Shown: in pieces, positions 1 through 64,000 of the stretch
How positions within the stretch are numbered: the stretch's first letter is position 1
Layout of the letters: the number at the start of each line of letters is the position of its first letter
DNA from: a phage
Length of the DNA stretch: 64,000 bases
Assembly (NCBI GenBank): GCA_022520065.1
Contig: GCA_022520065.1_3942.1
Reading direction: 5' to 3' (one strand)
The notes under the pieces: generated by a model
Seen by the model: the letters and a program-made list of their open reading frames with translations, nothing else
Told to the model about the DNA's origin: nothing
The model's database searches: none
Made by a program: the position numbers and the translations under genes

Positions 1-1
1 T

Positions 2-2171
<2,170 letters not shown>

Positions 2172-2173
2172 TA

Positions 2174-3346
2174 ATGGCAGTAGGTGAAATTCAAATTAGT
2201 GCCTTGCCTCAAGCATCCTTACCAATTGACCTTAGTGATATCTTCCATCTTAAGCAGGGTATTGAGGATAAGAGGTGTACTCTTGAGCAATTACTTGCTC
2301 CACACGCAAGCCTAAGAAATAACCCTCATGGTGTTACTAAAACACAAATTGGTTTAGATAATGTTATTAATGCTCTTCAGTTAGTCGCTGCAAATAACTT
2401 ATCAGATATTGTTAATGTAGCTGAGGCAAGAGCAAATCTACAGATTATGTCTTCAGAAGAGGTTAATAACCTTGTCCAGCAACATATCAAGGACAAGAGT
2501 AACCCACACAATACAACTAAGGCACAGGTTGGTTTAAGTAATGTTCAGAACTGGACAACATCTAATCTGTATAACGAAGATGCAGATAAGTATGCTACAG
2601 CAAGAGCAGTAAATAACTTGTACAAGGCTGTTCAGGCTTCTTATCCAGTAGGTGCTATCCATCTTTCTATGAACTCTGCAAACCCTTCCACATACTTAAT
2701 TTGTGGAGGTACTTGGGAGTTAGTTTCAAAAGGCAGGGCATTGGTTGGCTATGACTCTGATACAAGACCAGCAGGTTCTGTATTTGGCGCTTCAACTGTC
2801 ACTTTGTCAGTTAATAACATGCCTCAGCACTCCCACTCTGTGTCTCTTAGCGGTGGTGGTCACACTCATAATGCAACTGTGTCAATTTCAGCTTTTGATT
2901 ATGGGACTAAGACTACAAACTCTTTTGACTATGGGACAAAAGCTACTAACACAACTGGTAACCATACACACAGTGTGTCAGGTAACACTAGCACCAATGG
3001 TACTCACAACCATGATGTGTATCCTAGAGAAAATGATGGCACTGGTAATGCTGTGGCTGACTCTGATGGTGGTGGTGCAAGAAGGACATCAAGGACTTCT
3101 AGTGATGGTGCGCACTCACACAGCTTTAACGTCACATCTGGTGCATCAGGTGACCACAGCCACACGGTTGGTATTGGTGCTCACAGTCATACAGTTGGTA
3201 TTGGTTCACATACGCATAGTGGCACTGTAACAGTTTCTTCTTCTGAACATACACATAGTGGCAATACAAATAGTGTTGGTGGAGGTCAGGCAGTTAATAT
3301 TGAACAGCCATCCTTCGTACTGTATGTATGGCAGAGAACAGCTTAA
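2174..3346 (+). CDS. tail fibre protein with C-terminal HxH-repeat tip
   Basis: Repeated HSHxVGIG / HTHS motifs and FDYGTK repeats; C-terminal region paralogous to 3393..5747; both end in W-x-RTA. Confidence 0.7.
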   Translation: MAVGEIQISALPQASLPIDLSDIFHLKQGIEDKRCTLEQLLAPHASLRNNPHGVTKTQIGLDNVINALQLVAANNLSDIVNVAEARANLQIMSSEEVNNLVQQHIKDKSNPHNTTKAQVGLSNVQNWTTSNLYNEDADKYATARAVNNLYKAVQASYPVGAIHLSMNSANPSTYLICGGTWELVSKGRALVGYDSDTRPAGSVFGASTVTLSVNNMPQHSHSVSLSGGGHTHNATVSISAFDYGTKTTNSFDYGTKATNTTGNHTHSVSGNTSTNGTHNHDVYPRENDGTGNAVADSDGGGARRTSRTSSDGAHSHSFNVTSGASGDHSHTVGIGAHSHTVGIGSHTHSGTVTVSSSEHTHSGNTNSVGGGQAVNIEQPSFVLYVWQRTA

Positions 3347-3355
3347 TTTCTTTAC

Positions 3356-3376
3356 AGGGGCTTTATAGCCCCTTTT
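3356..3376 (+). terminator. intrinsic terminator-like hairpin between fibre genes
   Basis: AGGGGC-tttata-GCCCCT followed by TTTT. Confidence 0.45.
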
Positions 3377-3392
3377 AAGAGGAAAATTTATA

Positions 3393-5747
3393 ATGGCAGA
3401 TTACAAATTGAGTGAGCTAAACTCAATCGACACAATCCGTTCAGATGACCTTCTTCATGTCAGAGTTAAAAAGAGACCTGAAATGCTGGGTGATGAAGAC
3501 CGTCGAATGACCTATCAAGATTTCTTAGCATCTTTTAAGCTTGAAAGATTTGTTCAGATTGCTGGTAGCACTATGACGGGTGACTTAGGAATTGTTAAGC
3601 TACTTTACGGTGGCAAGGCTGTATTCGACCCCACAGGCTCTTCTGAGATTACTGTTGGTGATGTTTTAAAGACTTTTAAAATCAACGCAAACGGCCTTAA
3701 ACTAACTATTGCAGACGCTTCAAGGTCGGCAACTGTTTATCATACTTTGAATAAGCCAAGCCCTAATGAACTTGGGATGAGAACTAATGAAGAGAATGAC
3801 GCAAGGTATGCAAGACTAGCCGTGAATAATACCTTTAGAGGTACTCAAGCTATCCTCTCTGACAATGAAGCGCTCATTATTAAAAATATCACTCAAGGTG
3901 CTCCACTCTATCTTCGTGGTCAAGATGCAGATGGTACTAACAGATGGTATCTAGGTAATGATAATAGGGGTACAAATAATCTTGTATTGAAGAATGTAAA
4001 GTCTGACGTTTCAATTGCTATTTTAGAGAATTTGGTGACAGTCAACAGAACTCTTCAAATTGCTGGCCAAGTTCAGCCTTCAAGTTTTGCTAACTTAGAT
4101 GCTAGGTATTTTACCCAGACAGCAGCTAATCAGAGATTTGCGCAGTTAGCTGGCAATAATACATTTAGTGGTTCTAATATTTTCACTAATTTTGTTATTA
4201 AGAAGAATGCTAATGCTATTACTATTCAAAATGTAGATACAACTGCGGCTTTGTATATCCAAGCAAGGAAATCAGATGGAGCTAATAAGTGGTACATTGG
4301 TAATGATGGTGATGAAAACATTGTAAACATCTATAACTATTTAGCAAAAACACAAATCTCATTAGGTAACACCATTACCATGAGCAGAACAGTCCAAATT
4401 GGTGGTCAAGTACAACCTTCTGATTGGACTAACATTGATTCTAGATATATTCCGGCAGCCACTTTGAGTAATCTCCCTAAACTTAATGTGTCTAATACTT
4501 TTACAAATGTGCAAACTATTGTATCTAACAACGAGGGTTTGGTATTAAGGAACTTGACACAGGGGCAGCCACTATATATCCGTGGTGTTGATACTGAGAA
4601 TGTTTCTAGATGGTGGTTAGGTGTAGGTGGTCCAAACTCTAATGTGGTAACACTTAACAACAACTATTCTGACACTAAAATCTCACTTGGTGGCTCATCA
4701 GTAATGACTAATAAGAGCTTAGCTATTACTGGTCAAGTACAACCTTCTGACTTCTCTAACTTAGATGCTAGATACTATACCCAAGCTGCCGCAAACGCAA
4801 GATATATGCTTGCAAGCATCACTGGTTCGGCTTCTGAAGCAGATGGTGGTGATGGTGTTGCATGGGATGCAAAAACAGGTCTTTATAAGGTTACTAACAC
4901 CACTGGACAGTCTTCTTCACTTGTATATCACATGTTTTTAGGGACTAGTTCTACACCATCTGCACAATTAAAGTTTTCGTTTAAAAATGGTGGGATGTGG
5001 TATAGAACATCAAGAGATGCCTATGGCTTCGAAGTTAATTGGTCTAAAGTTTACACGGAAGCACAAAAACCAACCCCTTCAGAGATTGGTGCATACACTA
5101 AAGCTGAAACTGACCAGAAAATTGCAACAGCAATTAGTGACTCTACAGACCTTAACAAAATCTATCCAGTTGGTATTGTAACGTGGTTTAACAGTAATGT
5201 TAACCCTAATACAGCACTCCCTGGTCTAACTTGGACGTACCTGAATAATGGTGTTGGTAGAACTATCAGAATCGCAGCAGCAAACGGTTCAGATGTTGCT
5301 ACAACTGGTGGTTCAGATTCTGTGACATTAGCTGTTGGTAACTTACCATCACACACTCACAGTTTCTCTGCTACCACTTCATCTTTTGATTATGGTACGA
5401 AGAACACTAACAGTACTGGTGCACATACCCATTCAGTTAGTGGTACTGCTGCATCTGCTGGGCAACACGCACACAGAATTTCACAGGGTGACAACGCTAA
5501 CGTTTCATCAGGTAGAGTCGCATCTTCAAACTCTGCTCAGACCCATGTTGGTTGGACTGAAAATGATGGTGTTCACACCCACTCAGTTAGTGGTACTGCT
5601 GCATCTGCTGGTGGACATGCTCACTCTGTAGGTATTGGTGCTCATAGCCACACAGTTAGTGGTAACACTGGTGGTACAGGTTCTGGTTCAGCATTTAGTG
5701 TTACTAACCAGTTCTACAAGTTAATGGCTTGGGTAAGAACTGCTTAA
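3393..5747 (+). CDS. large tail fibre protein (three internal repeats plus HxH tip)
   Basis: 784 aa; three repeats of ~110 aa each ending in Q(I/A)xGQVQPSxFxNLDARY; C-terminal FDYGTKNTN and HSHTV repeats shared with 2174..3346. Confidence 0.75.
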   Translation: MADYKLSELNSIDTIRSDDLLHVRVKKRPEMLGDEDRRMTYQDFLASFKLERFVQIAGSTMTGDLGIVKLLYGGKAVFDPTGSSEITVGDVLKTFKINANGLKLTIADASRSATVYHTLNKPSPNELGMRTNEENDARYARLAVNNTFRGTQAILSDNEALIIKNITQGAPLYLRGQDADGTNRWYLGNDNRGTNNLVLKNVKSDVSIAILENLVTVNRTLQIAGQVQPSSFANLDARYFTQTAANQRFAQLAGNNTFSGSNIFTNFVIKKNANAITIQNVDTTAALYIQARKSDGANKWYIGNDGDENIVNIYNYLAKTQISLGNTITMSRTVQIGGQVQPSDWTNIDSRYIPAATLSNLPKLNVSNTFTNVQTIVSNNEGLVLRNLTQGQPLYIRGVDTENVSRWWLGVGGPNSNVVTLNNNYSDTKISLGGSSVMTNKSLAITGQVQPSDFSNLDARYYTQAAANARYMLASITGSASEADGGDGVAWDAKTGLYKVTNTTGQSSSLVYHMFLGTSSTPSAQLKFSFKNGGMWYRTSRDAYGFEVNWSKVYTEAQKPTPSEIGAYTKAETDQKIATAISDSTDLNKIYPVGIVTWFNSNVNPNTALPGLTWTYLNNGVGRTIRIAAANGSDVATTGGSDSVTLAVGNLPSHTHSFSATTSSFDYGTKNTNSTGAHTHSVSGTAASAGQHAHRISQGDNANVSSGRVASSNSAQTHVGWTENDGVHTHSVSGTAASAGGHAHSVGIGAHSHTVSGNTGGTGSGSAFSVTNQFYKLMAWVRTA

Positions 5748-5754
5748 TCCCTTG

Positions 5755-5783
5755 TTGACTGATTGTTAAGATGGTGTTAATAT
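5755..5783 (+). promoter_or_regulatory. sigma70-like promoter TTGACT-N17-TAATAT
   Basis: Hexamers at 5755-5760 and 5778-5783 with 17-nt spacer; inverted repeat AGATGGTG/CACCATCT (5770-5807) spans the -10. Confidence 0.45.
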
Positions 5784-5826
5784 TCTTTATGGGTATTCTC
5801 ACCATCTTGGCTGATGAGGTGATTAA

Positions 5827-6024
5827 ATGCCTACAATCCTAGCAATTCTTCTAAAAAATCTAGGTAGCTTCTTCTGGAAACTCATTTTATCCCTTCTAAG
5901 TGAATACATGATTGAGAAAGTGTTCTTTAAGCTTGCAAGATACCTTGCGAGTAAAACAGACACACCTATTGATGATGAGTTCGTAGATAACTTAGAAAAA
6001 GCTTTTAAGGGGGAGAATAAATGA
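5827..6024 (+). CDS. small hydrophobic protein
   Basis: 65 aa, hydrophobic N-terminus; ATG preceded by GAGG. Confidence 0.4.
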   Translation: MPTILAILLKNLGSFFWKLILSLLSEYMIEKVFFKLARYLASKTDTPIDDEFVDNLEKAFKGENK

Positions 6025-6392
6025 AGTGGCTAGAGGAAGCTTTTAAAAATAATATTGGTGCAATTGTAGTTGGTATTTTTAGTGTTATTGGGATGTATAC
6101 CACCATGCAAGTTTCGGATGGTAAGCAAGAAGTGTCTGTCACAACAAAGTTACAGCAGCTAGATAATTACAGCAAAGCTAATTACTCAGCTATTCGTGAT
6201 TTACAGTCTGACATGAGACTGATTCAGCTAGGGATGGAGAACCAGAAAGTTCAGTTAGAGAATGTTAAGGGCGAGAACGCAAAACTTACTAAAACCCTTG
6301 ATAAATTCTCTGACAGCGTGAACAATCTGGCTCAATCAGTATCAGCCTTGCAAGCTATTACTGAAAAGAACACAAAGAATACTGAAAAATAA
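6021..6392 (+). CDS. membrane-anchored coiled-coil protein
   Basis: N-terminal TM-like segment (IGAIVVGIFSVIGMY) followed by heptad-rich region; ATGA overlap with upstream gene. Confidence 0.45.
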   Translation: MKWLEEAFKNNIGAIVVGIFSVIGMYTTMQVSDGKQEVSVTTKLQQLDNYSKANYSAIRDLQSDMRLIQLGMENQKVQLENVKGENAKLTKTLDKFSDSVNNLAQSVSALQAITEKNTKNTEK

Positions 6393-6399
6393 AATTTAA

Positions 6400-6426
6400 G
6401 GCTCCTTTTTTACGGGAGCCTTTTTT
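6400..6426. terminator. bidirectional intrinsic terminator between convergent genes
   Basis: GGCTCC-loop-GGGAGCC with T-run on + strand and A-run upstream (T-run on - strand). Confidence 0.6.
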
Positions 6427-6430
6427 GTTT

Positions 6431-7330
6431 TTACTTGCCTACTGACAGAGGTGCTTCAATCTTTCCTGCATGTTGGTAGTTGTTAATGCCACCAATAAAA
6501 TCACTTGCAGTAAGATGTTTCAGGTCACTTAAAGTATTAAGTGGTAGACCAATCTCAAAAGTTGGTGCATGGAACTCTTCATTGTTCAGTAGTTCATAAA
6601 CCTGTTTCATGTGGTTCTGATAAATCTGAGTATCTCCAAAGACACCTATCAAGTACCGTGGAGTGTGTCCAGTCATCTTACAAAGAACTTCCAGAATAAA
6701 ACCATAAGATGCAATATTAAACGGGAGTCCTAAAAAGGTGTCTACTGAACGCTGATACCATTGTAAGTCAACTTCACCCTCGTTAGTGATATAAATCTGA
6801 AACAGAACATGACAAGGTGCTAAAGCCATTGAGTTTGCTGCAATATCTGCTGCATTCCAAGCATTAACAAGCATGTAACGGTCTGTGATATCACCCTTCA
6901 TCTTCGTTACTAAGGTCTCTAGTTGGTCTACAACACAACCATTATGACCTTCAAAGTTTCTCCACTGAACCCCATAAATCCTTCCACCTGCATCATCTAA
7001 CCAATCTTGTTCAGAAGAATAATTAGAGCTTAACCAGCGTTTAAAATCATCTGACCAGATAGTCCAGCGTTCTCCGTCATTTTCACCCCAAGTACGGTAA
7101 CGAAGTTCGCCCAACTTATTCTCGCCATTCAGGAACCATAAAGCTTCCCCAATAACTTGCCGTGTAAACACCTGTTTAGATGTTAAGAGCGGGAAACCAG
7201 TTCGCATATCAAAACGAAACTGAGGTGGAGCAAATGCAGATATAACATCTCCAGTTCGTGTAGTACGCAGTTCACCAACGGATAAAACATGGTTCAGGAT
7301 ATTTTTGTAACTTGTATCTGCTTGTGACAT
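6431..7330 (-). CDS. thyA: thymidylate synthase
   Basis: Motifs GFPLLTSKQ, EALWFLNG and catalytic PCH (ALAPCHVLFQIY). Confidence 0.9.
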   Translation of the reverse strand: MSQADTSYKNILNHVLSVGELRTTRTGDVISAFAPPQFRFDMRTGFPLLTSKQVFTRQVIGEALWFLNGENKLGELRYRTWGENDGERWTIWSDDFKRWLSSNYSSEQDWLDDAGGRIYGVQWRNFEGHNGCVVDQLETLVTKMKGDITDRYMLVNAWNAADIAANSMALAPCHVLFQIYITNEGEVDLQWYQRSVDTFLGLPFNIASYGFILEVLCKMTGHTPRYLIGVFGDTQIYQNHMKQVYELLNNEEFHAPTFEIGLPLNTLSDLKHLTASDFIGGINNYQHAGKIEAPLSVGK

Positions 7331-7331
7331 A

Positions 7332-7877
7332 TCAAAAGTGTCCTTTCACTTGTGGAACATAAATTTCAAAAGTTGCTTTACCATCCTCTGATGGTTTTGA
7401 CTGTACCTTTGTAAATACACGGTTATCATACAGCTTCTCAAAGAAGTTTTCAAAAGGTAAATGCACAGTGGCCTCTTCAGTAACTTTATGGAAAACTGTA
7501 TGGAAAACTACACCAGCATATGGTAAAGCATTGACAAGGACACCTGCACCACCAATTACAAAGACATCTTCATCAATAGAGCTATCAAGATAGTTCAAAA
7601 ATGCTCCAAAGGATTCTTTACTGGCCTTAGCATACATTACCTCATCTTTGCCAAAATCTATACCTAAGTATGGTACAGAATTTGTTAAGATGAGGTTTGC
7701 ACGTTCTGGTAAAGGTTTACTACCCAGAGTCTTGAAAGTCTCATTCCCCATCACTACTAAGTTGTTTTTAGTAAGTCTCTTAAACTCTTGCATATCCTGT
7801 TTATGTCGAGGCCACGGCATACCAGTTGGAGTACCAAACTCACCATTTTCACCACTTGCAAAGATTAATTTAATCAT
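7332..7877 (-). CDS. frd: dihydrofolate reductase
   Basis: 181 aa; N-terminal IFASGENGEFG...MPW pattern; immediately upstream of thyA as in T4 frd-td. Confidence 0.8.
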   Translation of the reverse strand: MIKLIFASGENGEFGTPTGMPWPRHKQDMQEFKRLTKNNLVVMGNETFKTLGSKPLPERANLILTNSVPYLGIDFGKDEVMYAKASKESFGAFLNYLDSSIDEDVFVIGGAGVLVNALPYAGVVFHTVFHKVTEEATVHLPFENFFEKLYDNRVFTKVQSKPSEDGKATFEIYVPQVKGHF

Positions 7878-8134
7878 TTTGTAAACCCTTTCTTAATGAA
7901 CCAGTTGATAACATTTTTCACAGCTTTATTGCTATGGTAGATTAAGTGTGGTGCTGGTTGGTATGAACCATAAGCCCAGAAAGCAATAATTTCACTACAC
8001 CCTGTACACCTTGTACTCTCTTCAGCAATATGACCGTTGACTATTTCACTTACCTCACCTTGTAAGTCTGTACACCCACAATGTGGACAACGGATAGGTG
8101 CTCCATCAGACTCATAGCAGTGTTCAATTTTCAT
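7874..8134 (-). CDS. small zinc-ribbon protein
   Basis: CPHCGC ... CTGC cysteine pairs. Confidence 0.45.
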   Translation of the reverse strand: MKIEHCYESDGAPIRCPHCGCTDLQGEVSEIVNGHIAEESTRCTGCSEIIAFWAYGSYQPAPHLIYHSNKAVKNVINWFIKKGFTK

Positions 8135-8650
8135 CTATTTAACCTCAAAAACTGGCTCAAGAACCAATATAAAGTCTACACAGTCATCTTCTTCATCAAG
8201 AATACCATCAAAGTTCTTAGGAACGAAGTCGAAGAGACTCATAGAGTAGCGGTTAGAAGTAATCCTGATAGTTCCTCCGATATTCTCTACAGTTAATATT
8301 GTACGGCTTTCTGTTACCTCACTAAGAAGATTACTCACAAAGTCATCTAAGAAGTGCTTCATCAGTGACTTAAAACCTTTAGGGTAATCTGTACCAGAGT
8401 ATGTTTCAATCTGAGGTACAAGCTTAACATTTATACTAGTCTTTGTTAAGAATGTGTTAGAGAACATACTATCAGGTAACTTGCAAACAGTCTTTCCAGT
8501 ACCTTCATGCTCAATCTCAACAAAACCAGCTTCGTCGCCACATGTGACTATTTTAAAAGATGCTTCATTCTCATACTGTGAAGCCATAAACTTTTTAAGC
8601 ATCTCTTTAAGGAAATCTGCATGAGCATCTTGTAAGTAGATATCAATCAT
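8135..8650 (-). CDS. hypothetical protein
   Basis: 171-aa ORF, tightly packed in leftward operon. Confidence 0.5.
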   Translation of the reverse strand: MIDIYLQDAHADFLKEMLKKFMASQYENEASFKIVTCGDEAGFVEIEHEGTGKTVCKLPDSMFSNTFLTKTSINVKLVPQIETYSGTDYPKGFKSLMKHFLDDFVSNLLSEVTESRTILTVENIGGTIRITSNRYSMSLFDFVPKNFDGILDEEDDCVDFILVLEPVFEVK

Positions 8651-8663
8651 AGTTAATCACCTA

Positions 8664-9023
8664 TTATGGGAACAAACACTTAATGTCGTCGTTTTTGAAA
8701 ACGAAGCTTGTGTAGTTGTGACCGTCAACATCCAGCCAAACAGCCTGAACATCTACACCATCAAGATTGTGGTAAAGTTCTTTGATGAAGTGGTCTTTCA
8801 CAATCTGGCTGCTAGTTGTCTCCAGCTTAATGTTTGAGATTGCTGAACCTACAGCCATATAACCCATGACACGTTTCTTCTCAGTGTGCTTAATCTTACC
8901 ATCTTTGTAAGCCATAATGAGATTGGAAAGAATCTTCACACCATAATACTTTTCAAGGTGAGTAGGTACACCATAAAAGCCTAATGCAAAGTTTTCAGAG
9001 TGGATAATGTTTTCACGTTTCAT
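8664..9023 (-). CDS. hypothetical protein
   Basis: 119-aa ORF in operon. Confidence 0.5.
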   Translation of the reverse strand: MKRENIIHSENFALGFYGVPTHLEKYYGVKILSNLIMAYKDGKIKHTEKKRVMGYMAVGSAISNIKLETTSSQIVKDHFIKELYHNLDGVDVQAVWLDVDGHNYTSFVFKNDDIKCLFP

Positions 9024-9024
9024 A

Positions 9025-9354
9025 TTAATCTGCCAACCTTAAATTAAAATTTACACCAAATTTTTCGCATACTTCCAACATATACTCAAGCGAGACATTA
9101 CCAGTAAGGTGGATTATGTTGGACACACGAGCCTGAGAGATACCACAAATTTTAGCAACTTGCTCTTGAGAAAGACCTCTGGATTTAATCTCTCTCTTAA
9201 AACGATGTGCAACGAAGTCTCTCATTTCGTCTACATCCATTGGACAAATATAACTCTCCATTTCAGCCTCTCTGTCAGCCTCCCAATCATCTTGTGGAGC
9301 ATAAGGGTCAAAAACCTCATTCATCTTTCTTCTTCCGTTTGCGTGAAGTGTCAA
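9025..9354 (-). CDS. HTH (XRE-like) DNA-binding protein
   Basis: C-terminal helix-turn-helix-like LSQEQVAKICGISQARVSNIIH. Confidence 0.55.
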   Translation of the reverse strand: MTLHANGRRKMNEVFDPYAPQDDWEADREAEMESYICPMDVDEMRDFVAHRFKREIKSRGLSQEQVAKICGISQARVSNIIHLTGNVSLEYMLEVCEKFGVNFNLRLAD

Positions 9355-9529
9355 TCAATGAATCTATGTTTGTAGCCCTAACCTTTTCACGTTCATCGTT
9401 AAGATAATCATCAAGAGCCTTTTCAATCTGTGAATCATCTTGACAGATAACTGTAAAGACTGTAAAGCCGTCTGTATCGTCAATTATCTTACCATAACCG
9501 CCTCTGGGATGTAACTTTTTAAGAGCCAT
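9317..9529 (-). CDS. hypothetical protein
   Basis: 70-aa ORF overlapping downstream gene start. Confidence 0.35.
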   Translation of the reverse strand: MALKKLHPRGGYGKIIDDTDGFTVFTVICQDDSQIEKALDDYLNDEREKVRATNIDSLIDTSRKRKKKDE

Positions 9530-9530
9530 A

Positions 9531-9914
9531 TCAAATACCTGTGCAGCTTCTGTTTTCTAAGAAATATTCAACACCGTACATAGCTTTTTGCATCAAATCT
9601 TCTTTAAACTGGATACGGTGGTTGAGCATCGCCTGTACATCAATATCGTCATGGTGTTTCTCTTTAATGTTTGCAGATTGCAGGAAATACTCTGCAAGAA
9701 CACGATACTGGTAGTCAGTCACCTTATCAGTCATCTCTGTCAAAGACTCTTCAGAGATGGGTTTAAGTAACTCACCATTAGCTAGAGCAACACCTTTTAC
9801 AATCTGGCAAGTGTCTACTGGAACACCTGATAAATCCACATTTGGAAGTTCTGTTGCATTAACTGGTAAATTCATTGCCATAACCATTGCAGCAGCTAAT
9901 AAAACCTTTTTCAT
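9531..9914 (-). CDS. secreted protein (signal peptide)
   Basis: N-terminal MKKVLLAAAMVMAMNLPVNA signal-like sequence. Confidence 0.5.
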   Translation of the reverse strand: MKKVLLAAAMVMAMNLPVNATELPNVDLSGVPVDTCQIVKGVALANGELLKPISEESLTEMTDKVTDYQYRVLAEYFLQSANIKEKHHDDIDVQAMLNHRIQFKEDLMQKAMYGVEYFLENRSCTGI

Positions 9915-10030
9915 AATGACCTCAAAGTTATATTAAATTTTGTATTACATTGAGTATAAAAATAAGCTATAACACCTGACTTGTCAACAGATTTTATAGC
10001 TTATTTGGCAGATTTTTTATAAGGCTACTG

Positions 10031-10104
10031 CCATCCTTCCATACCCTACCTTACCACACCCAACCATACCTAACCAAACTACACCATACAATACCTTATT
10101 AAAA
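10031..10104. repeat. G-free, C/A-rich tract of degenerate (N)ACC repeats
   Basis: 74 nt without a single G on + strand; second similar block 10161-10200. Confidence 0.6.
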
Positions 10105-10483
10105 GACCCTCTTAAAGACCTTTTAAAAAGGTAAGTCTCATTTTAATGTAGCTGAGACTAACTACCCATACATTACCGCACCATATTATACCCTACCCCA
10201 CCATACTTCACTGCACCGAGCCACGCATTACATCACTTAAAAACCCTTTTCAAAGACTCTTAAGTGATGCTGGTGAGTACCCGTTGGTTTATGATGCTCA
10301 GTATACTCACCAAATTTTCTATGTCAACAACTTTTATAAAAAAGTTCTGATAGCTATATGCGTCACGAAACAAAAGATTGTAAACAAGACACCCATTGCA
10401 AAAGATGTGTCCAAAAGCTTACTTGCAACGTATGACAATACAAAGACAACCAGTATAAATAGAATGACTGTACTGAACATAGT

Positions 10484-11587
10484 TTACTCATAATCCCTAA
10501 TAACTAGCCCTACAGGAAACTGTAAAGAACCTTTACGAGTCATCTTCTGGAACTGAACAGTTAAAGGTTTCCCGATAAACTCTTCAGGATGTTCAGCAAG
10601 ATACTGTTTCTTCTCGTGTGTAGTTTTCCATGAAACATCTACAAAGACGTTAGGAAGAGTCTCTACAACGAACTTACCATGACCACGCTTATCGGTCTTT
10701 ACACCAGTCACTTTAAACTCTTCAGTGTGCATCTTCTTGTGCTTAATCAAGAAGTATGAACGGTGACAACACTCATAGAAGGAGTCTTCAGAGATTGAAC
10801 GGTACATTGCACCTTCAAACTTAGCTTCAACCCACTTATCATGAGCTTCATCAAACTCTTCCCAAGAATTTACACGACGAGATTTAACAGGAACAACTTT
10901 ACAGCCGTCTCTAAAGTCATTCAATGGTGAAGTCTCAATAATATCTCTACGCTCAGGCCACGTTTTAGTACTGTCACAGATATCATACCAGTAGAACTTA
11001 AGTGAGTGTCTGTCAGGATTGTCTTCATTTTTAATCATAGAGACAATATCTTCTAAGTCCCACCCATGAGCATAAATCTCACCATCAAATTCATCAACAT
11101 CTTTATGGAGCCTCAACATTGCCATAATGTCAGGTATTAGCTCAGTAGGAATTTTATAAATAGTGTTCTCACGAGAATATGCTGTAAATACACTGCCAAT
11201 ACTCAAGTGTCTTGAAATTCTACAACGGACACCATCAAGTTTTGGTTGAGCATCAGCAGGGAACTTCAGATACTTTGCATGGCTAACCTTTGCAGCATCA
11301 TGAGCAAGCTGTACACCTACCTTCTCAGTGTTCTGTGCAGACTCTTTTGTGTAAGCATAACCTTTGCGGTCTACTTGCTTTTTATACTTAGCAGCAACTT
11401 CAAAGAGAGCTTGCTGTTCAGCATTACGCTCATTCTTTTTACCGATGTTCTTAGGCTCTGCTGTGTACTCTTCAAACATCATCTTGCCATTTTCTTTACC
11501 GTAGGTTGTAATAACTTTGTCACCTACAGCAACGCATGACCAGACGTTGAAGGAACCGTCTTTATTTTGTTTGTACAGAATTGTCAT
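10484..11587 (-). CDS. ATP-dependent DNA ligase
   Basis: KLDGVRC (motif I), EFDGEIY, FEGAMYR, LIKHKK; start moved to ATG 11585-11587 with GAGG RBS (track start 11623 overlaps upstream gene). Confidence 0.75.
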   Translation of the reverse strand: MTILYKQNKDGSFNVWSCVAVGDKVITTYGKENGKMMFEEYTAEPKNIGKKNERNAEQQALFEVAAKYKKQVDRKGYAYTKESAQNTEKVGVQLAHDAAKVSHAKYLKFPADAQPKLDGVRCRISRHLSIGSVFTAYSRENTIYKIPTELIPDIMAMLRLHKDVDEFDGEIYAHGWDLEDIVSMIKNEDNPDRHSLKFYWYDICDSTKTWPERRDIIETSPLNDFRDGCKVVPVKSRRVNSWEEFDEAHDKWVEAKFEGAMYRSISEDSFYECCHRSYFLIKHKKMHTEEFKVTGVKTDKRGHGKFVVETLPNVFVDVSWKTTHEKKQYLAEHPEEFIGKPLTVQFQKMTRKGSLQFPVGLVIRDYE

Positions 11588-11792
11588 TTTTAACCTCTGA
11601 GTGATACCAAGTGTCACAAGCATTACATGCGTAAAGCTCTAAGTCGTTTTTATCTGGTTTATGGAAACAGTTTGACCCACAACGACACCGGAATAACTTA
11701 CCATCAACACGAAGAATGAATGTTTCAAGCTCACCCTCTTCTGTAAGGACGGCGTTATTATATTTGTTATCTTTATCCATTTGTACTCTCAC
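11562..11792 (-). CDS. small zinc-ribbon protein
   Basis: CRCG ... CNAC cysteine pairs. Confidence 0.4.
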   Translation of the reverse strand: MRVQMDKDNKYNNAVLTEEGELETFILRVDGKLFRCRCGSNCFHKPDKNDLELYACNACDTWYHSEVKNDNSVQTK

Positions 11793-11936
11793 CTGTGTCA
11801 GATTTCATATAAGACCTGTCGCTAAACCTTTTAATGAAATGTACAACGCATTTCGGTGTATCTTTTGCATCTTTGATGTGCGACCTTTCGAAACTGCGCA
11901 CTGTGAAGGTTGCATCTGTCATTGTTTGCTTAGATT

Positions 11937-12143
11937 TCATTTTCTCTTACCACCAATTTCTACGTCAATAACTTGAACATCACCAGCAACATCAAACTTA
12001 TGAATGATGCTTTCCACAGTGTAAGTCCAACCATCAATGCGAACCAACTCACCTTCTCGTGGGACGATTGGGTTACGTTGAGCTACCGTTGTAGTAGAGT
12101 GAACAACATCATAACAATAGATATAGTTTACTAGGACTTCCAT
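11937..12143 (-). CDS. hypothetical protein
   Basis: Start moved to ATG 12141-12143 with GAGGG RBS, which removes the overlap with the lipoprotein gene. Confidence 0.35.
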   Translation of the reverse strand: MEVLVNYIYCYDVVHSTTTVAQRNPIVPREGELVRIDGWTYTVESIIHKFDVAGDVQVIDVEIGGKRK

Positions 12144-12153
12144 CGTGAAACCC

Positions 12154-12423
12154 TCACTCAATAACCGTAGTGTGTGATTGACCATTTTTGCCATAGCTAT
12201 AAGATGTTGTTGTTTGGGAGTTTGGACATCTGACAACAACAATATCTCTGCTTATAGCATCACCATGTAACTTGTATACTCTGCAATCTTGCATCTCTGG
12301 TGGGAGACTGTAAGAAGCATTTTTATCTTCATAAGAAGGGTTGCAGCCAGATAGAAAAACAACACCAAGCGCAATTACTGCTTTCCACATAATACTTCCC
12401 CAGAGACTGTACATTTTCTTCAT
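12154..12423 (-). CDS. putative lipoprotein
   Basis: Signal peptide with lipobox-like LSGC. Confidence 0.5.
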   Translation of the reverse strand: MKKMYSLWGSIMWKAVIALGVVFLSGCNPSYEDKNASYSLPPEMQDCRVYKLHGDAISRDIVVVRCPNSQTTTSYSYGKNGQSHTTVIE

Positions 12424-12653
12424 AGCAACTCCAGAATATCAATACGTTCACCTTTGAGTACTCCAGTACGGTCTTTTGCAATCTTACCGTCAACGATAAG
12501 GATGTGTGTAGACCTTAAAGCGTCGTTGTTAAAGGTTTTTACGAACTTGCTAGGCATGACTACAATGCACATCTCCTGAATCAGCTCTGGAGTGTAGCAG
12601 TTATCATGAAGTTGCTGAATAACGTCTGCAAGTGTCATTTTTGATGTCTCCAA
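12420..12653 (-). CDS. hypothetical protein
   Basis: 77-aa ORF, ATGA-type overlap. Confidence 0.45.
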   Translation of the reverse strand: METSKMTLADVIQQLHDNCYTPELIQEMCIVVMPSKFVKTFNNDALRSTHILIVDGKIAKDRTGVLKGERIDILELL

Positions 12654-12850
12654 TATTCAATGTCTATAAGTTCTTGTGCAATGCTTTTAAGGTTACTTTT
12701 AAGGAAAACTTTCTCACCACCAGACAGGGAGGTATTATCAATGAGTCTGTTCATTCTCTCAAACAACTTCTGTTTACGATTCTTGATGGTTTCCTTTGAA
12801 GCACCTTTCATCATTGCTGCATGGGTTCTTCCACGGTGGCTCATAATCAC
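12635..12850 (-). CDS. hypothetical protein
   Basis: 71-aa ORF. Confidence 0.4.
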   Translation of the reverse strand: MIMSHRGRTHAAMMKGASKETIKNRKQKLFERMNRLIDNTSLSGGEKVFLKSNLKSIAQELIDIEYWRHQK

Positions 12851-12905
12851 TCCTATATAAGATACAGTATAAGGTACTCTTCCATGAGCACCTTGTCAAT
12901 ACTAA

Positions 12906-15605
12906 TTAGTGAACCTCAAGCCAGCTTTTACCAACCTTACCAGTACCTGTAACAAGTGTTTCTTTCTTAAGACCTAAGTTCTTAGAAGCTTGCCCGTAAT
13001 ACCAATCAGTAACTGCTTTTACTTCTGCCGTCATACTCTCTGGACATTCCCAGCTTGTCTCATCGTGATATGCGCACAATAAGCGAGCACCTATAGCTGG
13101 TTTACGCCCATTTAGTTTCATCAACCCTTCGTCAATCATGCGACGACAAGCAAGGTTAATTGCCTCATTTTGAATCTGGGCCTCTGAACCCATCAAAAGG
13201 TAGTTCAACAGTTTGTGTGGAGATTTACACCACAACCAAGCTCCAGCAACCTTTACAAAACCCCCTTTAGAAATTGCAGCAGTCTTACCAAACACCTCTT
13301 CAAGTACCTTTTTAGTTGCTTTGTAGTCAGCTTCCAAGTCATCTAACAGCTTCTTAATTTTAGGCAAACGTATAAAGTAAGTTTGTTTAGTCAGTGCACC
13401 TTCCTGAGTAGTTGCAGCTTTAATCGTCTTAGCAAACTTCTCATCCCCTGCACCGAACAGCAGTGCATAGATACCATTCTTAGCTTTCTTACGACCCTTA
13501 CTAATCTCATGGAGAAGATTCTCATCCTGAGTAGCTCGACAAGTCAAGATATCCTGCTCATCATTCAAGCTAAAGTAGATACTGTTCAGTGTATGTGCAT
13601 CAGTCCCTGAATAGACAACGTACAGGTCATTCTCAGAGTCATAACGAAGGTACTTATCAATCTCTGGGTTTAGGTACTCATCAAAATGTTTGCAGTAATA
13701 GCGTCCATCTTCTTGACGAATAAACTCAATCTCTTCTTTACCTTGCGTTACCGCTTTGGTGAACTCTTTATCACCCATAAAGTTACAAAGAAGAACTAGC
13801 TGGGCTGAGTTCATATCTACAGAGACAACGTTAGTACCTTCCTCACAAATCCACACTGCCCTCATTGGTTCCCCATAGACAGCAGCACCAGACGGTACGT
13901 TTACAATACCATATTGTGTCATACGTCCAGTTGAAGTACCAAACACCATTGCGCCAGCACTAAGGCGACCATCAGGACGAATCTGGTTCAACCAACCTTT
14001 TTCATCATCCTTTGAGTTCTCAATAGTTCTGCGTCTGTGCATCAAAGTATAGTACTTAGCAATCTTCTGTCCAAGCTCACCTTCAATCGTATCATAAGAT
14101 GATTCCGTAAGTTTTGGTGAAGTACGGATTAAGCAAGGTTCAAGCAAATCTGTGTACTTCTTCACAGACCAGTTATGCTCGATGTACTGGACGCCTTCAT
14201 GCTCGACATAACTCAAACCACACCGTTCAACCATCTCCTGCCACTTAGGATGCTTTGTAATCATCTTTTTGTTGTCTTTGAAACGACAAACTTTGACAGG
14301 GCGACCATCTGAGTCTTTCTTGTAGTTCCAGTCATCTGGAATCCAACCAACTGATTTCAAGTAGTCTTTAACAACTGCTACCTGAGTCATACGAGAAACT
14401 TCAAACTCAATTGGTGTATATGGTGCATCAATCAATCCTGTGTAGCGACTTGAATCCAGTTCAAAGTGGTTAACAACATGGCTGTTATAGTACTTCACAG
14501 TCTTAACTGTCTTCACTGGCTTCCAGTCTTTGCATTTCTTACCAATCTTTGCATTCAACTCGTTGCAAATTGCACGAGCATCCTTCATTGCTACAAAACC
14601 TTCCTTGTACTCTTCACCAGTTACAGAGTTGGTTGGTGTATAGCAATTTCTCTTTTCAATGTTAAAAATCTTTGTAGTTGGCTTACCAAATGGCTTGATT
14701 TCATATGTCTGCATCTCACCGTTACGTACCTGCTGACGGTACTTCGTCTTAGGGTACTTGGTAATTCTCTTCAGTCCATCTGCATGACCGAACGCTTCAA
14801 CATACTCATTCCAAGCTTTTGCAAACTCTTCTCCAGTAACTTTACCTTTAGTCTTAATAGTTGGAGGAAGATGTGGTTCAACTTCTGAAGCAAGCTCATT
14901 AGTCAACTTGTCAAGTTCCTTCACATGGAACTCCATAAGCTCTTTATCAGCTTTCCAACCATTGATAGCTTGTTGACTCATCCAGAAAGATGTTTCTTTA
15001 GCTCGCATATAGGTTTCATAAGTGTCTATACCACACTTCTTTAACTTCAGGTATTCATTATCCAGTGCACATTTAGTTTTGGCGTTAATACGGATATCTT
15101 CTACAACACGAGTGAAGATTTCTGCATTCCATACACCCCAATGTTCAATCTCTGGTTTACGTACACCAACACGAGCACCCCATGCTGCCAAGCCATGAGC
15201 ACCTTTATAGCCTTTTGGAGTTGGTCTATCCATCCACTGAACACGAGATTGGATAAGAGAATCCTGAAAGAAATTACTCCACGGCTTACACTTTGGATTA
15301 TCAAAGTTCCATAAATCAGGTGCAATGTGATTGAAAACCCACCAGTCATAACCCAGACCATTATGGATGCAAAGTCGTTTCGCCTTTAATGCAAACTCAA
15401 TACCTTCACGCAAACCACCCTTAATGTACTTGGTGTACTTGTGACCGAGGATAGGCTCATCTGTAAAAACCCATACAGGTGGCTCTTCATCATCAGATTT
15501 ATAGTCTGCGAAAGCCATTACGTGCACTTTAGTGAACTCAAGGAGTAAACCATCAGTTTCTGTATCACCAACTAAATGTAAGTTTTTAAAATCTACGTTT
15601 TCCAT
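12906..15605 (-). CDS. DNA polymerase, family A, with 3'-5' exonuclease domain
   Basis: N-terminal GDTETDGL exo motif, C-terminal YHDE polymerase motif; start moved to ATG 15603-15605 with GAGGGAG RBS. Confidence 0.85.
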   Translation of the reverse strand: MENVDFKNLHLVGDTETDGLLLEFTKVHVMAFADYKSDDEEPPVWVFTDEPILGHKYTKYIKGGLREGIEFALKAKRLCIHNGLGYDWWVFNHIAPDLWNFDNPKCKPWSNFFQDSLIQSRVQWMDRPTPKGYKGAHGLAAWGARVGVRKPEIEHWGVWNAEIFTRVVEDIRINAKTKCALDNEYLKLKKCGIDTYETYMRAKETSFWMSQQAINGWKADKELMEFHVKELDKLTNELASEVEPHLPPTIKTKGKVTGEEFAKAWNEYVEAFGHADGLKRITKYPKTKYRQQVRNGEMQTYEIKPFGKPTTKIFNIEKRNCYTPTNSVTGEEYKEGFVAMKDARAICNELNAKIGKKCKDWKPVKTVKTVKYYNSHVVNHFELDSSRYTGLIDAPYTPIEFEVSRMTQVAVVKDYLKSVGWIPDDWNYKKDSDGRPVKVCRFKDNKKMITKHPKWQEMVERCGLSYVEHEGVQYIEHNWSVKKYTDLLEPCLIRTSPKLTESSYDTIEGELGQKIAKYYTLMHRRRTIENSKDDEKGWLNQIRPDGRLSAGAMVFGTSTGRMTQYGIVNVPSGAAVYGEPMRAVWICEEGTNVVSVDMNSAQLVLLCNFMGDKEFTKAVTQGKEEIEFIRQEDGRYYCKHFDEYLNPEIDKYLRYDSENDLYVVYSGTDAHTLNSIYFSLNDEQDILTCRATQDENLLHEISKGRKKAKNGIYALLFGAGDEKFAKTIKAATTQEGALTKQTYFIRLPKIKKLLDDLEADYKATKKVLEEVFGKTAAISKGGFVKVAGAWLWCKSPHKLLNYLLMGSEAQIQNEAINLACRRMIDEGLMKLNGRKPAIGARLLCAYHDETSWECPESMTAEVKAVTDWYYGQASKNLGLKKETLVTGTGKVGKSWLEVH

Positions 15606-15665
15606 TTTTACTCCCTCTAAAATCATTAACCTCATACATTACTGCAAAAAATTATAAAAAGCAAG

Positions 15666-15683
15666 TTGACAATGTACTTGACA
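15666..15683 (+). promoter_or_regulatory. conserved tandem TTGACAA element in divergent control region
   Basis: GTTGACAAtGTACTTGACAAGGTG, nearly identical to element at 61883. Confidence 0.35.
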
Positions 15684-15862
15684 AGGTGTTAATCTTTGCG
15701 AAGTGGGTTTTTACTTAAAAGGTTACTTAACAGTTTAACTATACAGATACTTTAAAACTCTTAAAAGATTATTTAATAGCTTTTAAAAAGCTTTAAAGTA
15801 TAACGTATAGAATACGTTAAGATAAAAGATTAAAACTTAATAGTTACTTAAAAGAGGCTTAC

Positions 15863-16285
15863 ATGCAGAAAATGTTTGTTCACCCAGACATAGCTGACTT
15901 TGTTAGAGCTTTGCAGAAGTTGGAAGAACTTGACATTGCTGCTCAACGGGAATATGCTCACCATCACAGGAGAATGGTTGATATACAACATGAAATAGAG
16001 TTGTCTGAAAACTATGAAGATGACTTAAAATGCTCTGTATTTGAGCATATGAAAGATGTTGCTACAGCTAGACGTAAAGCTAAAGACACAGTTGCTTTAC
16101 TAGATTCTCTTAAAAAGAGGTTGCAAAGTGGTACAGACCTGTGTAATCTAGCGTCACTGATTAATGATGTTGAAACTTCTTGGGATAGACATTACTATCC
16201 ACGTTCTGAAAAGACACTTGACTTTTCTTCATCCGAAAACTTAAAATGTTCTAGAAAGAAACTTAACCAACTGAGAGAGAAATAA
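15863..16285 (+). CDS. hypothetical early protein
   Basis: 140-aa ORF, first gene of rightward operon. Confidence 0.5.
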   Translation: MQKMFVHPDIADFVRALQKLEELDIAAQREYAHHHRRMVDIQHEIELSENYEDDLKCSVFEHMKDVATARRKAKDTVALLDSLKKRLQSGTDLCNLASLINDVETSWDRHYYPRSEKTLDFSSSENLKCSRKKLNQLREK

Positions 16286-16286
16286 T

Positions 16287-17099
16287 ATGAATATCAATGT
16301 AGAACAAATGCTTGAAGAAAAAGGTATTGACGAAGCATTCTTAATCAATGCCGTAGAAAGCATGGCTATGATTCTTCGTGGAAACAACTATACAGAACAG
16401 TTTATGCCTGCAAGCTATAACCTGCCTAAAGACAAGTCTGATAACGGTGCTTTTGCAGAACAGGTTAATATGATGCTGTGTGACAAAACACTTGCTTTAG
16501 CATCTATTGTTGTAGGTGTTGATGCTCTTGCAGAGTTCATTTTTTATGAGATGCAGAAAAATGACTATATTGCCATGACCTCTGAAGAAAAAGACTCGCT
16601 ACTGCTCTTAGGTTATGATGAGCTAGTTAACCTATTAATTTCGTCAACGAGTGCTGTTATGGCTGCTCTTGAGAAGCGCATGGAAGAGAAGCTGTCACGA
16701 TATGAAAAACTTGATTGGGGTGTAGAGGAATTAAACCCACGAATCAAAGAGATTATCCAGCAAACCAAAGATTCTTTGGAAGAAGCTGTAAAAAATGATT
16801 CTGTAGCTGACATAGAGCCACTTCAGGTGAAAGTTGCATTGATGATTCCAGCCATCTCCACGATGATGAATATCGTTGCACTAATCCAGCTTTCACAGAT
16901 GATGGGCACAAGCATTGAGTTCATTGAGAGTATGACTGGTGGTGTGAGTATGCAAGCAATCAATGATGTTCTGGTGAGCATTGGTGCTTCAATCATTGAA
17001 GAGAAGCTGCGCATTAACTTTGGTGATGATTTTGTGAAGCAAATCTCAGCTATGGCTGAAAAAGAGTATTCACAGACTAATACTGACCAACTGCACTAA
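16287..17099 (+). CDS. hypothetical protein
   Basis: 270-aa ORF. Confidence 0.5.
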   Translation: MNINVEQMLEEKGIDEAFLINAVESMAMILRGNNYTEQFMPASYNLPKDKSDNGAFAEQVNMMLCDKTLALASIVVGVDALAEFIFYEMQKNDYIAMTSEEKDSLLLLGYDELVNLLISSTSAVMAALEKRMEEKLSRYEKLDWGVEELNPRIKEIIQQTKDSLEEAVKNDSVADIEPLQVKVALMIPAISTMMNIVALIQLSQMMGTSIEFIESMTGGVSMQAINDVLVSIGASIIEEKLRINFGDDFVKQISAMAEKEYSQTNTDQLH

Positions 17100-17117
17100 G
17101 TCTTTATAAACCTTACA

Positions 17118-17141
17118 AGCCTCCTTAGTTGGGGGCTTTTT
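17118..17141 (+). terminator. intrinsic terminator-like hairpin
   Basis: AGCCTCC-ttagtt-GGGGGCT followed by TTTTT. Confidence 0.5.
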
Positions 17142-17160
17142 AGTAATTAAGGGAGATAGA

Positions 17161-17904
17161 ATGAGTAATATTATCGCATTTACTGGAAAGGCACGTTCTG
17201 GAAAAGACACCTCATGTTCTATTGTTAAGAATATCCTAGAAGATGAGTATGGCTACAATGTTGCAGTAATGGCCTATGCAGACAACCTTAAACTCTCTGC
17301 ATCAAGGATATTTGACTTGACTTGGAATGACCTGTACGGTGAAACTAAAGAGACTCCACAGGTTTTTGATTTATCATACTCTGAACTGATGTTCAAGGTC
17401 ACAGAAGCTATGGAGTTTACCTTCAGAGGCGAACGTTATCATACGGACTTCAAACTCATGTCAGAGTTAACCGGACGATTAATTATGGAACTAAAGAAGG
17501 TTGCTAAACCGACTCTATTAACACGTCTGGGATTTAGTAAAAAGTATAAATTTTCATCAAGACAGATTCAACAGATTTGGGGTACTGAAGTTATCCGTAA
17601 AGTTATGGGTGACAAATTCTGGGCTAAAGACCTCGAAAAACGAATGGTAAATTTCTTTGACGTTTGCTCACTTAAGAATCAGGACGGTGTTGTTTTAATC
17701 AGTGACTTAAGGTTTGACTCTGAAGCTGAGTGGCTGAGCAGATTTGCACACCAAACTATTGAAGTAAAAAGAGACAATGTGGATAAGGTTTCGTCACATG
17801 TTTCAGAAAATGGGATTTCTACCAAATATGCGCGTGACATTATTCATAATAATGGTACTCTTGCAGACCTTGAAAGCAAGTTAAGAGCTATCCTGAAAAT
17901 TTAA
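17161..17904 (+). CDS. deoxynucleoside monophosphate kinase (T4 gp1-like)
   Basis: FTGKARSGKDT P-loop and C-terminal NNGTLADLESKLRAILK resembling T4 dNMP kinase. Confidence 0.75.
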   Translation: MSNIIAFTGKARSGKDTSCSIVKNILEDEYGYNVAVMAYADNLKLSASRIFDLTWNDLYGETKETPQVFDLSYSELMFKVTEAMEFTFRGERYHTDFKLMSELTGRLIMELKKVAKPTLLTRLGFSKKYKFSSRQIQQIWGTEVIRKVMGDKFWAKDLEKRMVNFFDVCSLKNQDGVVLISDLRFDSEAEWLSRFAHQTIEVKRDNVDKVSSHVSENGISTKYARDIIHNNGTLADLESKLRAILKI

Positions 17905-17912
17905 AAGAGAGA

Positions 17913-18113
17913 ATGAAGATGAGAGTAAAAGATAATTTTAAAGTTATTGACCATCGTTTAGTGGAACTCTCATCTCTTTCCAATGAGGTAATGATTGAAC
18001 GTCTTAAGAGAGTTGAATCACGAAGGAAAGAGATTGCAGATGAGATTCATGAACTGGACAAGATTGAAAATGGATTGAAGGCAGAACTACAACGAAGAGG
18101 TGCTAATGTCTAA
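17913..18113 (+). CDS. hypothetical coiled-coil protein
   Basis: 66-aa ORF. Confidence 0.4.
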   Translation: MKMRVKDNFKVIDHRLVELSSLSNEVMIERLKRVESRRKEIADEIHELDKIENGLKAELQRRGANV

Positions 18114-20091
18114 AGGTCGTAAATTGAAAGAGGCTGGTCAGTTTGTTGGTCATTGTGCATGTCCACGTTGTGGTTCATCAGATGCTGGTTCAATCTACCA
18201 TCACGACGATGATTCTTATTCAATGACTTGCTTTAGTTGTAATAAAGGTTTCCCAGAGTGGGATTTTGATAAAGGACAAATTGTGAGCACTTATTCTACT
18301 GGTTCAGATAATAAAAACCGTACTTTCCGTGGAATGGATTTAGACGATGTAAAAGAAAACCTTGAAGCAATGGACTTGAAAGACAGGAAGATTCCTGCAA
18401 AAGTTCTTGAACGCTTAGGTATCAAGGTTGACATTGACAGTGATGGTGAAATTGATGCACATTTCTATCCGACTTACAAACGTAATGAAGATGGCAAACT
18501 AGAACATGTTGGCTACCGTGTTCGTCACCGTTACCCAGAGGACCATCCAAAAGAACACCTACGTGGTAAGCTAAAAGACTTTTCAGGTGGTGTTGGAGAC
18601 ATTAAAGGTGAACTGGCAATGTTCGGTTCATGGATTGCTCCAGAAGGTGGCAACCGTCTATTCATCTGGGAAGGTGAGATGGAATGTGCTACGGCAATCT
18701 ACATGACTTCTCTGGCAATTAAAGATAAGTCTCGTCGTAAGAACTACTGTCACGTATCTGTTCCATCTGGTGCAAACATTAAGTCTATCAAAGACAACTA
18801 TCAGTACATCACATCATTTGATGAGATTTACTTGTGCTTTGATAACGATGAAGCAGGTGCTAAAGCTACCAAAGAGGCTGCTGGTATCCTTCCGATTGAG
18901 AAGGTTCGTTTATTCCAGTATCCAGAAGGTGTAAAAGACCTTAATGAATGGTGGACAAAGTTCTATAAAGAGAAAGACACAGTTCTGGAAGGATTTAAGC
19001 AGCGTATCTACAATGCACCTCGTTACTGTCCTGCTGGTATCAAGAACTTTGCAGACGGTTTTGAGGCAATGAAGAATCGTGGTCAGATTCCATTGATTCC
19101 TTTCCCAGAATCTTTCGGGGATTTGAACAGATTGACTTATGGTGGTTACGGTTTAGGTGAGATTACGACTATTGCAGCCCCATCTTCGGTAGGTAAGTCA
19201 GCTTACACTCGTGAGATGATTTATTCAGCTTGGAAAGAAACTGATTATAATATCGGTGTAATTCCTGTAGAAGATACCTATGAAGAGTTGATGGAGATGC
19301 TCTGTGCAATCCACCTAAGCAAGCAGATTTCTGAGATTCCTTATGATGAACGAGATTGGGATGAATTAAAGGGAGCACACGCCGAGCTTTCAAAAGGTCG
19401 TCGCATTCATATCGTTGACCATCAAGGGGCAATTGACCAAGATAACCTGCTGGAGTTTGTTGACTATCTTGTTAATAGTTTAGACTGTAAGATTATCATT
19501 CTTGACCCTATTACGTTGGCTCTGTCACGTTCAGATACGGATGAAGAGGAAGTTTTGTCTGAGCTATTACGTCGTTGCAAACGCTACCAGTATGCACAGG
19601 TAAACGTCTGCCACGTTCGTAAGAGTGCAGGTGGTCAGAAAGCCAACTCTGAAGGTGGAGATATCTCTGAAGAGGATATTAAGGGTTCTGGTGCGTATTT
19701 CCAGATTTCCATGAACAACATTCTGTTAATGCGTAACAAGGTTGACCCAGACCCTGTTAAGAAAAACTTGACAAAAATCAAGTTAACTAAGTGTCGTCGT
19801 CATGGTAAGTCAACAGGTATTGCTGGTCATACTTGGTACAATCCAGACACAGGACGTCTTATCAAAGCTTCTGGATGTGGTGTTGACATTGATGGTGCAG
19901 CAGAAAATATTCGTCAACAGTTTGGTATTGGTGAAGCTGAAGACCATTATGACGACTCTTTACCTCATTATGAAGATGAAGTGTTTGACCGTGAGACTGG
20001 TGAAGTCTATACTGAAGAACAGCGTCAAAGCTCAACGATTCCACCTGTATTAAGTGAGGATGCAGATGACTGCCCGTTTGAAACTGAGTGA
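18106..20091 (+). CDS. bifunctional DNA primase-helicase (T7 gp4-like)
   Basis: N-terminal zinc-binding CxxC...CxxC, TOPRIM-like WEGEME, Walker A APSSVGKS; track start 18100 is GTG, ATG at 18106 has AGAGG RBS. Confidence 0.8.
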   Translation: MSKGRKLKEAGQFVGHCACPRCGSSDAGSIYHHDDDSYSMTCFSCNKGFPEWDFDKGQIVSTYSTGSDNKNRTFRGMDLDDVKENLEAMDLKDRKIPAKVLERLGIKVDIDSDGEIDAHFYPTYKRNEDGKLEHVGYRVRHRYPEDHPKEHLRGKLKDFSGGVGDIKGELAMFGSWIAPEGGNRLFIWEGEMECATAIYMTSLAIKDKSRRKNYCHVSVPSGANIKSIKDNYQYITSFDEIYLCFDNDEAGAKATKEAAGILPIEKVRLFQYPEGVKDLNEWWTKFYKEKDTVLEGFKQRIYNAPRYCPAGIKNFADGFEAMKNRGQIPLIPFPESFGDLNRLTYGGYGLGEITTIAAPSSVGKSAYTREMIYSAWKETDYNIGVIPVEDTYEELMEMLCAIHLSKQISEIPYDERDWDELKGAHAELSKGRRIHIVDHQGAIDQDNLLEFVDYLVNSLDCKIIILDPITLALSRSDTDEEEVLSELLRRCKRYQYAQVNVCHVRKSAGGQKANSEGGDISEEDIKGSGAYFQISMNNILLMRNKVDPDPVKKNLTKIKLTKCRRHGKSTGIAGHTWYNPDTGRLIKASGCGVDIDGAAENIRQQFGIGEAEDHYDDSLPHYEDEVFDRETGEVYTEEQRQSSTIPPVLSEDADDCPFETE

Positions 20092-20347
20092 TAGTTATAA
20101 AAGAGAGGGGTTCATACCCTTCTTTGAAGAAAAAAGTTTAAATGAATTTCAGGAAGAGTGTTTGACAAAGGTTGATAGGTTCTATAGAATGCTCTACATG
20201 AAATGTGATGGAGGCGTTGAGGTAGAAGAAAAGTTCCATCACAGTATGATAACAGTCACTATTACTATACCTCGACATAATATTGGTTGGCTGTTTATAA
20301 TTAAAGAAAATGTGTTTGAATATCAAGTATATCGGAGAATATCATGA
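20054..20347 (+). CDS. hypothetical protein
   Basis: 97-aa ORF overlapping helicase end. Confidence 0.3.
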   Translation: MRMQMTARLKLSDSYKREGFIPFFEEKSLNEFQEECLTKVDRFYRMLYMKCDGGVEVEEKFHHSMITVTITIPRHNIGWLFIIKENVFEYQVYRRIS

Positions 20348-20493
20348 AACACTCTAAAGCATTTGAACAAGTTTTTGGGGATTCCTTAAAAGCCACTGCT
20401 GGTAAACCAGCAAAATACTATGAAGAGAAGCGTGTAAGAACTGGAAAAACTGCACGTAAAACAGCTTCTAAAGATAAGCACAACTTCCAGTAA
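20344..20493 (+). CDS. small basic protein (below track cutoff)
   Basis: 49-codon ORF found manually. Confidence 0.3.
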   Translation: MKHSKAFEQVFGDSLKATAGKPAKYYEEKRVRTGKTARKTASKDKHNFQ

Positions 20494-20500
20494 TTAATGT

Positions 20501-20529
20501 TTGACAATAGAGTATCAACAAATTAGAAT
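20501..20529 (+). promoter_or_regulatory. sigma70-like promoter TTGACA-N17-TAGAAT
   Basis: Hexamers at 20501-20506 and 20524-20529. Confidence 0.5.
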
Positions 20530-20565
20530 TGGTACTCTTCATAAATTGAGATAGAGGTTTAAATA

Positions 20566-21423
20566 ATGTCTAAAGTTGTTAAAATGAAAGCTCCGGTAGA
20601 GAAGTACAATGGTACTGAACGTCAAACTCTGCGTTACCTTCTGAAAGATGTTTGGTTTTATTACCTGAACACTTCACCACGTCCGGGAAAAGGTAAATCT
20701 ATTGATAAGAAATTCCCAGGCAAAGATTGTAACTACAGTGTTTCAATTCTGGCAGAAGATGGTAACAAGCTGTTTAAAGAGTTTACTAAGTCTAAGAAAA
20801 ACCCAGAAGGTTGGGATAAAGTTACTACTGAAGCAGTTGATGCAGATGACTTCGAAGAGAAGTTTGGTTGCAAACCACCATTTGAAGCAGACACTTACTA
20901 CATCTTGAAAGTAAGTCGTGCAGCAGCTTATAAAGATGGTGCTGTGTGGACAGCTAAACAGTCATTCCCTGTAATGCTGATTGAAGAAGTAAATGGTAAG
21001 CGTGTAGCTGTTAAACAGCCGATGAAGAAAATCAAAGCTCAAGCATCCGATAAACATGAAGATGACAAGAACTATGATGTAATTCATCCAGATATTGCAG
21101 TTGGTAACGGTTCTTTTGGTAGTGTGATTCTTTCTACTCACTTCTACACTTTTGAGAACAATGTTCTGACAAAACCTATTCAGGAACAGTTTATCATTGA
21201 CACCCTTGTACCTTACACTGGTGGTAACGGTGCTAACGGTGAACCTGAACTGGATGAAGACGAACTGGCTATGCTTGGTCTTGACGGTGTTGAAGATAAC
21301 GGTGAAATCACTGAAGAAGACGCAAAAGACCACAAACCTTCGAACAATTCTGATGATGGTGACGATGAAGACTTGCCAGACCCAGATGACGAAGAAGATG
21401 AAGACTTCGATACAGAAGACTAA
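20566..21423 (+). CDS. putative ssDNA-binding protein with acidic C-terminal tail
   Basis: C-terminus DDEDLPDPDDEEDEDFDTED; replication-module context. Confidence 0.4.
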   Translation: MSKVVKMKAPVEKYNGTERQTLRYLLKDVWFYYLNTSPRPGKGKSIDKKFPGKDCNYSVSILAEDGNKLFKEFTKSKKNPEGWDKVTTEAVDADDFEEKFGCKPPFEADTYYILKVSRAAAYKDGAVWTAKQSFPVMLIEEVNGKRVAVKQPMKKIKAQASDKHEDDKNYDVIHPDIAVGNGSFGSVILSTHFYTFENNVLTKPIQEQFIIDTLVPYTGGNGANGEPELDEDELAMLGLDGVEDNGEITEEDAKDHKPSNNSDDGDDEDLPDPDDEEDEDFDTED

Positions 21424-21442
21424 TCTCTAAAAGTTACTTTAA

Positions 21443-21469
21443 AGCCCTGTACTTAGTATGGGGCTTTTT
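21443..21469 (+). terminator. intrinsic terminator-like hairpin
   Basis: AGCCC-loop-GGGCT followed by TTTT. Confidence 0.4.
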
Positions 21470-21485
21470 CATATGGAGAGTCACA

Positions 21486-22532
21486 ATGGAGAAGTACACA
21501 TTAAAAAAACTTCCCGATTCAGTTACACATGTCTTTATTGACTCTGACAGTATTGCCTATAAAGGTGCTTGTGTAGTTGAGAAAGCAAAATATAAATATG
21601 TCAATAAACTCACAGCAGAAGAATCTGAATCATTTGATAATGCAAAAGATGCTGCAAGATGGTTAGCAGACCAGAGAATCCTTGTAGAAGAGCTTGGCCT
21701 AGCATTTGATGAAGATGAATGGGAAAGACAGACTTGGAAAGAAGCTAAGAGTGAAAAAGAAGCTATCATGGCTACTCAGCAGGTTCTTCAGGAATGGCTT
21801 AAGGTTGTTGGTAAAGAAAGAACTTGGGTAGGTTATTTAACAGAGAAGGGTGTACATAAACATAAAGACATTAAAGGTCTTGAGCACCAATATCAAGGTA
21901 ACCGTAAAGAGGCTGTCACACCAACACACTTAGTTGCTTGTCGTGAATATCTTTTATCCAGACCAGAGTTCAAGCTTTTAAAGGGTGGCTTCGAAGCTGA
22001 TTCAATTGTAATTGCTAAAGCTGAAAAGATGGGTAAGAAAGCTGCTCTTATGAGTATTGACAAAGACCTTCGACAAGCTGAAGGAACTTATTGTATTGAT
22101 ATGACTTATGAAAAATCACCACTAATTTTTATTGCTGATAATAATGTTGGTGATATCTGGGATTGTCCTATCAAATCAAAACCAAAAGCTGCAAAAACAG
22201 TTGGTGTAGGTTTTAAATTCTTGTGTTATCAGGCTGTTGCTGGAGATAATGCAGACAACTACTTCGGCCTAAAAGGTGCTGGTAAAGTAGCTGTGATGAA
22301 TGCTTTAGAGGGTAAAGAGACCTATAAAGAGTGTCTTGATGCTATCTATGAACTCTATGCTAAAAAAGAGTCTTACACCTATGTGTCATGGGATGGACAG
22401 ACTGTTACAAAGACACCGTTAGAGTTAATGGAACAGCATTTCTTCCTAGCTTATCAAGAGCGAAATAAATCAGATATTTTTTCATTTGAAAAGTATGGTT
22501 GGACTCCAAATGTTGACTCAGCAGATACTTAA
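21486..22532 (+). CDS. 5'-3' exonuclease / flap endonuclease (RNase H-like)
   Basis: GFEADSIVIA and AGDNADNYFGLKGAGKVA motifs typical of FEN-family nucleases. Confidence 0.6.
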   Translation: MEKYTLKKLPDSVTHVFIDSDSIAYKGACVVEKAKYKYVNKLTAEESESFDNAKDAARWLADQRILVEELGLAFDEDEWERQTWKEAKSEKEAIMATQQVLQEWLKVVGKERTWVGYLTEKGVHKHKDIKGLEHQYQGNRKEAVTPTHLVACREYLLSRPEFKLLKGGFEADSIVIAKAEKMGKKAALMSIDKDLRQAEGTYCIDMTYEKSPLIFIADNNVGDIWDCPIKSKPKAAKTVGVGFKFLCYQAVAGDNADNYFGLKGAGKVAVMNALEGKETYKECLDAIYELYAKKESYTYVSWDGQTVTKTPLELMEQHFFLAYQERNKSDIFSFEKYGWTPNVDSADT

Positions 22533-23010
22533 AGAATATCTACACTATGACCCCGAAACAGGGGTCTTTACGTGGATAAAGAAATCAGCTAACAGAACAG
22601 TTATAGGTTCCATTGCAGGTACACCACATAAGCGAGGTTATATTAGGATAAAAATTAAAAGAAAACCCTATATGGCTCATGATTTAGCAATCCTGTACAC
22701 AGATGGTTTCCTACCTAACAGAGTAGACCATCGCAACGGCATTACTAATGATAATCGGAGATTAAATCTAAGGGTTTGCACACAAGCTGAAAACTCTTGG
22801 AATAGAAGAACACACTCCAACAACACATCTGGAGTTAAGGGTGTATCTTTCTATAAGGCTAACCAAAAATGGAAGGCCAGAGTTATGACACACGGAGTAT
22901 CTCACTTTCTGGGGTATTTTGACAGTATTGAAGATGCCAAAGATGCAGTCACAAAGAAAAGAGAAGAACTACATAAAGAGTTTTCAAATCACGGAGAAGC
23001 TTATGAATGA
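22495..23010 (+). CDS. HNH homing endonuclease with AP2-like DNA-binding region
   Basis: NUMOD4-like YDPETGVFTW, HNH-like RVDHRNG...N...R, AP2-like GVSHFLGYFDSIEDA; track start 22486 is TTG, ATG at 22495 or 22510. Confidence 0.55.
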   Translation: MVGLQMLTQQILKEYLHYDPETGVFTWIKKSANRTVIGSIAGTPHKRGYIRIKIKRKPYMAHDLAILYTDGFLPNRVDHRNGITNDNRRLNLRVCTQAENSWNRRTHSNNTSGVKGVSFYKANQKWKARVMTHGVSHFLGYFDSIEDAKDAVTKKREELHKEFSNHGEAYE

Positions 23011-23504
23011 AGATTAAAGGATTTGGCAATTGCCCCACCTATGGTCATTGGGTATCTTTATGTGGGGAAGTTGACCCCACTAAACATTTTGGCTTTGTCT
23101 ATTTAGTACACTGTAAGAAGACTGGACAATATTATATAGGAAAGAAACAGCTTAACAGTGTGACCAAAAGAAAAGTTGCTGGGAAGACTCGGAAGAAGGT
23201 AGTCACTAAGGAAAGTGATTGGATGACTTACGAAACCTCTTCTGAGTATATTAAAAAAGATATTGAGAGCTTTGGAAAAGAATTTTTTGACTTTTACATT
23301 ATCCAAACCTACTACACAAAAGGTGGCCTAGTCTATGGTGAAGCAAACCTTCAACATAAATTCGATGTAATGACAAAAAGGATTGACTCGAAGCTCAGAC
23401 TCTTCTACAATGCCAATATTGCAGCAATTAAGTTTATTACTAAAGAAACTTATGAAGATGCTGAAAAAAGAATCCATAAGGTAATGAAAGCAAATTGTGC
23501 TTGA
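23007..23504 (+). CDS. GIY-YIG domain endonuclease-like protein
   Basis: FVYLV ... YYIGKK motif. Confidence 0.5.
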   Translation: MKIKGFGNCPTYGHWVSLCGEVDPTKHFGFVYLVHCKKTGQYYIGKKQLNSVTKRKVAGKTRKKVVTKESDWMTYETSSEYIKKDIESFGKEFFDFYIIQTYYTKGGLVYGEANLQHKFDVMTKRIDSKLRLFYNANIAAIKFITKETYEDAEKRIHKVMKANCA

Positions 23505-23525
23505 TAACTATTGAGAGAGAATAAA

Positions 23526-23756
23526 ATGTTTAACAAAAGCAAAGCTGTGAGTCATGTAGCAAAAGTTGACAGTAAGATTGAAGAACTTGAGCGCATTCTT
23601 GCAAATGCTAGAGAGTCAATAATTAAAGAAGTTGAAGCTGTTGAATCACAAATGCAGCATCTAATACTTAAACGCCAAGAGCTACGTGAGCATCTGGAAT
23701 ATATTGAAACACGAGAGCTAAAGGTTAACAGATTTTTAAGGAGTCCAAATGTTTAA
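23526..23756 (+). CDS. hypothetical coiled-coil protein
   Basis: Track start 23511 is TTG; ATG 23526 has GAGAG RBS. Confidence 0.4.
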   Translation: MFNKSKAVSHVAKVDSKIEELERILANARESIIKEVEAVESQMQHLILKRQELREHLEYIETRELKVNRFLRSPNV

Positions 23757-24504
23757 CTCAAGAGAAGCAGTAAAAAACTGGAATCTTCGTTGTGGAAACA
23801 CTCAAAAGCAACCTTACAGTGATGAGTATTGGGAATCTTTAAAATCCCAGTCTCTGTGTATGCTGGAAGAAGCAAAAGAGCTTGTAAAAGCAATTGAAGA
23901 GAAAGACCCCATTGAGACACTGGATGCTCAGGCAGATTTGCAATATGTTCTTGACGGTTTGATTTACCTGTCACAACATGACCATAACGGTGCTATGAAA
24001 GCTGTTTGCCGTAATAATGACCTGAAGTACACAGATGACTATGAAGAAGCTTTAAAACGTCTTGCAGATATTGAGAAGCGTACTGGTCAAGAGTGTATTA
24101 TCAGAATGTCAGTAGTTGATGGTAAAGAGTGGTATGCCATTGTTCGTGCAGCAGATGGGAAGATTATGAAGCAATCGAATCTCCCTAAAGTACAGCTTGG
24201 TGAATACATTGTAGAACTTGAAAGCCAAGAACTTTTTGTGGTAGTATCTGAGACATGCGTTATCTGCAAAGGTATTGTAGATAGTTTAAAGGATTTGGGT
24301 GTAGATGGTTTTGTAGAAGTTAATCCAATTACCTCTAAAGCAGATAAAGACTTCTGTAAAGAGAATGGACTATGGATTGCAGACATTATCTACTATGATG
24401 GTGAGCAGTTCCATGTAACCTCATACCCGAAACTGAATTATGATGCTAATAACCTGAAGTGCTGGTTAAAAGGGGTTGGTTATAATGGATTCACAGAACA
24501 TTAA
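23749..24504 (+). CDS. protein with MazG-like nucleotide pyrophosphohydrolase-type N-terminal region
   Basis: EExxELVKAIEEKD ... DLQYVLDGLIYLSQ resembles MazG EExxE/D pattern; weak. Confidence 0.35.
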   Translation: MFNSREAVKNWNLRCGNTQKQPYSDEYWESLKSQSLCMLEEAKELVKAIEEKDPIETLDAQADLQYVLDGLIYLSQHDHNGAMKAVCRNNDLKYTDDYEEALKRLADIEKRTGQECIIRMSVVDGKEWYAIVRAADGKIMKQSNLPKVQLGEYIVELESQELFVVVSETCVICKGIVDSLKDLGVDGFVEVNPITSKADKDFCKENGLWIADIIYYDGEQFHVTSYPKLNYDANNLKCWLKGVGYNGFTEH

Positions 24505-24808
24505 TAAAGAGGGTGTGGCTCAGAAGAGCCACTTCTCAAACTACAATATTTCTATGACGGTGTTTATGAATGACCCGTTACTAGAAAAATATGGTGAGAC
24601 TCCAGATACACTTCTGGACAATGAACAAGTTTTAAAAGCAGTCCTGTACAAATACGGGATTGATATTGAGAAAGAATATTCCTTTGAAATCTGCCAACAC
24701 AGGAATACTTTCGGTAAAGTTGTGATGGCTCCACTCTTTATGGGTGTAGAAAGGACTGACTATGGTTGGTTGTATCTAAAAAGAAACTTGGAGAAATACC
24801 GTGTCTAA
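24485..24808 (+). CDS. hypothetical protein
   Basis: Track start 24476 is TTG; ATG at 24485. Confidence 0.4.
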   Translation: MDSQNINKEGVAQKSHFSNYNISMTVFMNDPLLEKYGETPDTLLDNEQVLKAVLYKYGIDIEKEYSFEICQHRNTFGKVVMAPLFMGVERTDYGWLYLKRNLEKYRV

Positions 24809-25139
24809 AGCAAAAAAGCTATCTTATGATGATATTGTCTCAGGTGCTAAGTTAGGCGTTGACAGCCTCGGACAAGATGTTAAGCACGGGGACACAGTTA
24901 TGTACTGTGATGACCGAAGAGGTAGAAGTGCAATCTTGTTTGGAAGAATTGTTTGCAAGATGCGAGGCAATTACGTTGTTGCAGACATGGATGTGAACGT
25001 TACACAAAAACTTGAAACACTTATGGATGATAATACATCATCATGGTTCTCCCTGAATTGTATGCACACTTCTTCAGTCACAAAAGTAAGTGATAAGTTT
25101 TACGATATGTGGCAGAATGAGCAAATTTTCAAGATTTAA
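24801..25139 (+). CDS. hypothetical protein
   Basis: GTG start with GGAGA RBS, no nearby ATG. Confidence 0.4.
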   Translation: MSKAKKLSYDDIVSGAKLGVDSLGQDVKHGDTVMYCDDRRGRSAILFGRIVCKMRGNYVVADMDVNVTQKLETLMDDNTSSWFSLNCMHTSSVTKVSDKFYDMWQNEQIFKI

Positions 25140-25145
25140 ACTAGG

Positions 25146-25167
25146 GAGCCTCTTCGGAGGCTCTTTT
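25146..25167 (+). terminator. intrinsic terminator
   Basis: GAGCCTC-ttcg-GAGGCTC followed by TTTT. Confidence 0.6.
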
Positions 25168-25185
25168 CATCTGTAGGATTCAAAA

Positions 25186-27420
25186 ATGATTAAGACAATT
25201 AAAAAATCAAACGGTACAGTAGTAAGCTTTGACCCAGAAAGACTGAATAAGTGGGCATCATGGGCAGATAAACGTGGAATTATCTGGTCAGAAGTCACTA
25301 TGGAAGCTATGAAACGTGTCTATGAGGGTTGCACTACAAAAGAGATGCACCAAGCCATGATTGATGTTTGTGTTGATAAACAAACTCAAGAGTACTCAGA
25401 TATGGCTGGACGACTGCTTTTGGGTATTATCTACAAAGAAGCCTTTGGAGGCTTTACTAAGGTTCCTACGCTGGTTACCTTCGTTAAAAATATGGAGAGA
25501 GCAGGACTTTGGGAGAAGATGGACTACTCACAGGAAGAGCTTGAATACCTGCAAGGTTACATTGTGCACTCAAAAGATATCTCTTACGGTTATGCAGTCT
25601 TGAAACAGTTCAGAGACAAGTATGGTATCCGTGATATTAAAACGGGAAGACTTTTTGAGTCACCACAATTTATGTTTATGGGTATGGCTATGAAAGCCTT
25701 TGAGAAGCAACCAAAGCACCGTAGATTACAAGATGTTATCAAGCTGTACACTTACCTATCTGACCTGAAGATTAACGCTCCTACACCTTATTTAAACGGT
25801 TTAAGAGCCACCAAGTCAGGTTATGCGTCATGTTGTTTGATTAAGGCGAACGATACTGCTGAGTCTCTAGGTATTGCTGCAAAGGTTGCTTATGACATGA
25901 CTACAAAGCAAGCTGGCATTGGTATGCTGATGGAGACTCGCACTATTGGTGATGGTATCCGTCAAAACACGATTGAGCACATGGGTAAGCTGCCTTATTA
26001 TAAGCTTGTACGTTCATCTGTAGAGGCAAACAAACAGAAGAGTCGTGGTGGTTCAGCTAATAACTTCTACACTGCTCTAGACCCGCAGATTGAAGATTTA
26101 CTGCGTTTGAAGCACCCTACAACGGTTCCTTCTAAACGTATTAACGAGATGGACTACTCATTCGGTACAAATGATTATTTCTGGCAGTGTGTTCAGTATG
26201 ATACAGATTGGTTGCTATTCTCTTACAAAGATGCACCAAAACTCTATGACATGTTCTACACAGCATCTGCTGACGAGTTTGCTATGGCAGTTGGCCATGC
26301 AGTACATTCAGGTGTTAAGCACAGACGGGTAAAGGCTCGTGAAATTGCTAAGCTGTTTATTCAACAGCGTTATGCTACAGGTCGTGTGTATCCATTCTTC
26401 ACTAACAATGCAAACACACATACACCATTTAAAGAACCATTGAAGATGTCAAATCTTTGTATGGAAATTGTATTGCCAGTGTATGGTTTTGAGAAAGAGA
26501 CAGACCTTTACAGAGACGATGCTGTGAAAGAGGATGGTGAGGTGGCTCTTTGCTTCCTAGCTAGTTTGGTTGCAGGGAGAATTTCAGAAGATGAATACGC
26601 TGACGTTGCTTATTATGCTCTTGCAATGGTTGACTCCGTTATTGACCTTATGGATTATCCGTATCCGTCGATGCGTAACCATGTTCAGAAGCGTCGTTCT
26701 GTTGGGATTGGCCTTACAAATGTGGCTCATTACCTTGCGAAGAACTACGTGAACTACTCTTCACGAGCAGGTAAAACGAAGCTTCATGAGCTTGCTGAAA
26801 TGCACTCTTACTATCTGCATGAAGCCTCTCTGAGACTTGCTAAAGAGCGTGGTGTTCCAGAATACATGAAGTTCACTAAGTATCCTGAAGGCTGGGTTCC
26901 TCCAAAGACAGCTAACAAGAAGATTGATGAAAAGCATGATGCAAAACTACGATATGATTGGGATGACTTAGCACAACGTATCAAAGAAAATGGTGGAATC
27001 CGAAACTCTGTATTAGAAGCTTACATGCCTAATGAGAGTTCTTCACTAGCAACTAATACGACAAATGGCTTGTACCCAATTCGTGACTTTATTTTAACTA
27101 AAAAGTCTGCAACTGGTAACGTACTGTTTATTGTTCCAGATTATGAAGAGTTGAAGTATGTATATGAAATTGCTTGGGGTATTGACACCTTTGACCTGAT
27201 TGATTGTTATGCAATTGTTCAAAAGTTCACTGGTCAGGCTATCTCTTCAGACTTCTATGTTGACTATGCAAAGTCTAAGAAGGTATCATTGGCTCAAGCT
27301 CTGAAGTACATGATTTATGCCAACTCGGTAGGTATGAAAACCATGTACTACCTTAACAGTCGCATTGGTGTAGGTAAATCTGCACTGCAAGATGCTTATT
27401 GCGAGGGTTGTGGTGTTTAG
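25186..27420 (+). CDS. nrdA: ribonucleotide reductase class Ia large subunit
   Basis: 744 aa, N-terminal ATP-cone-like region, C-terminal CEGCGV tail. Confidence 0.9.
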   Translation: MIKTIKKSNGTVVSFDPERLNKWASWADKRGIIWSEVTMEAMKRVYEGCTTKEMHQAMIDVCVDKQTQEYSDMAGRLLLGIIYKEAFGGFTKVPTLVTFVKNMERAGLWEKMDYSQEELEYLQGYIVHSKDISYGYAVLKQFRDKYGIRDIKTGRLFESPQFMFMGMAMKAFEKQPKHRRLQDVIKLYTYLSDLKINAPTPYLNGLRATKSGYASCCLIKANDTAESLGIAAKVAYDMTTKQAGIGMLMETRTIGDGIRQNTIEHMGKLPYYKLVRSSVEANKQKSRGGSANNFYTALDPQIEDLLRLKHPTTVPSKRINEMDYSFGTNDYFWQCVQYDTDWLLFSYKDAPKLYDMFYTASADEFAMAVGHAVHSGVKHRRVKAREIAKLFIQQRYATGRVYPFFTNNANTHTPFKEPLKMSNLCMEIVLPVYGFEKETDLYRDDAVKEDGEVALCFLASLVAGRISEDEYADVAYYALAMVDSVIDLMDYPYPSMRNHVQKRRSVGIGLTNVAHYLAKNYVNYSSRAGKTKLHELAEMHSYYLHEASLRLAKERGVPEYMKFTKYPEGWVPPKTANKKIDEKHDAKLRYDWDDLAQRIKENGGIRNSVLEAYMPNESSSLATNTTNGLYPIRDFILTKKSATGNVLFIVPDYEELKYVYEIAWGIDTFDLIDCYAIVQKFTGQAISSDFYVDYAKSKKVSLAQALKYMIYANSVGMKTMYYLNSRIGVGKSALQDAYCEGCGV

Positions 27421-27475
27421 TTTTAACAACTATGAGGGTCGTAAAAGACCCTCTAAAATTAACTTTGGAGAGACT

Positions 27476-27733
27476 ATGAAAGACTTAATAGCAAATCACG
27501 AGTGGCCTATATACTTGCTCCACAAACCTCGAAAAACGCTGTACTATGTGAGTAGCACAGATATGATGATAAAACAAAAGGATGACTCATGGGTTGCTGG
27601 TATCTCTTACATCTCTACAGCAGATGGTAAAATCTACGCAAGACCTTATGAGATGTTCAACAAAGAAAATTGGGAAGTTTTAGACAGAAAACAAGCCTTA
27701 GAAATGATAAAGAAAGGAGAAATCACGCTATGA
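27476..27733 (+). CDS. hypothetical protein
   Basis: Start moved to ATG 27476 with GGAG RBS after the hairpin that follows nrdA. Confidence 0.35.
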   Translation: MKDLIANHEWPIYLLHKPRKTLYYVSSTDMMIKQKDDSWVAGISYISTADGKIYARPYEMFNKENWEVLDRKQALEMIKKGEITL

Positions 27734-28803
27734 TTAACCAGCACCCAATCTTTTTAGGTGGTGAGAGAAAAACTTTTGACTCACTTAATAAACACTACCC
27801 AAAAATCTTTGAACTTTATAAACAACAAAAAGCACAAGACTGGTCAGAAGATGAGTTTCCTTTTGAACAATCACGTCTTGATTTTGAGAGTGTTCCAGCA
27901 TCAATGTCAGGTGTAATGCTTGAGATTCTTAAGTGGCAATGGGAAGCAGACACTCAAGTTGCTAAGAGCTTGGCATTTGCCTTTGCACCTTTTATCTCTG
28001 ATGACATTTATGCAACTGCAATTATGAAGCAGTCTGAGATTGAAAACCTACATGCCCTTACTTACTCAGAGATTGTAAGGCAATGTATTAAAAACCCTGA
28101 AACAATCTTAGATGAGATTAACCAGAATGTTGCTGTGCAAGACCGATTAAAAACTGTGAATCGTGTTCTTGAAGAATTACTGGATGAAGGTATAAACTAT
28201 CGTCTGAGTTATGTGCGTGATTCACTTCTGGACAAAGACCCTTTACACTTCCATAAAGTGATTCTGAAAGGGCTGTTTGCAGTGACTGCACTTGAAGGTA
28301 TATCTTTTATGGCATCCTTTGCATGTACTTTTGCACTTGATGCTCAAGATAAATTTCAGGGTATTGCTCAAGCTGTGCAGAAGATTATGCTTGATGAAAT
28401 CCTTCACACTAAAATTGATATTGAAGTTTTAAAAGAAACTTTAAGAGATGATGAGTGGCAGAAAGCTTTTCAACAAATTCTTCCAGAGATTAAAGTAATC
28501 TTAGATGAAGTAGTTGAAAGTGAAGAGAAATGGTCGTATTATATCTTCTCCGAAGGACGTGCTGTAGTTGGCCTAAATACAAAGCTTCTTCATGAGTGGG
28601 TTTACTATAATGCTGCCCCACTGTATGATATGTTTGGCATTCCCAGAGATTTTGTAGCTCCTAAAGAACCACCTTTGAAGTATATGATTAAGAAGATGGA
28701 AATTGATAAAGAGCAGAATGCTAATCAGGAGCAACAGAACGGTGCGTACTTATTGAATACTGTTGTAGATGATTTGAATAGTGGATTTTTAGAGGTTCCT
28801 TAA
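27730..28803 (+). CDS. nrdB: ribonucleotide reductase class Ia small subunit
   Basis: Directly follows nrdA; start taken at ATG 27730 (MINQHPIF) with AAAGGAG RBS. Confidence 0.85.
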   Translation: MINQHPIFLGGERKTFDSLNKHYPKIFELYKQQKAQDWSEDEFPFEQSRLDFESVPASMSGVMLEILKWQWEADTQVAKSLAFAFAPFISDDIYATAIMKQSEIENLHALTYSEIVRQCIKNPETILDEINQNVAVQDRLKTVNRVLEELLDEGINYRLSYVRDSLLDKDPLHFHKVILKGLFAVTALEGISFMASFACTFALDAQDKFQGIAQAVQKIMLDEILHTKIDIEVLKETLRDDEWQKAFQQILPEIKVILDEVVESEEKWSYYIFSEGRAVVGLNTKLLHEWVYYNAAPLYDMFGIPRDFVAPKEPPLKYMIKKMEIDKEQNANQEQQNGAYLLNTVVDDLNSGFLEVP

Positions 28804-29045
28804 TGACTTATGTAATTTACTCCAAAACTGGATGCCCTCAGTGTGAGACTGCAAAGAATTTTGCAAAAGCTCGTGGTATTGACCATGTTGTGAGAATGTT
28901 AGGGCAGGATTATGAACTGTCAGACCTGATGGATATTGCACAGATGCCAGTTCGTCAGATGCCATTCATCATGAAGACTGATGGTCAAAATCTAAAACCT
29001 GTTGGGACGCTACAGAATTTTATGGCAGAGGTGAATAATGCTTAA
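28803..29045 (+). CDS. glutaredoxin/NrdH-like redoxin
   Basis: CPQC active-site motif near N-terminus; nrd context. Confidence 0.6.
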   Translation: MTYVIYSKTGCPQCETAKNFAKARGIDHVVRMLGQDYELSDLMDIAQMPVRQMPFIMKTDGQNLKPVGTLQNFMAEVNNA

Positions 29046-29244
29046 ACGCCTTTGGGAAGGTTTGGTTGTTGATGCACCAGCCATTGTGATTGGTATGCTT
29101 GTTGTTAACCTATTTACTGATTTTGAACAAGGTTCATTGTTTGGAGCCATGCTATTATGGGTTATCTTTGAAATATTAGAGATACAGCTAGGCATCACTG
29201 AAAAACTAAGAAAACTCGTTTCAAAGTTTTCTAAAAAGATTTAA
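29038..29244 (+). CDS. small membrane protein
   Basis: 68 aa, hydrophobic. Confidence 0.4.
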   Translation: MLKRLWEGLVVDAPAIVIGMLVVNLFTDFEQGSLFGAMLLWVIFEILEIQLGITEKLRKLVSKFSKKI

Positions 29245-29251
29245 AATGAAA

Positions 29252-29273
29252 GGGTCTCTTCGGAGACCTTTTT
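29252..29273 (+). terminator. intrinsic terminator
   Basis: GGGTCTC-ttcg-GAGACCT followed by TTTT. Confidence 0.6.
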
Positions 29274-29292
29274 AGCATGTAAAGGGGCAATA

Positions 29293-31437
29293 ATGAACAA
29301 AGTACAGATTATTAAAAAGAATGGCTCACTTGAAGAACCTGATATCAAAAAAGTTTTAGCAGCAGTAACTAAGTCAGCTAACAGAGTTGGTTATAAAGAG
29401 CTTCCACCAGATGTTACTCAAGCTCTTGAGTCAGCATTTATGAGGATTCTGGTAAAGTCCACTAAACAGAATAATTTGCTAATTTCTGTAAATGATATTC
29501 ACAGTATTGTTGAGGGTGCTTTGGCAGAAGTCAATCACGAGATTTATGAGTCTTACTCAACATATAGAAATTACCGTAAAGAAGTTGCTCAAAATTGGGA
29601 TGAGCTTTACCAGAAGACCAAAGATACACTCTTCTTAGGTGACCGAGAAAACGCTAATTTTGACAGCAGTTTAATTTCTACAAAAGGTTCAATTATTCGT
29701 GGTTATCTGACTAAAGAAATCTTTAAACAGTACCACTTAACACCAGAGGAACTTGAAGCCATTGAAAAAGGGTTTATCTATATCCATGATTTAAGAGACC
29801 TAATTTTTGGTGGTATCAACTGTTGCCTGTTTGACATTGGTAAAGTCCTGAAAGGTGGCTTTGAAATGTCTGGCATCGAATATTGTGAACCGAAGTCTGT
29901 ACTGTCAGCCTTACAGGTTATTGGTGATGTAGTTCTTTCAGCAACTGCACAGCAATTTGGTGGCTTTACTTTAGCAGAGATTGATAAGGTACTCATACCG
30001 TATGCTAAGAAGTCTCTACGCTATCATGCTGAGAAAGCAGCATCTTATGGTATTCCTAAAGAACATTACCACAATTATGTCATGGAGCAGCTACAGATTG
30101 AACTGACTCAAGGTTTCCAGTCACTTGAAATGAAACTAAACACTGTACCTTGTAGTCGTGGGGATTTTGCATTTACAACTTTAACATTTGGGTTGCTCGA
30201 CTCAGATATGTCTAATGAAGACAACCGACTACAATACATGATTGCAAGTACTCTCCTAGATGTTCGTATGAATGGACAAGGTAAGAGCAAGAAGCCTGTT
30301 GTATTCCCTAAACTGGTTTATATTTATGACCAGAAGAGACACGATGAGAATATCTGTCAAGGACACCTGTACAGTAAAGCTATAGAGTGTTGCTCTAAAG
30401 CGATGTATCCAGATTTCTTAAGTGTATCTGGTCATGGTGCTGTAGCAGAAGCTTTTGAGCGTTCTGGCAAGGTTATTTCGCCGATGGGTTGCCGAGCGTT
30501 CTTATCTCCGTATCTTAACGAGAATGGGGAAGAGTTCTACGTTGGTCGTGCTAACATTGGTGCTGTATCTTTGAACTTACCAATGATTTACCAGTATTCT
30601 AAAGAGAACGGTTTAGATTTCTGGAAAGAGCTTGATAAGTACCTAGAAATGATTCGCAGCTTCCACAAGAAACGTTACGAAATGATTGCTAATATGCCAG
30701 CAAGTTCTAACCCTCTTGCATTTACACAAGGTGGTCTGTATAAAGGAACTAAGAAGCCTACTGACAGGGTTGGCTGGGATATTGTGAAGTCCTTCACAGC
30801 TTCTTTTGGGGTTACTGCGCTTGATGAGTTATCTGTTCTTGCTGAAGGTAAACGACTTCATGAAGTTGGAAGCTATAGTTTTGCATACGATGTTCTGGCG
30901 TACATCAACATGAAAACTGAAGAGTTTAAAAATGAAGATGGTTTCTTATATGCAGTCTATGGCACTCCAGCAGAATCACTATGTGGGACTCAGCTAAAAC
31001 AGTTCAGAGATATGTTTGGGGTTATCAAAGGTGTTTCCGATAAGGAATACTTTACAAACAGTTTCCATATGAATGTTGTAGCAGACATCTCACCATTTGA
31101 GAAGCAGGACTTAGAAGAGCCATTCTTCCATATCTGTAGAGGCGGTAGAATCCAGTATGTAAGAGTAGCTAACCCAGAAAACTTATCAGCACTTAAAAGT
31201 TGTATTACTAGAGGGATGTTGAAGGGTTTTTATCAGGGACTTAACTTTGACTTAGCAATCTGTGAGCATTGTGGTAACAGACCAAAGGCTGATGTTGAAG
31301 AATGTGAGGTTTGCCATTCACATGACATCTCTGTGATTAACAGGGTGTGTGGTTATCTTGGATGGACTAAGATTAAAGGTGAATCACGAATGAATGATGC
31401 AAAAATCGCTGAGATTCGTGACAGAGTTTCTATGTAA
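29293..31437 (+). CDS. nrdD: anaerobic ribonucleotide reductase (class III)
   Basis: C-terminal Cys cluster CEHCG...CEVCH and glycine-radical motif RVCGYLG. Confidence 0.9.
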   Translation: MNKVQIIKKNGSLEEPDIKKVLAAVTKSANRVGYKELPPDVTQALESAFMRILVKSTKQNNLLISVNDIHSIVEGALAEVNHEIYESYSTYRNYRKEVAQNWDELYQKTKDTLFLGDRENANFDSSLISTKGSIIRGYLTKEIFKQYHLTPEELEAIEKGFIYIHDLRDLIFGGINCCLFDIGKVLKGGFEMSGIEYCEPKSVLSALQVIGDVVLSATAQQFGGFTLAEIDKVLIPYAKKSLRYHAEKAASYGIPKEHYHNYVMEQLQIELTQGFQSLEMKLNTVPCSRGDFAFTTLTFGLLDSDMSNEDNRLQYMIASTLLDVRMNGQGKSKKPVVFPKLVYIYDQKRHDENICQGHLYSKAIECCSKAMYPDFLSVSGHGAVAEAFERSGKVISPMGCRAFLSPYLNENGEEFYVGRANIGAVSLNLPMIYQYSKENGLDFWKELDKYLEMIRSFHKKRYEMIANMPASSNPLAFTQGGLYKGTKKPTDRVGWDIVKSFTASFGVTALDELSVLAEGKRLHEVGSYSFAYDVLAYINMKTEEFKNEDGFLYAVYGTPAESLCGTQLKQFRDMFGVIKGVSDKEYFTNSFHMNVVADISPFEKQDLEEPFFHICRGGRIQYVRVANPENLSALKSCITRGMLKGFYQGLNFDLAICEHCGNRPKADVEECEVCHSHDISVINRVCGYLGWTKIKGESRMNDAKIAEIRDRVSM

Positions 31438-31590
31438 AACTTGACATGGTGGTGTGAGTCTTGATAGGCTTACATCACCTTTTTATTGGATGTTAGATAT
31501 GGCAGAGAATATTATTGGGTTGTTCATAGGTTCTGTCTTACTAGGGTTCTTTTTAGGACTCTCTTATTGTGAATTAAGGGGCAAGTTAAA

Positions 31591-31791
31591 ATGTTTAAAA
31601 TATCAAAAGCGTTGATATACATACTCCATATTCTAGTCTTCTTCTTTGGGGTTAGTGTTATGGTATGGGGTTTTTCAGACCCACAATGGGGTTTCTCATA
31701 TCATGGTCAGATGGATTTATGGTCATGCTTCAAACCATTTTTAGGGTTAGTCATAGCATTCAGTGCATTACCAACTAAGGTGAAATTATGA
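31591..31791 (+). CDS. small membrane protein
   Basis: 66 aa, hydrophobic. Confidence 0.35.
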   Translation: MFKISKALIYILHILVFFFGVSVMVWGFSDPQWGFSYHGQMDLWSCFKPFLGLVIAFSALPTKVKL

Positions 31792-32183
31792 TTAAGTTGA
31801 GCCAAAAACAGTTAGAGTGGATTAAAGATTATGCCTTAGAGTGTGGCTCTTGTGAAAAGAATCACGTAAGATACTCAACATTCCACACGGTCTTCACATT
31901 GTATATCGGCGACAATGTTCTAAGTGATTCTGTAGAAGATGGTGTAGCATTGCCTAATGAATTGCTTGACAAATTAGCTGTAGTCACTGGAACTTGGTCT
32001 GAAGAAGATGGTCACGAACTATCTGATGATGTTGTCTTCTACAGTCTTGAAAACATCATGAATCCAGAGTACATTATGCTAATGACTTGCGCACAAGATT
32101 GTGTACCATTACAAAACTTCATTAAAGAGCACTGTGAAGAATTTATTACTAAACAGGTTCCTTGTCAGGTGGTGTTTGAATGA
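31788..32183 (+). CDS. hypothetical protein
   Basis: 131-aa ORF, ATGA overlap. Confidence 0.45.
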   Translation: MIKLSQKQLEWIKDYALECGSCEKNHVRYSTFHTVFTLYIGDNVLSDSVEDGVALPNELLDKLAVVTGTWSEEDGHELSDDVVFYSLENIMNPEYIMLMTCAQDCVPLQNFIKEHCEEFITKQVPCQVVFE

Positions 32184-32479
32184 GTAAAACAATTCGAAGA
32201 AAAGGTTTAAAGAACGTTCATGGACTTTATGAGTGGAGAAATGAGGTACGTAACAGAGAAAATGCTTCAGATGTCTACTTCCATTCTGATATGATGTCCA
32301 GAAAAGGTGGCTCTTATGACTTTACAAGTCAGCCTTGTAGAGAGATTAAGAAGGCTACTAAACGTCTTACAAGAACACAAATAAGGCAGCTTTCTAAGAC
32401 ATCCTTCTTAGATGAAGACTTTGACATTGACAGTAAGTCTCCGAAGAAAGCTGCTAAGAACACTTATATGTATTGGTGA
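32180..32479 (+). CDS. hypothetical protein
   Basis: 99-aa ORF. Confidence 0.45.
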   Translation: MSKTIRRKGLKNVHGLYEWRNEVRNRENASDVYFHSDMMSRKGGSYDFTSQPCREIKKATKRLTRTQIRQLSKTSFLDEDFDIDSKSPKKAAKNTYMYW

Positions 32480-32488
32480 GGTAACTAG

Positions 32489-32974
32489 ATGAATTACATG
32501 GAGATTCGACCATTTGACACAGCTAATGGTGAAGGGGTTCGTGTAAGCCTCTTCGTAGCTGGTTGTAAGCATCACTGTGAAGGCTGCTTTAATAAGGAAT
32601 CTTGGAAGTTTAATGCTGGTAAAGAGTTCACTTATGCAAACCTTTATGGCATCATTAAGTTAATGGATGATAATGCCATCAGTGGGCTGTCAATACTTGG
32701 TGGAGAACCTCTAGATGATAGAAATATTCAAGAGGTTACCAACATATGCAAACGTATTAAAACCGTTTACCCAGAAAAATCTATCTGGCTCTGGACAGGT
32801 TTTCAGTTACATGAAAAAATTCACCTTGATGTGATGAAATATGTTGACGTGGTGATTGATGGTAAGTATGATTCATCTAAACCAACAGTTAAACCGTATC
32901 GTGGTTCAGATAACCAAAACCTCTGGAGAAAAGAGTACGGATGGCAAGGTGATTGTCAGTGGAGAGCAGAGTGA
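32489..32974 (+). CDS. nrdG: anaerobic RNR activating enzyme (radical SAM)
   Basis: CKHHCEGC (CxxxCxxC) and GGEP motifs. Confidence 0.8.
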   Translation: MNYMEIRPFDTANGEGVRVSLFVAGCKHHCEGCFNKESWKFNAGKEFTYANLYGIIKLMDDNAISGLSILGGEPLDDRNIQEVTNICKRIKTVYPEKSIWLWTGFQLHEKIHLDVMKYVDVVIDGKYDSSKPTVKPYRGSDNQNLWRKEYGWQGDCQWRAE

Positions 32975-33070
32975 TTATTCTGGCAAATGGACTAAGGTAT
33001 AACTCCAATTGGTATCACTGAAGAAGAACTTCATAAGTCCTGTATTAAACTTTAATGAGAGAGACTAAAA

Positions 33071-33337
33071 ATGGGAATTTTAGGTAATATGAAAGTTGGA
33101 TTCTTGAAGGCACTGGAAAAAGCAGCAGCAATTGTTTCTATGACTGGAAAGCAGGTCGGTGTAGATGCTTCAGCGGTTGCACAGGTTCTTGCAAGCCAAA
33201 TTGAACAGCAGCCTTACATCTACGTAGGACGTGGTAAAGGTGGTAAGAAACAAGCCCACCGCCAATCTGGTGCAGCAGCTATTAAACGAGCAGCTAAGAA
33301 AGCTCGTAACCGTAAACGTAACAAGAAGGTTAAATAA
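33071..33337 (+). CDS. small basic protein
   Basis: Lys/Arg-rich C-terminus. Confidence 0.4.
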   Translation: MGILGNMKVGFLKALEKAAAIVSMTGKQVGVDASAVAQVLASQIEQQPYIYVGRGKGGKKQAHRQSGAAAIKRAAKKARNRKRNKKVK

Positions 33338-33339
33338 CC

Positions 33340-33660
33340 ATGAGCAAAGTTTATAACACTCGTAAATTACAGATTTTCGTACTGTGCCAGTTTATGGCTA
33401 AAGAATACAACTTCTACTATTGTGGTACAGGTTTTATTAGCGATGATGATGGCTCATACCTCCCATTCAAAGAGGCTGTAAAACTCTTCAATGAAGAGAA
33501 AAGTTCTAAGAAAGATATTGAAAAGGTTAAGCTAACCTACAGCAAGAAAGATAAGAAGATTATCTGCCTAGATAACTTTGTGAAAGTTACTGGAGAAGCA
33601 AAAGAGTTTATGGATGAGAGTGAGATTTCATTCACAAGCATCTTGAAAGTAGCTCAGTAA
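33340..33660 (+). CDS. hypothetical protein
   Basis: 106-aa ORF. Confidence 0.4.
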   Translation: MSKVYNTRKLQIFVLCQFMAKEYNFYYCGTGFISDDDGSYLPFKEAVKLFNEEKSSKKDIEKVKLTYSKKDKKIICLDNFVKVTGEAKEFMDESEISFTSILKVAQ

Positions 33661-33711
33661 ACAGATACTATAAGGGGACTGTAAAGGTTCCCTTTTTATT
33701 TTGGAGGTAAA

Positions 33712-34227
33712 ATGTATCTGTCAAACCTGAAACGTTCGGTTGCAATGTCAGTTCTAAGACTCAGCTTTGATGAGCGTCAAGAGTTTATAGACTCCCACAA
33801 ATATGACCCTTCAAATTCTAATCACATGGTTCTTTGGAATCGTGATAACTTCCGTGAAAGAGCACTTGTCCGTTATTACCCACACTACACAATAGATAAC
33901 CTGTATGAATGGTGTGTTGTGAAGAACACCATTGCAACACTGAACAATCTTTGCAGGTATACGGGTAAGCAAACATTTACATTAGGTCATCACAAACCTG
34001 TTACAAAAGGTGGTGAACATCACTGTGCAAACTGGTTTATCCAAACTAAAGCTGATAACCAGAAGCAAGGAGATAGCCTCCTAAGTATCCCTAAGATGAC
34101 CTATGAAGAGCAAGAGAAATATATCAAAAATAATATGCCAGATGTGCTTGACAACAACTATACAGATTTGGCAATATCTCTCCTGTTGAAGTTCGAGACA
34201 GTTTATAGGGCAACTTATAATGGCTAA
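33712..34227 (+). CDS. putative HNH endonuclease
   Basis: HHKPVTKGGEHHCANW ... N..KQGD resembles HNH motif; weak. Confidence 0.4.
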   Translation: MYLSNLKRSVAMSVLRLSFDERQEFIDSHKYDPSNSNHMVLWNRDNFRERALVRYYPHYTIDNLYEWCVVKNTIATLNNLCRYTGKQTFTLGHHKPVTKGGEHHCANWFIQTKADNQKQGDSLLSIPKMTYEEQEKYIKNNMPDVLDNNYTDLAISLLLKFETVYRATYNG

Positions 34228-34498
34228 AGAAAAGTGGGAGATTTTACCATTAGTCAGTGAAGGAGGTAATGGTTGTGAAATGTACATGATACGTGGTCAT
34301 GTTCCAGAGCCAATTGCACTTGAGATGGTAAACAACTTTACAGATGGTTCTTACAAAGACTTAGGCGAACCAACTGTCAAGCAACAATGGGTTAAACCTG
34401 TACCAGACAGCACAGGTAACTGTAGTGTACTTTATCACGTTGTAGACCCTGCAAAATGCAAATCTGCAATGGCAGTAACAAACGTAACTTTTGATTGA
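34220..34498 (+). CDS. hypothetical protein
   Basis: 92-aa ORF. Confidence 0.4.
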   Translation: MAKEKWEILPLVSEGGNGCEMYMIRGHVPEPIALEMVNNFTDGSYKDLGEPTVKQQWVKPVPDSTGNCSVLYHVVDPAKCKSAMAVTNVTFD

Positions 34499-35391
34499 GA
34501 GAGAAAACTATGAAAACATCTATCCGTGTTACAGTTCATTCACCAACTAAAGGAACTCATGAAGAAGAGTTTAACATCATCCAATTTCCTTCTGGTGAGA
34601 TTGGTGGACACTTTTCGCCAGAGTTTGTTGATTTCACTGCTTATGCAGCATCATCCATCAACAATGTGATTATGATTGTAAAAGGTTATGATAAGGACAC
34701 TTTGTTTGCTGTGGCACTTGCTAAAGAAGCAATTGATGATTTAATTCCTCATGATTATGCTTTAAAGACTGTCATCTTTTACTACTTACCAAATGCACGT
34801 TATGACCGTCACATGTTTAAAGGCGACGCAGCAGCTTTAAAGGTTTTTGCTAAACAGATTAATGCAATGGGATTTGGCGCAGTCTGTGCAGTTGACCCTC
34901 ACAGCTATGTACCAGATAACCTGTTTAACTGCTTCCAGAGTATTCCTCAAAAGGAAATTGCAGTCCACTATGCAAATGACCCACTGATTGATTACTTAGT
35001 AGCCCCAGATGCAGGTGCTGCTAAGAAGATTGCAGAGACTGCTAAAGAGGTGGATAAACCATACATCACAATGTCTAAAGTGCGTAACCTTAAGACTGGT
35101 GAAATTACTGGTATGCGAATCCTTGATGATGTTGATTTGACAGATAAAACCGTCATGATTCTGGATGACATCTGTGATGGTGGTCGAACCTTCATAGAAG
35201 CAGCTAAGCATCTTCGTGAAGCAGGTGCAAAACGTGTGGAACTCTATGTAACACATGGTATCTTCTCTAAAGATGTTGAAAACCTTCTTGACAATGGCAT
35301 TGACCACATCTACACTACAAACTCTTTAGGGGAAGCTAAAGACCGTGGCTTAACACATTATAGCCAAGTTACTGTAGCAAACCTTGATTAA
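34495..35391 (+). CDS. PRPP synthetase-like pyrophosphokinase (Prs/Adps-like)
   Basis: PRPP-binding-type motif VMILDDICDGGRTF; paired with NAMPT-like gene. Confidence 0.7.
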   Translation: MREKTMKTSIRVTVHSPTKGTHEEEFNIIQFPSGEIGGHFSPEFVDFTAYAASSINNVIMIVKGYDKDTLFAVALAKEAIDDLIPHDYALKTVIFYYLPNARYDRHMFKGDAAALKVFAKQINAMGFGAVCAVDPHSYVPDNLFNCFQSIPQKEIAVHYANDPLIDYLVAPDAGAAKKIAETAKEVDKPYITMSKVRNLKTGEITGMRILDDVDLTDKTVMILDDICDGGRTFIEAAKHLREAGAKRVELYVTHGIFSKDVENLLDNGIDHIYTTNSLGEAKDRGLTHYSQVTVANLD

Positions 35392-35400
35392 AACTTTATA

Positions 35401-35421
35401 GGGGCTTAAAAGCCCCATTTT
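35401..35421 (+). terminator. hairpin with weak T-run
   Basis: GGGGCT-taaa-AGCCCC followed by ATTTT. Confidence 0.35.
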
Positions 35422-35436
35422 GAGAGAGATTAAAAG

Positions 35437-37218
35437 ATGACTAAATCACTTTATGCAGTACCAGCAGGTTTAAATGCAGATGCTTACAAATCTGGTCATG
35501 TTTACCAGTATCCTAGTGCAACAGAATATTTGATGTTCAACCTGACACCACGTAGCGACAAATGGTTTAACAGTCCATTAGCAATTGATGGTGTAGTCGC
35601 TTTTGGTATTCAACGTTTTGTTAAAGATTACTTGATAGACCACTGGAATGCTACGTTCTTTGAACGTGACAAAAAAGAAGCAATTGACGAAATCTTAGAA
35701 GTCATGAATGGTGTTCTGGGCAAAGATGCTATCGGTCGAGAGCATTGGGAAGCACTTCACGACTTAGGTTATCTACCAGTTGAAGTATACGCTGTAGAAG
35801 AAGGCACAGTTGTCCCTATGCGTGTTCCGATGATTGTTTTCCAGAACACTGTTTCAGGTTTCCATTGGGTAGCAGGTTATCTGGAAGATGCTTTCTCTGC
35901 TGAGATTTGGAAGGCTTGTACCATTGCAACTATTGCATTGCACTACAAACGTATCTGTAAGAAGTGGGCTGACCTTACTTGTGACAACGACTTGCATTTG
36001 CCTTATCAGTGCCATGACTTTGCTATGCGTGGTATGTCCGGCTTTACTGATGACGCATTTAACGCTGTAGGCCACTTAACCAGCTTTAAAGGAACTGATA
36101 GCTTCCCTGCTGTGTATACGGCTAAACGAATCTATGGACAGTCCTACCCAATCTCTGATATTGGTAGCTCTGTACCAGCCACTGAGCACTCTGTAATGTG
36201 TGCAAACATTGCTTGGGAAGGTGGTAATGAGTTGATTGAAGAAGAAAGACGCTTTAAAGGTGAGTTACAAACCTTCCGTCGTTTCTTAACAGAAACTTAC
36301 CCAACTGGTATTGCAAGTATTGTTTCAGATACTTATAACTTCTGGAGAACTGTGTCAGAAATCTTACCAGCACTCCGTAAAGAAATTATGGAACGTGACG
36401 GTAAACTGGTAATTCGTCCTGACTCTGGAGACCCTGTACATATTGTCACAGGGTACAAAGCAATCCATTTAGAGTGTGCTAAAAAGTCTTATTACGAACA
36501 CTTAAGCAAGCTTGAAGCCAGCGACACAATGTTGAATGCTGTTCTGAACATGAAGCTTGAAAACATCAATTATGGTATTGCTGGATGGCTACTGTCAGAA
36601 GGCTACGAAATGGTTGTTGACAGAGAAGACTTTGAAGTTGCTGATACAGTGCTGTTGAAAAACGCATATATGGTTGGTTCTGCAAACGTTGTAACACGTC
36701 CTGTAGCAGAGATTGATGGAGCTATTAAGACCTTGTATAACATCTTTGGAGGAACTATCAACTCTAAAGGTTTTAAGGTACTGGATGAACATATCGGCCT
36801 TATCTATGGTGACTCTATCACGTTGGAACGTGCAAACGAAATCCTGAAGCGTCTGTATGAAATGGGGTTTGCAAGCTCTAACGTGGTGTTTGGTGTAGGC
36901 TCTTACACTTACCAGTACATGACTCGTGACACCTTTGCATTTGCTGTCAAAGCAACTCTTGCAAGCATTGGTGGCAAAGAGATTATGCTTGCAAAAGACC
37001 CTAAAACAGATAGTGGTGTTAAGAAATCTGCCTTTGGTGGTGTAGCGCCTATGTGGGATGGTGATAAGTTGAAAGCTGTAGATGGCTACGGATTCCAGAG
37101 TTTTGCAGATGTACTTGACCACCCAGCTTGTGCTTTACGTTTAGTCTTTAGTGACTCTGAGCAGTTTGGTTACACAACTCTTGGTGATATTCGAAATAAT
37201 ATTGACAAGCAGCTTTAA
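35437..37218 (+). CDS. nicotinamide phosphoribosyltransferase-like enzyme (NAMPT/Namat-like)
   Basis: 593 aa; NAMPT-like GTDS motif (HLTSFKGTDSFPAV), family-level match by memory. Confidence 0.7.
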   Translation: MTKSLYAVPAGLNADAYKSGHVYQYPSATEYLMFNLTPRSDKWFNSPLAIDGVVAFGIQRFVKDYLIDHWNATFFERDKKEAIDEILEVMNGVLGKDAIGREHWEALHDLGYLPVEVYAVEEGTVVPMRVPMIVFQNTVSGFHWVAGYLEDAFSAEIWKACTIATIALHYKRICKKWADLTCDNDLHLPYQCHDFAMRGMSGFTDDAFNAVGHLTSFKGTDSFPAVYTAKRIYGQSYPISDIGSSVPATEHSVMCANIAWEGGNELIEEERRFKGELQTFRRFLTETYPTGIASIVSDTYNFWRTVSEILPALRKEIMERDGKLVIRPDSGDPVHIVTGYKAIHLECAKKSYYEHLSKLEASDTMLNAVLNMKLENINYGIAGWLLSEGYEMVVDREDFEVADTVLLKNAYMVGSANVVTRPVAEIDGAIKTLYNIFGGTINSKGFKVLDEHIGLIYGDSITLERANEILKRLYEMGFASSNVVFGVGSYTYQYMTRDTFAFAVKATLASIGGKEIMLAKDPKTDSGVKKSAFGGVAPMWDGDKLKAVDGYGFQSFADVLDHPACALRLVFSDSEQFGYTTLGDIRNNIDKQL

Positions 37219-37232
37219 AAGTATATGATAAG

Positions 37233-37254
37233 AGGCTCCTACGGGAGCCTTTTT
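37233..37254 (+). terminator. intrinsic terminator
   Basis: AGGCTCC-tacg-GGAGCCT followed by TTTT. Confidence 0.6.
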
Positions 37255-37271
37255 AATTTCTGGAGAAAACT

Positions 37272-37607
37272 ATGAAAATCAAAGAGATGAACATCAACAT
37301 TGTCTTAGAAGAACGTTGGGAGAACATCAATAAGCCTGAAGATGGCCATAAGTTTCTTAACAAAATTTTAGTAGCAGCTAAAGAAGAACTGACTGGCAAG
37401 GTCGCAGCAGCAATTACAATAAAGGTCTGCGTAAAAGGTCTTCCAGACAATCACCAATTTGCGCTTGACGAGTTTAAAAAAAGCTTCTACAATCCAAACA
37501 AACAGATACTTGAAAGTAACTTTGCAGTATCTACAAGTATCGTCCATGACAGAAGCTTTATCCTTTACAAGAATATGAGAGGTGAGTCATGCAAGCATAT
37601 TGGATAG
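37272..37607 (+). CDS. hypothetical protein
   Basis: 111-aa ORF. Confidence 0.45.
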   Translation: MKIKEMNINIVLEERWENINKPEDGHKFLNKILVAAKEELTGKVAAAITIKVCVKGLPDNHQFALDEFKKSFYNPNKQILESNFAVSTSIVHDRSFILYKNMRGESCKHIG

Positions 37608-37765
37608 AAATTTTACTGTCACTTGGTAGTGTAGCAGTATTTGTTTACCTCCTTTGTAAGTACTTTGCAGAGCACAAAAAATGTGACTACTGTAATGGAG
37701 AGGGGTACATAAGGGCAGGATGTTGCCCTATGTGTGGTGGTTCTGGTAAAATGTTTAACAAGTAA
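37589..37765 (+). CDS. small membrane protein with DnaJ-type CxxCxGxG zinc finger (not in track)
   Basis: 58 codons; hydrophobic N-terminus then CDYCNGEG...CPMCGGSG; GAGAGG RBS. Confidence 0.35.
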   Translation: MQAYWIEILLSLGSVAVFVYLLCKYFAEHKKCDYCNGEGYIRAGCCPMCGGSGKMFNK

Positions 37766-37793
37766 TTTAACAGTAAACTAAGAGGAAAGTATT

Positions 37794-40160
37794 ATGCGCA
37801 TGGTAAACGACCACGCAGAAGTGATTAAGAGTTCAACTTCTTTAGAGACGTCTCAAGCACAGATTACAATGACACCTGAAATGTTCAGCCTTTTGAGTTC
37901 TGGTGTATATACCTTTAAAGAAAGGGCAGTGATTCGTGAACTGTCATGTAACGCAGTAGATGCTCAGAAAGAGGCTGGAAAAGAGAACATCCCGTTCCAT
38001 GTGCATTTACCTACTCGTTTTGAGCCTTACTTTGAAGTTCGTGATTTTGGAACTGGATTGACTCATGATAAAGTTATGAGTTTGTACCTAAACTATGGGG
38101 CTTCTACGAAGAATGACTCTAATGACTACATTGGTGCAATGGGTATCGGCTCAAAATCACCATTTGCAATTGCTCAGTCATTCACAGTGTCTAGCTATGT
38201 TGACGGTGTTGTTAATAAGTACTCTGTTTATCTTGAGAATGGTATCCCTCAAGTAACTAAGCTGACCACTAACCCAACAAAAGAACCTAATGGTTTAGCT
38301 GTACGTGTGGCAGTTGCTGACCACCGTATTTCAAAGTTCTTTGAAGAGGCTGGTAATGTATACTCATACTTTGCTGTAAAACCAGAGAGTAATGTGGAGT
38401 ATAATGATATATTAGCAGATATGGATGTGATTGCTCGTGAAGAAGGTGTCTATGATGCCATGACTCATAAGCATAGCTGGCGTTCAAGCAGCAATAGAAC
38501 AGAGTTTAACGTGGTTATGGGTAATATTGCCTACCCAGTTAATATGGAGGCATTACTTGGTGATGATTTCTTCAAAGTATTACCAGAATTTTTCCGCAGG
38601 AGCATAGACCTTGTAAACATCTACATGCCTATTGGTTCAGTTGCTATTGCAGCTTCTCGTGAAGCATTGCAGATGAATGACACGACAAAAAATGTTATCA
38701 TCGAGGCTACTAAAAAGATAACTGAAGCAATTACAAAGGATGTTATCAAGAAAGTTAATAGTCAACCTACACTCATGGATGCTGCACAGGCTTATGCTGA
38801 GTTACGCTTGAACTCACGAGAGATGTTTAATGTTGTGTGTCCAAAGCTAGAGTGGGGAGGTGTTAAGCTTGATTCTCTGGAAGAAGAATTACTAAACATT
38901 CGTCGTGGAATTATCTACGCAGAAGACGGCTCAGTCATTTACGAACGTGACGGTAAAGGTAATATTAAGGTTGATAGGAACGGGAACAATATCCCTAAAG
39001 TAGATTATCTTTATGACCCAGTTGCTTATGTCAAGTTCAACTCTTTAGAGAGTAAGATTCGTGCAACATCGCTTTCCTACACTCAAGAGGCAAGTATGTT
39101 CAATATCTTTGGCGCAATGCGTAAAAGCCAAATTGAACAGTTTTTGTTTGTTATAAATGACCGTCGCAATAAAAACGGTACTGAGAAGACTGTAGGACGC
39201 AATCAAATCTTGCGTGGTGCATGTCGAGACTATGCCAGTGAGTCGAACCTGTTTCACAGATACAATGGTATTGTCTTTGTATTCTCGACTGAAAAAGAGC
39301 TAGATGACTTAATCAATCTACACAAACTTGATAAAAGCTTGTTAAAGATTGTGAAGATGTCTGATAAGGAACACCATTATCAGCGTAAAGAAGCTGTAAG
39401 AGGTGTTGTAAAACTCTGGAAAGCTGTTCCAGCAGAAGGTGTAGCTTCCTATAAAGAGGTTTCAGAGGACTTTGATACAATTGAAGAGCCTCAACTTTAT
39501 ATCAAGGCAGTAGGCGACACTGTTGATGGCGAATGTTTTTGCTCATCTCCAGAAGATGTAGCTAAGTCAGTTGCCAATGTCATTGGGAAGACAGTCTATG
39601 TTTTCCGAAAAGCAAATTGGAAAAAGATACCAGAAGACTGGATTGAAGTAGATGAGAAACTCTTGAACGACAGTTTAACTGATGTTCATTGGATTAATCA
39701 TAACAGGTATATGACACGTATCTATATGAATGGTGTCCTTGACCTTACAAGCAGTTGGATTATTGCCAGAAACTTTACGTTCAATAACAGGAAGATTTCT
39801 CGTGGCTATTGTTATTCACGGGATACAAACAAAACTATCTTCTTAGAAGGTAATGAAGATGCTGTAGAGGCAATGTTTGGTAAAATCCAATACGTTGCTG
39901 CACCGTTTGCATATACTTACACTATTAGTAGGTTGCAAACTTTGAAAGACTGCCTTGACAATGATACAAAGCTGTACAAGAAAATTAAGAAAGCTGGTGA
40001 CCGCATGGTCATTAAGGTGACAAACTACCTTTCAAAAAGAAAACAAGAAAACTTCTTGCTTTCTCATTTAGATTGGAATAAAGTGTCACCCATCGAAGTG
40101 AGTAAGTTCTTAGGCTTTGATGTGAAGTGTGTTCCAGAAGGGACTACAATTTACGATTAA
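37794..40160 (+). CDS. rIIA: rIIA protein
   Basis: N-terminal segment FSLLSSGVYTFKERAVIRELSCNAVDA and NDYIGAMGIGSKSPF closely resemble T4 rIIA. Confidence 0.9.
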   Translation: MRMVNDHAEVIKSSTSLETSQAQITMTPEMFSLLSSGVYTFKERAVIRELSCNAVDAQKEAGKENIPFHVHLPTRFEPYFEVRDFGTGLTHDKVMSLYLNYGASTKNDSNDYIGAMGIGSKSPFAIAQSFTVSSYVDGVVNKYSVYLENGIPQVTKLTTNPTKEPNGLAVRVAVADHRISKFFEEAGNVYSYFAVKPESNVEYNDILADMDVIAREEGVYDAMTHKHSWRSSSNRTEFNVVMGNIAYPVNMEALLGDDFFKVLPEFFRRSIDLVNIYMPIGSVAIAASREALQMNDTTKNVIIEATKKITEAITKDVIKKVNSQPTLMDAAQAYAELRLNSREMFNVVCPKLEWGGVKLDSLEEELLNIRRGIIYAEDGSVIYERDGKGNIKVDRNGNNIPKVDYLYDPVAYVKFNSLESKIRATSLSYTQEASMFNIFGAMRKSQIEQFLFVINDRRNKNGTEKTVGRNQILRGACRDYASESNLFHRYNGIVFVFSTEKELDDLINLHKLDKSLLKIVKMSDKEHHYQRKEAVRGVVKLWKAVPAEGVASYKEVSEDFDTIEEPQLYIKAVGDTVDGECFCSSPEDVAKSVANVIGKTVYVFRKANWKKIPEDWIEVDEKLLNDSLTDVHWINHNRYMTRIYMNGVLDLTSSWIIARNFTFNNRKISRGYCYSRDTNKTIFLEGNEDAVEAMFGKIQYVAAPFAYTYTISRLQTLKDCLDNDTKLYKKIKKAGDRMVIKVTNYLSKRKQENFLLSHLDWNKVSPIEVSKFLGFDVKCVPEGTTIYD

Positions 40161-40166
40161 AGTGTT

Positions 40167-40196
40167 TGACAAGGGGCTTTGAAGCCCCTTAGAATA
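40167..40196 (+). promoter_or_regulatory. promoter-like TTGACA-N18-TAGAAT with palindrome in spacer
   Basis: Spacer is near-palindrome AGGGGCTT-tg-AAGCCCCT. Confidence 0.4.
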
Positions 40197-40239
40197 GCCT
40201 TACAAAATGATTTATTAACTAACAAGAGAGAGTAATAAG

Positions 40240-41349
40240 ATGACTACTAAAACTAAAGCACAGATTGACGCAGAAATTTACGAACTGGTTAAAGAAGGTA
40301 AGCTGACTAAAACAGCTATTGCACAGAAGTTCAATACCTCAACCCGTTCAGTTGGTCGTGCTGTAGAGCGTCATGAAGCAACCTTAAAAGGGAATAAGAA
40401 GGCAACTGCTGCACCAGCTACGAAGACTTTGAAACAAGTTGCTAAGACTTTTAAAAAGAAAGCTGGCAAACCAGTTGAAAAGGTTGTTAAAGATGCTGTA
40501 CAGAAAGCTCCAGTAAATAAACTGCATGAAGCTATGCAGAAAGATGACAAGATTGAGTACATGATTACTGGCGACTCTGTAATTATGACTTACGGTTCAG
40601 AGTCTGAAATTGTTGAATCTACTCATCCGAACTATCAAGAGATTGTAGTTCATGTTGTGAAAGGTGAGTTTAAGAAAGCCTTTGAACTGATGAACATTCG
40701 TAAGTCTATCGAAAACTTCACTCAGGGTGCTATCACAATCAAAGGTGACAAACTATTCTACGGTGCTGTTGAGATGCGTTCTACTCTGGTTGACCGTATT
40801 CTTCACATGATGAAGACTGGAGATAAAGGTTTTGAACGCCTTGTAATGTTCTTTGAAAAACTGATGGAAAACCCATCTAAAGATTCTGTAGAACAACTTT
40901 GGGGCTTCGTATCTCACCTTGATGTTGAAATTGATGAAGAAGGTTACATCATCGGTTGGAAGAAAGTCTCTACTCGTGAAGGCAAGCTGGTTGACTCTCA
41001 CACCTACAAAGTACCTAATGATTTGGGTAACATTGTAGAAATGCCACGTTGGATGGTTGATAATAACCGTAACGTAACTTGCTCTCAAGGTCTTCATGTT
41101 GGTGCTTGGGATTACGTTCGTTGCTTCTCAGGTGATACAATCCTGAAGGTTCGTGTCCATCCACGAGATGTTGTATCTGTTCCAACTGATTACAACGATA
41201 TGAAGATGCGCTCATCCCGTTATGAAGTTGCAGCAATCGTTGATAATCATCGTAAAGTGCTGAAAGCGTGGGATGGTAAGACTGAAGCTTTGCATGTCAT
41301 CGTTGGTACTGCTGGTGAACTTATCTCTCAACGTAAACGTGAAATCTAA
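40240..41349 (+). CDS. rIIB: rIIB protein
   Basis: C-terminal VRVHPRDVVSVPTDYNDMKMRSSRYEV and CSQGLHV resemble T4 rIIB. Confidence 0.85.
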   Translation: MTTKTKAQIDAEIYELVKEGKLTKTAIAQKFNTSTRSVGRAVERHEATLKGNKKATAAPATKTLKQVAKTFKKKAGKPVEKVVKDAVQKAPVNKLHEAMQKDDKIEYMITGDSVIMTYGSESEIVESTHPNYQEIVVHVVKGEFKKAFELMNIRKSIENFTQGAITIKGDKLFYGAVEMRSTLVDRILHMMKTGDKGFERLVMFFEKLMENPSKDSVEQLWGFVSHLDVEIDEEGYIIGWKKVSTREGKLVDSHTYKVPNDLGNIVEMPRWMVDNNRNVTCSQGLHVGAWDYVRCFSGDTILKVRVHPRDVVSVPTDYNDMKMRSSRYEVAAIVDNHRKVLKAWDGKTEALHVIVGTAGELISQRKREI

Positions 41350-41366
41350 TAAGTAATTTCTTAAAA

Positions 41367-41388
41367 GGCTGCTCCGGCGGCCTTTTTT
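41367..41388 (+). terminator. intrinsic terminator
   Basis: GGCTGC-tccg-GCGGCC followed by TTTTTT. Confidence 0.6.
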
Positions 41389-41449
41389 ATTTGTATTTTG
41401 TGCAGAGTGCTGTATAATTGTTGTCACGATAAACTAAACAGGAGAACCA

Positions 41450-41998
41450 ATGAAGAAATTGATTCTAGGTTTGTGCTTAATGTTTACAGCACAATTATCT
41501 TATGCAGTTGACTGCCCAGAGCTATCAATTAGCCAAAAAGTAAACATGTTAAAAGCTTACCAGTATGGTGAGAACAACATGGGTAAAGGTTGGGGTATTA
41601 CTCTAGCTGCTATAGCCTTACAAGAGTCAGAGTTAGGTCTGAAGGTAGAGAATAAAAAGACCCATGACTATGGTATTTTCCAGAATCACTTGAAGACTGT
41701 TGTAAAGCGTAACAAAATCAGTCCTAATGTGGCTAAAAAGAAACTCTTAAAAGATTTTGATTATGCCGCTAAAGAAACACATAAAGAGCTTGAGTTTTGG
41801 ACAAAGGTGCATGGTCAGCCAAAGTCAAAGAAGACTTTACAAAAAGTTTTAGCATCATATAATGCTGGGTATTCGTACAAAATCCCTAAAGCTAAGAAAT
41901 ACTCTCAAGATGTCTATAACAATATGAAAGTCATCGCTCAATGTGAATTTGCAACAAACATTTCTAAGGTAAACCATGAAAAAATTAAGAAAGTCTGA
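41450..41998 (+). CDS. secreted lytic transglycosylase-like protein (SLT domain)
   Basis: Signal peptide; QESELG, GIFQ and AYNAG-like SYNAGYS motifs. Confidence 0.55.
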   Translation: MKKLILGLCLMFTAQLSYAVDCPELSISQKVNMLKAYQYGENNMGKGWGITLAAIALQESELGLKVENKKTHDYGIFQNHLKTVVKRNKISPNVAKKKLLKDFDYAAKETHKELEFWTKVHGQPKSKKTLQKVLASYNAGYSYKIPKAKKYSQDVYNNMKVIAQCEFATNISKVNHEKIKKV

Positions 41999-42671
41999 TG
42001 AAGTATTGTGTCATGCTTATGACTTGCATCCTCATGAGTTAGGTCTTGATTCCTGTGTATGGACTCCAGAACAGTGCAGGGATTTTGAAGACACTGCAAG
42101 AGAAGTTGTATGTTCACTTGAAGAGTTCCACACTTCAGAACCAGTTGTGAACGTTGTGGACAAAGAAACTGGACAATCTATAGGTGTAAGCCGTGACAGT
42201 TTAGTCATAGTCAATAAAGACCTTGTAGAAAAAGGTAACCTCATCTTAGCAGATATTGATGGTGTTCTTACAAATTTTAATCACGAAGATTGCTCAACGG
42301 AACTGATTGATGGGTCATTTTCACAGTACACTAATTTGCTTGACTCTGTAAGTGCAAAACCAACGTATGTTTTTAGTATTATTGATGCAATCGCTAATCA
42401 TGCTGCCATTGGACTCTTGACAGCAAGAGGTGAATCTCAGAGAATACCTACTGAGATGTTCTTAAGGCATAACATAGAGCATGACTACATGCTTTTTATG
42501 CGTGGTTTTGGAACTAACTCTATAAGTGCAGAAAGTTTGAAAGTGAGGATGATTCAGTCTTGCATTCTGCCTTACTTTAATATAGTATGTTTTATAGAAG
42601 ATACAGAGAAGAATGTTCAGAAGGTAAACAGAATCCTTCCACACATTAAAACCATGTTAGTTAAACATTGA
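41976..42671 (+). CDS. hypothetical protein
   Basis: 231-aa ORF. Confidence 0.45.
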   Translation: MKKLRKSDEVLCHAYDLHPHELGLDSCVWTPEQCRDFEDTAREVVCSLEEFHTSEPVVNVVDKETGQSIGVSRDSLVIVNKDLVEKGNLILADIDGVLTNFNHEDCSTELIDGSFSQYTNLLDSVSAKPTYVFSIIDAIANHAAIGLLTARGESQRIPTEMFLRHNIEHDYMLFMRGFGTNSISAESLKVRMIQSCILPYFNIVCFIEDTEKNVQKVNRILPHIKTMLVKH

Positions 42672-43147
42672 GAGAAAAACTTATGAACAATATCATTACG
42701 GTAGCACTGGACGATACGGCAAACAAATCTGAAGTAGTTCGTAAAATGATTCAAGGTAACTTTGAAGGTAAAATTTTCCGTGCTGTTAATGTAAAAGCTG
42801 ATGGCAGCATTCGTGAATACCGTGCATTGTTGAATGTTAAAAAGCACGTAAAAGGTGCTGGTTCAACGACTGCACACAAAGAAAACCTGATGACTATCTA
42901 TGATATGGGTAAGGCTTCAGAGTTAGGTGCTGAAGGTATCGTTAAAGAAGGTGCTCCGTATCGCTCTTTCAATCTGGAAACTACTCTTATGCTTTCCTTT
43001 ACAAGTGGTTCTAAAACAATCACTTACCTCTTTACTGATGCTGCAACGGTATCTGCTATTAAGGATAGCACTATCAAAGCTGGCGTAGTTGCTGCTGCAA
43101 AAGCCTCTTCGATGGCTGCAAATATCCTTGCTAAAGTTCTCGGTTAA
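42668..43147 (+). CDS. hypothetical protein
   Basis: 159-aa ORF. Confidence 0.45.
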   Translation: MREKLMNNIITVALDDTANKSEVVRKMIQGNFEGKIFRAVNVKADGSIREYRALLNVKKHVKGAGSTTAHKENLMTIYDMGKASELGAEGIVKEGAPYRSFNLETTLMLSFTSGSKTITYLFTDAATVSAIKDSTIKAGVVAAAKASSMAANILAKVLG

Positions 43148-43159
43148 GGTTAAGATATA

Positions 43160-43180
43160 GGCTCCTTCGGGAGCCTTTTT
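43160..43180 (+). terminator. intrinsic terminator
   Basis: GGCTCC-ttcg-GGAGCC followed by TTTTT. Confidence 0.6.
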
Positions 43181-43199
43181 CATTTCAGGAGATTGTTAA

Positions 43200-43547
43200 A
43201 TGACATTTAAAGAGTTCTGTCAAGCTACTTTCATAATTGTTTTCTTAGTTGGGGCAGGTGTCTGGGGAGGATACTCTTACAGAGACTACCAAGTTGCTGA
43301 AACTGAGCTAAATAATGAGAAACTAATAAGTGTTGCTAAAGATGCTTATCAGGAAGGTTTAGCAACACTCAGCACCAATTACAAAAATGATTTGAAAGAC
43401 GTGCTTGCTAAGAATAAGCACACAAAAGAGGTACTAACATATGAAAAAACTAAGCCAGAGTTTTATAATGTTTGTGTTACTGATAATTATGTCAGGGTGT
43501 TCAACGAACAAAGTGAACAGTACATTCAAAAACTCCCAAGTAAGTGA
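43200..43547 (+). CDS. i-spanin-like protein (N-terminal TM plus coiled coil)
   Basis: TM segment ATFIIVFLVGAGVWGG then helical region; 3' end overlapped out of frame by lipoprotein gene. Confidence 0.45.
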   Translation: MTFKEFCQATFIIVFLVGAGVWGGYSYRDYQVAETELNNEKLISVAKDAYQEGLATLSTNYKNDLKDVLAKNKHTKEVLTYEKTKPEFYNVCVTDNYVRVFNEQSEQYIQKLPSK

Positions 43548-43710
43548 GAGTGACAAGTACACTCAAGAAGAGTCAAGATTCACTGTCAAAGGTAATACCG
43601 GTAGTGATGTGGCAGCAGCCCTTGAGTTTTATCGTGATGGTTTTTATCAGTGCACAATAAAAGCTAATAACCTTATTGACATGATTTTATTAGGAAACAA
43701 ACAGCAATGA
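43441..43710 (+). CDS. o-spanin-like lipoprotein
   Basis: Signal peptide with lipobox IMSGC; start embedded in 3' end of preceding gene. Confidence 0.45.
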   Translation: MKKLSQSFIMFVLLIIMSGCSTNKVNSTFKNSQVSESDKYTQEESRFTVKGNTGSDVAAALEFYRDGFYQCTIKANNLIDMILLGNKQQ

Positions 43711-43976
43711 CAGAGAACGAAGACACTTTCTATGTAGAAGGGTACTTACTGCTACCACGACCAAAAGAAACTTATATGCGAATTGACTTCTTACCAACCA
43801 TTATGGATAATGTGATGTGTCATATCTTTATGCAAGGTGTCACAGCACAGCTTAAGCATGTTGGTAAAGATTGCAAAATAAAGGTTGACACTCATCCAGA
43901 AATCAAAGAGAATCACTACACATGGTTCTTACCAGACTCTAAAGAAATCTTAGCAGTTCTTAAAACGAGGAAGTAA
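43707..43976 (+). CDS. hypothetical protein
   Basis: 89-aa ORF. Confidence 0.4.
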   Translation: MTENEDTFYVEGYLLLPRPKETYMRIDFLPTIMDNVMCHIFMQGVTAQLKHVGKDCKIKVDTHPEIKENHYTWFLPDSKEILAVLKTRK

Positions 43977-43978
43977 CT

Positions 43979-44302
43979 ATGCAGATTAATGGAAGAGACT
44001 TTGTAGCCGTTTACTACGAGAAAGGTAAAGAAGTTGGCGTAGCACAAGTATCTTATGGCAATGGTAAGTGGCTATATGGAACAATCGCAGTAGTAGGCAC
44101 AAGAAGTGATACAAAAACTTTTAAAGATTGTGTTGAACTTCTTGAAGAATCCATTCAGAATCATTGGTGTCTGATATGGATGACTGACAACGAAGTGATA
44201 GAACGTTTCAAAAAGATTGATATCAACATTGACAGTATTGAGCATGTTGATTTATATGAACTAACCGAAAAGGTAAGCTATGAAAGCTCTAGAGGTAATT
44301 AA
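43979..44302 (+). CDS. hypothetical protein
   Basis: 107-aa ORF. Confidence 0.4.
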   Translation: MQINGRDFVAVYYEKGKEVGVAQVSYGNGKWLYGTIAVVGTRSDTKTFKDCVELLEESIQNHWCLIWMTDNEVIERFKKIDINIDSIEHVDLYELTEKVSYESSRGN

Positions 44303-44507
44303 CAAAGACACTGGAGAAGTTACATCAGCATGTGTTTTCGTGAGTCACGACACAGTGATACCATTTTACAATCTCGATAGTTTTAGTTTTACAGGGATAA
44401 CTCCAGAAGAATACTTTGAAGACCTTACCTTTGCCAGAATTTCTATAGATACATTCTATAAATGCTTCTATGATGAAGGCAAAGAGTTACGAGAAACTGA
44501 ACTATAA
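44280..44507 (+). CDS. hypothetical protein
   Basis: 75-aa ORF. Confidence 0.35.
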   Translation: MKALEVINKDTGEVTSACVFVSHDTVIPFYNLDSFSFTGITPEEYFEDLTFARISIDTFYKCFYDEGKELRETEL

Positions 44508-44519
44508 GGTGTATATTAT

Positions 44520-44720
44520 ATGGCTGACTTCTGCAAAGACTGTTCTATCGAAATGTTCGGACGTGATACAGGTGACTTAAAAGGTCTTATCACTGAAGAT
44601 GACTTTAAAGCTGGTTATGCAATGCCAGTAATCTGTGAAGGTTGCGGGTGTATCTGGGTAGACCACGAAGGACAACGTGTAAAACCTTCAGAAGATAAAG
44701 AATCTTGGGAGAGATGTTAA
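44520..44720 (+). CDS. small cysteine-rich protein
   Basis: CKDC ... CEGCGC. Confidence 0.4.
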   Translation: MADFCKDCSIEMFGRDTGDLKGLITEDDFKAGYAMPVICEGCGCIWVDHEGQRVKPSEDKESWERC

Positions 44721-45500
44721 ATGGGTATTGTAAAAGTTGTAAAAGGTAACTTACTGGCTGCCTTCAAAAACACAGATATTGAGTTAATTGCTCATGGTTG
44801 CAACTGTCGTAACCTCATGGGTGCTGGAATCGCTCAAAAAATTGCTAAGATTTTCCCAAAAGCTGAAGAAGCTGACCGGAAATTCCATAAAAAGTTTGGC
44901 TACAGTGCTCATGATATCGGATACCAGATGGTTGGTGAGGTGTCACATGCTCGAACGGAGTATGGTTACATTTTTAACCTATATACACAGTTGGATGTTG
45001 GGAAGTGTGCATCATACCGATACTTAGTGGAGTCACTAGAAAAACTCCGTAAATTTTGCTGGCTGCACAACATTCGTAAGATTGGTTTACCCATGATTGG
45101 GGCAGGTATAGGCGGTTTAGATGCACAAGCTGTGAAAAGCCTCATTAATAGTGTTATGTATAACGTTGATGTGTACCTCTACGTCTATGATGAAGCAATG
45201 GCAAGTGTAGTTACCCCTAAGTATGCTACCTCAGCACCACAATTCTATGATGGTGTCGTGCTAAGTGACGGGAAGACTAATCAAGTTACCCTCTATCAGC
45301 TTGTTGATGGCAAGGTTGAGGTTAGTTACCCTCTGGTTAGTGAGATGGGTATGTGTAACAGTGAAATGTTCCCAGTTGACCCGTTTGGAAGATATGAAGG
45401 GGTGTTCTTTGATAACTACCCAGCAGCATACATCTACACAACAAATCAGGATGAAGTTCACTACTTGCTGTATTCTAAAAAGTTCAAATTCATAAGCTGA
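44721..45500 (+). CDS. macro-domain (ADP-ribose-binding/processing) protein with C-terminal extension
   Basis: N-terminal DIELIAHGCNCRNLMGAGIAQKI and later IGLPMIGAGIGGLD match macro-domain glycine-rich motifs. Confidence 0.55.
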   Translation: MGIVKVVKGNLLAAFKNTDIELIAHGCNCRNLMGAGIAQKIAKIFPKAEEADRKFHKKFGYSAHDIGYQMVGEVSHARTEYGYIFNLYTQLDVGKCASYRYLVESLEKLRKFCWLHNIRKIGLPMIGAGIGGLDAQAVKSLINSVMYNVDVYLYVYDEAMASVVTPKYATSAPQFYDGVVLSDGKTNQVTLYQLVDGKVEVSYPLVSEMGMCNSEMFPVDPFGRYEGVFFDNYPAAYIYTTNQDEVHYLLYSKKFKFIS

Positions 45501-45575
45501 TTAGCACTTCATAGTATCTACAAATCATCTAAGAAGGCTGCCTAACCCATTGAAAAATTTAAGGTAAGGCGGCCT

Positions 45576-45832
45576 TTTTCATTTTCAATTTGTGCAGGTA
45601 TCTGTAGGGGTCTGTACAGATATCCCAAAAAATCTCATCGCCGGATAGAAAAATCATTTTCAAAACGTGCAGACCCCGCTCAGGTCGGGCAAGAAAAATC
45701 ATTTTAGAATTGTGCAGGTAGGTTTTTATAGAGAGCCAGACCAACCCCTCTCCCCCTCTTACTCCCCCTCTCCCTAAAAGTCAAGAGAAAAATTTGTAGC
45801 GGATTGAAAAATAATTCTTGATTTGTGTTCTG
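45576..45832. repeat. four copies of A/T-rich box followed by TGTGCAGG, plus 30-nt polypyrimidine tract
   Basis: Copies near 45576, 45648, 45693, 45805; C/T tract 45745-45774 (G4-type motif on - strand). Confidence 0.5.
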
Positions 45833-45896
45833 TTTTGTGGTAGTCGTGTGCGCCCGTTTCATTACAGTTTTGCCAAAAATATTTTTAAAATTTTTC

Positions 45897-45925
45897 TTGA
45901 CTCTTTGAGTGTGGTTATCTAATAT
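45897..45925 (+). promoter_or_regulatory. type-A cassette promoter TTGACT-N17-TAATAT
   Basis: Followed by GC hairpin 45936-45956 and conserved leader ending GGAGATTCAAAAATG. Confidence 0.5.
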
Positions 45926-45988
45926 TTGCATCAACGGGGAGGGAATGACCTTCCCCACTAAATAAAGTCCTAAACTGGAGATTCAAAA

Positions 45989-46369
45989 ATGGCATATCGT
46001 GCACCTAAATTCATCAACAAAGACAACTTTCGCAACGCACTGGAGAAGTCACTTGATGAAAATTTTAAAGGTAACATTATCGTTGTTCACGCATTCAATT
46101 TTAAGTATGATATCAACGGGAATAAAATCAACCATTACACGGCAACCATGATAGATGGTACACTTTCAAGTGAAAAAGCCGTACTAAATGCACTTGCAGG
46201 ACGTGGAAAAAACCTGATAAGATGTGATAAGAGACGTTATCAGGGCGGCGCATATGGTTATGATGATGCTATTTATCATCTTGAAAATATGGGCTATCAA
46301 GTAGAAAAAGCTGGAGCATCACAAATCATCGGTAGTGATGGTTATGTAACTATCTTCAAAATTAACTAA
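45989..46369 (+). CDS. hypothetical small protein (array gene 1)
   Basis: ORF behind type-A cassette. Confidence 0.5.
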   Translation: MAYRAPKFINKDNFRNALEKSLDENFKGNIIVVHAFNFKYDINGNKINHYTATMIDGTLSSEKAVLNALAGRGKNLIRCDKRRYQGGAYGYDDAIYHLENMGYQVEKAGASQIIGSDGYVTIFKIN

Positions 46370-46458
46370 TAAAGTACTTTACAAGGGGCTTATAGTTCGA
46401 TAAAGTAAGCCCCAGATAAAGAGCTTTACTACTCAATCCTAAATTGGAGAACTAAAAA

Positions 46459-46716
46459 ATGGCTATTATCAAAAACGTTGTAATTGCTGCAAAAACTCGT
46501 GATGACGCTCGCGTTATGGCTAAAAAGTTATGCGGGAAAGTGGTTGACAACGGAAAAACATCTGCTGTAAGATGGGGCGTAAAGGCTGATAAACATTTAA
46601 TCTTAAAACATAGTTCAAATAACCTTTTTAAAGGTGTAAAATCACTCGGTAAAGTGAATGTTTTCACTAAACAAGGTTACAAAATGCACTTATCATTAAC
46701 TGGCAATTTAATCTGA
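46459..46716 (+). CDS. hypothetical small protein (array gene 2)
   Basis: ORF behind type-B cassette (hairpin 46385-46413). Confidence 0.5.
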   Translation: MAIIKNVVIAAKTRDDARVMAKKLCGKVVDNGKTSAVRWGVKADKHLILKHSSNNLFKGVKSLGKVNVFTKQGYKMHLSLTGNLI

Positions 46717-46804
46717 TAAAGTACTTTACAGGGGGCTTAAAAGCTGATACCTTAAGCCCCAGATAAAGAGCTTTACCAATCAATCCTAAACTGGAGATTC
46801 AAAA

Positions 46805-47317
46805 ATGAAAACTGTAGACGCTACCTTTGAAGTTGTAAAAGAAAAATTCACTATTATTTATGAAGCTGTCAATTGCTTTGAAGCAAGCCATAATCTTGAT
46901 AATTGGGAATTTACAGATGACCATCAAGGTGGTGTGACGATTAAAAATCCTAGCTGTCAGCGTAATGAATTTAAATATGCAATCCCTTTACATTACAGCC
47001 TTAAACAGCTTTCAAGTGACTATGCAAAACAAGGCCGGGCAAATCCATCAAAAGAGGCTTACATCAGCTTACAGAAAGAACTAGAAAGAGATTTAGAGGC
47101 TTCAGAATATAACATTGCCGCGAAAGTTGTAGATGCAAATGGCAGCACTGTTTTAGAAAGTTTTTATATTGGTTATGCTTTCGATTGGTGCTACAGTGAC
47201 GGCGATGATTTAGATGACAGGCTAAAAGAGGAAGTGAACAACGCAGACGCAGAATCTGAAGTATTAGAGCGCTTGGAAGCATTAAAAGATTCAGTGATGA
47301 ATATCTTTAAGAACTAA
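46805..47317 (+). CDS. hypothetical protein (array gene 3)
   Basis: ORF behind type-B cassette (hairpin 46731-46760). Confidence 0.5.
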   Translation: MKTVDATFEVVKEKFTIIYEAVNCFEASHNLDNWEFTDDHQGGVTIKNPSCQRNEFKYAIPLHYSLKQLSSDYAKQGRANPSKEAYISLQKELERDLEASEYNIAAKVVDANGSTVLESFYIGYAFDWCYSDGDDLDDRLKEEVNNADAESEVLERLEALKDSVMNIFKN

Positions 47318-47408
47318 ATAGATTTCTTTACACGGGGCTAACAAGCGGATATGATAGCCCCAGATAAAGAGATTTATCAAATTAACCCTTAAACTAGGAG
47401 ATTCAAAA

Positions 47409-47705
47409 ATGAAATTATCAAATAAAGTTAGGGAAAACCTTAGTAAATTACTCAATAAAATTGATTTTATTGAGACATCAAGAAATAGTCATGATGTTAT
47501 GGAATGGTTACATGGCAAAATAAAAGGCCGTCGTGTAGTAATTTGCTTATGGAATAGTTGCAGGGAGTATAAAAAACCTGTATTGCAAGTTAATATATAC
47601 GATGATACTTTTAAAAGTCCTGTAAAGTCTAAAAGCGATTTATTAGAATCTTATGAGATATCTGTAAGTGGCAAGGTATCACGTAAAGAGGAAACACCAT
47701 GTTAA
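47409..47705 (+). CDS. hypothetical small protein (array gene 4)
   Basis: ORF behind type-B cassette (hairpin 47334-47361). Confidence 0.5.
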   Translation: MKLSNKVRENLSKLLNKIDFIETSRNSHDVMEWLHGKIKGRRVVICLWNSCREYKKPVLQVNIYDDTFKSPVKSKSDLLESYEISVSGKVSRKEETPC

Positions 47706-48031
47706 TAACTGGCATTACTGCAATCATAGCCATTATAGCACTTTATAAGGCATATAAAGCCTATAATCTGGCAAGTAAGGCAATCACGCAGCAGGCTAGC
47801 AATAACCTTGTAGGGAGCTTTCTGGAGCGTTTAAGCGATGAGCAAATAAAGCGGCTAGAGATGAGCTTCAGATATAAAGCGAAAACCTATCAGATAAGTG
47901 ACATCTTCAAAGATGATTTTCAGTTAGTCGATGATTATAATTCTCTGATAAATGCTTTAAATGTCAGTGACTTAAAAAACTACTACGCTGTAATTGTTCA
48001 AGAATTGAGCAAACGAAAACAAAACTGTTGA
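47699..48031 (+). CDS. hypothetical small membrane-anchored protein (array gene 5)
   Basis: Hydrophobic N-terminus; AGAGGA RBS; overlaps gene 4 stop. Confidence 0.45.
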   Translation: MLITGITAIIAIIALYKAYKAYNLASKAITQQASNNLVGSFLERLSDEQIKRLEMSFRYKAKTYQISDIFKDDFQLVDDYNSLINALNVSDLKNYYAVIVQELSKRKQNC

Positions 48032-48056
48032 TACTGGTTTTTAGATAGATTAAATT
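48028..48056 (+). promoter_or_regulatory. type-A cassette promoter TTGATA-N17-TAAATT
   Basis: Followed by hairpin 48067-48086. Confidence 0.45.
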
Positions 48057-48119
48057 ACACATCAACGGGGAGGAAATGACCTCCCCCACTAAATAAAGTC
48101 CTAAACTGGAGATTCTAGA

Positions 48120-48392
48120 ATGTATACTACTAACAACGGTCGCACTTTAAATGTCACACTACGTCACTATGTAGATGGTGTCATGCACTTTGAAGATTTA
48201 CAAGCTGAACAACATATCTTAGATTGGCAAGTAGCAGGACTCCAAAAAACTGCTACGGGATACGGTAAAAAGATTCCAACCAGTTGGAAAGTTCACTATG
48301 AAGGACGTTTGCGCAGAATTTATCAAGATGTGCAAAGCAATAGCGCATCGAGTTACATTATAGTAAAAGGCAAAAAACTGCATTTAACGTAA
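48120..48392 (+). CDS. hypothetical small protein (array gene 6)
   Basis: ORF behind type-A cassette. Confidence 0.5.
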   Translation: MYTTNNGRTLNVTLRHYVDGVMHFEDLQAEQHILDWQVAGLQKTATGYGKKIPTSWKVHYEGRLRRIYQDVQSNSASSYIIVKGKKLHLT

Positions 48393-48478
48393 AGTACTTT
48401 ACAAGGGGCTTATAGTTCGATAAAGTAAGCCCCAGATAAAGAGCTTTACCACTCAATCCTAAATTGGAGAACTTAAAA

Positions 48479-48883
48479 ATGGCTATTAATAACCGTGAAT
48501 TATCAATCTTAAAAGCACGTTTGACCGTTAATCGAATCAACATTATGACATCATCAGCGCCTGATGAGACATTGCACAACATTATCGGAAAGATTCAAAG
48601 CGTTATTTTAGACGTTGAAAACGTAAAAAGCTCATTGGCTGACGTTGCAGCAGGTATCACACTAGATGGCGCACAATATGAAATGTCCGACATGTTAGGC
48701 AAATCAAAGGTAATGAATAAAGAGCTTGATTTAAAGATGTTCCGATTTGCTGTTAAAGTATGGCTATCCGTCGAGTATGACGCTAATTTTGCAATCGCTG
48801 ATTTCTTTGCCACTTGGTTACAACGTAATTTGACAAATCACGATTTTCGTGATGTCTGCGATGCAATTTATGCAGAACTCTAA
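48479..48883 (+). CDS. hypothetical protein (array gene 7)
   Basis: Track start 48464 is TTG; cassette-conserved ATG at 48479; type-B hairpin 48405-48433. Confidence 0.5.
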   Translation: MAINNRELSILKARLTVNRINIMTSSAPDETLHNIIGKIQSVILDVENVKSSLADVAAGITLDGAQYEMSDMLGKSKVMNKELDLKMFRFAVKVWLSVEYDANFAIADFFATWLQRNLTNHDFRDVCDAIYAEL

Positions 48884-48892
48884 AAAATTTTG

Positions 48893-48921
48893 TTGACACT
48901 GGTTTTTAGATAGATTAAATT
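48893..48921 (+). promoter_or_regulatory. type-A cassette promoter TTGACA-N17-TAAATT
   Basis: Followed by hairpin 48932-48951. Confidence 0.5.
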
Positions 48922-48984
48922 ACACATCAACGGGGAGGAAATGACCTCCCCCACTAAATAAAGTCCTAAACTGGAGATTCAAAA

Positions 48985-49188
48985 ATGGCTATTATTAATG
49001 GTTTAACCATTGAAACTACACACATCAAAGATATCAAAGTTGGCGATATAGTCCTTTCCCACGGCGTAGAAAAAACTGTCACTGCAAAGGATATCAAAGA
49101 GGATTTTTTCATGGGTAGGACTCTCTTCGGTGATTCTTATTGCTTAGGCTATCTTGCAGTTTTAAAAGTTGTCAAAAATAACAAATAA
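48985..49188 (+). CDS. hypothetical small protein (array gene 8)
   Basis: ORF behind type-A cassette. Confidence 0.5.
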   Translation: MAIINGLTIETTHIKDIKVGDIVLSHGVEKTVTAKDIKEDFFMGRTLFGDSYCLGYLAVLKVVKNNK

Positions 49189-49273
49189 AGTACTTTACAA
49201 GGGGCTTAAAAGTTGATAACTTAAGCCTCAGATAAAGAGCTTTACCACTAAATCCTAAACTGGAGATTCAAAA

Positions 49274-49816
49274 ATGAAATGTTATCACGGAACTACTCAA
49301 GAAAATTTCCTCAACCTGATTAATAACGGTGATAAACCATCAGGCGCATGGAATTGTTCGGATATGGACGGCAATTTTTACGTGTATCCAGAAAATAAAA
49401 TCTATGGCGACGATGATGAAGAGATAACATCGGAGGGCATTCAGCAAGCTCTAGGGAACGCCACTATTACGGCGGCCTTCCAGATGAAAACCCAAAATAT
49501 TGTTATCTTAGAACTCGATATTCCAGATGATGAGCTAAATGATGATTATTCTTGTGATAATATGTCGAGTGTAGCAAGTTTTACAGAGTACTTTGATGTA
49601 AACTGGATTAAAAAGGTCTATACAACAGAGTTTAACGCTATGTATTCGCCTTTTTGTCTTCCTTCACTGGATAACCCAAATATGAACTATCTTGATGAGA
49701 CATTAGAACTACTTGCTAAAAGTGTTCAACAGTCGGACAGTATTCAGGTTTTTTGTGACATCATGGATACACTGACAGGAAACATCGCAGAAGAGGATTT
49801 AAAGAGCTTTTTCTAA
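49274..49816 (+). CDS. hypothetical acidic protein (array gene 9)
   Basis: ORF behind type-B cassette (hairpin 49201-49229). Confidence 0.5.
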   Translation: MKCYHGTTQENFLNLINNGDKPSGAWNCSDMDGNFYVYPENKIYGDDDEEITSEGIQQALGNATITAAFQMKTQNIVILELDIPDDELNDDYSCDNMSSVASFTEYFDVNWIKKVYTTEFNAMYSPFCLPSLDNPNMNYLDETLELLAKSVQQSDSIQVFCDIMDTLTGNIAEEDLKSFF

Positions 49817-49848
49817 AAACCTATGCAATCACCTTATAAACACTATTT

Positions 49849-49868
49849 AGCCCCTTACAGGGGCTTTT
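49849..49868 (+). terminator. intrinsic terminator-like hairpin
   Basis: AGCCCC-ttaca-GGGGCT followed by TTTT. Confidence 0.45.
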
Positions 49869-49882
49869 GGGAGGCTTAAATC

Positions 49883-50116
49883 ATGCTTACAACCGTTTAC
49901 CTCATCCTTTCTATTTGTAACGGTCATTCATGCGATTTTAAAGGGCTTGAAGAGTTTACAGGAAGTAAAGAAAATGCTATTCAAGTTTGCCAGATAGCAA
50001 GACAAGACTATCCCGCTAGTGATGATATACAATGTTACTTTAAGACAGAAGATGAAGACGGTATCTATTTTGACAGCGTAGATGGTCAGTATGAAATTAT
50101 CATTGAAAAAGACTAG
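49883..50116 (+). CDS. hypothetical small protein (array gene 10)
   Basis: GGGAGG RBS 8 nt upstream of ATG. Confidence 0.45.
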   Translation: MLTTVYLILSICNGHSCDFKGLEEFTGSKENAIQVCQIARQDYPASDDIQCYFKTEDEDGIYFDSVDGQYEIIIEKD

Positions 50117-50142
50117 ACAAGCCTGATAAAAATCTGTAAATT
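50114..50142 (+). promoter_or_regulatory. type-A cassette promoter TAGACA-N17-TAAATT
   Basis: Followed by hairpin 50153-50173. Confidence 0.4.
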
Positions 50143-50207
50143 GTCAATCAACGGGGAGGGAATGACCTTCCCCACTAAGTACAATCCTTAAACTAGGAGA
50201 TTCAAAA

Positions 50208-50549
50208 ATGGCTTATGTAACCGTAATTACCGATAAAGAAAATTCATCTTGGTCAACTCAAGTAAGTGATAAGATGTCACCTATGCAGTGCCTAAAATAC
50301 TTTGAACAGTGGAACAAAGGCGAGGACACAAGCCCCTTTCAAGTGATGCAGATTATCCATGTAGATAACGAAGGGAATAAAACGGTTTTAAATAGTGAGT
50401 ACTACGCAAGCCATTTTGAAACGAGAAGTAAAACAATGAAGCTTTTACGTGAATCCGGTTATGCCCATATCGCCGCGTTAATCTGGGATGACCTGCTAAA
50501 AAACCAACGTATCAGCTATGTAAAACCTGAAAAAATATTCATCAGTTAA
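50208..50549 (+). CDS. hypothetical protein (array gene 11)
   Basis: ORF behind type-A cassette. Confidence 0.5.
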   Translation: MAYVTVITDKENSSWSTQVSDKMSPMQCLKYFEQWNKGEDTSPFQVMQIIHVDNEGNKTVLNSEYYASHFETRSKTMKLLRESGYAHIAALIWDDLLKNQRISYVKPEKIFIS

Positions 50550-50581
50550 TCAATAACTTACAAAAAACTTTTAAAAAAATG

Positions 50582-50600
50582 TTGACAATACCCCTTGACA
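50582..50600 (+). promoter_or_regulatory. tandem TTGACA element (weaker copy of 15666/61883 motif)
   Basis: GTTGACAAtaccccTTGACA. Confidence 0.3.
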
Positions 50601-50678
50601 TTGGTAACTTTGTTCGAGGGGGTTTATCTAAAAGGGATTCACTTAAAAGATTCTTTATAGATAAGCTCAAAAAATTAC

Positions 50679-50708
50679 TTGCAATCAACTATCAAAACAA
50701 GTAAATTA
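50679..50708 (+). promoter_or_regulatory. type-A cassette promoter TTGCAA-N17-TAAATT
   Basis: Followed by degenerate hairpin 50718-50737. Confidence 0.4.
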
Positions 50709-50769
50709 CTAATCAACGGGAAGGCAATAACCTCCCCACTAAATAAAGTCCTAAACTGGAGATTCTAAA

Positions 50770-51300
50770 ATGAACAAATTTCAAGCTATCAACTTCATTC
50801 GTTCAAATGCTGTAATGTCTAAGCCTGTAAAAGATACATACGAATTCCGTTGTAATGGGGTACATTTCGCAACAATCACCAAATCAGAAAACGGGGCTTA
50901 TTACGTTCATCGTCGTAATGTTTCAACCGTTGTAGTCTCTCACTTTATGCAAGCTGTAGCGGAATTATTACCGTTATTCTTAGAGATTTACTTAGATGAG
51001 TGTAAAAACGTTCACAACCACGTTAAAAGCCTTTTAAACGGTTATAAAATGGCTTATGAACGCTCTATCAAGTCCTTAAACAAGTTTTACAATGCACCTG
51101 CAAATACTGTTTCAATGGCTTATGATGTAAACGGTGAGTTAGTTAGTCTCTTTGAAGTGGAAGAAATTAAGCTGTATAATTTACGTCCTAGTGGTTACTC
51201 TAAGACTCTTGGTGAAGGTTTATCCTTTAATATCAAGAACTTAGAAAAAACTTTAAAAGACATTGAAAAAGATATTGACGAGACAATCAAAAGTCTGTAA
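50770..51300 (+). CDS. hypothetical protein (array gene 12)
   Basis: ORF behind type-A cassette. Confidence 0.5.
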   Translation: MNKFQAINFIRSNAVMSKPVKDTYEFRCNGVHFATITKSENGAYYVHRRNVSTVVVSHFMQAVAELLPLFLEIYLDECKNVHNHVKSLLNGYKMAYERSIKSLNKFYNAPANTVSMAYDVNGELVSLFEVEEIKLYNLRPSGYSKTLGEGLSFNIKNLEKTLKDIEKDIDETIKSL

Positions 51301-51303
51301 ATT
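51275..51303 (+). promoter_or_regulatory. type-A cassette promoter TTGACG-N17-TAAATT
   Basis: Lies within 3' end of gene 12; followed by hairpin 51314-51334. Confidence 0.45.
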
Positions 51304-51366
51304 GTCAATCAACGGGGAGGGAATGACCTTCCCCACTAAATAAAGTCCTAAACTGGAGTTATCAAG

Positions 51367-51630
51367 ATGGAAAACGTAGAATTAACCACACTTTTACAAA
51401 TTGCAACCGACAAAGAGAACGTAGCTTTATTTCACCGCATCGAAAGTGATTTGTTCAATGGTGAAATCATCAAAGAGTCTTACGAGGTTGTTGGATTCAA
51501 AGATGGTAAAACATTTGGATTCTTTGACCTCGAAAAAGGCAACGCTGTTACAAAATATGATGTTTTATCTTGTGAGATTCTTACAAGATACAACGAAAAA
51601 AGGCTTGCAACATACGCCAATATGCAGTAA
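51367..51630 (+). CDS. hypothetical small protein (array gene 13)
   Basis: ORF behind type-A cassette. Confidence 0.5.
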   Translation: MENVELTTLLQIATDKENVALFHRIESDLFNGEIIKESYEVVGFKDGKTFGFFDLEKGNAVTKYDVLSCEILTRYNEKRLATYANMQ

Positions 51631-51633
51631 ATT
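51605..51633 (+). promoter_or_regulatory. type-A cassette promoter TTGCAA-N17-TAAATT
   Basis: Followed by hairpin 51644-51661. Confidence 0.4.
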
Positions 51634-51696
51634 ACTAATCAACGGGAGGCGATAACCTCCCCACTAAATAAAACCCTTAAACTAGGAGATTCAAAA

Positions 51697-51945
51697 ATGG
51701 CAACTATCCGCGCTACTGTTAACGAGTTCGGTTTTTCCTCTCTGGATGTTAAATTTGACATTGCAGGCACTGATAACGCCTTTGAAATGGTGAAAGGTCT
51801 TATCAGTCAGACCATCAAAGATTATAATCCTTCGGATGAGTTCTGGGAGGAAACAAAACAAGAAGTTCTCAAGGATGGTTATACTTATCACTATTGGGGA
51901 GAAAAAATCGTCTCCCTGTACTACAACAAACAAGATTATAACTAA
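51697..51945 (+). CDS. hypothetical small protein (array gene 14)
   Basis: ORF behind type-A cassette. Confidence 0.5.
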   Translation: MATIRATVNEFGFSSLDVKFDIAGTDNAFEMVKGLISQTIKDYNPSDEFWEETKQEVLKDGYTYHYWGEKIVSLYYNKQDYN

Positions 51946-51983
51946 TCGACGCAGCGGGGCTAAATAGCCCCAGATACCCTAAC

Positions 51984-52008
51984 AGCCCCTTTAAATAGGG
52001 GCTTTTTT
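51984..52008 (+). terminator. strong intrinsic terminator closing the array
   Basis: AGCCCCT-ttaaat-AGGGGCT followed by TTTTTT; preceded by type-B-like hairpin 51956-51971. Confidence 0.65.
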
Positions 52009-52010
52009 AC

Positions 52011-53590
52011 GTCTATCCAATCCTTATACAATCCCTTTCCCTCACCTTTCCAGAATCTATCCACTGATTCGATAGAACCTATCTCATACCTTAAAAAGCA
52101 ATAACTCTATAGTCTACTCTGTAACCTCTTATCAAATCAACTTAAATAAAAGCCAATAACCCCAGAAAGGGGATGGCCCATTTAAACGCTCTATAAAGCT
52201 CTATAACAGCCTTATCAAACTGACTTAAGGGATTGCATTAACTCACCCTAAAAAGCCCTTTATAAAGCTTCCTAGAGCCTTAAAAGAATCTTATAAGGGT
52301 GTAAGCTTTATCATCTCGTTAGTATTCTTGTGAACTATTAAAAAGGGCTTGGTAGTGTCTTAAAAGTATGTTATAGGGGCTATAAAGTTACTTCAAAGTT
52401 ACGTAAAAGAGGCTATAAAGTTACGTAAATGCTAGCCCCCTTAACATTTTCTTAACAATTTCTTAACAATCCCTACATAGTTATGCTTTTAAGGCACTTG
52501 TTAGCAACTTGTTAGCCCCTTGTTAAATCTCTGTTAAGACCACGTAAAAGCCTTGTAAGAGTCTTTGACATAGCCTTAAAAGCTTCTGTAAAGCTCTATA
52601 AAGAGGTGTCTGTACAGTTGGGGGATAGATACTAGGAAGAGACTTAAAAGAGCTTATAAAGAGCTATAGAGAGCTTTTAAAAGGTATGTTTAAGGAATCA
52701 CTAAGAGGGGAAAGGGAACGATAAGAAAGAGATAGTGACCATGTTAATAGCTTGTTAAAAAGATTAAACACTTGTTAGAAACTTGTTAATTATCTTAACA
52801 AAATAACTCTTAAAAATCAACTTGTTAGCTCTTGTTAGTCATCTGTTAAGGCTCTGTAAAGCCTATGTATCAACTGTTAAGAAACTGTTACACCATTGTT
52901 AGTTCTGTTAAGAAACTGTTAAGACCTTTGAAGAGTTGTTAAGAGCTTGAGAGAGTTGTTAAGAAATTGTTAAGGATATTTTAAAATTTTGCAAAGTACT
53001 TGTAAGGGAGCTGTTAAGGGCTACCAAGCAGATATACATCTTCTACAGATATTTTTGAGTTCCTTCAAAGACCCTAAAAAATGACTTGACAGTCCTATTT
53101 TATAAAAATTTTAAGATTCTGAATAATTACCTATACAGTCTTTTAAAAATACAGGTAGAAACAGGCTTATAAGATACCTTGTTAGTACCGTGTTAGACCT
53201 TGTGAGATAAGGTCTGTAAAGATATTCCTGTTAAGTTTGTTAAAACAGTCTATATAGAGGCTTAGTAGTACCTAGTGAACACCTATAGAGAGTGTCATAG
53301 CTAACCTAGAGATTAAGAGGTGTATAGGAGCTTCTAAGAGGGTATAGAGAGATGGTTAAGATGATTGTATAGGTTGTTTAGAAGGCTTGTTAGAAGAGTG
53401 TTTAGATGGCTATTTAGAAGGGCTATACAGAGGGCTATTAAGACCACTAGATAGTTACTAAGATACTATATAGTACTATATAACTATATATAGAGAGTAA
53501 GATTAAGAAGGTTGTTAAGAAGGGTAGATATTTTGTTCACATATAATGGTGACCCAGAGGTTGGGACAACCGATAAAATTTTATAAAAAT
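52011..53590. repeat. ORF-free island saturated with short degenerate direct repeats (YTGTTARR and related words)
   Basis: No ORF of 60 aa or more on either strand; dense block 52740-52990; tandem 11-mer 52449-52470; TATATA block 53461-53500. Confidence 0.7.
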
Positions 53591-53591
53591 T

Positions 53592-53615
53592 AAAAAGCCC
53601 CCAATTAAGGAGGCT
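53592..53615 (-). terminator. intrinsic terminator for leftward operon
   Basis: On - strand AGCCTCC-ttaatt-GGGGGCT followed by TTTTT; same hairpin design as 17118. Confidence 0.55.
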
Positions 53616-53627
53616 CTTAAGATATTT

Positions 53628-54176
53628 TTAAATCAGTGTTTCCAGAACTGTTTTTAGTGATGACTTGGTTGTCTGATAAAAATGAGTAAAGCCGTTGTTG
53701 TTATCAAATACCTGCATCATGATATCATCTCCCTTGATTGGGTACACTCGGATATCATAGTGAAAACCATTAAAGACACAAGAGCCATTACAGAATGCAC
53801 TAAAGTCATCCACTGAGATATACTCTTCATGTCCTGTGATTTTTATACAGATACCTTTACTCGGTCTCTTAGGATTAATATCTTCCATCACAGACATATT
53901 CTGTCCACCAAGAGATACCATAGTGACCACTTTACGGTTCTTCTGTCTAAAGTACATCTTAACTTTCTGTAAAGTGTCTTCATAGAACGGATAAGACTTC
54001 TCTACAAAGATTCCTTCAAGTGGCTCTTTACCATTTTCAACTTCTCTGTTATGCCGTACTGCAAAGATAATTTGTTCGAACCAGTCAAGATTTTCTTCGG
54101 AGAGTGCTTCCCGAACATCACTCCAATCAAGGACTAGGTAGTTACCTTCAACTTCTTTTAAGTTATCTTTTTCCAT
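53628..54176 (-). CDS. hypothetical protein
   Basis: Track start 54221 is TTG; first ATG at 54176. Confidence 0.45.
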   Translation of the reverse strand: MEKDNLKEVEGNYLVLDWSDVREALSEENLDWFEQIIFAVRHNREVENGKEPLEGIFVEKSYPFYEDTLQKVKMYFRQKNRKVVTMVSLGGQNMSVMEDINPKRPSKGICIKITGHEEYISVDDFSAFCNGSCVFNGFHYDIRVYPIKGDDIMMQVFDNNNGFTHFYQTTKSSLKTVLETLI

Positions 54177-54189
54177 ATCTATCACACCG

Positions 54190-54654
54190 TTATCGTAAAA
54201 CTTGGTAAGCTGGTACTGCAAACTTGTTGCTATTGTTCCTAATAAGGTCTTCTTCTGTTACTAAGAATGTAATCCCACATAAGTGCGTATAGTGGCTGTC
54301 ATACTCGAATATTTTAAGTAAGTATTTACCATCATGATAAACAGATTCTACTACACCTTTTGCAACAATCTTTCCAGTCTTGAAGTCTTTAAGATGGTAT
54401 GTATTACCAACTTTAGGGACTGTTTTCACTTCAGGTTCTTTTAGCTTCTCACTAGCTTCTACATCACCTAGTAAGTTAGAACTTTCAAAAGCTACATGTT
54501 TCATATATGCTTCTGAACATTCCCAGATAAAACAATGTACAAGAACCTTAGCAGCATGTCTTGAGCAATTCAACTCATCACAGATTTCTTTGTACATTTC
54601 ATCTTTAGTTGAATTGGTAAGCATTGCTTTTCGAACTGTTTCTTTAATTTTCAT
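54190..54654 (-). CDS. hypothetical protein
   Basis: 154-aa ORF, ATG start. Confidence 0.5.
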   Translation of the reverse strand: MKIKETVRKAMLTNSTKDEMYKEICDELNCSRHAAKVLVHCFIWECSEAYMKHVAFESSNLLGDVEASEKLKEPEVKTVPKVGNTYHLKDFKTGKIVAKGVVESVYHDGKYLLKIFEYDSHYTHLCGITFLVTEEDLIRNNSNKFAVPAYQVLR

Positions 54655-55072
54655 AAGCTCTCCGAATAACCCTATTAAGCATCTCTAAAGTCAGCTTTCC
54701 AGACTCTAAATGTGGCATAACAAGCTTTAAAGCTTTTTCAACATCATGCACAACATCTATTATACCCTCTTCATAGGCTTCTACAAGGATATCTTTTACG
54801 TTTTGTTGGTTATCTTTTTGTGGTATTGCTAGACGCATATCAAACTCATTTGCTTGAGGGTGGTCACTACCACGCCAGTAACCATCTTTGTTAAAGCTGA
54901 TGTAGTCACCGTGGTAAAAGTGTACACCATTAGCTTTAAACTTCTCCAGCACAAGGCATTGAATTGGGTATTCAGTATTCCACTCCCTGACTCCTATAAC
55001 CTTCACTGTTGCGATGTACTCCTGTGTTTTTACATCTATGATGTCAAGTTCTTGACCAGCTATGATTTGCAT
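54644..55072 (-). CDS. hypothetical protein
   Basis: 142-aa ORF, ATG start. Confidence 0.5.
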   Translation of the reverse strand: MQIIAGQELDIIDVKTQEYIATVKVIGVREWNTEYPIQCLVLEKFKANGVHFYHGDYISFNKDGYWRGSDHPQANEFDMRLAIPQKDNQQNVKDILVEAYEEGIIDVVHDVEKALKLVMPHLESGKLTLEMLNRVIRRAYEN

Positions 55073-55126
55073 ATTCGCTACCTTCTAAGTTTCTACAAAG
55101 GGGCTATCAAGTAACCCCTCAAGTTA

Positions 55127-55351
55127 CTACTCAGGCTTTTCAGTCTTCTTATCGGATTTCTTACTAGTCTTCTTCTCAGCTTTCTGTTCAGGTTCCTTCT
55201 CAGAAGTTGTCTTAATAGCAATATCAAGAAGTTCTGCTAAGTCACTCTTCAGTAGTGTTACAGGCTGCTCATTGTAGAAGTTTTTGTCAAGGTAAACTTT
55301 GAACTCTTCTAAAGAAGGAAATCCAAAAATTGGTACAGGTGTCTTAATCAT
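55127..55351 (-). CDS. hypothetical protein with Lys/Glu-rich tail
   Basis: 74-aa ORF. Confidence 0.4.
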   Translation of the reverse strand: MIKTPVPIFGFPSLEEFKVYLDKNFYNEQPVTLLKSDLAELLDIAIKTTSEKEPEQKAEKKTSKKSDKKTEKPE

Positions 55352-55427
55352 TGCTTAGTCTCTCCATAGGCATCTTTTAAGATTGCCTTGTTAATCATTT
55401 CAGCGATTGCAAAACGAACACATACAG

Positions 55428-55931
55428 CTATAATTGTAGGTTGCATTCTTTACTTACCTCTTCAAGTTTAACCTCAGAATCCTTAAGTCGTTTCTTATGA
55501 ACTCTGAACCTTATTAGTGAGATGATGATACCAGCTAAAGGAACAGCATACAAGTACCAAACATCATATACCTTTGCAGTAATCTGTGTAATTGTCAAAT
55601 CTTGAGCTATGCAGCTAATTGCTGATACTGCCAGTAACATTGCTAAGAAGAACGCCAGCACCATGACAACACTTAGGCAGCCTCTGGCATGGTATTCATG
55701 CTTAATGCACTTATTCTTTTCGTCAACAACCCTGTTGTAGTCGTTTGTAAAGTCTCTGTAGAAAGCTTTCAAGTATTCTTGAGTGTAGCCCTCAAAGCAA
55801 CCTGTACCATACCAATAATCACCACCAAAATGTGCTATGATACCGGTATCTCCATTTGGTTTGGTTACTCTTAGAGAGACGTGATGACCAGTCTTCTGGT
55901 AATCTATCTTATATCTTTCTTCGTAAATCAT
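55428..55931 (-). CDS. membrane protein (two C-terminal TM segments)
   Basis: Start moved to ATG 55929-55931 (ATGA overlap with upstream stop). Confidence 0.45.
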   Translation of the reverse strand: MIYEERYKIDYQKTGHHVSLRVTKPNGDTGIIAHFGGDYWYGTGCFEGYTQEYLKAFYRDFTNDYNRVVDEKNKCIKHEYHARGCLSVVMVLAFFLAMLLAVSAISCIAQDLTITQITAKVYDVWYLYAVPLAGIIISLIRFRVHKKRLKDSEVKLEEVSKECNLQL

Positions 55932-56146
55932 TTTCCAACCCCTCTCAATCTCTTGTTCCATTCAAGGTCAACAAATCTTTGCAGAACTTTTCCTCTAGGA
56001 GTTACACCTTTTAAATCTGCATCGTAACAATGGTAAAAGTCACCTTCAGCGTGTTTACCATAGCATTTTCTGATATTCTGGCTTCTGCGATACTGTTCTA
56101 ACAAGGACAGTTTGTAGTAATCTTCAACTGTAGTTAGTTTTTTCAT
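55928..56146 (-). CDS. hypothetical protein
   Basis: 72-aa ORF. Confidence 0.4.
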   Translation of the reverse strand: MKKLTTVEDYYKLSLLEQYRRSQNIRKCYGKHAEGDFYHCYDADLKGVTPRGKVLQRFVDLEWNKRLRGVGK

Positions 56147-56688
56147 TCTTTCACCATAGCATTTCTGAACTGGCGTTGTGTTTCTCTTGTAATTTCGTTT
56201 GGGGTAAACCCTGCTTTTAGCATATCTCTGAAAAGAACTTCTAAGTGGTCCCTCTCAATGATGTAAATGGCATTCTGAATAGCTGTTTTACGCTCCTTCA
56301 GGTCGCTGCTAATCTCTTCGCACTTGCTTGTAAGTTCTGTGTTAACTTTCTTATAGACTGGCATAACATGTGCATAACAACCTTTATTGGTCTCCATGAA
56401 GAATTTAAAAGATTCCTCAGAGTCCTTTAAAGCAATCCCTATAAAGTTTTTGTAAGCACCTGTGAAAGATAAGGACTCAATCTCAGCAGTCGAGTATACA
56501 GTTCCAGCAAACAGTCTTGCAGAAGTACTAAATGTGTGGTTTGGTGTTGTGTCAAAGTCTAAGTTCTTCAGTGGTCGAAAATAAACTGTTCCATTGTGTG
56601 AGATGTGTGTTACAACAGCCTCAACACTCTTTGAAGGATTCTGTTTAACATACAAAATAATTTTATCGTGTTCTTTCACTTTAGCCAT
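56143..56688 (-). CDS. hypothetical protein
   Basis: 181-aa ORF. Confidence 0.5.
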   Translation of the reverse strand: MAKVKEHDKIILYVKQNPSKSVEAVVTHISHNGTVYFRPLKNLDFDTTPNHTFSTSARLFAGTVYSTAEIESLSFTGAYKNFIGIALKDSEESFKFFMETNKGCYAHVMPVYKKVNTELTSKCEEISSDLKERKTAIQNAIYIIERDHLEVLFRDMLKAGFTPNEITRETQRQFRNAMVKE

Positions 56689-56760
56689 ATCTATTCTCCA
56701 GAAACTAAAAAGGGAACTACCTCTCGATAGCTCCCATCATAATCAATATTGTATACTCGG

Positions 56761-57342
56761 TCAAGAGTATTTTTTAGGCAGCAATGCACTGCGCTTGTTA
56801 CTCTCTTCACTCAATAGTGCAATGAAATCATCACTTTTACCTTTCCACGGGCTGAATGAAGGGATATGTTCGCGGATAGCCTCAATCACTGTTTTAAGTG
56901 CTGTGTTCTTCATCCACCAATCAGAATCTGCTGATGCTACCACGTAGTATCCACCGTCATCAGTTAAAATTGGCTCTGAAATACATGGTGAAATCAAAGT
57001 GGTGATGATTGAACCGTTGTTCATGTAGTATGTGCGCTTCATAACCTTTTCAAGAAGCTTGTGAAGGTCACCAAACAGTGTTACAAGTTCTTTGTGGTCA
57101 ATGTCTTTTTCGAGGTTTGCTCGATACTTCAATAGTGCAGCATCAACCTCTCTATCATTGAACTTGAAGTATTGAACTTCTTCAACAAGGCAAACACTGA
57201 TGTTGTTAACATTCATAGTCAACTTACAAACTTTTACAGGAGAGTTGATGTTTGGTTGAAAAAGTGCAATACACCCTTCAATATTTCCAAAATGTTGTAC
57301 CAATGTTACTTGTGGAGTGATATTCTGTTGCTCTTCGGACAT
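56761..57342 (-). CDS. hypothetical protein
   Basis: 193-aa ORF. Confidence 0.5.
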   Translation of the reverse strand: MSEEQQNITPQVTLVQHFGNIEGCIALFQPNINSPVKVCKLTMNVNNISVCLVEEVQYFKFNDREVDAALLKYRANLEKDIDHKELVTLFGDLHKLLEKVMKRTYYMNNGSIITTLISPCISEPILTDDGGYYVVASADSDWWMKNTALKTVIEAIREHIPSFSPWKGKSDDFIALLSEESNKRSALLPKKYS

Positions 57343-57686
57343 TACAGTTTCCTCATTAAATACTTTTTAAGTTGTGTGTTAGGTTTCTCAAAAACTTCTA
57401 TAGAAGATATCTTGACAGATTCACCTCGCATACCAGTATGTTTGAATATGTAATACTCTAACATCCCTATGTACTTTGCTGGTAAGTCATGCTTGACATA
57501 TACCGTTACAGAATCTTCAAATTCGACAACCTTCGTACCATCTTTGTAGTTAAACTCTTTAGGATGGTTGTAGTTATCTATGTCGTACATTAAAAAGAGT
57601 CTTTTACGTTGTAAGTCAAGCTTATTTGTTAAAGACTCTTTGATATCTGAGAAGTTTTTGTACACTGTGACATGGAGCTTACTCAT
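57342..57686 (-). CDS. hypothetical protein
   Basis: 114-aa ORF. Confidence 0.5.
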   Translation of the reverse strand: MSKLHVTVYKNFSDIKESLTNKLDLQRKRLFLMYDIDNYNHPKEFNYKDGTKVVEFEDSVTVYVKHDLPAKYIGMLEYYIFKHTGMRGESVKISSIEVFEKPNTQLKKYLMRKL

Positions 57687-57972
57687 CGTTAAACTCTCTG
57701 ACGAAGAAATAGTTGACTTTGTTATTACCTACCATAAGGTCAAAGCAGGTATTTTCAAAAGGCTTGTTGTAGGCATCATATGAAACATATGGGTCAGCTA
57801 CTTGCTTAGTGCTTAACTTCTTACTTGATGGGTTTAAGAGGCCACCATACAGCTTCTTGATAGCCTCTTCTACAACAGACCAGATAATTTCGTCAGTAAT
57901 TTCTTCGTACAGGTCAAGTTCACGCTCTAGTGAGAAGTCACAAATAGGGAAAACAACCTGTACTTTACTCAT
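57679..57972 (-). CDS. hypothetical protein
   Basis: 97-aa ORF. Confidence 0.45.
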   Translation of the reverse strand: MSKVQVVFPICDFSLERELDLYEEITDEIIWSVVEEAIKKLYGGLLNPSSKKLSTKQVADPYVSYDAYNKPFENTCFDLMVGNNKVNYFFVREFNDE

Positions 57973-58367
57973 TAACGAATAACCTGTGAGACTTGAATTG
58001 CTTCAGTTACTGACAAATCACCCACTTTTTCTTCTTTGATAAAAGTGAATGTGAGTTCAACAGGCTCTTGCTCTTCTTGCTCAACTGGAATGCCATTAAG
58101 CTCATCAAAGATTGACTGAGTTGTCCAGTCTTCTCCACCATCTGGGTAGTGGATTGCGTAGAGAGGGAACTCTAAATTATACCAAGCAAAAACAGGACAA
58201 CCATCGGCATCATCTCGGCATCTGTGGAGATATGTGTTTGTACCTTCAAAATGCAAATGAAGATTGCCATTCTTCTCAAAGAGAAGAGCATCTTGCAGGT
58301 CTAGTTCCTCATTTTCGCTGTAACGACTGACATCAACTTTAACGTGGATATGACTGTTATTATTCAT
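57972..58367 (-). CDS. hypothetical acidic protein
   Basis: 131-aa ORF. Confidence 0.5.
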   Translation of the reverse strand: MNNNSHIHVKVDVSRYSENEELDLQDALLFEKNGNLHLHFEGTNTYLHRCRDDADGCPVFAWYNLEFPLYAIHYPDGGEDWTTQSIFDELNGIPVEQEEQEPVELTFTFIKEEKVGDLSVTEAIQVSQVIR

Positions 58368-58758
58368 AAAAACCTCTCTCTGCTTGTTCGATTTTTGCTC
58401 TTAAAGCTTCGCAATGTTGTAAATGATAGTTAGCCTCTTGTTCATGTGTTGCTAACTGCCTTTCCAGAACAGTTTTATAATAACTTGCGAGTTGCTCTTT
58501 TGTCAATGGGTGCTCTGAAATAATATCAAGTCCACTTTCGCCAAGAGGGTTGAATTGTCCATGTTCGTTGACATTGTAAGTCTCAAACTTGAACAGACCA
58601 TTGTTCACAGACTCAATAGGTGACAGTTCAACAAGCTCTACAGTAAACCGTGTATATACCTTGTCACCTCTTGAAACCACATTGTTCCCGACAATGCGTA
58701 CAAGCGAGCCATTACGAGTGTACTTAAAAGTTCCAAAGTCACTAGCCCAAAGTTTCAT
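58360..58758 (-). CDS. hypothetical protein
   Basis: 132-aa ORF. Confidence 0.5.
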   Translation of the reverse strand: MKLWASDFGTFKYTRNGSLVRIVGNNVVSRGDKVYTRFTVELVELSPIESVNNGLFKFETYNVNEHGQFNPLGESGLDIISEHPLTKEQLASYYKTVLERQLATHEQEANYHLQHCEALRAKIEQAERGFYE

Positions 58759-58775
58759 AGTTTTCTCCTTAGAAA

Positions 58776-58799
58776 ATAAAAAAGGCTCCCGAAGGAGCC
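58776..58799 (-). terminator. intrinsic terminator after endolysin gene
   Basis: On - strand GGCTCC-ttcg-GGAGCC followed by TTTTTT. Confidence 0.6.
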
Positions 58800-58809
58800 T
58801 ATGAAGATA

Positions 58810-59274
58810 TTACTTTGGGTATACACTGTCAAGATAAATGTCAGCTTCCATTCTACGTCTGTTTTTCAGTCCGTTTGAAGTGACCTTCTTACCTTTGACT
58901 GTAACCTTGTTCCACCACTGCATAGCTTCTGCACAACCTACCTTATTACCAGCATTGTGGCGCTTGATAAATGTGGAATCCTGCATAGCCGTGATACCAA
59001 TGTTGTATGTTTCACTTACAAGTGCGTCAAACTCATTCTGAGAAGTTGGAACCTTGATGGCTTTGTTCACTGCTGCAACGAACCTTTCAACATCTGCGAG
59101 AAGATACTGTTCAGCTTGTTCAGCGGTAATCTTCATACCCATCTTAACAGGTTTACCAGCAATACTGATAGTCCCATACCCAATTGTGGGGATTCCAGCA
59201 GAATCTTCGTAAGCCTCCAGCTTCAGACCTTCAAAGAACTTAATAGCCTCTAAACCTTTTCTTGAGAGTTGCAT
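58810..59274 (-). CDS. endolysin, GH24 phage lysozyme
   Basis: N-terminal FEGLKLEAYEDSAGIPTIGYG lysozyme signature. Confidence 0.8.
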   Translation of the reverse strand: MQLSRKGLEAIKFFEGLKLEAYEDSAGIPTIGYGTISIAGKPVKMGMKITAEQAEQYLLADVERFVAAVNKAIKVPTSQNEFDALVSETYNIGITAMQDSTFIKRHNAGNKVGCAEAMQWWNKVTVKGKKVTSNGLKNRRRMEADIYLDSVYPK

Positions 59275-60407
59275 TATGCCTCCCCTGCTGGGTTAACTGT
59301 AACTGTTGCCGCATTAGATGTTACAGAGCCACCTGCGCCAGTAACTACACAGGTGTAGCTTCCTGAATCAGCAGTGGTTGCACCTTCTTTGGTGTAAGTT
59401 GCAGTAGTTGCGTCTGGGATGTTTTCCTCACCCTTCTTCCACTGATATCCTGTTGCACCTGTTGCCACAACATTCAGCGTTAAGGTCTCACCTTCAGTGA
59501 TTTCTTGATTGGTTGGCTGTTGAGTGATTACAGGAAGTGCATTCACAGTTACTACAGCAGCATTAGATTCCACTGCACCACCAGCACCTGTTACAACGCA
59601 AGTGTATGAACCTGCATCTGCTGGCAGAGCACCAGACTTGCTATAGGTGGCATCTGTAGCCGAAGGAATGTCAGAGCCATCTTTCTTCCACTGATAACCT
59701 GTTGCACCTGTTGCAGTCACTTCCAAGTTGATATTTCCACCCTCATTGATGGTCTGGCTAGAAGGTTGTTGTGTAATCACAGGCAGTGCGTTAACAGTAA
59801 CTGTTGCCGCATCTGAGGTAACGCTTGTTCCAGCCTCTCCAGATACAACACAAGTGTATGAACCAGCATCAGAAGGTACTACAGACTGTTTTGTGTAGGT
59901 TGCAGATGTGGCGCTAGTGATATCCTCACCATCTTTTTTCCATTGATATCCAGTGGCATTAGTTGCAATAACGCTTAGGTTAAGTGTACCACCTTCATTT
60001 ACTGTTTGATTGGTTGGTTGCTGAGTGATTGATGGTGGCTTGATAGCGTCCTTCAACTTAGCATTCAACATTGAGAATGGTTTAACTCTTGCCAGCCATT
60101 CACAATAAACTGTATCAACGTCTTTACCATTGATAATTGCATATTGTAAGTCCATGAAGAAGTCAGAAGTTCTCATTTGAGCACCAACGCTGTAAAGCAA
60201 CTCATCACTAAATGGAACTTTGTAGTCTGGTTTGTAGTCAAACTTCTCAACTTCTGCAATATCAGCTTCAGGCCAATACGAACTATAGGTGAGTGGTAAA
60301 ATAGCCTCTTGATATGTTCTAAAGTCATATCTCTTACCAGCCTTTACATTTGCAATGAAGCCCTTCACAAACTCTTTGAAGTCTGGGTAAGTCTTTGCTT
60401 TAATCAT
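59274..60407 (-). CDS. protein with three tandem Ig-like domains
   Basis: Three ~90-aa repeats (QQPxxQxxNEGxxxxLxVxATGATGYQWKK...GSYTCVV); N-terminal domain paralogous to 60404..60775. Confidence 0.5.
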   Translation of the reverse strand: MIKAKTYPDFKEFVKGFIANVKAGKRYDFRTYQEAILPLTYSSYWPEADIAEVEKFDYKPDYKVPFSDELLYSVGAQMRTSDFFMDLQYAIINGKDVDTVYCEWLARVKPFSMLNAKLKDAIKPPSITQQPTNQTVNEGGTLNLSVIATNATGYQWKKDGEDITSATSATYTKQSVVPSDAGSYTCVVSGEAGTSVTSDAATVTVNALPVITQQPSSQTINEGGNINLEVTATGATGYQWKKDGSDIPSATDATYSKSGALPADAGSYTCVVTGAGGAVESNAAVVTVNALPVITQQPTNQEITEGETLTLNVVATGATGYQWKKGEENIPDATTATYTKEGATTADSGSYTCVVTGAGGSVTSNAATVTVNPAGEA

Positions 60408-60775
60408 TTCTTTTTATCCTCTAAATGTGCGTTTAGTCTAAAATAACCTTTGTGATGCGGAGATACATCACCAACAACGATACCTTTAACCTTATAACCT
60501 TTACCAATTACATACTGGATATCCATAAGGAATCTTCCAAGACCAACAATATGGAACATTGGATATAATAGATTCTCAGAGTCTGGAATATTGATTTCGG
60601 GTTTGTAGGTGCGTTGTTCGATTGTTGGTGTAATATCTTCTTCAGGCCATTTACTAAGTCTCCATGTCAAAGGTGTTGGGATAACATCATTAAGGTTGTA
60701 CCTTTCACCATTTTGCACGGAATTGATATAGGATTGTAGGAAGCAATAAAAGTCTTTTGCACTCTTAGCTTTCAT
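60404..60775 (-). CDS. hypothetical protein (paralog of N-terminal domain of Ig-like protein)
   Basis: Shared N-terminal pattern and FLMDIQYVI block. Confidence 0.45.
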   Translation of the reverse strand: MKAKSAKDFYCFLQSYINSVQNGERYNLNDVIPTPLTWRLSKWPEEDITPTIEQRTYKPEINIPDSENLLYPMFHIVGLGRFLMDIQYVIGKGYKVKGIVVGDVSPHHKGYFRLNAHLEDKKK

Positions 60776-60822
60776 TAAATATCCTTATAAATAGTTAAAG
60801 GGGCATCAGCCCCTATTCACAC

Positions 60823-61413
60823 TTAAGCTTTGGTCTTAAGTAGGTTCTTAAGTTTTTTAAGATTCATACTCTCATCAAACTTAAAACCAAATCCATTGAC
60901 ATAATCAATGAACTCGGATTTCTTACTGAGTGACAATGCGTAACTCATATCAAAGTTCTTACTTGTTTCTGCGTCTGGACTAGAGTTCACATCAAATGAA
61001 ATTTCTGTAGGCTCTTGCTTACTTTTTCTCATATTATCAACCAACAAACATGTATAGTTTGCTGGATAGAAATTTACACTACCATCAACGTAGCTGTACT
61101 TATTATTATGGATAAGGTTGGAAAATACCTTAAGAAATGTTTCTGAGTCGTGGCAAACAAGTTTGAATTGGCTGCTCTCTCCAAGCGCAACTAATGAGTA
61201 CGGACTTTCACTATCAAAGTCATAATTTGGATTCGATGGTGTCACTGTTACACGCATCAAGTTATTAGCAATGGTCTTCTGTTTAAAAGAATTTTGAACA
61301 TAGTGAAGACCTCTATCACACTGGTTGACTAGCTCTTTAAGTAGGTCATTTGCATATGGCGAATTAATTGATACAGAGCCATCACTATTGTAATTAAAAC
61401 TTACTGTTAACAT
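60823..61413 (-). CDS. hypothetical protein
   Basis: 196-aa ORF. Confidence 0.5.
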   Translation of the reverse strand: MLTVSFNYNSDGSVSINSPYANDLLKELVNQCDRGLHYVQNSFKQKTIANNLMRVTVTPSNPNYDFDSESPYSLVALGESSQFKLVCHDSETFLKVFSNLIHNNKYSYVDGSVNFYPANYTCLLVDNMRKSKQEPTEISFDVNSSPDAETSKNFDMSYALSLSKKSEFIDYVNGFGFKFDESMNLKKLKNLLKTKA

Positions 61414-61640
61414 TTTTCAGTTCTCCTGCGATTTATAATTTTGCTGCAATAGAGAAACGAAGTAAACTCACTGGAAGAAACCATTAAGTGTTGTTCACTA
61501 GATTGAGCCATTGCCCTGAAATACATTCCAGTCAAAGCATCATAGTGACTATTCTTTCCAATTGAGGTTATATAGCCATGACTCTTTGCAGTTTGATATA
61601 AATCTATAATATCTGCGATTTCTAATTGGGAACTACACAT
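61407..61640 (-). CDS. hypothetical protein
   Basis: 77-aa ORF. Confidence 0.4.
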   Translation of the reverse strand: MCSSQLEIADIIDLYQTAKSHGYITSIGKNSHYDALTGMYFRAMAQSSEQHLMVSSSEFTSFLYCSKIINRRRTEKC

Positions 61641-61783
61641 AGATAATCCTCTTGTCTTCTGTAATTTTGAAAGAACAGGTACAGACCAATTTCAGAGGAT
61701 GAATAGTAGATTAACTCTACCCTTTTTGATTCCTTACAGTGATTGGTATTCTTACCTTTCTTCGGTTTATTTGATTTTCTCAT
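61622..61783 (-). CDS. small basic protein
   Basis: Track start 61804 is TTG; ATG 61781-61783 has strong AAGGAGA RBS. Confidence 0.35.
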   Translation of the reverse strand: MRKSNKPKKGKNTNHCKESKRVELIYYSSSEIGLYLFFQNYRRQEDYLCVVPN

Positions 61784-61882
61784 TAAGTCTCCTTTGTAGA
61801 ACAAGGCAGACCTACAGCTTTAAGTAAGATGGTACAGTAATCCATACAACAAGTCAAGAACTATTGCAAGTTAAAAAAGTTG

Positions 61883-61900
61883 TTGACAAAGTACTTGACA
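61883..61900 (+). promoter_or_regulatory. conserved tandem TTGACAA element in divergent control region
   Basis: GTTGACAAaGTACTTGACAAGGTG, nearly identical to 15666 element. Confidence 0.35.
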
Positions 61901-62032
61901 AGGTGTAGGCTTATAAATACTTAGAAGATAACTTAAAAGGTTCCTCTAAAAAGGCTATTTAAACAGATATCTTTCTGGATATCTATCTTTTATCTTAAAA
62001 GCCTTTTAAGAGGTCTTATAAGAGGCATACCA

Positions 62033-62404
62033 ATGAAAAACAGAACAAACAAAGGCCAGTTTAAAAAAGGCCAGTCTGGAAACCCATCTGGAAGACCAAA
62101 AGGCTCTCGTAACAAAAGTTCACTCGTAAAAGCTCAACTGACCATTGATAATTCTGCTGAGTTCGCTGCAAAGCTGTTTGAGGCGATTGTTACAAGGGAC
62201 GCGGCTAAGCTTGCAGAGTTCGGGTTAAACACAGATGACGTAACCATCAAGAGTATGATTGAGGTCGGTAAAACTATCTTTACTCACTCAGCAGGTGAGA
62301 TGAAAGCACTTGCAGCAGACACTAAGAAGACTCCTGAGAATGGTGGTCAACAACAGACAGATAACAAACCAACGTTCTCTGCTGTAGCGACTCTTAAAAA
62401 ATAA
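62033..62404 (+). CDS. hypothetical protein with GNPSGRPKG motif
   Basis: 123-aa ORF; basic Gly/Pro N-terminus. Confidence 0.45.
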   Translation: MKNRTNKGQFKKGQSGNPSGRPKGSRNKSSLVKAQLTIDNSAEFAAKLFEAIVTRDAAKLAEFGLNTDDVTIKSMIEVGKTIFTHSAGEMKALAADTKKTPENGGQQQTDNKPTFSAVATLKK

Positions 62405-62485
62405 TTTTAAAAGGTGTTGACAGACTCTACAAAGTTGCTCTAAAGTCTGTCACATCAAACAACAAATGAGAGAAGAGAGTAAAAT

Positions 62486-63901
62486 ATGAGCGAATTATTT
62501 AAACATGCGCACCTTCATGCAGGTCGAACTGAAAATGGTGCTGTAAACCATACTTCATCAATGTCTGCTCTTGTGGACTTTTACAAAGCTGCTGGTTCTA
62601 GCCGTAGCAATGTAGAAATCTTACCAGACTTGTTCTACAAAGCTTTGCATGAGGATGTTGATGTTGCAGTTCGTATTTTACTGCATATGCGAGATGTACG
62701 AGAAGGTATGGGTGAGCGTAAAGCTTTCCGAACTGTTTTACTTCAAGCGATTGAAGATAAAGTTCTAGAGTCTACACAGGTTCTTCGCATTATGGATAAG
62801 ATTGCAGAGCTTGGTCGCTTTGATGATTTCAAAATCTTCGTGGGTACTTGTTTCGAGACAGATGCCTTCAAGCATTTAGAAGCAGCATTACTAGACCCTG
62901 CAACAGCAGGTTTGGCAGCTAAGTGGTTACCACGAGTCAAACCACGTCATAAGCAGTTTGTAAAACGTTTCTGCAAGTTTGCCAACTTGAGTGAGAAAGA
63001 GTACCGCACACTGTTGTCTGCACTATCTGATACAGTTGAGCAAAAAATCTCTGCTAATGAGTTTGGTAAGATTGACTACAGTAAGATTCCTTCACTTGCT
63101 GCTGCACGTTACCAAAAACTGTTTAACCGTAAAGATGGAGAGCGTTACAAAGCTTACATCGAGTCCTTATCAAAAGGTGAGACTAAGATTAACGCTGGTG
63201 CTGTTTACCCATACGATGTGATTAAATCTGTCAAGTATGGTAATGCAGATGTTGCTAATGAGCAGTGGAAAGCACTACCAAACTGGATGGCAGAAGGTGA
63301 AAACATCTTGTGTATGTCTGATGTATCAAGTTCAATGTCTTGGGTGAATTTTGGCTCCATTACTGCTCTGGATATTGGTGTATCACTTGCCTTGTATGTA
63401 GCAGAACGCAATACAGGTTGCTTTAAGAATGAGTTAATGGTTTATTCAACAAACCCTCACTTCATCGAACTGAGTGGTGATTTACGAAACCGTCATCGTC
63501 AGGTGATGCGACACGTTGAATATGGCTCAACTAACTTACAAGCAGCTTTTGACCGTATTCTTGAGACAGGTAAAAGAAACAACTTGACTCAGAAAGATAT
63601 GCCAAGTAAGCTTATCATCTTCTCCGATATGGAGTTCAATCAGGTTGATGGAGCTAACGGTCGTACAAACTTTGAAGCAATTCAGAGTAAGTACAAAAAA
63701 GCTGGATATGAGATGCCACAACTGGTATTCTGGTACTTAGCAAACCGTAATGGCACTTGCGAAGTATCTGTTAAGGATAACGGTGTAGCAATGGTATCTG
63801 GTTTCTCTCCAGCCACTTTAAAAGCTTTGCTTGGTGGTGAGAAGTTTGACCCAATCAGCGTAATGCTCAAAGCAGTAATGATTGACCGTTATATCTGGTA
63901 A
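62486..63901 (+). CDS. vWA-domain protein, possibly TROVE/Ro60-like
   Basis: MIDAS-like DVSSSMS in C-terminal half; helical N-terminal half; family assignment tentative. Confidence 0.4.
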   Translation: MSELFKHAHLHAGRTENGAVNHTSSMSALVDFYKAAGSSRSNVEILPDLFYKALHEDVDVAVRILLHMRDVREGMGERKAFRTVLLQAIEDKVLESTQVLRIMDKIAELGRFDDFKIFVGTCFETDAFKHLEAALLDPATAGLAAKWLPRVKPRHKQFVKRFCKFANLSEKEYRTLLSALSDTVEQKISANEFGKIDYSKIPSLAAARYQKLFNRKDGERYKAYIESLSKGETKINAGAVYPYDVIKSVKYGNADVANEQWKALPNWMAEGENILCMSDVSSSMSWVNFGSITALDIGVSLALYVAERNTGCFKNELMVYSTNPHFIELSGDLRNRHRQVMRHVEYGSTNLQAAFDRILETGKRNNLTQKDMPSKLIIFSDMEFNQVDGANGRTNFEAIQSKYKKAGYEMPQLVFWYLANRNGTCEVSVKDNGVAMVSGFSPATLKALLGGEKFDPISVMLKAVMIDRYIW

Positions 63902-63919
63902 AAAGTTTTAAAAAGGGTA

Positions 63920-63948
63920 TTGACAATGTGTTTGATACCCTTTAATAT
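63920..63948 (+). promoter_or_regulatory. sigma70-like promoter TTGACA-N17-TAATAT inside a hairpin
   Basis: Hexamers 63920-63925 and 63943-63948; inverted repeat AAAGGGTAT/ATACCCTTT spans the -35 and spacer. Confidence 0.45.
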
Positions 63949-64000
63949 GTTCTACATAGAAACGAAATGAGAGCTTTTCTAAGATACTGAAAAATATTTT

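What the first reader, a model, noticed from the sequence alone, without database searches (positions are those of the whole stretch)
45897..52008. Array of 14 small genes wired by two alternating, near-identical ~60-bp upstream cassettes
Fourteen small ORFs (64-180 aa, none with a recognisable family) lie head to tail. Most are preceded by one of two conserved cassettes. Type A is a sigma70-like promoter (TTGACA-like, 17-nt spacer, TAAATT or TAATAT), then a GC hairpin GGGGAGG-gaatgacc-TTCCCC at about +4 to +25 of the predicted transcript, then a near-invariant leader ACTAAATAAAGTCCTAAACTGGAGATTCAAAAATG; it occurs before genes at 45989, 48120, 48985, 50208, 50770, 51367 and 51697. Type B is a hairpin GGGGCTTA-n13-TAAGCCCC placed directly after the upstream stop codon, then CAGATAAAGAGCTTTACC...AATCCTAAAYTGGAGAWYYAAAAATG; it occurs before 46459, 46805, 47409, 48479 and 49274. 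Neither hairpin has a U-tract, so they look like 5'-leader or processing structures rather than terminators. Type-A promoters sit inside the 3' end of the preceding coding sequence. The layout resembles the promoter-stem-loop cassettes that mediate modular gene shuffling in hyperplastic regions of T4-type phages, but with a different sequence. Such arrays typically carry host-takeover or anti-defence genes.
Basis: partly seen in the sequence, partly recalled or inferred. Interest (0 to 1): 0.75.

Follow-up and report, generated by a model that had tools for sequence, protein, structure and literature searches.

The report
Repeated promoter-hairpin cassettes bounding phage genes
In a Felix O1-type phage, 14 small early genes of unknown function are separated by two kinds of repeated ~95-bp control cassettes (promoter, RNA hairpin, ribosome site), and related phages have gained or lost whole genes by recombination inside these cassettes.

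Summary
The window is a Felix O1-like phage (Ounavirinae). At 45897-52008, 14 unrelated small genes lie head to tail, and 12 are preceded by a cassette: 7 type A and 5 type B. Both types are confined to this array.

Type A has a sigma70-like -35, a 17-bp spacer, TAAATT, exactly 10 nt, a G-run/C-run hairpin, an A-rich leader, GGAG and ATG.

Type B was under-read. Its hairpin is only the top of a 57-58-nt, 19-bp three-helix hairpin. Across 73 distinct copies, 98.9% of cells pair, 52 cells show compensatory change, and 0 of 500 shuffles match this. It also carries an embedded promoter, TTTACA-17/18 bp-TAnnnT, in all 73 copies.

Both cassettes occur in four genera. Gene order is collinear in 16 genomes, but gene-plus-cassette units come and go. 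Four junctions are chimeric inside a cassette.

Best reading: these are plug-in early-expression modules, analogous to T4 PeSLs but built differently. Promoter activity, start sites, RNA stabilisation and RNase III processing are inferred, not shown. Gene functions remain unknown. The Felix O1 genome paper (2010) listed the repeats only as direct repeats. I rate this a new variant of a known kind, of moderate interest.

The parts
45897..45991 (+). Type A cassette 1: -35 TTGACT 45897-45902, -10 TAATAT 45920-45925, hairpin 45936-45956, GGAG 45977-45980, ATG 45989
45989..46369 (+). gene, 126 aa, unknown function (phrog_4495)
46367..46461 (+). Type B cassette 1: stop codon, extended hairpin 46371-46428, -35 TTTACA 46378-46383, -10 TAAAGT 46401-46406, predicted +1 at A 46414, GGAG 46446-46449
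46459..46716 (+). gene, 85 aa, unknown function (phrog_5089); a divergent allele of about 71% nt identity is present in 5 relatives
46714..46807 (+). Type B cassette 2: extended hairpin 46718-46775, -35 46725-46730, TGA|TACCTT -10 46748-46753, predicted +1 at 46761
46805..47317 (+). gene, 170 aa, unknown function (phrog_4190); it is missing together with its type B cassette in fjerdesal, VpaE1, typing phage 12 and SP116, and lies within the larger LF82P5 deletion
47316..47411 (+). Type B cassette 3 (diverged copy with compensated lower stem): extended hairpin 47320-47376, -35 47327-47332, -10 TATGAT 47350-47355, predicted +1 at 47362
47409..48031 (+). two overlapping genes, 98 aa (47409-47705) and 110 aa (47699-48031), with no cassette between them; the 47699 start overlaps the upstream stop
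48028..48122 (+). Type A cassette 2: -35 TTGATA 48028-48033 (contains the upstream TGA stop), -10 TAAATT 48051-48056, hairpin 48067-48087
48120..48392 (+). gene, 90 aa (phrog_3436); homologues also occur in Erwinia, Cronobacter, Pectobacterium and Pseudomonas phages
48387..48481 (+). Type B cassette 4: extended hairpin 48391-48448, -35 48398-48403, -10 TAAAGT 48421-48426, predicted +1 at 48434
48479..48883 (+). gene, 134 aa from ATG 48479 (phrog_4327)
48893..48987 (+). Type A cassette 3: -35 TTGACA 48893-48898, -10 TAAATT 48916-48921, hairpin 48932-48952
48985..49188 (+). gene, 67 aa (phrog_3623); replaced by an unrelated 82-aa gene in SUSP2, absent in Felix O1 and Moogle
49183..49276 (+). Type B cassette 5: extended hairpin 49187-49244, -35 49194-49199, TGA|TAACTT -10 49217-49222, predicted +1 at 49230
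49274..49816 (+). gene, 180 aa (phrog_3303); a divergent allele of about 64% nt identity is present in bumzen and Shy; homologues also occur in Erwinia, Vibrio and Pseudomonas PAK_P1-like phages
49848..49867 (+). terminator-like hairpin AGCCCCTTACAGGGGCTTTT inside the array, followed by GGGAGG and the ATG at 49883
   Evidence: read from the sequence; it has only 4 T, so the scan did not list it
49883..50116 (+). gene, 77 aa (phrog_4640), with no A or B cassette
50114..50210 (+). Type A cassette 4: -35 TAGACA 50114-50119 (contains the upstream TAG stop), -10 50137-50142, hairpin 50153-50173, variant leader with TAGGAG
50208..50549 (+). gene, 113 aa (phrog_4318)
50679..50772 (+). Type A cassette 5: -35 TTGCAA 50679-50684, -10 50702-50707, weakest hairpin 50718-50737 (-8.0 kcal/mol)
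50770..51300 (+). gene, 176 aa (phrog_4725); its TAA stop lies inside the -10 TAAATT of the next cassette
51275..51369 (+). Type A cassette 6: -35 TTGACG 51275-51280, -10 51298-51303, hairpin 51314-51334
51367..51630 (+). gene, 87 aa (phrog_7022); it is absent together with one type A cassette in 7 of the 15 relatives
51605..51699 (+). Type A cassette 7: -35 TTGCAA 51605-51610, -10 51628-51633 (contains the upstream TAA stop), hairpin 51644-51662
51697..51945 (+). gene, 82 aa (phrog_4559), last gene of the array
51957..52008 (+). end of the array: a type B remnant (GGGGCTAAATAGCCCCAGATA) followed by a true intrinsic terminator at 51984-52008, which matches Felix O1 terminator t23

Best explanation
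The region is the accessory early-gene array of a Felix O1-type myophage. Each gene, or gene pair, is a self-contained expression module bounded by one of two composite cassettes.

Type A is a host sigma70 promoter whose hexamers often supply the stop codon of the upstream gene. Transcription is predicted to start 2-3 nt before a G-run/C-run hairpin. The hairpin would sit at the extreme 5' end of the mRNA, where such structures protect against 5'-end-dependent decay. It would also sit in the 3' tail of any read-through transcript. An A-rich leader and a GGAG ribosome site follow.

Type B starts at the upstream stop codon. In read-through RNA it forms a 19-bp, two-turn, three-helix hairpin with a 3x3 internal loop. 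This is the size and shape of an RNase III processing or 3'-protective signal. The same DNA encodes a second promoter: -35 TTTACA in the lower stem, -10 TAnnnT in the apical loop and 3' arm, and a start at the invariant A of CCCC-A-GATAAAG.

Because about 95 bp of near-identical sequence, including start and stop codons, flanks every module, homologous recombination between cassettes deletes, inserts or swaps whole genes without breaking expression. That makes the array hyperplastic.

Shown: the sequence architecture, its conservation across four genera, covariation of the type B hairpin, chimeric junctions, and a mosaic of alleles. Inferred: promoter activity, start sites, RNA stabilisation, RNase III cleavage, and early timing. 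The timing has weak support from published RT-PCR.
For: Identity of the phage and breadth: 257 phage records match the array, and only 34 cover 80% or more of it.

Distribution: profiles find both cassette types in Felixounavirus, Suspvirus and Mooglevirus, and type B-like cassettes in Kolesnikvirus. In the complete Felix O1 genome they are confined to 8.3-12.1 kb. The type B pattern is found in IMG/VR only on contigs of 54-94 kb, with 1-10 copies per matched stretch.

Promoters: in type A, T, A and T at -10 positions 1, 2 and 6 are invariant in 73 distinct copies, and AATCAAC is 97-100% conserved. The 17-bp spacer and the 10 nt before the hairpin hold in all 7 window copies. In type B, CTTTACA is near-invariant (one copy reads CTCTACA) and TAnnnT lies 17 bp downstream in 70 of 73 copies and 18 bp in the other 3. 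All four copies with the weakest -10 carry an extended -10 TGn.

Type B hairpin: RNAalifold predicts the three-helix structure on its own. 98.9% of 1375 cells are paired, with 52 compensatory cells in 5 pairs; 0 of 500 shuffles reach this, and slid controls reach at most 60%. The commonest pair at one position is U.G, which pairs only in sense-strand RNA. Single folds give -21.5 to -27.5 kcal/mol with z -3.4 to -5.9.

Type A hairpin: nearly all full-length variants among the 51 distinct ones tabulated fold, at -7.5 to -17 kcal/mol.

Recombination: the gene map shows whole units present or absent. Four junctions switch parent inside a cassette. The same hairpin variant sits at several positions in one genome but differs at orthologous positions between genomes. 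Per-gene identity is mosaic.

Timing: Felix O1 ORFs 16, 20, 21 and 22 were maximal at 5 min (PMC3185647).

RNase III criteria (two helical turns, coaxial helices, internal loops that leave a protective 3' hairpin) come from PMC1540722.
Against: No transcript data exist for any Felixounavirus in the searchable literature, so every start site and every RNA function is a prediction.

The promoter consensus scan is only about 2.5 sd above background in this AT-rich region: 33 found against 22 +/- 4 expected. The promoter case therefore rests on positional conservation.

Type A hairpin covariation is not significant: 92% of cells pair, but 46 of 500 shuffles do as well, and sliding by one column still gives 84%. 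RNAalifold does not recover the type A hairpin on the model-fitted alignment.

The type B -35 hexamer is also part of the lower stem, so its invariance does not prove a promoter on its own.

The structural alignments were fitted to the model and the sequences are related. Both facts inflate pairing statistics.

Felix O1 ORFs 17, 19 and 23 were maximal at 25 min, not 5 min.

Gene order is fully collinear, so there is no evidence of reordering.

Selection against breakpoints inside genes would by itself place surviving junctions in intergenic cassettes.
Confidence: 0.7

Rival explanations
1. The hairpins are mainly transcription terminators or attenuators that insulate each module, as proposed and reporter-tested for T4-type PeSL stem-loops. 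The promoters simply restart transcription after each stop.
For: GGGG...CCCC stems sit in every intergenic space, as in PeSLs (PMC2839356). The array also contains a U-tract hairpin at 49848-49867 and ends with a canonical terminator at 51984-52008. A promoter at nearly every gene would make sense if read-through were poor.
Against: Neither hairpin is followed by a U-tract. Type A is followed by ACUAAAUAAAG and type B by AGAUAAAGAG, and the terminator scan lists none of them. The type A hairpin lies downstream of its own promoter, so an efficient terminator there would abort the cassette's own transcript. The type B lower helices and the invariant 3x3 internal loop are not features of terminators.
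Confidence: 0.15
2. Type B is purely an RNA element, a processing or stability hairpin in a polycistronic early transcript, with no promoter. The TTTACA-17-TAnnnT match is a side effect of stem and loop constraints.
For: CUUUA of the putative -35 pairs with UAAAG in helix 2, and the last T of the -10 is the first base of the 3' arm. Pairing alone could therefore conserve those bases. Two of the five window copies have only 3 of 6 matches in the -10.
Against: T and A at -10 positions 1 and 2 lie in the apical loop, where neighbouring columns vary freely. They are still 97% conserved, and the remaining copies are the 18-bp-spacer variants. The hexamer keeps its distance to TTTACA (17 bp) even when the 3' arm is one base shorter. 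Weak -10 cores co-occur with TGn. A related element between rIIA and rIIB has TTGACA, a hairpin and TAGAAT in the same layout. Erwinia-phage copies keep TTTACA-17-TAGTAT while their stems have changed.
Confidence: 0.2
3. The conserved inverted repeats act at the DNA level as binding sites for a phage protein, such as an early-gene shut-off repressor, a recombinase or a homing-type nuclease, and not as RNA structures.
For: CCCCAGATAAAGAG is invariant over 14 nt in 73 distinct copies from three genera, and CTTTACA is near-invariant. This is more than pairing requires. TAAAGnnCTTTA palindromes flank the type B hairpin. The PeSL authors speculated about a GGGG/CCCC-binding recombination protein.
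Against: Stem positions covary while pairing is kept, which is the signature of a folded strand and not of a sequence-specific operator. U.G and G.U are the commonest pairs at three positions. They pair only in sense RNA and would be mismatches in antisense RNA or in a DNA cruciform. No candidate binding protein was identified.
Confidence: 0.08
4. The cassettes are passive relics of an old tandem duplication of one intergenic region. They have no role in generating diversity, and the gene differences between phages arose by illegitimate recombination that selection happened to leave in intergenic DNA.
For: Type A and type B share a common 3' half, and cross-hits between the two models reach 32-37 bits, so they probably descend from one ancestral element. 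Selection alone would remove breakpoints inside genes.
Against: The flanked genes are unrelated. All four examined junctions are clean switches within shared sequence, with no added or lost bases, as homologous exchange produces. The same hairpin variants are spread over several positions within a genome. The cassettes are maintained with covariation across four genera.
Confidence: 0.05

Closest known systems
PeSLs (promoter-early stem-loops) of T4-type phages (Arbiol et al. 2010, PMC2839356; Comeau et al. 2014, PMC4122927)
   Same: Both are repeated composite cassettes made of a sigma70-like promoter, a GGGG...CCCC stem-loop and a Shine-Dalgarno/ATG. Both lie between small genes of unknown function in a hyperplastic early region. 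Close relatives differ by insertion, deletion or replacement of gene-plus-cassette units, with crossovers inside the cassette.
   Different: The phage lineage differs (Ounavirinae, not T4-like), and the sequences are unrelated. In PeSLs the stem-loop lies just upstream of the -35 and was shown to terminate transcription. Here it lies downstream of the -10 (type A) or spans the promoter spacer (type B), and it has no U-tract. Type B has two extra helices, giving a 19-bp hairpin. Mini-circles and promoter or terminator activity were demonstrated for PeSLs and are untested here.
RNase III processing signals of the phage T7 early transcript (for example R1.1; Pertzev and Nicholson 2006, PMC1540722)
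   Same: Both are intercistronic, irregular hairpins of about two helical turns, built from stacked helices with an internal loop, in an early region transcribed by host polymerase. Single-strand cleavage in such sites leaves a protective 3' hairpin on the upstream mRNA.
   Different: There is no sequence similarity, no cleavage data and no known cleavage site, so proximal-box and distal-box rules cannot be checked. To my knowledge T7 sites do not contain promoters (my own recollection, not checked here). The type B element does, by sequence.
5'-terminal stem-loop mRNA stabilisers (E. coli ompA 5' UTR; the T7 phi10 leader used in pET vectors).
   Same: The type A hairpin is predicted to begin 2-3 nt from the transcript's 5' end, the position at which such hairpins block 5'-end-dependent RNase E and RppH attack.
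   Different: The start site is only predicted, no half-life data exist, and the sequences are unrelated.
Direct repeats listed in the Felix O1 genome paper (Whichard et al. 2010, PMC3185647)
   Same: They are the same elements. The 57-bp repeat CTTTACATGGGGCTTAAAAGTCTGTAAAGTAAGCCCCAGATAAAGAGCTTTACCACT is type B, and the 39-bp repeat TTGACACTGGTTTTTAGATAGATTAAATTACACATCAAC is the promoter part of type A.
   Different: That paper reported them only as direct repeats at two positions each. It did not list them among its predicted promoters and proposed no structure or role.
Intergenic repeats of halovirus HF2 that carry promoters (PMC8707807; known here only from the abstract shown)
   Same: Two classes of repeated intergenic sequence in a virus genome carry promoters.
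   Different: That is an archaeal virus with archaeal promoters. The part of the abstract I read mentions no hairpin component and no link to gene gain or loss.

Membership tests
PeSL cassettes (T4-type) | sigma70-like promoter with -35 and -10 about 17 bp apart | tested here: met
   Type A: 7 of 7 window copies, and the -10 T, A and T are invariant in 73 distinct copies. Type B: 73 of 73 copies at 17-18 bp. This is sequence evidence only.
PeSL cassettes (T4-type) | stem-loop placed just upstream of the promoter's -35 (PMC4122927, Fig. 3 legend) | tested here: not met
   The type A hairpin starts 10 nt after the -10. The type B hairpin spans the -35 to the -10.
PeSL cassettes (T4-type) | stem-loop acts as a transcription terminator | not testable with these tools
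   By sequence no U-tract follows either hairpin, which argues against it. A reporter or 3'-end data are needed.
PeSL cassettes (T4-type) | clustered between small non-core ORFs and associated with indels or replacements between close relatives, with crossover inside the cassette | tested here: met
PeSL cassettes (T4-type) | formation of excised mini-circles | not testable with these tools
   requires inverse PCR on infected cells or virions
E. coli RNase III processing signal | about two helical turns of double helix, which may be built from coaxially stacked helices (PMC1540722) | tested here: met
   Type B has 5+5+9 = 19 base pairs plus a 3x3 internal loop and one mismatch within 57-58 nt. 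The structure is supported by covariation.
E. coli RNase III processing signal | internal loop or bulge at the target site that limits cleavage to one strand | tested here: inconclusive
   A conserved 3x3 internal loop (A-C-A/N against A-G-A) is present, but the cleavage site is unknown.
E. coli RNase III processing signal | absence of inhibitory base pairs in the proximal and distal boxes | not tested
   The boxes are defined relative to the scissile bond, which is not known here.
E. coli RNase III processing signal | cleavage by RNase III in vivo or in vitro | not testable with these tools
   needs rnc mutant hosts or purified enzyme
5'-terminal stem-loop mRNA stabiliser | hairpin within a few unpaired nucleotides of the 5' end of the transcript | tested here: inconclusive
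   With the usual 7-8 nt from the -10 to +1, the start falls on an A of the invariant CAAC, leaving 2-3 unpaired nt. The start site itself is not mapped.
Intrinsic (Rho-independent) terminator | GC-rich hairpin immediately followed by a U-tract | tested here: not met
   No type A or type B hairpin appears in the terminator scan. Only 51984-52008 qualifies.
Tandem duplication that includes coding sequence | the flanked genes are paralogous | tested here: not met
   No alignment between the 48120 and 48985 products, and 14 different PHROGs.

The most novel reading that the evidence does not exclude
Type B is a truly bifunctional element. The same ~58 nt is read as DNA as a sigma70 promoter, and as RNA as an RNase III-type processing and 3'-protective hairpin. 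The promoter start coincides with the 3' side of the internal loop, so the promoter-initiated mRNA and the processed read-through mRNA would have nearly the same 5' end. The upstream stop codon sits at the foot of the stem, so terminating ribosomes would melt the lower helices and could couple upstream translation to processing. Together with type A (promoter plus 5'-cap hairpin), this would be a previously undescribed natural plug-and-play expression system. It is conserved across the Ounavirinae and doubles as the recombination scaffold for its accessory genes.
Probability: 0.3. Interest if true: 0.7.

Novelty: new variant of a known kind. Interest (0 to 1): 0.55.

Why it matters
Felix O1-type phages are widely used for Salmonella and E. 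coli typing, biocontrol and therapy. Whichard et al. (2010) stated that how their transcription is organised was not known.

These cassettes give concrete, testable predictions for about a dozen early promoters and RNA elements per genome.

They also extend cassette-mediated modular gene exchange, so far described for T4-like phages, to an unrelated myophage subfamily with a different cassette design. This suggests convergent evolution of expression cassettes that double as recombination linkers.

The cassettes mark out exactly which genes are the exchangeable accessory set, and these are the natural candidates for host-takeover or counter-defence screens.

The compact promoter, hairpin and RBS units could be useful as parts for phage engineering, because new genes could be inserted between cassettes without disturbing their neighbours.

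Tried and rejected
- A fuzzy-regex scan for cassettes timed out. I replaced it with nhmmer and covariance models.
- MAFFT misplaced the one-base deletion in the type B 3' arm, so I used model-based alignments instead.
I repeated them at stricter thresholds.
- Covariation for the type A hairpin was tested and is not significant. RNAalifold on that alignment does not return the hairpin. I therefore claim only conserved pairing potential for type A.
- Paralogy of the 90-aa and 67-aa genes, suggested by my own single-linkage clustering, was rejected by direct comparison.
- Pfam, PHROGs (all 'unknown function') and PDB sequence searches for the three largest proteins gave no functional lead. I ran no further search on them, because gene function is peripheral to the finding.
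- Rfam gave nothing above noise. The window has no tRNAs.
- Literature searches found no transcriptome and no description of these cassettes for Felixounavirus.
- I considered a T4 MotA-box reading of TGCTTTA in the SUSP2 and Moogle copies and rejected it. The box lies 19 nt from the -10, not about 12 (the MotA spacing is from my own knowledge), and the element fits a -35 at 17 bp.
- I first read the TAAAGnnCTTTA palindromes flanking the type B hairpin as possible operators. I re-interpreted them as the two lower helices of the RNA hairpin, because they pair with each other, covary (GC to UA in 10 copies) and use U.G pairs.

Full report
WHAT THE WINDOW IS

A megablast of 45500-52100 matches 257 phage records, almost all Felixounavirus (Felix O1-like myophages of E. 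coli, Salmonella, Shigella and Citrobacter). Identity is typically 88-93%. Only 34 records cover 80% or more of the query, and coverage falls continuously to below 10%. The array is therefore present throughout the group but variable in content.

In Felix O1 coordinates it corresponds to ORFs 15-23 (8.4-12.4 kb). It lies after a macro-domain 'phosphatase' gene and ends at the published terminator t23.

CHECK OF THE OBSERVATION

- Fourteen + strand ORFs of 67-180 aa lie head to tail.
- Seven are preceded by type A and five by type B.
- The core 28-mer of type A occurs five times exactly, with two more diverged copies. The core 21-mer of type B occurs five times with up to 2 mismatches. None of either is expected by chance, and none occurs elsewhere in the 64 kb.
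- Gene 47699 overlaps the stop of its upstream neighbour.
- Gene 49883 follows a terminator-like hairpin (AGCCCCTTACAGGGGCTTTT) and its own GGGAGG.

ANATOMY OF TYPE A

All seven window copies share one layout:
- a -35-like hexamer (TTGACA, TTGACT, TTGACG, TTGATA, TAGACA, or TTGCAA twice);
- exactly 17 bp;
- TAAATT (once TAATAT);
- exactly 10 nt ending in ATCAAC;
- a hairpin with a 6-8-bp stem (19-21 nt overall) with a G-rich 5' arm and a C-rich 3' arm (-8 to -15 kcal/mol);
- ACTAAATAAAG;
- CCTAAACTGGAG or CCTTAAACTAGGAG;
- 8 nt and the ATG.

In 87 copies (73 distinct) from the window and 14 of the 15 relatives, the -10 T, A and T (positions 1, 2 and 6) are invariant and AATCAAC is 97-100% conserved. 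With the usual 7-8 nt between the -10 and +1, transcription would start on an A of CAAC, so the hairpin would begin at +3 or +4. This is an inference.

The stop codon of the upstream gene often lies inside the promoter hexamers: TGA in TTGATA at 48029-48031, TAG in TAGACA at 50114-50116, and TAA in TAAATT at 51298-51300 and 51628-51630.

Nearly all full-length hairpin variants among the 51 distinct ones tabulated fold on their own, and 92% of cells pair. Covariation, however, is not above the shuffle control (46 of 500), and a one-column slide still pairs 84% of cells because the arms are homopolymer-like. RNAalifold does not recover the hairpin on that alignment. I therefore treat the type A hairpin as conserved pairing potential, not a proven structure. 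One point favours sense-strand RNA: the commonest pair at one position is G.U.

ANATOMY OF TYPE B

First, RNAalifold on 76 copies predicts that the GGGGCTTA...TAAGCCCC stem is the top of a three-helix hairpin. Upstream UAAAG-N-CUUUA pairs with downstream UAAAG-AG-CUUUA. That gives 5+5+9 = 19 base pairs, a 3x3 internal loop (ACA or ACN opposite AGA), one mismatch and an 11-13-nt apical loop, in 57-58 nt.

On 73 distinct copies:
- 98.9% of 1375 cells pair;
- 52 cells in 5 pairs carry changes on both sides (for example G-C to U-A in 10 copies in the lowest helix);
- no shuffle of 500 reaches the observed pairing, compensatory-cell count or covariation score;
- sliding the partner by 1-3 columns drops pairing to 34-60%.

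U.G is the commonest pair at two positions, which fits only sense RNA. Single sequences fold at -21.5 to -27.5 kcal/mol, z -3.4 to -5.9. Caveats: the alignment was fitted to a model of the top helix, and the sequences are related.

Second, the element contains a promoter.
- CTTTACA (-35 TTTACA) is near-invariant; one of the 73 copies reads CTCTACA.
- A TAnnnT hexamer lies 17 bp downstream in 70 of 73 distinct copies and 18 bp in the other three.
- Its first two bases lie in the apical loop, where the neighbouring columns vary freely.
- G at -14 is 90% conserved.
- All four copies with only 3 of 6 matches in the -10 have TGn.
- When the 3' arm is one base shorter, the hexamer keeps its distance to TTTACA, not to the arm.

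The predicted start is the invariant A of CCCC-A-GATAAAGAG. That 14-mer is invariant in all 73 copies.

The upstream stop codon lies 0-3 nt before, or overlaps, the first pair of the lower helix.

DISTRIBUTION

- Both cassette types are found in every relative examined: 13 Felixounavirus, Suspvirus SUSP2 and Mooglevirus Moogle.
- An Erwinia phage (Kolesnikvirus) has type B-like units, AAAGTGCTTTACA-GGTGTTT...AAGCACC-AGATAAAGAGCTTT. They show a compensated G-C to U-A change and TTTACA-17-TAGTAT.
- In the complete Felix O1 genome both types are confined to the array. The one exception is a weak type B-like hit between rIIA and rIIB. In the window this reads TTGACA-AGGGGCTT-TGA-AGCCCC-T-TAGAAT, the same idea of a hairpin inside a promoter spacer.
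- An exact type B pattern scan of IMG/VR finds 45 stretches, all on contigs of 54-94 kb, with 1-10 copies per stretch.

GAIN AND LOSS AT CASSETTES

A gene-family and cassette map of 16 genomes shows strictly collinear order, but whole units are present or absent.
- The 170-aa gene plus one type B cassette is missing in four phages (it also lies within the larger LF82P5 deletion).
- The 87-aa gene plus one type A cassette is missing in seven.
- An extra 68-aa gene plus a type B cassette heads the array in nine.
- Felix O1 jumps from the 134-aa gene straight to the 113-aa gene.
- LF82P5 has lost eight genes.
- Typing phage 12, SP116, finno/Shy and SUSP2 carry extra or substituted genes.

Four junctions were aligned against both 'parents'. 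In each, similarity switches from the left parent to the right parent inside the cassette, within sequence shared by both and with no extra or missing bases. In the type B cases the switch falls between the apical hairpin and the leader, around CCCCAGATAAAGAG.

Type A hairpin variants are distributed as a mosaic. Adrianh carries GGGAGGTAATAGCCTCCCC at three positions and the one-base variant GGGAGGTAATAACCTCCCC at a fourth. Bas63, finno and fjerdesal carry GGGGCGGG at one to two positions each. Orthologous positions in other genomes carry other variants. Per-gene nucleotide identity to the window is also mosaic. For example, bumzen is 95% and 97% identical in two neighbouring genes, 64% in the 180-aa gene, then 94% in the next.

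It is evidence for insertion, deletion and allele replacement, not for reordering.

THE GENES

None has a Pfam domain. All belong to PHROGs of unknown function. The three largest have no sequence relative in the PDB.

Two were searched by tblastn. The 180-aa family also occurs in Erwinia, Vibrio (about 137 kb) and Pseudomonas PAK_P1-like phages. The 90-aa family occurs in Erwinia, Cronobacter, Pectobacterium, Enterobacter and Pseudomonas phages. They are widely shared accessory genes.

In Felix O1, RT-PCR put ORFs 16, 20, 21 and 22 at maximum 5 min after infection and ORFs 17, 19 and 23 at 25 min (PMC3185647). This is weak support for early expression. A host-takeover or anti-defence role remains a guess.

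HOW IT MOST LIKELY WORKS

Each module is expressed by host RNA polymerase from its own cassette.

Type A gives an mRNA capped by a 5' hairpin. This is the arrangement known to slow 5'-end-dependent decay (my own recollection of the ompA work and the T7 phi10 leader). The same hairpin is present near the 3' end of read-through RNA from the upstream gene.

Type B gives the downstream gene two routes to expression. One is initiation at its internal promoter. The other is read-through RNA in which the two-turn hairpin forms. E. coli RNase III substrates typically have two helical turns, which may be assembled from stacked helices. Internal loops limit cleavage to one strand and leave a protective 3' hairpin (PMC1540722). 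Type B has that size and shape, but cleavage is untested.

Because start codon, stop codon, ribosome site and promoter all lie inside the repeated sequence, any crossover between two cassettes yields intact, expressed genes. That explains the clean unit-wise indels.

I put about 0.7 on the overall model: composite promoter-hairpin cassettes that bound expression modules and act as recombination linkers.

COMPARISON WITH WHAT IS KNOWN

The closest system is the PeSL of T4-type phages (PMC2839356, PMC4122927). It has the same components, the same genomic setting and the same evolutionary consequence.

The present cassettes are not members of that family in the strict sense. The phage is unrelated and the sequences are unrelated. 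The stem-loop is downstream of or inside the promoter, not upstream of it. No U-tract follows. Type B has two additional helices.

The Felix O1 genome paper listed both elements as 57-bp and 39-bp direct repeats. It did not include them among its predicted promoters and left the organisation of transcription open. I found no later description, although the searchable library lacks most subscription journals.

VERDICT

The feature is real and functionally coherent. It is best filed as a new variant of a known kind. It will interest phage genomicists and phage engineers, and it makes sharp, cheap experimental predictions. It is not categorically new.

Noticed in passing
window 40160-40240 (between the rIIA-like and rIIB-like genes): The intergenic element TAAAGTGTTTGACA-AGGGGCTT-TGA-AGCCCC-T-TAGAAT has a short GC hairpin lying entirely inside the spacer of a near-consensus promoter (TTGACA, about 18 bp, TAGAAT). 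It is the only type B-like hit outside the array in the Felix O1 genome scan (33 bits).
   Followed up: partly
window 52010-53600: A 1.6-kb stretch with no ORF of 60 aa or more lies directly after the array terminator. It is packed with short repeats: YTGTTARNA occurs 16 times here out of 35 in the whole 64 kb, and CTATAAAG-type and 33-nt tandem repeats are also present. Relatives annotate 'repeat_region' features here. It may hold the genome terminus or terminal repeat, packaging signals or iterons.
   Followed up: partly
window 45500-45896: This is a 400-nt non-coding leader before the first cassette. It contains a 39-nt direct repeat (45634-45672 and 45679-45717, 74% identical, core GAAAAATCATTTT) and a C-rich polypyrimidine tract, CCCCTCTCCCCCTCTTACTCCCCCTCTCCC, at about 45746-45776. 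Some relatives annotate small minus-strand ORFs here.
   Followed up: no
window 49817-49882: A terminator-like hairpin with a short T-run (AGCCCCTTACAGGGGCTTTT) sits inside the array between the 180-aa and 77-aa genes. This gene pair is adjacent in every relative that has the two genes. It may partly split the array into two transcription domains.
   Followed up: no
window 50550-50770: This is an unusually long 220-nt spacer containing TTGACAATACCCCTTGACATTGGTAACTT (two overlapping -35-like hexamers, one forming TTGACA-17-TAACTT). It also holds a 41-aa ORF (50579-50704) whose TAA stop lies in the -10 of the next type A cassette, as real genes of the array do. The ORF is intact only in the window and in LF82P5. 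It could be a decaying module or a small RNA.
   Followed up: no
window 44721-45653: By a crude global alignment, the macro-domain gene just upstream of the array is only about 59% identical in nucleotides to the orthologues of 14 relatives, while array genes are about 90% identical. Most megablast hits start only at window 45654. Only FSL SP-107 matches window 45500-45957. This looks like a divergent allele or a recombination boundary at the head of the array.
   Followed up: partly
L011 (Salmonella phage SP116) 7154-7340: Two complete type A cassettes lie in tandem, 5 nt apart, alongside a 51-aa ORF. This is a possible footprint of a recent cassette-mediated insertion or excision.
   Followed up: no
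L006 (phage fjerdesal) 2167-2271: The first type A cassette of this record has a run of 13 G in the hairpin (GGGGGGGGGGGGGAAATGCCGGACCCC). This is probably a homopolymer sequencing or assembly error in the deposited record and not biology.
   Followed up: no
window 49274-49816 and 48120-48392: Homologues of these two array genes occur in unrelated large phages: Pseudomonas PAK_P1-like, ~137-kb Vibrio phages, 140-150-kb Cronobacter, Pectobacterium and Enterobacter phages, and one weak Streptomyces phage hit. I did not check whether they are flanked there by analogous cassettes.
   Followed up: no

Follow-up and report, generated by a model that had tools for sequence, protein, structure and literature searches.

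What does a phage keep in some 1.6 kb of DNA that encodes no protein? The question is raised by a locus in a stretch of phage DNA of 64,000 nucleotides, referred to throughout as the window. No open reading frame of 60 or more amino acids is present on either strand between positions 51946 and 53627, an interval flanked by a plus-strand coding sequence ending at 51945 and a minus-strand coding sequence at 53628..54221. A first-pass annotation, made from the letters alone, had described this island as free of genes, crowded with short repeats and bracketed by convergent terminators, and had favoured an iteron-type replication origin as its function. The gene-free state was confirmed. The origin gave way to another reading: the island as the junction of a concatemer, at which one end of the linear virion chromosome adjoins the other.

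Gene content and borders of the island

The longest reading frames inside the island measure 31–37 amino acids and start with GTG or TTG. Conserved proteins or tRNAs in relatives, which the first-pass annotation had named as evidence that would count against it, are absent from the homologous locus in 13 genomes: no reading frame is kept across this set, most candidates for small proteins starting with GTG or TTG, and neither the window nor any of 12 related loci contains a tRNA according to ARAGORN. Rfam offers no match near the gathering score, and relaxing the E-value brought up just two chance matches below threshold. The 'hypothetical proteins' annotated at this locus in several GenBank records are probably over-calls, and calling genes inside the island is best avoided. 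The island is mildly AT-rich (GC content 0.345 versus 0.385 for the whole window) and its conservation, 76% over the full length, matches that of the flanking genes. The eight flanking proteins have matches only to PHROG families of unknown function and contain no Pfam domain; the terminase genes are located outside the window, as placed by Felix O1 coordinates.

Both borders are marked by an intrinsic terminator, as had been claimed. The plus-strand terminator at 51984..52003 closes the right-arm gene cluster and consists of a 7-bp stem, five of whose pairs are GC, and a TTTTTT tail; 12 genomes share the block GGGGCTTTT at 51998-52006 without any change. The minus-strand terminator at 53593..53618 closes the left-arm cluster with a 10-bp stem, likewise including five GC pairs, and a subsequent T run, and is also annotated as a terminator in ASO1A. 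The convergent transcription terminus of the first-pass annotation is thus real, and it has a particular meaning: both arms are transcribed outward, toward the physical ends of the chromosome, and the island looks convergent and gene-free because the genes of the two arms stop at terminators before those ends.

The probable terminal repeat and its boundaries

The source phage is a Felixounavirus, a Felix O1-like myovirus. A search with the island retrieved 256 phage records, almost all of them from Felix O1-like phages; 200 of these cover at least 80% of its length. Comparison of sequences indicates that the island very probably comprises 489 bp of the right-arm end, a single copy of an exact direct terminal repeat (DTR) of 591 bp and the 602 bp with which the left arm begins. 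The DTR is placed at 52435..53025 by homology to the DTRs of relatives. It occurs once in the window because a circularly collapsed assembly merges both ends, and assemblies of DTR phages are known to carry one repeat copy, often in the middle of a contig (PMC10438801). Taken as a whole, mechanism included, the explanation of the island as a concatemer junction is given a probability of roughly 0.65. It accounts for the apparent gene desert without invoking any new element.

The evidence for this assignment derives from close relatives. Window positions 52435-53025 align end to end, at 89.9% identity, with the DTR of phage Pr103Blw, whose record carries the feature 'short direct terminal repeat' at 1-581 and again at 87841-88421, in agreement with the published length of 581 bp (PMC8303462). 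The equivalent span is present in UAB_Phi87, whose DTR of 608 bp was established by Bal31 digestion and run-off sequencing (PMC4837284). A DTR of 613 bp has been reported for Ro111lw (PMC6454146) and short DTRs for Kolesnikvirus phages (PMC11984208), and a repeat of 570 bp is annotated as a repeat_region in Citrobacter phage HP1. Felixounavirus SEP1 represents a deviation: it was classified as a pac-type headful phage by PhageTerm (PMC13431587), which conflicts with the other reports. A cos site was also considered and rejected, as relatives carry exact duplicated repeats of 444–625 bp at both record ends instead of cohesive ends. The terminal-repeat region as such is therefore ordinary, having already been mapped in close relatives. 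The first-pass annotation named no described equivalent, but equivalents exist: experiments have mapped the DTR in Felix O1-like phages (PMC4837284), GenBank records annotate it, and the T7 terminal repeat displays the same layout.

The independent records of Ro111lw, E9, H12, HP1 and GE_vB_7A start or end exactly at DTR edge positions, so that at least five records, deposited by several laboratories, agree on the edges. Those of Pr103Blw, Ro111lw, E9 and HP1 all begin with GCCCCCTTAACA, those of Pr103Blw and HP1 finish with GTTAAGGGCTACC, and in Ro111lw the GTTAAGGGCTACC motif ends at position 613, which is its published DTR length. In the window, the left boundary is spanned by the block TAGCCCCCTT at 52433..52442, where the cut would fall between 52434 and 52435, and the right boundary by AGGGCTACCAAGCAG at 53017..53031, with the cut between 53025 and 53026. 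Both blocks are invariant in 12 genomes of three genera. The genome should accordingly be opened so that 52435 becomes base 1, and a second copy of 52435-53025 belongs at its right end.

The general plan extends beyond the nearest relatives. Non-coding gaps of 1.44–1.81 kb separate the homologous convergent genes in Felixounavirus, Suspvirus, Mooglevirus and Kolesnikvirus. Erwinia phage M7, in which blastn aligns only ∼90 bp with the island, harbours a DTR of 444 bp inside a gene-free island of 1.44 kb: GTTAAGA occurs 16 times, inverted copies of the word are found at the left edge and the boundaries lie no more than 2 nt from the homologous positions.

The array of phased words and its possible role

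The word TGTTAR occurs 25 times on the plus strand of the island, whereas 1000 dinucleotide shuffles yield 1.95 ± 1.37 copies and never more than 7 (z=16.9), so that the enrichment suspected in the first-pass annotation is substantiated. By the same comparison TATAAAG (z=6.1) and TATAGAG (z=6.8) are over-represented, repeated 8-mers cover 368 positions against 120 ± 18 in shuffles, and CTTGTTAG is found seven times in the island and not once on the same strand of the other 62 kb. The figure of more than 15 YTGTTARR copies originally given for 52740-52990 was slightly too high: 14 TGTTAR words were counted there, with nine conforming strictly to YTGTTARR and 15 matches to the looser TGTWAR.

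Nineteen of the 25 words fall inside the DTR, where they form an array in a single orientation on the plus strand (52499..53017). The array spans about 530 bp, its 6-8-bp cores being spaced mostly by 10-11 or 20-22 bp. The best period is 10.2 bp, with a coherence of 0.65 against a null of 0.20 ± 0.09 that none of 2000 randomisations reaches, and a period of 10.2–10.3 bp is observed in five genomes. In comparison with Suspvirus and Mooglevirus the cores are 93% identical and the spacers 68%; of the 19 sites, 13 are still present in 11 or all 12 of the 12 genomes compared. Insertions and deletions of 4 nt or more within the DTR amount to seven events, all of which measure 11, 21, 22 or 23 nt. 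Bent DNA was rejected as the cause of the phasing, since the DTR has no unusual intrinsic curvature: a wedge model of the Bolshoy-Trifonov type returned a mean of 10.7 degrees per 30 bp for the repeat and 9.7 window-wide. This curvature calculation gave no structural signature in the DTR that would support the array model independently of a protein.

At the extreme left edge of the DTR the word is inverted. Three YTAACA words, minus-strand copies of TGTTAR spaced 11 bp apart, lie at 52441, 52452 and 52463 (52441..52468), and the exact tandem ttcttaacaat x2 at 52449-52470, correctly located by the first-pass annotation, belongs to this set. Such units are present in 12 of 12 genomes, in two to five copies each. 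Close to the opposite edge, a plus-strand inverted-repeat arm at 52956..52984 is 90% complementary to the left-edge words at 52441-52469, and the inverted repeat between the edges scores 43 against 14.9 ± 2.7 in shuffles. Erwinia phage M7 keeps this relation between its DTR edges with a different sequence. Owing to the three inverted copies, both mature ends read alike in the inward direction, namely G(N0-4)GCCC(CC)TTAACA-N4-CTTAACA. The symmetry is imperfect: measured from the common TTAACA word, the cut at one end is displaced by 2 nt relative to that at the other.

The unique flanks are populated by words of their own. At the right chromosome end (51946..52434), upstream of the DTR in the concatemer, the DNA is C-rich on the plus strand, with a GC skew reaching -0.39, and contains one-directional CTWWAAAG-type words such as CTATAAAG and CTTAAAAG; CTAAAAAG, allowing up to one mismatch, occurs eight times forward and never in reverse. 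Its conserved blocks include the invariant 21-nt CTTAAAAGAATCTTATAAGGG at 52279-52299. The repeated ggctataaagttac, another element that the first-pass annotation had placed correctly, was read directly at 52378-52391 and 52411-52424. At the left chromosome end (53026..53627), downstream of the DTR, the plus strand is purine-rich, with a skew reaching +0.48, and the one-directional words are TGTTAAGA, TTTAGAAG and TATAGAG; TGTTAAGA, again with up to one mismatch, is found nine times forward and never in reverse. The invariant blocks of this flank include CTATTTTATAAAAATTTTA at 53095-53113. The alternating TATATA block, also as first described, occupies 53461..53500, and its positions 53475-53483 and 53487-53496 are invariant in 12 genomes.

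Phasing, selective conservation, 11-bp indel quanta and mirror-image ends make up the signature expected of a protein-binding array. The odds that the TGTTAR words, phased and all pointing one way, serve in cis as sites to which the packaging and end-forming machinery binds are put a little short of even, and the words would then act in terminase recognition and end formation. Two options that the first-pass annotation had listed behind the origin, a packaging-type site and an array for a phage DNA-binding protein, come close to this best-supported reading. The binder could be a small-terminase-like DNA-recognition protein or another phage end-binding protein, which would occupy one face of the helix along the DTR and position a nuclease on the two invariant boundary blocks. 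As the three inverted left-edge words mirror those near the right edge, the same geometry would be presented at both boundaries in opposite orientation. A top-strand nick 5' of G52435 and a bottom-strand nick 5' of the complement of C53025 would leave 591-nt 5' overhangs, whose filling-in would provide each packaged chromosome with a full DTR, as in the classical T7-type scheme. We infer the identity of the binder, the chemistry of the staggered nicks and a role for the flanks. No small terminase has been identified in the genus (PMC4837284) and the large terminase is encoded outside the window, and therefore the proposed binder is hypothetical.

A bolder version is possible but doubtful: the array and its inverted copies might constitute a new packaging element, a protein-coated scaffold of ∼0.5 kb that measures and delimits the terminal repeat and mirrors one nuclease on two invariant cut sites 591 bp apart. 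A separate recognition protein would have to read such an element, no small terminase being known in Ounavirinae. If this were true, it would give access, at the level of sequence, to the way in which short terminal repeats are defined and duplicated.

Other functions can be envisaged for the same sequences. The arrays may bind a phage or host protein after ejection, either shielding the ends from RecBCD-type nucleases or else pausing or organizing DNA entry, in the manner of the repeat-rich injection-stop region of the T5 terminal repeat. This role in end protection or entry control is improbable, but several observations agree with it: through the DTR the array lies no more than about 600 bp from either end of the virion DNA, the ends share the inward-reading motif that an end-binding protein would need, and the array is confined in IMG/VR to the Felix O1-like lineage, which suggests a phage-specific binder. 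Of the 27 IMG/VR contigs that show the triple-word pattern, 25 belong to Felix O1-like phages and the other two have only small operator-like clusters. Against these points stand the flanking arrays outside the DTR, each of which is located at one end only, and the fact that no end-binding protein is known for Felix O1-like phages. The sequence does not distinguish such a role from recognition by the terminase, and both could apply together.

The replication origin, in which the phased repeats would be iterons for a phage initiator and the TATATA block an unwinding element, is rated lower again. Direct repeats phased on one helical face, selection on the motif cores, a conserved alternating-AT block close by and the lack of genes would all suit an origin, and one situated beside a genome end could coexist with a terminal function. 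However, an origin does not predict that the array fills the DTR exactly or that inverted copies sit at the cleavage boundary. DnaA boxes are not enriched, with two one-mismatch matches in 1.7 kb and 83 in the whole window against 98.5 expected, and the adjacent genes bear no initiator, helicase-loader or DNA-binding signature. The repeat cores of 6-8 bp are far from the 17-22 bp of typical iterons, the AT-richness of the island is only mild, and a literature search found no paper placing an origin at this locus.

Replication slippage, expanding short words as a functionless by-product in a non-coding buffer between genes and cut sites, would fit the 11-bp steps in DTR length, the two to five left-edge units and the range of 444 to 625 bp among relatives, but is very hard to reconcile with the contrast between cores and spacers, the retention of 13 of the 19 sites, the persistence of word and layout in M7 although the DNA around them has diverged beyond alignment, and an island conserved as well as the neighbouring genes. 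Equally remote is a transcribed element, be it a non-coding RNA, promoters or regulator sites controlling the flanking early genes: the words are strongly strand-asymmetric, a TTGACA hexamer at 53087 adjoins a 19-nt invariant AT-rich block and CTTAAAAG, CTGTAAAG and GATAAAGAG recur in repeated intergenic cassettes of the neighbouring early region, but sigma-70-like promoter sites number 10 against 8.6 ± 2.9 in shuffles, Rfam has no match, and the terminators of both gene clusters point into the island, so that no gene lies downstream of it.

With the array read as a binding platform for the packaging machinery, the DTR becomes bait DNA for the missing DNA-recognition component of the Felix O1-like packaging apparatus. 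These phages are widely used in diagnostics and biocontrol of Salmonella and E. coli and are engineered more and more. Literature searches found no functional description of the repeats in Felix O1-like phages, and we did not find a previous account of the helical phasing, the core conservation, the 11-bp indel units or the mirror-image edge words.

Comparison with known systems

The DTRs of other Ounavirinae differ from the island in nothing essential. They occupy the same locus, at 76–96% identity within Felixounavirus, Suspvirus and Mooglevirus, in a gene-free stretch of about 1.6 kb between the same convergent genes, and have the boundary sequences GCCCCCTTAACA... and ...GTTAAGGGCTACC in common. 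Their lengths of 444–625 bp, compared with 591 bp here, vary by 11-bp units, and their repeat is duplicated at the record ends whereas that of the window is a single internal copy.

More distant parallels are found at the packaging sites of other phages, where the terminase docks on repeated boxes through its recognition subunit and the nuclease cuts at a specific site alongside (PMC3896407). The R-sites of lambda cosB with cosN, and pacL and pacR of SPP1, resemble the island in their repeated boxes and partial two-fold symmetry at the cut sites. The island array is far larger, comprising at least 19 boxes, and two cuts about 591 bp apart would generate an exact DTR; lambda, in contrast, has 12-nt cohesive ends and SPP1 permuted ends produced by headful packaging. 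Iteron origins such as lambda ori, P1 oriR and plasmid oriV combine clusters of helically phased direct repeats with AT-rich DNA close by. The island is comparable in outline, but its array is delimited by genome-end cleavage sites. The T5 terminal repeat likewise includes a large gene-free, repeat-dense segment, which contains the injection stop signal. That repeat, however, is a coding one of about 10 kb, it encloses its repeat-rich segment, which does not span the boundaries as in the island, and DnaA boxes have been reported there, in contrast with the lack of DnaA enrichment in the island.

Judged by layout, the island finds its closest analogue in the terminal repeat of T7 and the CCTAAAG arrays there, although the two do not belong to the same class. 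T7, a podovirus, supplies its own RNA polymerase; no single-subunit RNA polymerase is known from Felix O1-like phages. Promoters A0, phiOL, phiOR and A1-A3 are located by the T7 ends and the genes run inward from the left end, whereas in the island the genes run outward to terminators and the promoter signal does not exceed chance. The T7 repeat, at 160 bp, is 3.7 times shorter than the DTR described here; its words follow a 13-bp period as opposed to the helical 10.3 bp of the island, and the T7 junction, as read here, has no comparable inverted set at the opposite edge. The only match between the two sequences is of 15 nt and at chance level (E=0.009). Dunn and Studier reportedly named the T7 arrays SRL and SRR; their function is, to our knowledge, unproven, and our literature searches gave no paper describing them. 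In both systems a short exact DTR is embedded in a non-coding stretch, and many words of 6-8 bp, nearly all in one orientation, are distributed inside the repeat and on both sides of it. T7 has 13 copies of CCTAAAG, with TAAAG occurring 20 times forward and three times in reverse, and the words are of similar flavour in the two cases, xTAAAG or xTTAAG. Both T7 and the island hold one repeat copy per concatemer unit, the second being made during packaging (PMC10438801).

Gene content and repeat words of the island

From the end of a + strand coding sequence at 51945 to a − strand coding sequence at 53628–54221, the window harbours an island (51946–53627) without any ORF of 60 aa or more; the longest, with GTG or TTG starts, span 31–37 aa, which bears out the ORF-free stretch claimed in the first-pass annotation. 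The convergent terminators that it described are also present, at 51984–52003 on the + strand and 53618–53593 on the − strand. ARAGORN detected no tRNA across the entire window and Rfam, at E up to 1, returned two matches only, both at chance level. Direct reading of 51700–53900 recovered in place the exact repeats listed earlier, namely ttcttaacaat twice (52449–52470), ggctataaagttac twice and a TATATA block, which is conserved.

The + strand word TGTTAR occurs 25 times in 51946–53627 and five times in reverse orientation. As 1000 dinucleotide-preserving shuffles of the same stretch contain 1.95 ± 1.37 + strand copies (z = 16.9), the word enrichment stands up against shuffled controls. The repeat density described for 52740–52990 is real, but the figure of more than 15 copies was a slight overcount, as 14 TGTTAR words are found there. 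CTTGTTAG is present in seven copies in the island and in no same-strand copy in the remaining 62 kb. A perfect TTGACA hexamer followed by a 19-nt invariant block, CTATTTTATAAAAATTTTA, lies at 53087–53113; no −10 hexamer was found at the proper spacing from it.

A megablast search with the island hits 256 phage records, and in 200 of them the match spans 80% or more of its length. Identity is 90–94% for the best matches; almost all of the records come from Felix O1-like phages, with E. coli, Salmonella, Shigella and Citrobacter as hosts. Every relative fetched has an equivalent gap between the same convergent genes, measuring 1622 bp in Felix O1, 1694 bp in SUSP1, 1743 bp in Mijalis, 1606 bp in Sf13, 1807 bp in Si3 and 1443 bp in Erwinia phage M7. 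The comparison with relatives also sustained the gene-free reading: neither a tRNA nor a conserved ORF was found in any of these gaps. Between genera the island is ∼76% conserved over its full length, on par with the neighbouring genes. Several GenBank records annotate 30–55-aa 'hypothetical proteins' in this region (241–1157 in the phage E9 locus; 636–845 in the M7 locus, gp001 and gp002), equivalent to window 52675–53590; none of these ORFs was found to be conserved across 13 genomes and they are probably annotation artefacts.

Chromosome ends and the direct terminal repeat

Judged from sequence homology, the island is best interpreted as the terminal region of a chromosome of the direct terminal repeat (DTR) type, which explains the gene desert. 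In the record of the related phage Pr103Blw (MW481326), 1–581 and 87841–88421 are labelled "short direct terminal repeat region", and DTR-type packaging with two 581-bp repeats has been reported for this phage by PhageTerm (PMC8303462). Both copies are identical and align end to end with window 52435–53025 at 89.9% identity; the island is therefore made up of the terminal 489 bp of the right arm, a single 591-bp copy of the DTR and the initial 602 bp of the left arm. Among independent records, those of Ro111lw, E9, H12 and Mooglevirus HP1 open with GCCCCCTTAACA..., that is window 52435 onward, those of Pr103Blw and HP1 close with ...GTTAAGGGCTACC, that is window 53025, and the GE_vB_7A record stops 2 nt before the equivalent of 53025. 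The right-edge motif of Ro111lw ends at position 613, exactly the published DTR length of 613 bp (PMC6454146). Laboratory mapping of the UAB_Phi87 ends by Bal31 digestion and run-off sequencing gave a 608-bp DTR (PMC4837284), and the equivalent span in its record is 614 bp by blastn. Short DTRs have been reported for Kolesnikvirus phages (PMC11984208); in M7, which belongs to this genus, the record begins and ends with the same 444-bp sequence, repeated exactly. Alignment of 12 genomes (three genera) with MAFFT shows an invariant block across each DTR boundary, TAGCCCCCTT (52433–52442) on the left and AGGGCTACCAAGCAG (53017–53031) on the right. A PhageTerm result of pac-type headful packaging, reported for the Felixounavirus SEP1 (PMC13431587), is at odds with the DTRs described in this genus; set against these, which come from one wet-lab mapping and several PhageTerm-based studies, it is treated here as an outlier.

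The window contains one DTR copy only; collapsed short-read assembly of a DTR phage leaves a single internal repeat copy (PMC10438801). The convergent transcription terminus recognized earlier is real and reflects outward transcription, as the two terminal gene clusters run towards both physical ends of the chromosome. Every testable sequence-level feature that defines the Ounavirinae DTR region is found in the island, which by homology is assigned to it. This identity is already known, having been mapped and annotated in close relatives.

Order within the repeat array

Of the 25 TGTTAR sites, 19 fall within the DTR; these 19 point the same way, and the distance from one to the next is mostly 10–11 or 20–22 bp. 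Pairwise phase coherence is maximal at 10.2 bp, where it amounts to 0.65 (null, 0.20 ± 0.09; none of 2000 randomisations gave as high a value). Felix O1, SUSP1, Mijalis and M7 likewise have their maximum at 10.2–10.3 bp (p about 0.03 in M7); the sites therefore share one helix face. Within the DTR, identity to Suspvirus and Mooglevirus genomes is 93% at motif-core positions and 68% outside the cores, and 13 of the 19 sites remain intact in 11 or all 12 of the genomes compared. The DTR has seven indel events of at least 4 nt, each of them measuring 11, 21, 22 or 23 nt: the repeat gains and loses whole units and the phase is kept.

The extreme left DTR edge accommodates three words in the opposite orientation with an 11-bp period (52441, 52452 and 52463). 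Together with 52956–52984 near the right edge they form a 29-nt inverted repeat, 90% complementary, that scores 43 against 14.9 ± 2.7 in shuffles. Inward from either mature end, the sequence reads 5'-G(N0-4)GCCC(CC)TTAACA-N4-CTTAACA on both strands. The left-edge unit TTTTCTTAACA (52441–52470) differs in copy number among genomes: there are two full units in the window, and TTAACA words number five in Si3 and four in heid, showing that units are actively gained and lost at the extreme end of the chromosome. The flanks contain related one-directional words, CTATAAAG and CTTAAAAG in the right arm and TGTTAAGA, TTTAGAAG and TATAGAG in the left arm, which account for a sharp GC-skew flip across the island.

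Only about 90 bases of M7 can be aligned to the DTR by blastn. Its 1.44-kb gene-free junction contains 16 copies of GTTAAGA, its left DTR edge has inverted TTAACA words and its DTR edges are joined by an inverted repeat of different sequence (GAATGTTGCAGAGATGTTAA); the conserved landmarks GATTTTGCAAAG and AGATATACA locate its boundaries no more than 2 nt away from the homologous positions. The retention of word, layout and symmetry despite diverged surroundings suggests that the array is functional, and is the strongest computational evidence to this effect. The triple-word pattern was found in 27 IMG/VR contigs, 25 of them Felix O1-like; this near-confinement is more suggestive of a binder particular to the lineage than of a general host factor. 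Two IMG/VR contigs unrelated to the window have three to four TGTTAAG words clustered between genes, where an operator might lie (L027, 981–1040; L042, 7298–7345), which could be the site for an unrelated regulator reading the same word. We found no account of how the repeat is ordered internally, with its helical phasing, selective core conservation, 11-bp indel quanta and mirror-image ends.

Proposed packaging role, other possible roles and known systems

DTR phages form concatemers with one repeat per unit, the terminase cuts specific sites and the second copy is made during packaging (PMC10438801); recognition sites are typically binding boxes adjoining the cut site (PMC3896407). On this basis, and going beyond the observed anatomy and conservation, we infer a scheme in which the phased array would be the binding scaffold for a recognition component and the mirrored edge words would set the nuclease in opposite orientation on both invariant blocks. 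Opposite-strand nicks would then fall at 52434/52435 and 53025/53026, and fill-in of the 5' overhangs would provide each chromosome with a full repeat. The scheme has four weak points: the genus has no known small terminase (PMC4837284), the large terminase gene falls outside the window, the cut position relative to TTAACA differs by 2 nt between the two ends, and a wedge-model calculation disclosed no unusual intrinsic curvature. The internal repeat order offers a concrete bait for the missing DNA-recognition protein of Felix O1-like phages.

A T5-like role in end protection or control of DNA entry fits the identity of the two ends when read inward, a feature that does not separate such a role from terminase recognition by sequence. 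The island could also be a replication origin, as proposed in the first-pass annotation, and this would be compatible with a simultaneous terminal function: the phasing of the repeats and the presence of a conserved TATATA block agree with it, but DnaA boxes are not enriched, the flanking proteins lack informative domains and the array is limited by the cleavage sites. A transcribed element finds no support in either the promoter scan or Rfam, and an origin of the array as a by-product of slippage is contradicted by cores better conserved than spacers and by the word and layout kept in M7.

Two families of repeated intergenic cassettes are interspersed among small + strand genes at 45886–51701, one with six to seven copies of a GC hairpin, CAACGGGGAGG...CCTCCCCAC, followed by ACTAAATAAAGTCCTAAACTGGAGATTCAAAAATG, the other with four to five copies of TAAAGTACTTTACAAGGGGCTTA...AGCCCCAGATAAAGAGCTTTACCAC. 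Similar repeats, of 57 bp and 39 bp, have been described in Felix O1 (PMC3185647), and the words CTTAAAAG and GATAAAGAG occur both in the cassettes and in the island.

Both ends of phage T7 were examined: the DTR is 160 bp long, with 13 CCTAAAG words, and TAAAG occurs 20 times forward and three times in reverse, partly with a 13-bp period, inside the repeat and on both sides. A stretch of 15 nt at window 52637–52651, AAGAGACTTAAAAGA, is identical to one at the left end of T7 that lies just upstream of promoter A1 (E = 0.009, without wider homology); as the word flavour is common to both, the match is probably due to chance. Layout is likewise shared, whereas sequence homology to the island is absent and repeat length, period, edge symmetry and transcriptional context differ. 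The T7 junction is the closest mechanistic counterpart of the island, which would work like it without being a member of the T7 family.

Follow-up and report, generated by a model that had tools for sequence, protein, structure and literature searches.

A conserved leftward block of small hypothetical genes near the genome end of a Felix O1-like phage

Introduction

Large virulent phages carry clusters of small, non-essential genes near their genome ends, such as the pre-early region of T5, the host-takeover module of SPO1 and the early/middle ORFs of T4. Salmonella typing, food biocontrol and therapy all make use of Felix O1-like phages, and Bas63 is on its way to becoming a model phage. The block described here lies near the genome end in almost every Felix O1-like phage and makes up roughly one in ten of their genes.

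The closest described counterparts are Felix O1 ORF24-ORF34 (Felix01p050-p068) and Bas63 gp112-gp122. The only timing data come from RT-PCR in Felix O1, where ORF24, 25, 26, 28, 29, 32, 33 and 34 were maximal at 25 min (middle), ORF31 (g4 in our numbering), as the sole block gene, at 5 min and ORF30 (g5) at 60 min. The virion proteome of this phage comprises Gp23, 36, 49, 53-55, 57-59, 63, 64, 67-69, 73, 74 and 77. According to the accessible part of the published Bas63 data, the essentiality of the block genes is mixed: the gp116 (g8) knock-out was less fit on E. coli S17-1, and gp114 (g9) was more essential on that strain.

The window analysed here, a stretch of 64,000 nucleotides, belongs to a Felixounavirus (Felix O1-like myovirus). 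It has the same genes in the same order and on the same strand as Felix O1 and Bas63, at 81-100% amino-acid identity, and matching flanks (endolysin plus Hex-Dec at one end, a non-coding repeat region at the other). Both optional cassettes are present in the window; Felix O1 is without g10, and Bas63 without g6 and g10. The block is probably the promoter-distal part of a conserved leftward unit of enterobacterial Ounavirinae ('genes 40-24' of Felix O1), composed of thirteen unrelated non-virion genes in three sub-operons.

Results

Gene content and coding status

The block occupies positions 53628-58758 of the minus strand, and all twelve ORFs of 72-197 aa were found where the first-pass annotation had placed them, between the endolysin terminator and the repeat region, where the closing terminator is followed by non-coding repeats (Table 1). 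The count has to be raised to thirteen, as a 32-aa ORF between g8 and g9 had been missed. It overlaps the 3' end of g8, has an ATGA in common with g9 and is present in 30/30 related loci, other genera included. Start/stop overlaps, noted before as of the ATGA type, measure 1, 4, 8 and 11 nt. Proper ATG starts had been described throughout, which fails for g12: its 197-aa form opens with TTG, and the ATG form of relatives has 182 aa. The start of g8 is most likely at 55931, because this creates an ATGA overlap with g7, relatives are annotated in this way and the PHROG 4343 alignment begins at residue 11.

Table 1 Genes and transcription signals of the block, listed in the direction of transcription
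Feature	Position	Strand	Length (aa)	Felix O1	Bas63	PHROG	Remarks
P1, sigma-70-like promoter	58804-58832	-					TTGACA-17-TATCTT; 10/12 consensus matches
Intrinsic terminator after endolysin	58783-58800	-					AGGCTCC-TTCG-GGAGCCT + T-run; -12.9 kcal/mol, z -3.6
g1	58360-58758	-	132	ORF34	gp122	phrog_4266	dN/dS 0.07
g2	57972-58367	-	131	ORF33	gp121	phrog_4348	
g3	57679-57972	-	97	ORF32	gp120	phrog_4385	acidic, pI 4.5
g4	57342-57686	-	114	ORF31	gp119	phrog_4040	basic, pI 9.3; dN/dS 0.03
g5	56761-57342	-	193	ORF30	gp118		
P2, sigma-70-like promoter	56736-56764	-					TTGACC-17-TATGAT; directly abuts g5/g6 hairpin
Intrinsic terminator between g5 and g6	56712-56735	-					10-bp stem + T-run; -16.3 kcal/mol, z -5.1
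g6	56143-56688	-	181	ORF29			variable cassette
g7	55928-56146	-	72	ORF28	gp117	phrog_4459	basic, pI 9.6; dN/dS 0.04
g8	55428-55931 (55428-55961 as listed)	-	167 (177 as listed)	ORF27	gp116		membrane protein
32-aa ORF (thirteenth gene)	55348-55446	-	32		gp115 (bas63_0115)		MQPTIIAVCVRFAIAEMINKAILKDAYGETKQ; between g8 and g9
g9	55127-55351	-	74	ORF26	gp114	phrog_4457	
Hairpin between g9 and g10	55098-55120	-					GGGG...CCCC, weak T-run; -11.7 kcal/mol; terminator annotated in XTG1
g10	54644-55072	-	142				variable cassette; without Felix O1 or Bas63 counterpart
g11	54190-54654	-	154	ORF25	gp113	phrog_4713; phrog_9565 over residues 2-53	
g12	53628-54176 (ATG); 53628-54221 (TTG)	-	182 (ATG); 197 (TTG)	ORF24	gp112		
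Terminator closing block	53593-53618	-					-15.2 kcal/mol; hairpin + T-run in all genera

Median dN/dS values (NG86, against up to 30 relatives) lie between 0.03 and 0.37 for the twelve ORFs, all of which are thus under purifying selection, and each has one PHROG match over its full length; for both reasons we regard them as real genes and not chance frames. No paralogy was detected among the twelve, nor were paralogs of the ten families profiled found elsewhere in the window. Ten window proteins that were looked up occur verbatim in public databases, each labelled "hypothetical protein". As an object the block is already known, and "hypothetical" has been the entry for its genes since 2010; the original observation is thus correct but ordinary.

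Several of the proteins have a distinctive layout. The N-terminal part of g1 is beta-rich and its tail helical, and its alleles fall into two groups with identities of about 98% and about 83%. Protein g2 is strongly acidic (pI 4.4, net charge -18). In g8, the one ORF for which two transmembrane segments had been noted, two hydrophobic helices are indeed present, preceded by a conserved 83-aa N-terminal domain and followed by a basic C-terminal tail; all 253 phage records of this family are from enterobacterial Ounavirinae. We infer an N-in/C-in topology, and g8, possibly together with the 32-aa peptide, would be a membrane-anchored cytoplasmic protein. The conserved N-terminal part of g9 is followed by a Lys/Glu-rich tail. 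In g10 the N-terminal ~90 aa are divergent and the C-terminal ~50 aa nearly invariant; in g11 the N-terminal ~55 aa are invariant and the C-terminal domain varies. Each of these two proteins may join a constant to a diversifying module, the pattern expected of proteins that track variable partners.

Transcription signals and sub-operons

Promoter P1 overlaps the endolysin stop codon and abuts the terminator hairpin. In other genera its -10 element reads TAGATT or TATATT and so keeps the TAnnnT form; conservation of the -35 element is ambiguous and may reflect coding, as it lies inside the endolysin coding sequence. The stem of the endolysin terminator is identical in all compared loci of the three genera, with a single loop change in one locus. 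Both hexamers of P2 are retained in Suspvirus and Mooglevirus loci, with a diverged spacer, and the element persists even where g6 is missing. The adjoining g5/g6 terminator, also annotated in phage XTG1, shows compensatory stem changes in one locus (L005). The hairpin between g9 and g10 is retained with or without g10 and marks the insertion slot of this gene. About 600 bp lie between the end of the block and a direct terminal repeat of 580 bp.

By these signals the block would fall into three sub-operons with translational coupling, namely g1-g5, g6-g7-g8-orf32-g9 and g10-g11-g12. A composite, in which a sigma-70-type promoter stands directly against a terminator hairpin, appears to open each of the first two, and g10 is preceded by a plain hairpin. 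Such composites could insulate each sub-operon: read-through from upstream would halt at the hairpin, whereas transcripts from the abutting promoter, without the full 5' arm of the hairpin, would continue. The Felix O1 RT-PCR timing is coarse, and early g4 versus late g5 within the same sub-operon is inconsistent with simple operons.

Domain searches

The earlier description of genes without recognisable domains agrees with our searches, in which nothing exceeded the Pfam or NCBIfam cut-offs. None of the ten block proteins scanned matched PADLOC models at E values up to 0.1, and no block protein had a significant match among PDB sequences.

Some GenBank records label g2 homologs 'D-alanyl-D-alanine carboxypeptidase' (VanY / peptidase M15). 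A His-Asp-His zinc ligand pattern is expected for this family. Alignment A2 of the g2 family contains one invariant His (H73), and H6 and H8 of the window protein vary, so these ligands are not conserved. Moreover, g2 matched no Pfam family at E values up to 1 and no NCBIfam model, PHROG 4348 falls into the unknown function category, and profile matches to PDB were noise (enolase, E 0.11). The label is unsupported and is a propagated mis-annotation.

The g5 family appears to be a sub-threshold relative of Pfam DUF5092 (PF17010), itself a family without known function. The window protein scored 20.6 bits, under the gathering cut-off of 27, and 18/19 orthologs matched profile positions 50-135 (best E 3e-5, all under the cut-off). 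The predicted g5 model is of moderate confidence (pLDDT 68) and gave no convincing fold match. The N-terminus of g11 shows faint HTH-like matches, to Sigma70_r4_2 (E 0.09, 2/11 orthologs) and HTH_23 (E 0.19-0.24, 4/11); a profile search of PDB returned no matches for this protein.

Predicted fold of g12

Protein g12 combines an N-terminal helical domain common among phages with a lineage-specific C-terminal domain, and would thus be a two-domain protein. The AF2 model of the C-terminal domain (pLDDT >90) contains strands 83-87, 93-98, 108-112 and 117-121 with helix 122-128, followed in its second half by strands 133-136, 140-146, 151-158 and 164-170 with helix 171-181. Four strands and a helix, a linker and again four strands and a helix define the type I topology of the PC4-like / Whirly-like fold, whose members include p24/PBF-2, StWhy2, MRP1/2, Pur-alpha and the T5 PC4-like protein and show no apparent sequence conservation (PMC7549692). 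The model of g12 has this topology and is structurally similar to solved members, and we predict a Whirly/PC4-like fold for its C-terminal domain.

By sequence, g12 could not be placed in Whirly, PurA, PC4 or MRP: Pfam hits up to E 1 were only noise, and a profile search of PDB sequences gave zero matches. It differs from known members in carrying an unrelated helical domain at its N-terminus. With a pI of 6.3, the Whirly-like domain is close to neutral in charge. Its top structural matches also include a protein of the SsgA-like family that bears a cell-division name; members of this family are not known to bind nucleic acids. Since the predicted fold is Whirly/PC4-like, binding of single-stranded DNA or RNA is suggested for g12.

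Conservation and expression

All 30 compared loci of Felixounavirus, Suspvirus and Mooglevirus contain g1-g5, g7-g9, g12 and the 32-aa ORF in syntenic positions. Ten of the thirteen genes are therefore fixed across three Ounavirinae genera, with dN/dS of 0.03-0.17. Genes g6 and g10, and in rare cases g11, are the only ones that occur in some loci and not in others as clean cassettes. These comparisons show g6, g10 and g11 to be replaceable cassettes or mosaic alleles. Bas63 and roughly every second Felixounavirus locus lack g6, the gap measuring 614 nt with it and 68-84 nt without; in other genera g6 has a longer form with an insert of 60-70 aa. Alleles of g10 share 56-98% identity inside Felixounavirus; in one distant locus the value is 26%, and some loci lack the gene. 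Additionally, allele combinations at g1, g2, g5 and g11 vary from phage to phage.

The whole block could instead be a flexible reservoir of accessory genes that are early and dispensable (e.g., anti-defence or host-takeover functions), like the neighbouring cassette array, as the first-pass annotation proposed. We consider this unlikely. It would account for the three cassettes or mosaic alleles, among them g10 with the highest dN/dS of the block (0.37), for sigma-70 promoters close enough to consensus for host RNA polymerase to use them as soon as infection begins, and for the conditional importance of gp114 and gp116 in the accessible Bas63 data. DNA-mimic inhibitors are often very acidic, which g2 and g3 resemble, and some other phages keep takeover genes at a genome end, which this block adjoins. 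Against it stand the fixed, syntenic majority of genes with low dN/dS and the Felix O1 transcripts, which mostly peak at the middle rather than the early time point, g4 alone at 5 min; neither 'accessory' nor 'early' thus suits the block as a whole. Moreover, the available text of the Bas63 defence-system panel screen names no block gene as counter or trigger, and no match to PADLOC or a known anti-defence family was obtained. Core functions combined with conditional ones fit better than a reservoir that is dispensable throughout.

The virion proteome of Felix O1 contains no member of Gp24-34, and the three block products sought, gp116, gp118 and gp122, are not mentioned in the text of the Bas63 cryo-EM paper. 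The genes are uncharacterised and non-structural, as first described, and the picture of twelve conserved core genes with known structural roles does not apply.

Because the genes follow the capsid decoration gene Hex-Dec and the endolysin immediately and on the same strand, they might also be lysis regulators or assembly chaperones, that is, a late helper module with g8 as holin or antiholin and the 32-aa ORF as its small membrane partner. The two transmembrane helices and inferred N-in/C-in topology of g8, the late maximum of g5 and the fact that no holin-lysin cassette was found in the Felix O1 paper are in line with this, yet we judge it very improbable. A strong terminator, conserved in all compared loci, separates the endolysin from g1, most block genes peak before the late gene Hex-Dec, and the PHROGs of g8 and its neighbours belong to the 'unknown' and not the 'lysis' category. 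A length of 167 aa with an 83-aa N-terminal domain, as conserved in g8, is atypical for class II holins. The Bas63 spanin genes lie elsewhere in the genome (bas63_0089, 0090), and the PhageMaP authors, in the accessible part of their report, assign 'lysis proteins such as holins' to another segment of Bas63.

That some or all ORFs are chance open frames in AT-rich DNA, for which only their small size and absent domain matches speak, is already refuted by dN/dS far under 1 in all twelve and synteny across genera at 47-75% amino-acid identity, besides the full-length PHROG matches and the transcripts detected in Felix O1.

Discussion

We return to the reading of the block as the distal part of a conserved leftward unit of non-virion genes. 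Its products would act independently in the infected cell, targeting either the host or the nucleic-acid metabolism of the phage, and would form neither a pathway nor a complex. New in this analysis are the apparent sub-threshold relationship of g5 to DUF5092, the promoter/terminator composites and hairpin that split the block, and the adjoining terminal repeat.

A more specific proposal, which we put forward as a long shot, is that the adjoining terminal-repeat/repeat region is where g12, perhaps with g11, binds nucleic acid in single-stranded or structured form and that, separately, g10/g11, g2 and g3 could inhibit host defence or enzymes. Binding of g12 to that region, if true, would let it help to initiate replication, process the ends of the linear genome or package it. 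Either activity would provide the first function for genes common to about 250 sequenced Ounavirinae.

The current understanding of phage biology is unchanged by these results, which do narrow the choice of experiments: most of the block is lineage-core, neither structural nor early, the truly variable slots are g6, g10 and g11, one gene has a predicted fold of nucleic-acid-binding type, and the block adjoins the genome end.

No homology of the block to the T5, SPO1 or T4 modules was found. Like the T5 pre-early region, the SPO1 host-takeover module and the small early/middle ORFs of T4, it consists of short, coupled, non-virion genes near a terminal repeat, some of them dispensable or conditionally needed. 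Unlike those clusters, it is transcribed toward the genome end and its expression mostly peaks in mid-infection.

Gene content and coding status

The block at positions 53628-58758, between the endolysin gene and the repeat island (the non-coding repeat region to its left), reads leftward from g1 at its right end to g12 at its left end. Twelve minus-strand ORFs were confirmed here, as were their overlapping starts and stops, with overlaps of 1, 4, 8 or 11 nt. Every ORF has an end-to-end match to one PHROG of function category unknown, and median dN/dS values range from 0.03 to 0.37 (Nei-Gojobori, up to 30 related loci), the endolysin control being at 0.05. On these comparisons all twelve are genuine genes. 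The first-pass annotation had counted exactly these twelve, but overlooked a thirteenth, conserved ORF of 32 aa between g8 and g9 (MQPTIIAVCVRFAIAEMINKAILKDAYGETKQ), which was found in 30 of 30 related loci, other genera included, and is already annotated in Bas63, HMD-P10, phiSUSP1 and KMM2. It had also assigned proper ATG starts, which fails at g12: the 197-aa form starts with TTG, and relatives annotate a 182-aa ATG form. The start of g8 is most likely at 55931, giving 167 aa and an ATGA overlap with g7. Ten proteins of the window were looked up, and all are present verbatim in public databases as 'hypothetical protein', 'phage protein' or 'membrane protein'.

Features of the block and its surroundings, listed from right to left, with counterparts annotated in phages Felix O1 and Bas63
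Feature	Position	Strand	Felix O1	Bas63	Remarks
377-aa protein with three Ig domains	59274-60407	minus			Right of block; Hex-Dec counterpart
Endolysin	58810-59274				Right of block; Pfam Phage_lysozyme, E 9e-41
Composite element 1 (P1 + hairpin)	58783-58832	minus			Sigma-70-like promoter against terminator hairpin
P1 (predicted)	58832-58804	minus			TTGACA-17-TATCTT, sigma-70-like
g1		minus	ORF 34	gp122	
g2	57972-58367	minus	ORF 33	gp121	
g3		minus	ORF 32	gp120	
g4		minus	ORF 31	gp119	
g5		minus	ORF 30	gp118	
Composite element 2 (P2 + hairpin)	56712-56764	minus			Sigma-70-like promoter against terminator hairpin
P2 (predicted)	56764-56736	minus			TTGACC-17-TATGAT, sigma-70-like
g6		minus	ORF 29	absent	
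g7		minus	ORF 28	gp117	
g8		minus	ORF 27	gp116	
32-aa ORF	55348-55446	minus	not annotated	gp115	Overlaps g8 3' end; coupled to g9 by ATGA
g9		minus	ORF 26	gp114	
Third conserved hairpin	55098-55120				Upstream of g10 slot; -11.7 kcal/mol
g10		minus	absent	absent	
g11		minus	ORF 25	gp113	
g12		minus	ORF 24	gp112	
Terminator	53593-53618				End of block

Conservation of the block

Megablast with positions 53400-58900 matched 242 phage records, 179 of them at query coverage of at least 80% and mostly 90-95% identity. Since nearly all of these relatives are Felix O1-like phages with Escherichia, Salmonella or Shigella hosts, the window is assigned to a Felixounavirus genome. Verbatim copies of its proteins also occur on 86-91 kb contigs in Escherichia coli and Shigella assemblies (e.g., TPA HBZ9459552-HBZ9459561), so that complete Felixounavirus genomes sit in bacterial isolate sequencing data.

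For the distinction between core and accessory genes, 30 loci were gathered from Felixounavirus, Suspvirus (phiSUSP1), Mooglevirus (KMM2) and two more distant IMG/VR contigs and searched by tblastn with every block gene. Genes g1, g2, g3, g4, g5, g7, g8, g9 and g12 are syntenic in every complete locus, with 47-75% identity in the other genera. Missing in about half of the Felixounavirus loci, g6 takes a longer form in other genera; g10 is missing in about one third of the loci, its remaining alleles being 56-98% identical (26% in one distant locus), and g11 is absent from two loci, with one of its alleles at 45% identity elsewhere. The absences of g6 and g10 are clean indels: the g5-g7 gap measures 68-84 nt without g6 versus 614 nt with it, and the g9-g11 gap 42-56 nt without g10 versus 464-472 nt with it. 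In a few loci the g10 slot holds another or an additional ORF, and two allele classes each at g1, g2 and g5 point to recombinational mosaicism. Searches with g8 (tblastn) recovered 253 records, all of them enterobacterial Ounavirinae, and database searches with g5, g11 and g12 gave matches in this lineage only. Judged by presence and absence across loci, the block is therefore mostly lineage-specific core with three variable slots, g6, g10 and g11.

Predicted promoters, terminators and genome ends

Two predicted promoters, P1 after the endolysin gene and P2 between g5 and g6, abut terminator hairpins of -12.9 and -16.3 kcal/mol, respectively, each followed by a T-run; three bases separate the -10 hexamer from the first hairpin base at P1, and none at P2. 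Both hexamers and the hairpin of the P2 element are kept in the Suspvirus and Mooglevirus loci, where the spacer has diverged and the stem changes are compensatory; the element persists even where g6 is deleted. At P1 the hairpin stem is identical across the three genera and the -10 position stays TAnnnT; conservation of its -35 hexamer is ambiguous, because this lies inside the endolysin coding sequence. Transcripts arriving from upstream would stop at each hairpin, those initiated at the abutting predicted promoter would begin in the hairpin 5' arm and so escape termination, and the outcome would be three semi-independent sub-operons. The arrangement suggests a way to insulate sub-operons from one another. 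The promoter motif TTGACnGnGTATAC was considered as a phage-wide element and rejected, as it is present only at the two block sites. An Rfam scan of 51.5-62.5 kb gave no credible match.

The block also lies close to a probable genome end. Phage vB_EcoM_E9 (PP886229.1) begins and ends with the same 580 bp (100% identity), a direct terminal repeat that maps to window positions 52435-53025 with about 90% identity, and the records of SeKF_63, I14.1 and MET-P1-301 start or end at a position mapping near its left edge. Because this repeat and the three record ends all map there, the repeat island probably holds, by homology, the physical genome end or ends. The block lies about 600 bp inward of the terminal repeat and is transcribed towards the genome end. 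The non-coding region 52000-53600 is filled with short repeat families (CTTGTTAg, TGTTAAGAAaCTGTTA, CTCTATAAAG and CTTAAAAG), which turn up again at 61990-62440, within the divergent promoter region near 62 kb, and in inverted form around the g9-g10 hairpin; they may be regulator sites or replication or packaging signals.

Neighbouring genes

Hex-Dec is a Hoc-like hexamer decoration protein resolved on the Bas63 capsid; its homolog in the window has three Ig domains, versus four reported for Bas63 and one to three in other relatives. The adjoining minus-strand gene (60404-60775) encodes 123 aa that match the N-terminal 120 residues of the Hex-Dec PHROG (3995), and its product therefore seems to be a capsid-binding-domain paralog that lacks the Ig repeats. 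Further to the right, a plus-strand ORF of 471 aa (62486-63901) sits at the position of Bas63 gp130, which is Ro60-like and has been reported as a counter to the ppl defence system; the Felix O1 counterpart is annotated as an RNA-binding protein. The tRNA array of relatives lies just past the counterpart of this ORF, and since no tRNA gene was found in the window, it probably stops short of the array.

Function predictions for the block proteins

Pfam, NCBIfam and PADLOC scans (Pfam only for g7 and g9) gave no match above cut-off, and searches of PDB sequences with ortholog profiles returned noise only. Paralogy among the twelve families was not detected (all-against-all hhalign probabilities <3%), and HMM profiles of g1-g6, g8 and g10-g12 picked up no paralogous gene in the rest of the window. 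The predicted pI is 4.4 for g2 (net charge -18), 4.5 for g3, 9.3 for g4 and 9.6 for g7. A zinc finger in g7 was rejected because both histidines are unconserved.

Homologs of g2 are labelled 'D-alanyl-D-alanine carboxypeptidase' in a dozen GenBank records, among them HMD-P10, finno, adrianh, ESCO45/50 and BPS17W1. The label was not upheld: the family matches no peptidase profile and has one invariant histidine only. With neither a profile match nor a conserved metal-ligand pattern, it looks like a propagated mis-annotation.

For g12, AlphaFold2 with 34 homologs gave a model whose pLDDT averages 82.5 and exceeds 90 over residues 80-182, which are modelled as two successive units of four strands plus one helix. 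As modelled, this C-terminal domain is a type I 'PC4-like'/Whirly-like fold as defined in PMC7549692, most members of which bind single-stranded DNA or RNA (PMC7549692). The reading carries the caveat that one of the best structural matches is an SsgA-like protein, and SsgA-like proteins are cell-division factors; the charge of the domain is near neutral, Pfam and PDB-sequence profile searches gave no sequence-level link to fold members, and a BFVD fold search with g12 matched uncharacterised viral proteins only. When 1.84 billion representative proteins were scanned in full with HMMER, the Whirly-like domain was limited to this lineage, and only the N-terminal ~75 residues were widespread (286 matches, E <1e-3), falling in PHROGs 7810, 7432, 5992 and 11427, all of function unknown. 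This helical segment (residues 1-75; 53950-54176), for which no Pfam model was found, typically forms the N-terminus of phage proteins of 70-250 aa with varied C-terminal parts.

For g5, 18 of 19 orthologs match the same region of Pfam DUF5092, all below the cut-off (best E-value 3e-5); confidence in its model is moderate (pLDDT 68), and the fold search gave no convincing match. The g8 protein combines an 83-aa N-terminal domain of high conservation with two transmembrane helices and a basic tail, and the flanking positive charges suggest an N-in/C-in topology. In g10 the N-terminal part is divergent and the C-terminal 50 aa nearly invariant; in g11 the N-terminal 55 aa, with faint HTH-like matches only, are invariant and the C-terminal domain is variable. 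The two are mirror images in their constant and variable layout.

Expression, fitness and comparison with Felix O1 and Bas63

Genes 40-24 of Felix O1 are treated as one leftward 'transcripton'; neither a phage RNA polymerase nor a modifier of polymerase was found in that phage, and the passage of transcription through many terminators was left unexplained (PMC3185647). RT-PCR signals reached their maximum at 25 min for ORF24, 25, 26, 28, 29, 32, 33 and 34 together with the endolysin ORF35, at 5 min for ORF31 (g4) and at 60 min for ORF30 (g5), ORF36 and ORF37; ORF27 (g8) is not among the ORFs listed (PMC3185647). The virion proteome contains Gp23 and Gp36, and Gp24-34 are all absent (PMC3185647). 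The block had initially been read as a reservoir of uncharacterised early or accessory functions: uncharacterised and non-structural it is, but its genes are mostly core and mostly expressed in mid-infection.

The text of the preprint on PhageMaP, a gene-by-gene fitness study that includes Bas63, reports greater essentiality of gp114 (g9) and gp116 (g8) when E. coli S17-1 is the host; the same text names the endolysin gp123 among defence triggers or counters, and no block gene. By its account gp123 triggers the Ec67 retron defence system, its expression being toxic only with the retron present; the window endolysin is 97% identical to gp123. A block gene as the DRT7 trigger was ruled out, the trigger being Bas63-035, outside the block. 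Our literature search found no other functional work on Bas63 gp112-122 and no Felixounavirus transcriptome.

The Whirly-like fold of g12, the link between g5 and DUF5092 and the promoter/terminator composites are leads rather than discoveries, and so are the thirteenth ORF, the position beside the terminal repeat and the rejection of the peptidase label. They are added to a block that the Felix O1 genome paper already made known as an object and that about 250 sequenced phages carry.
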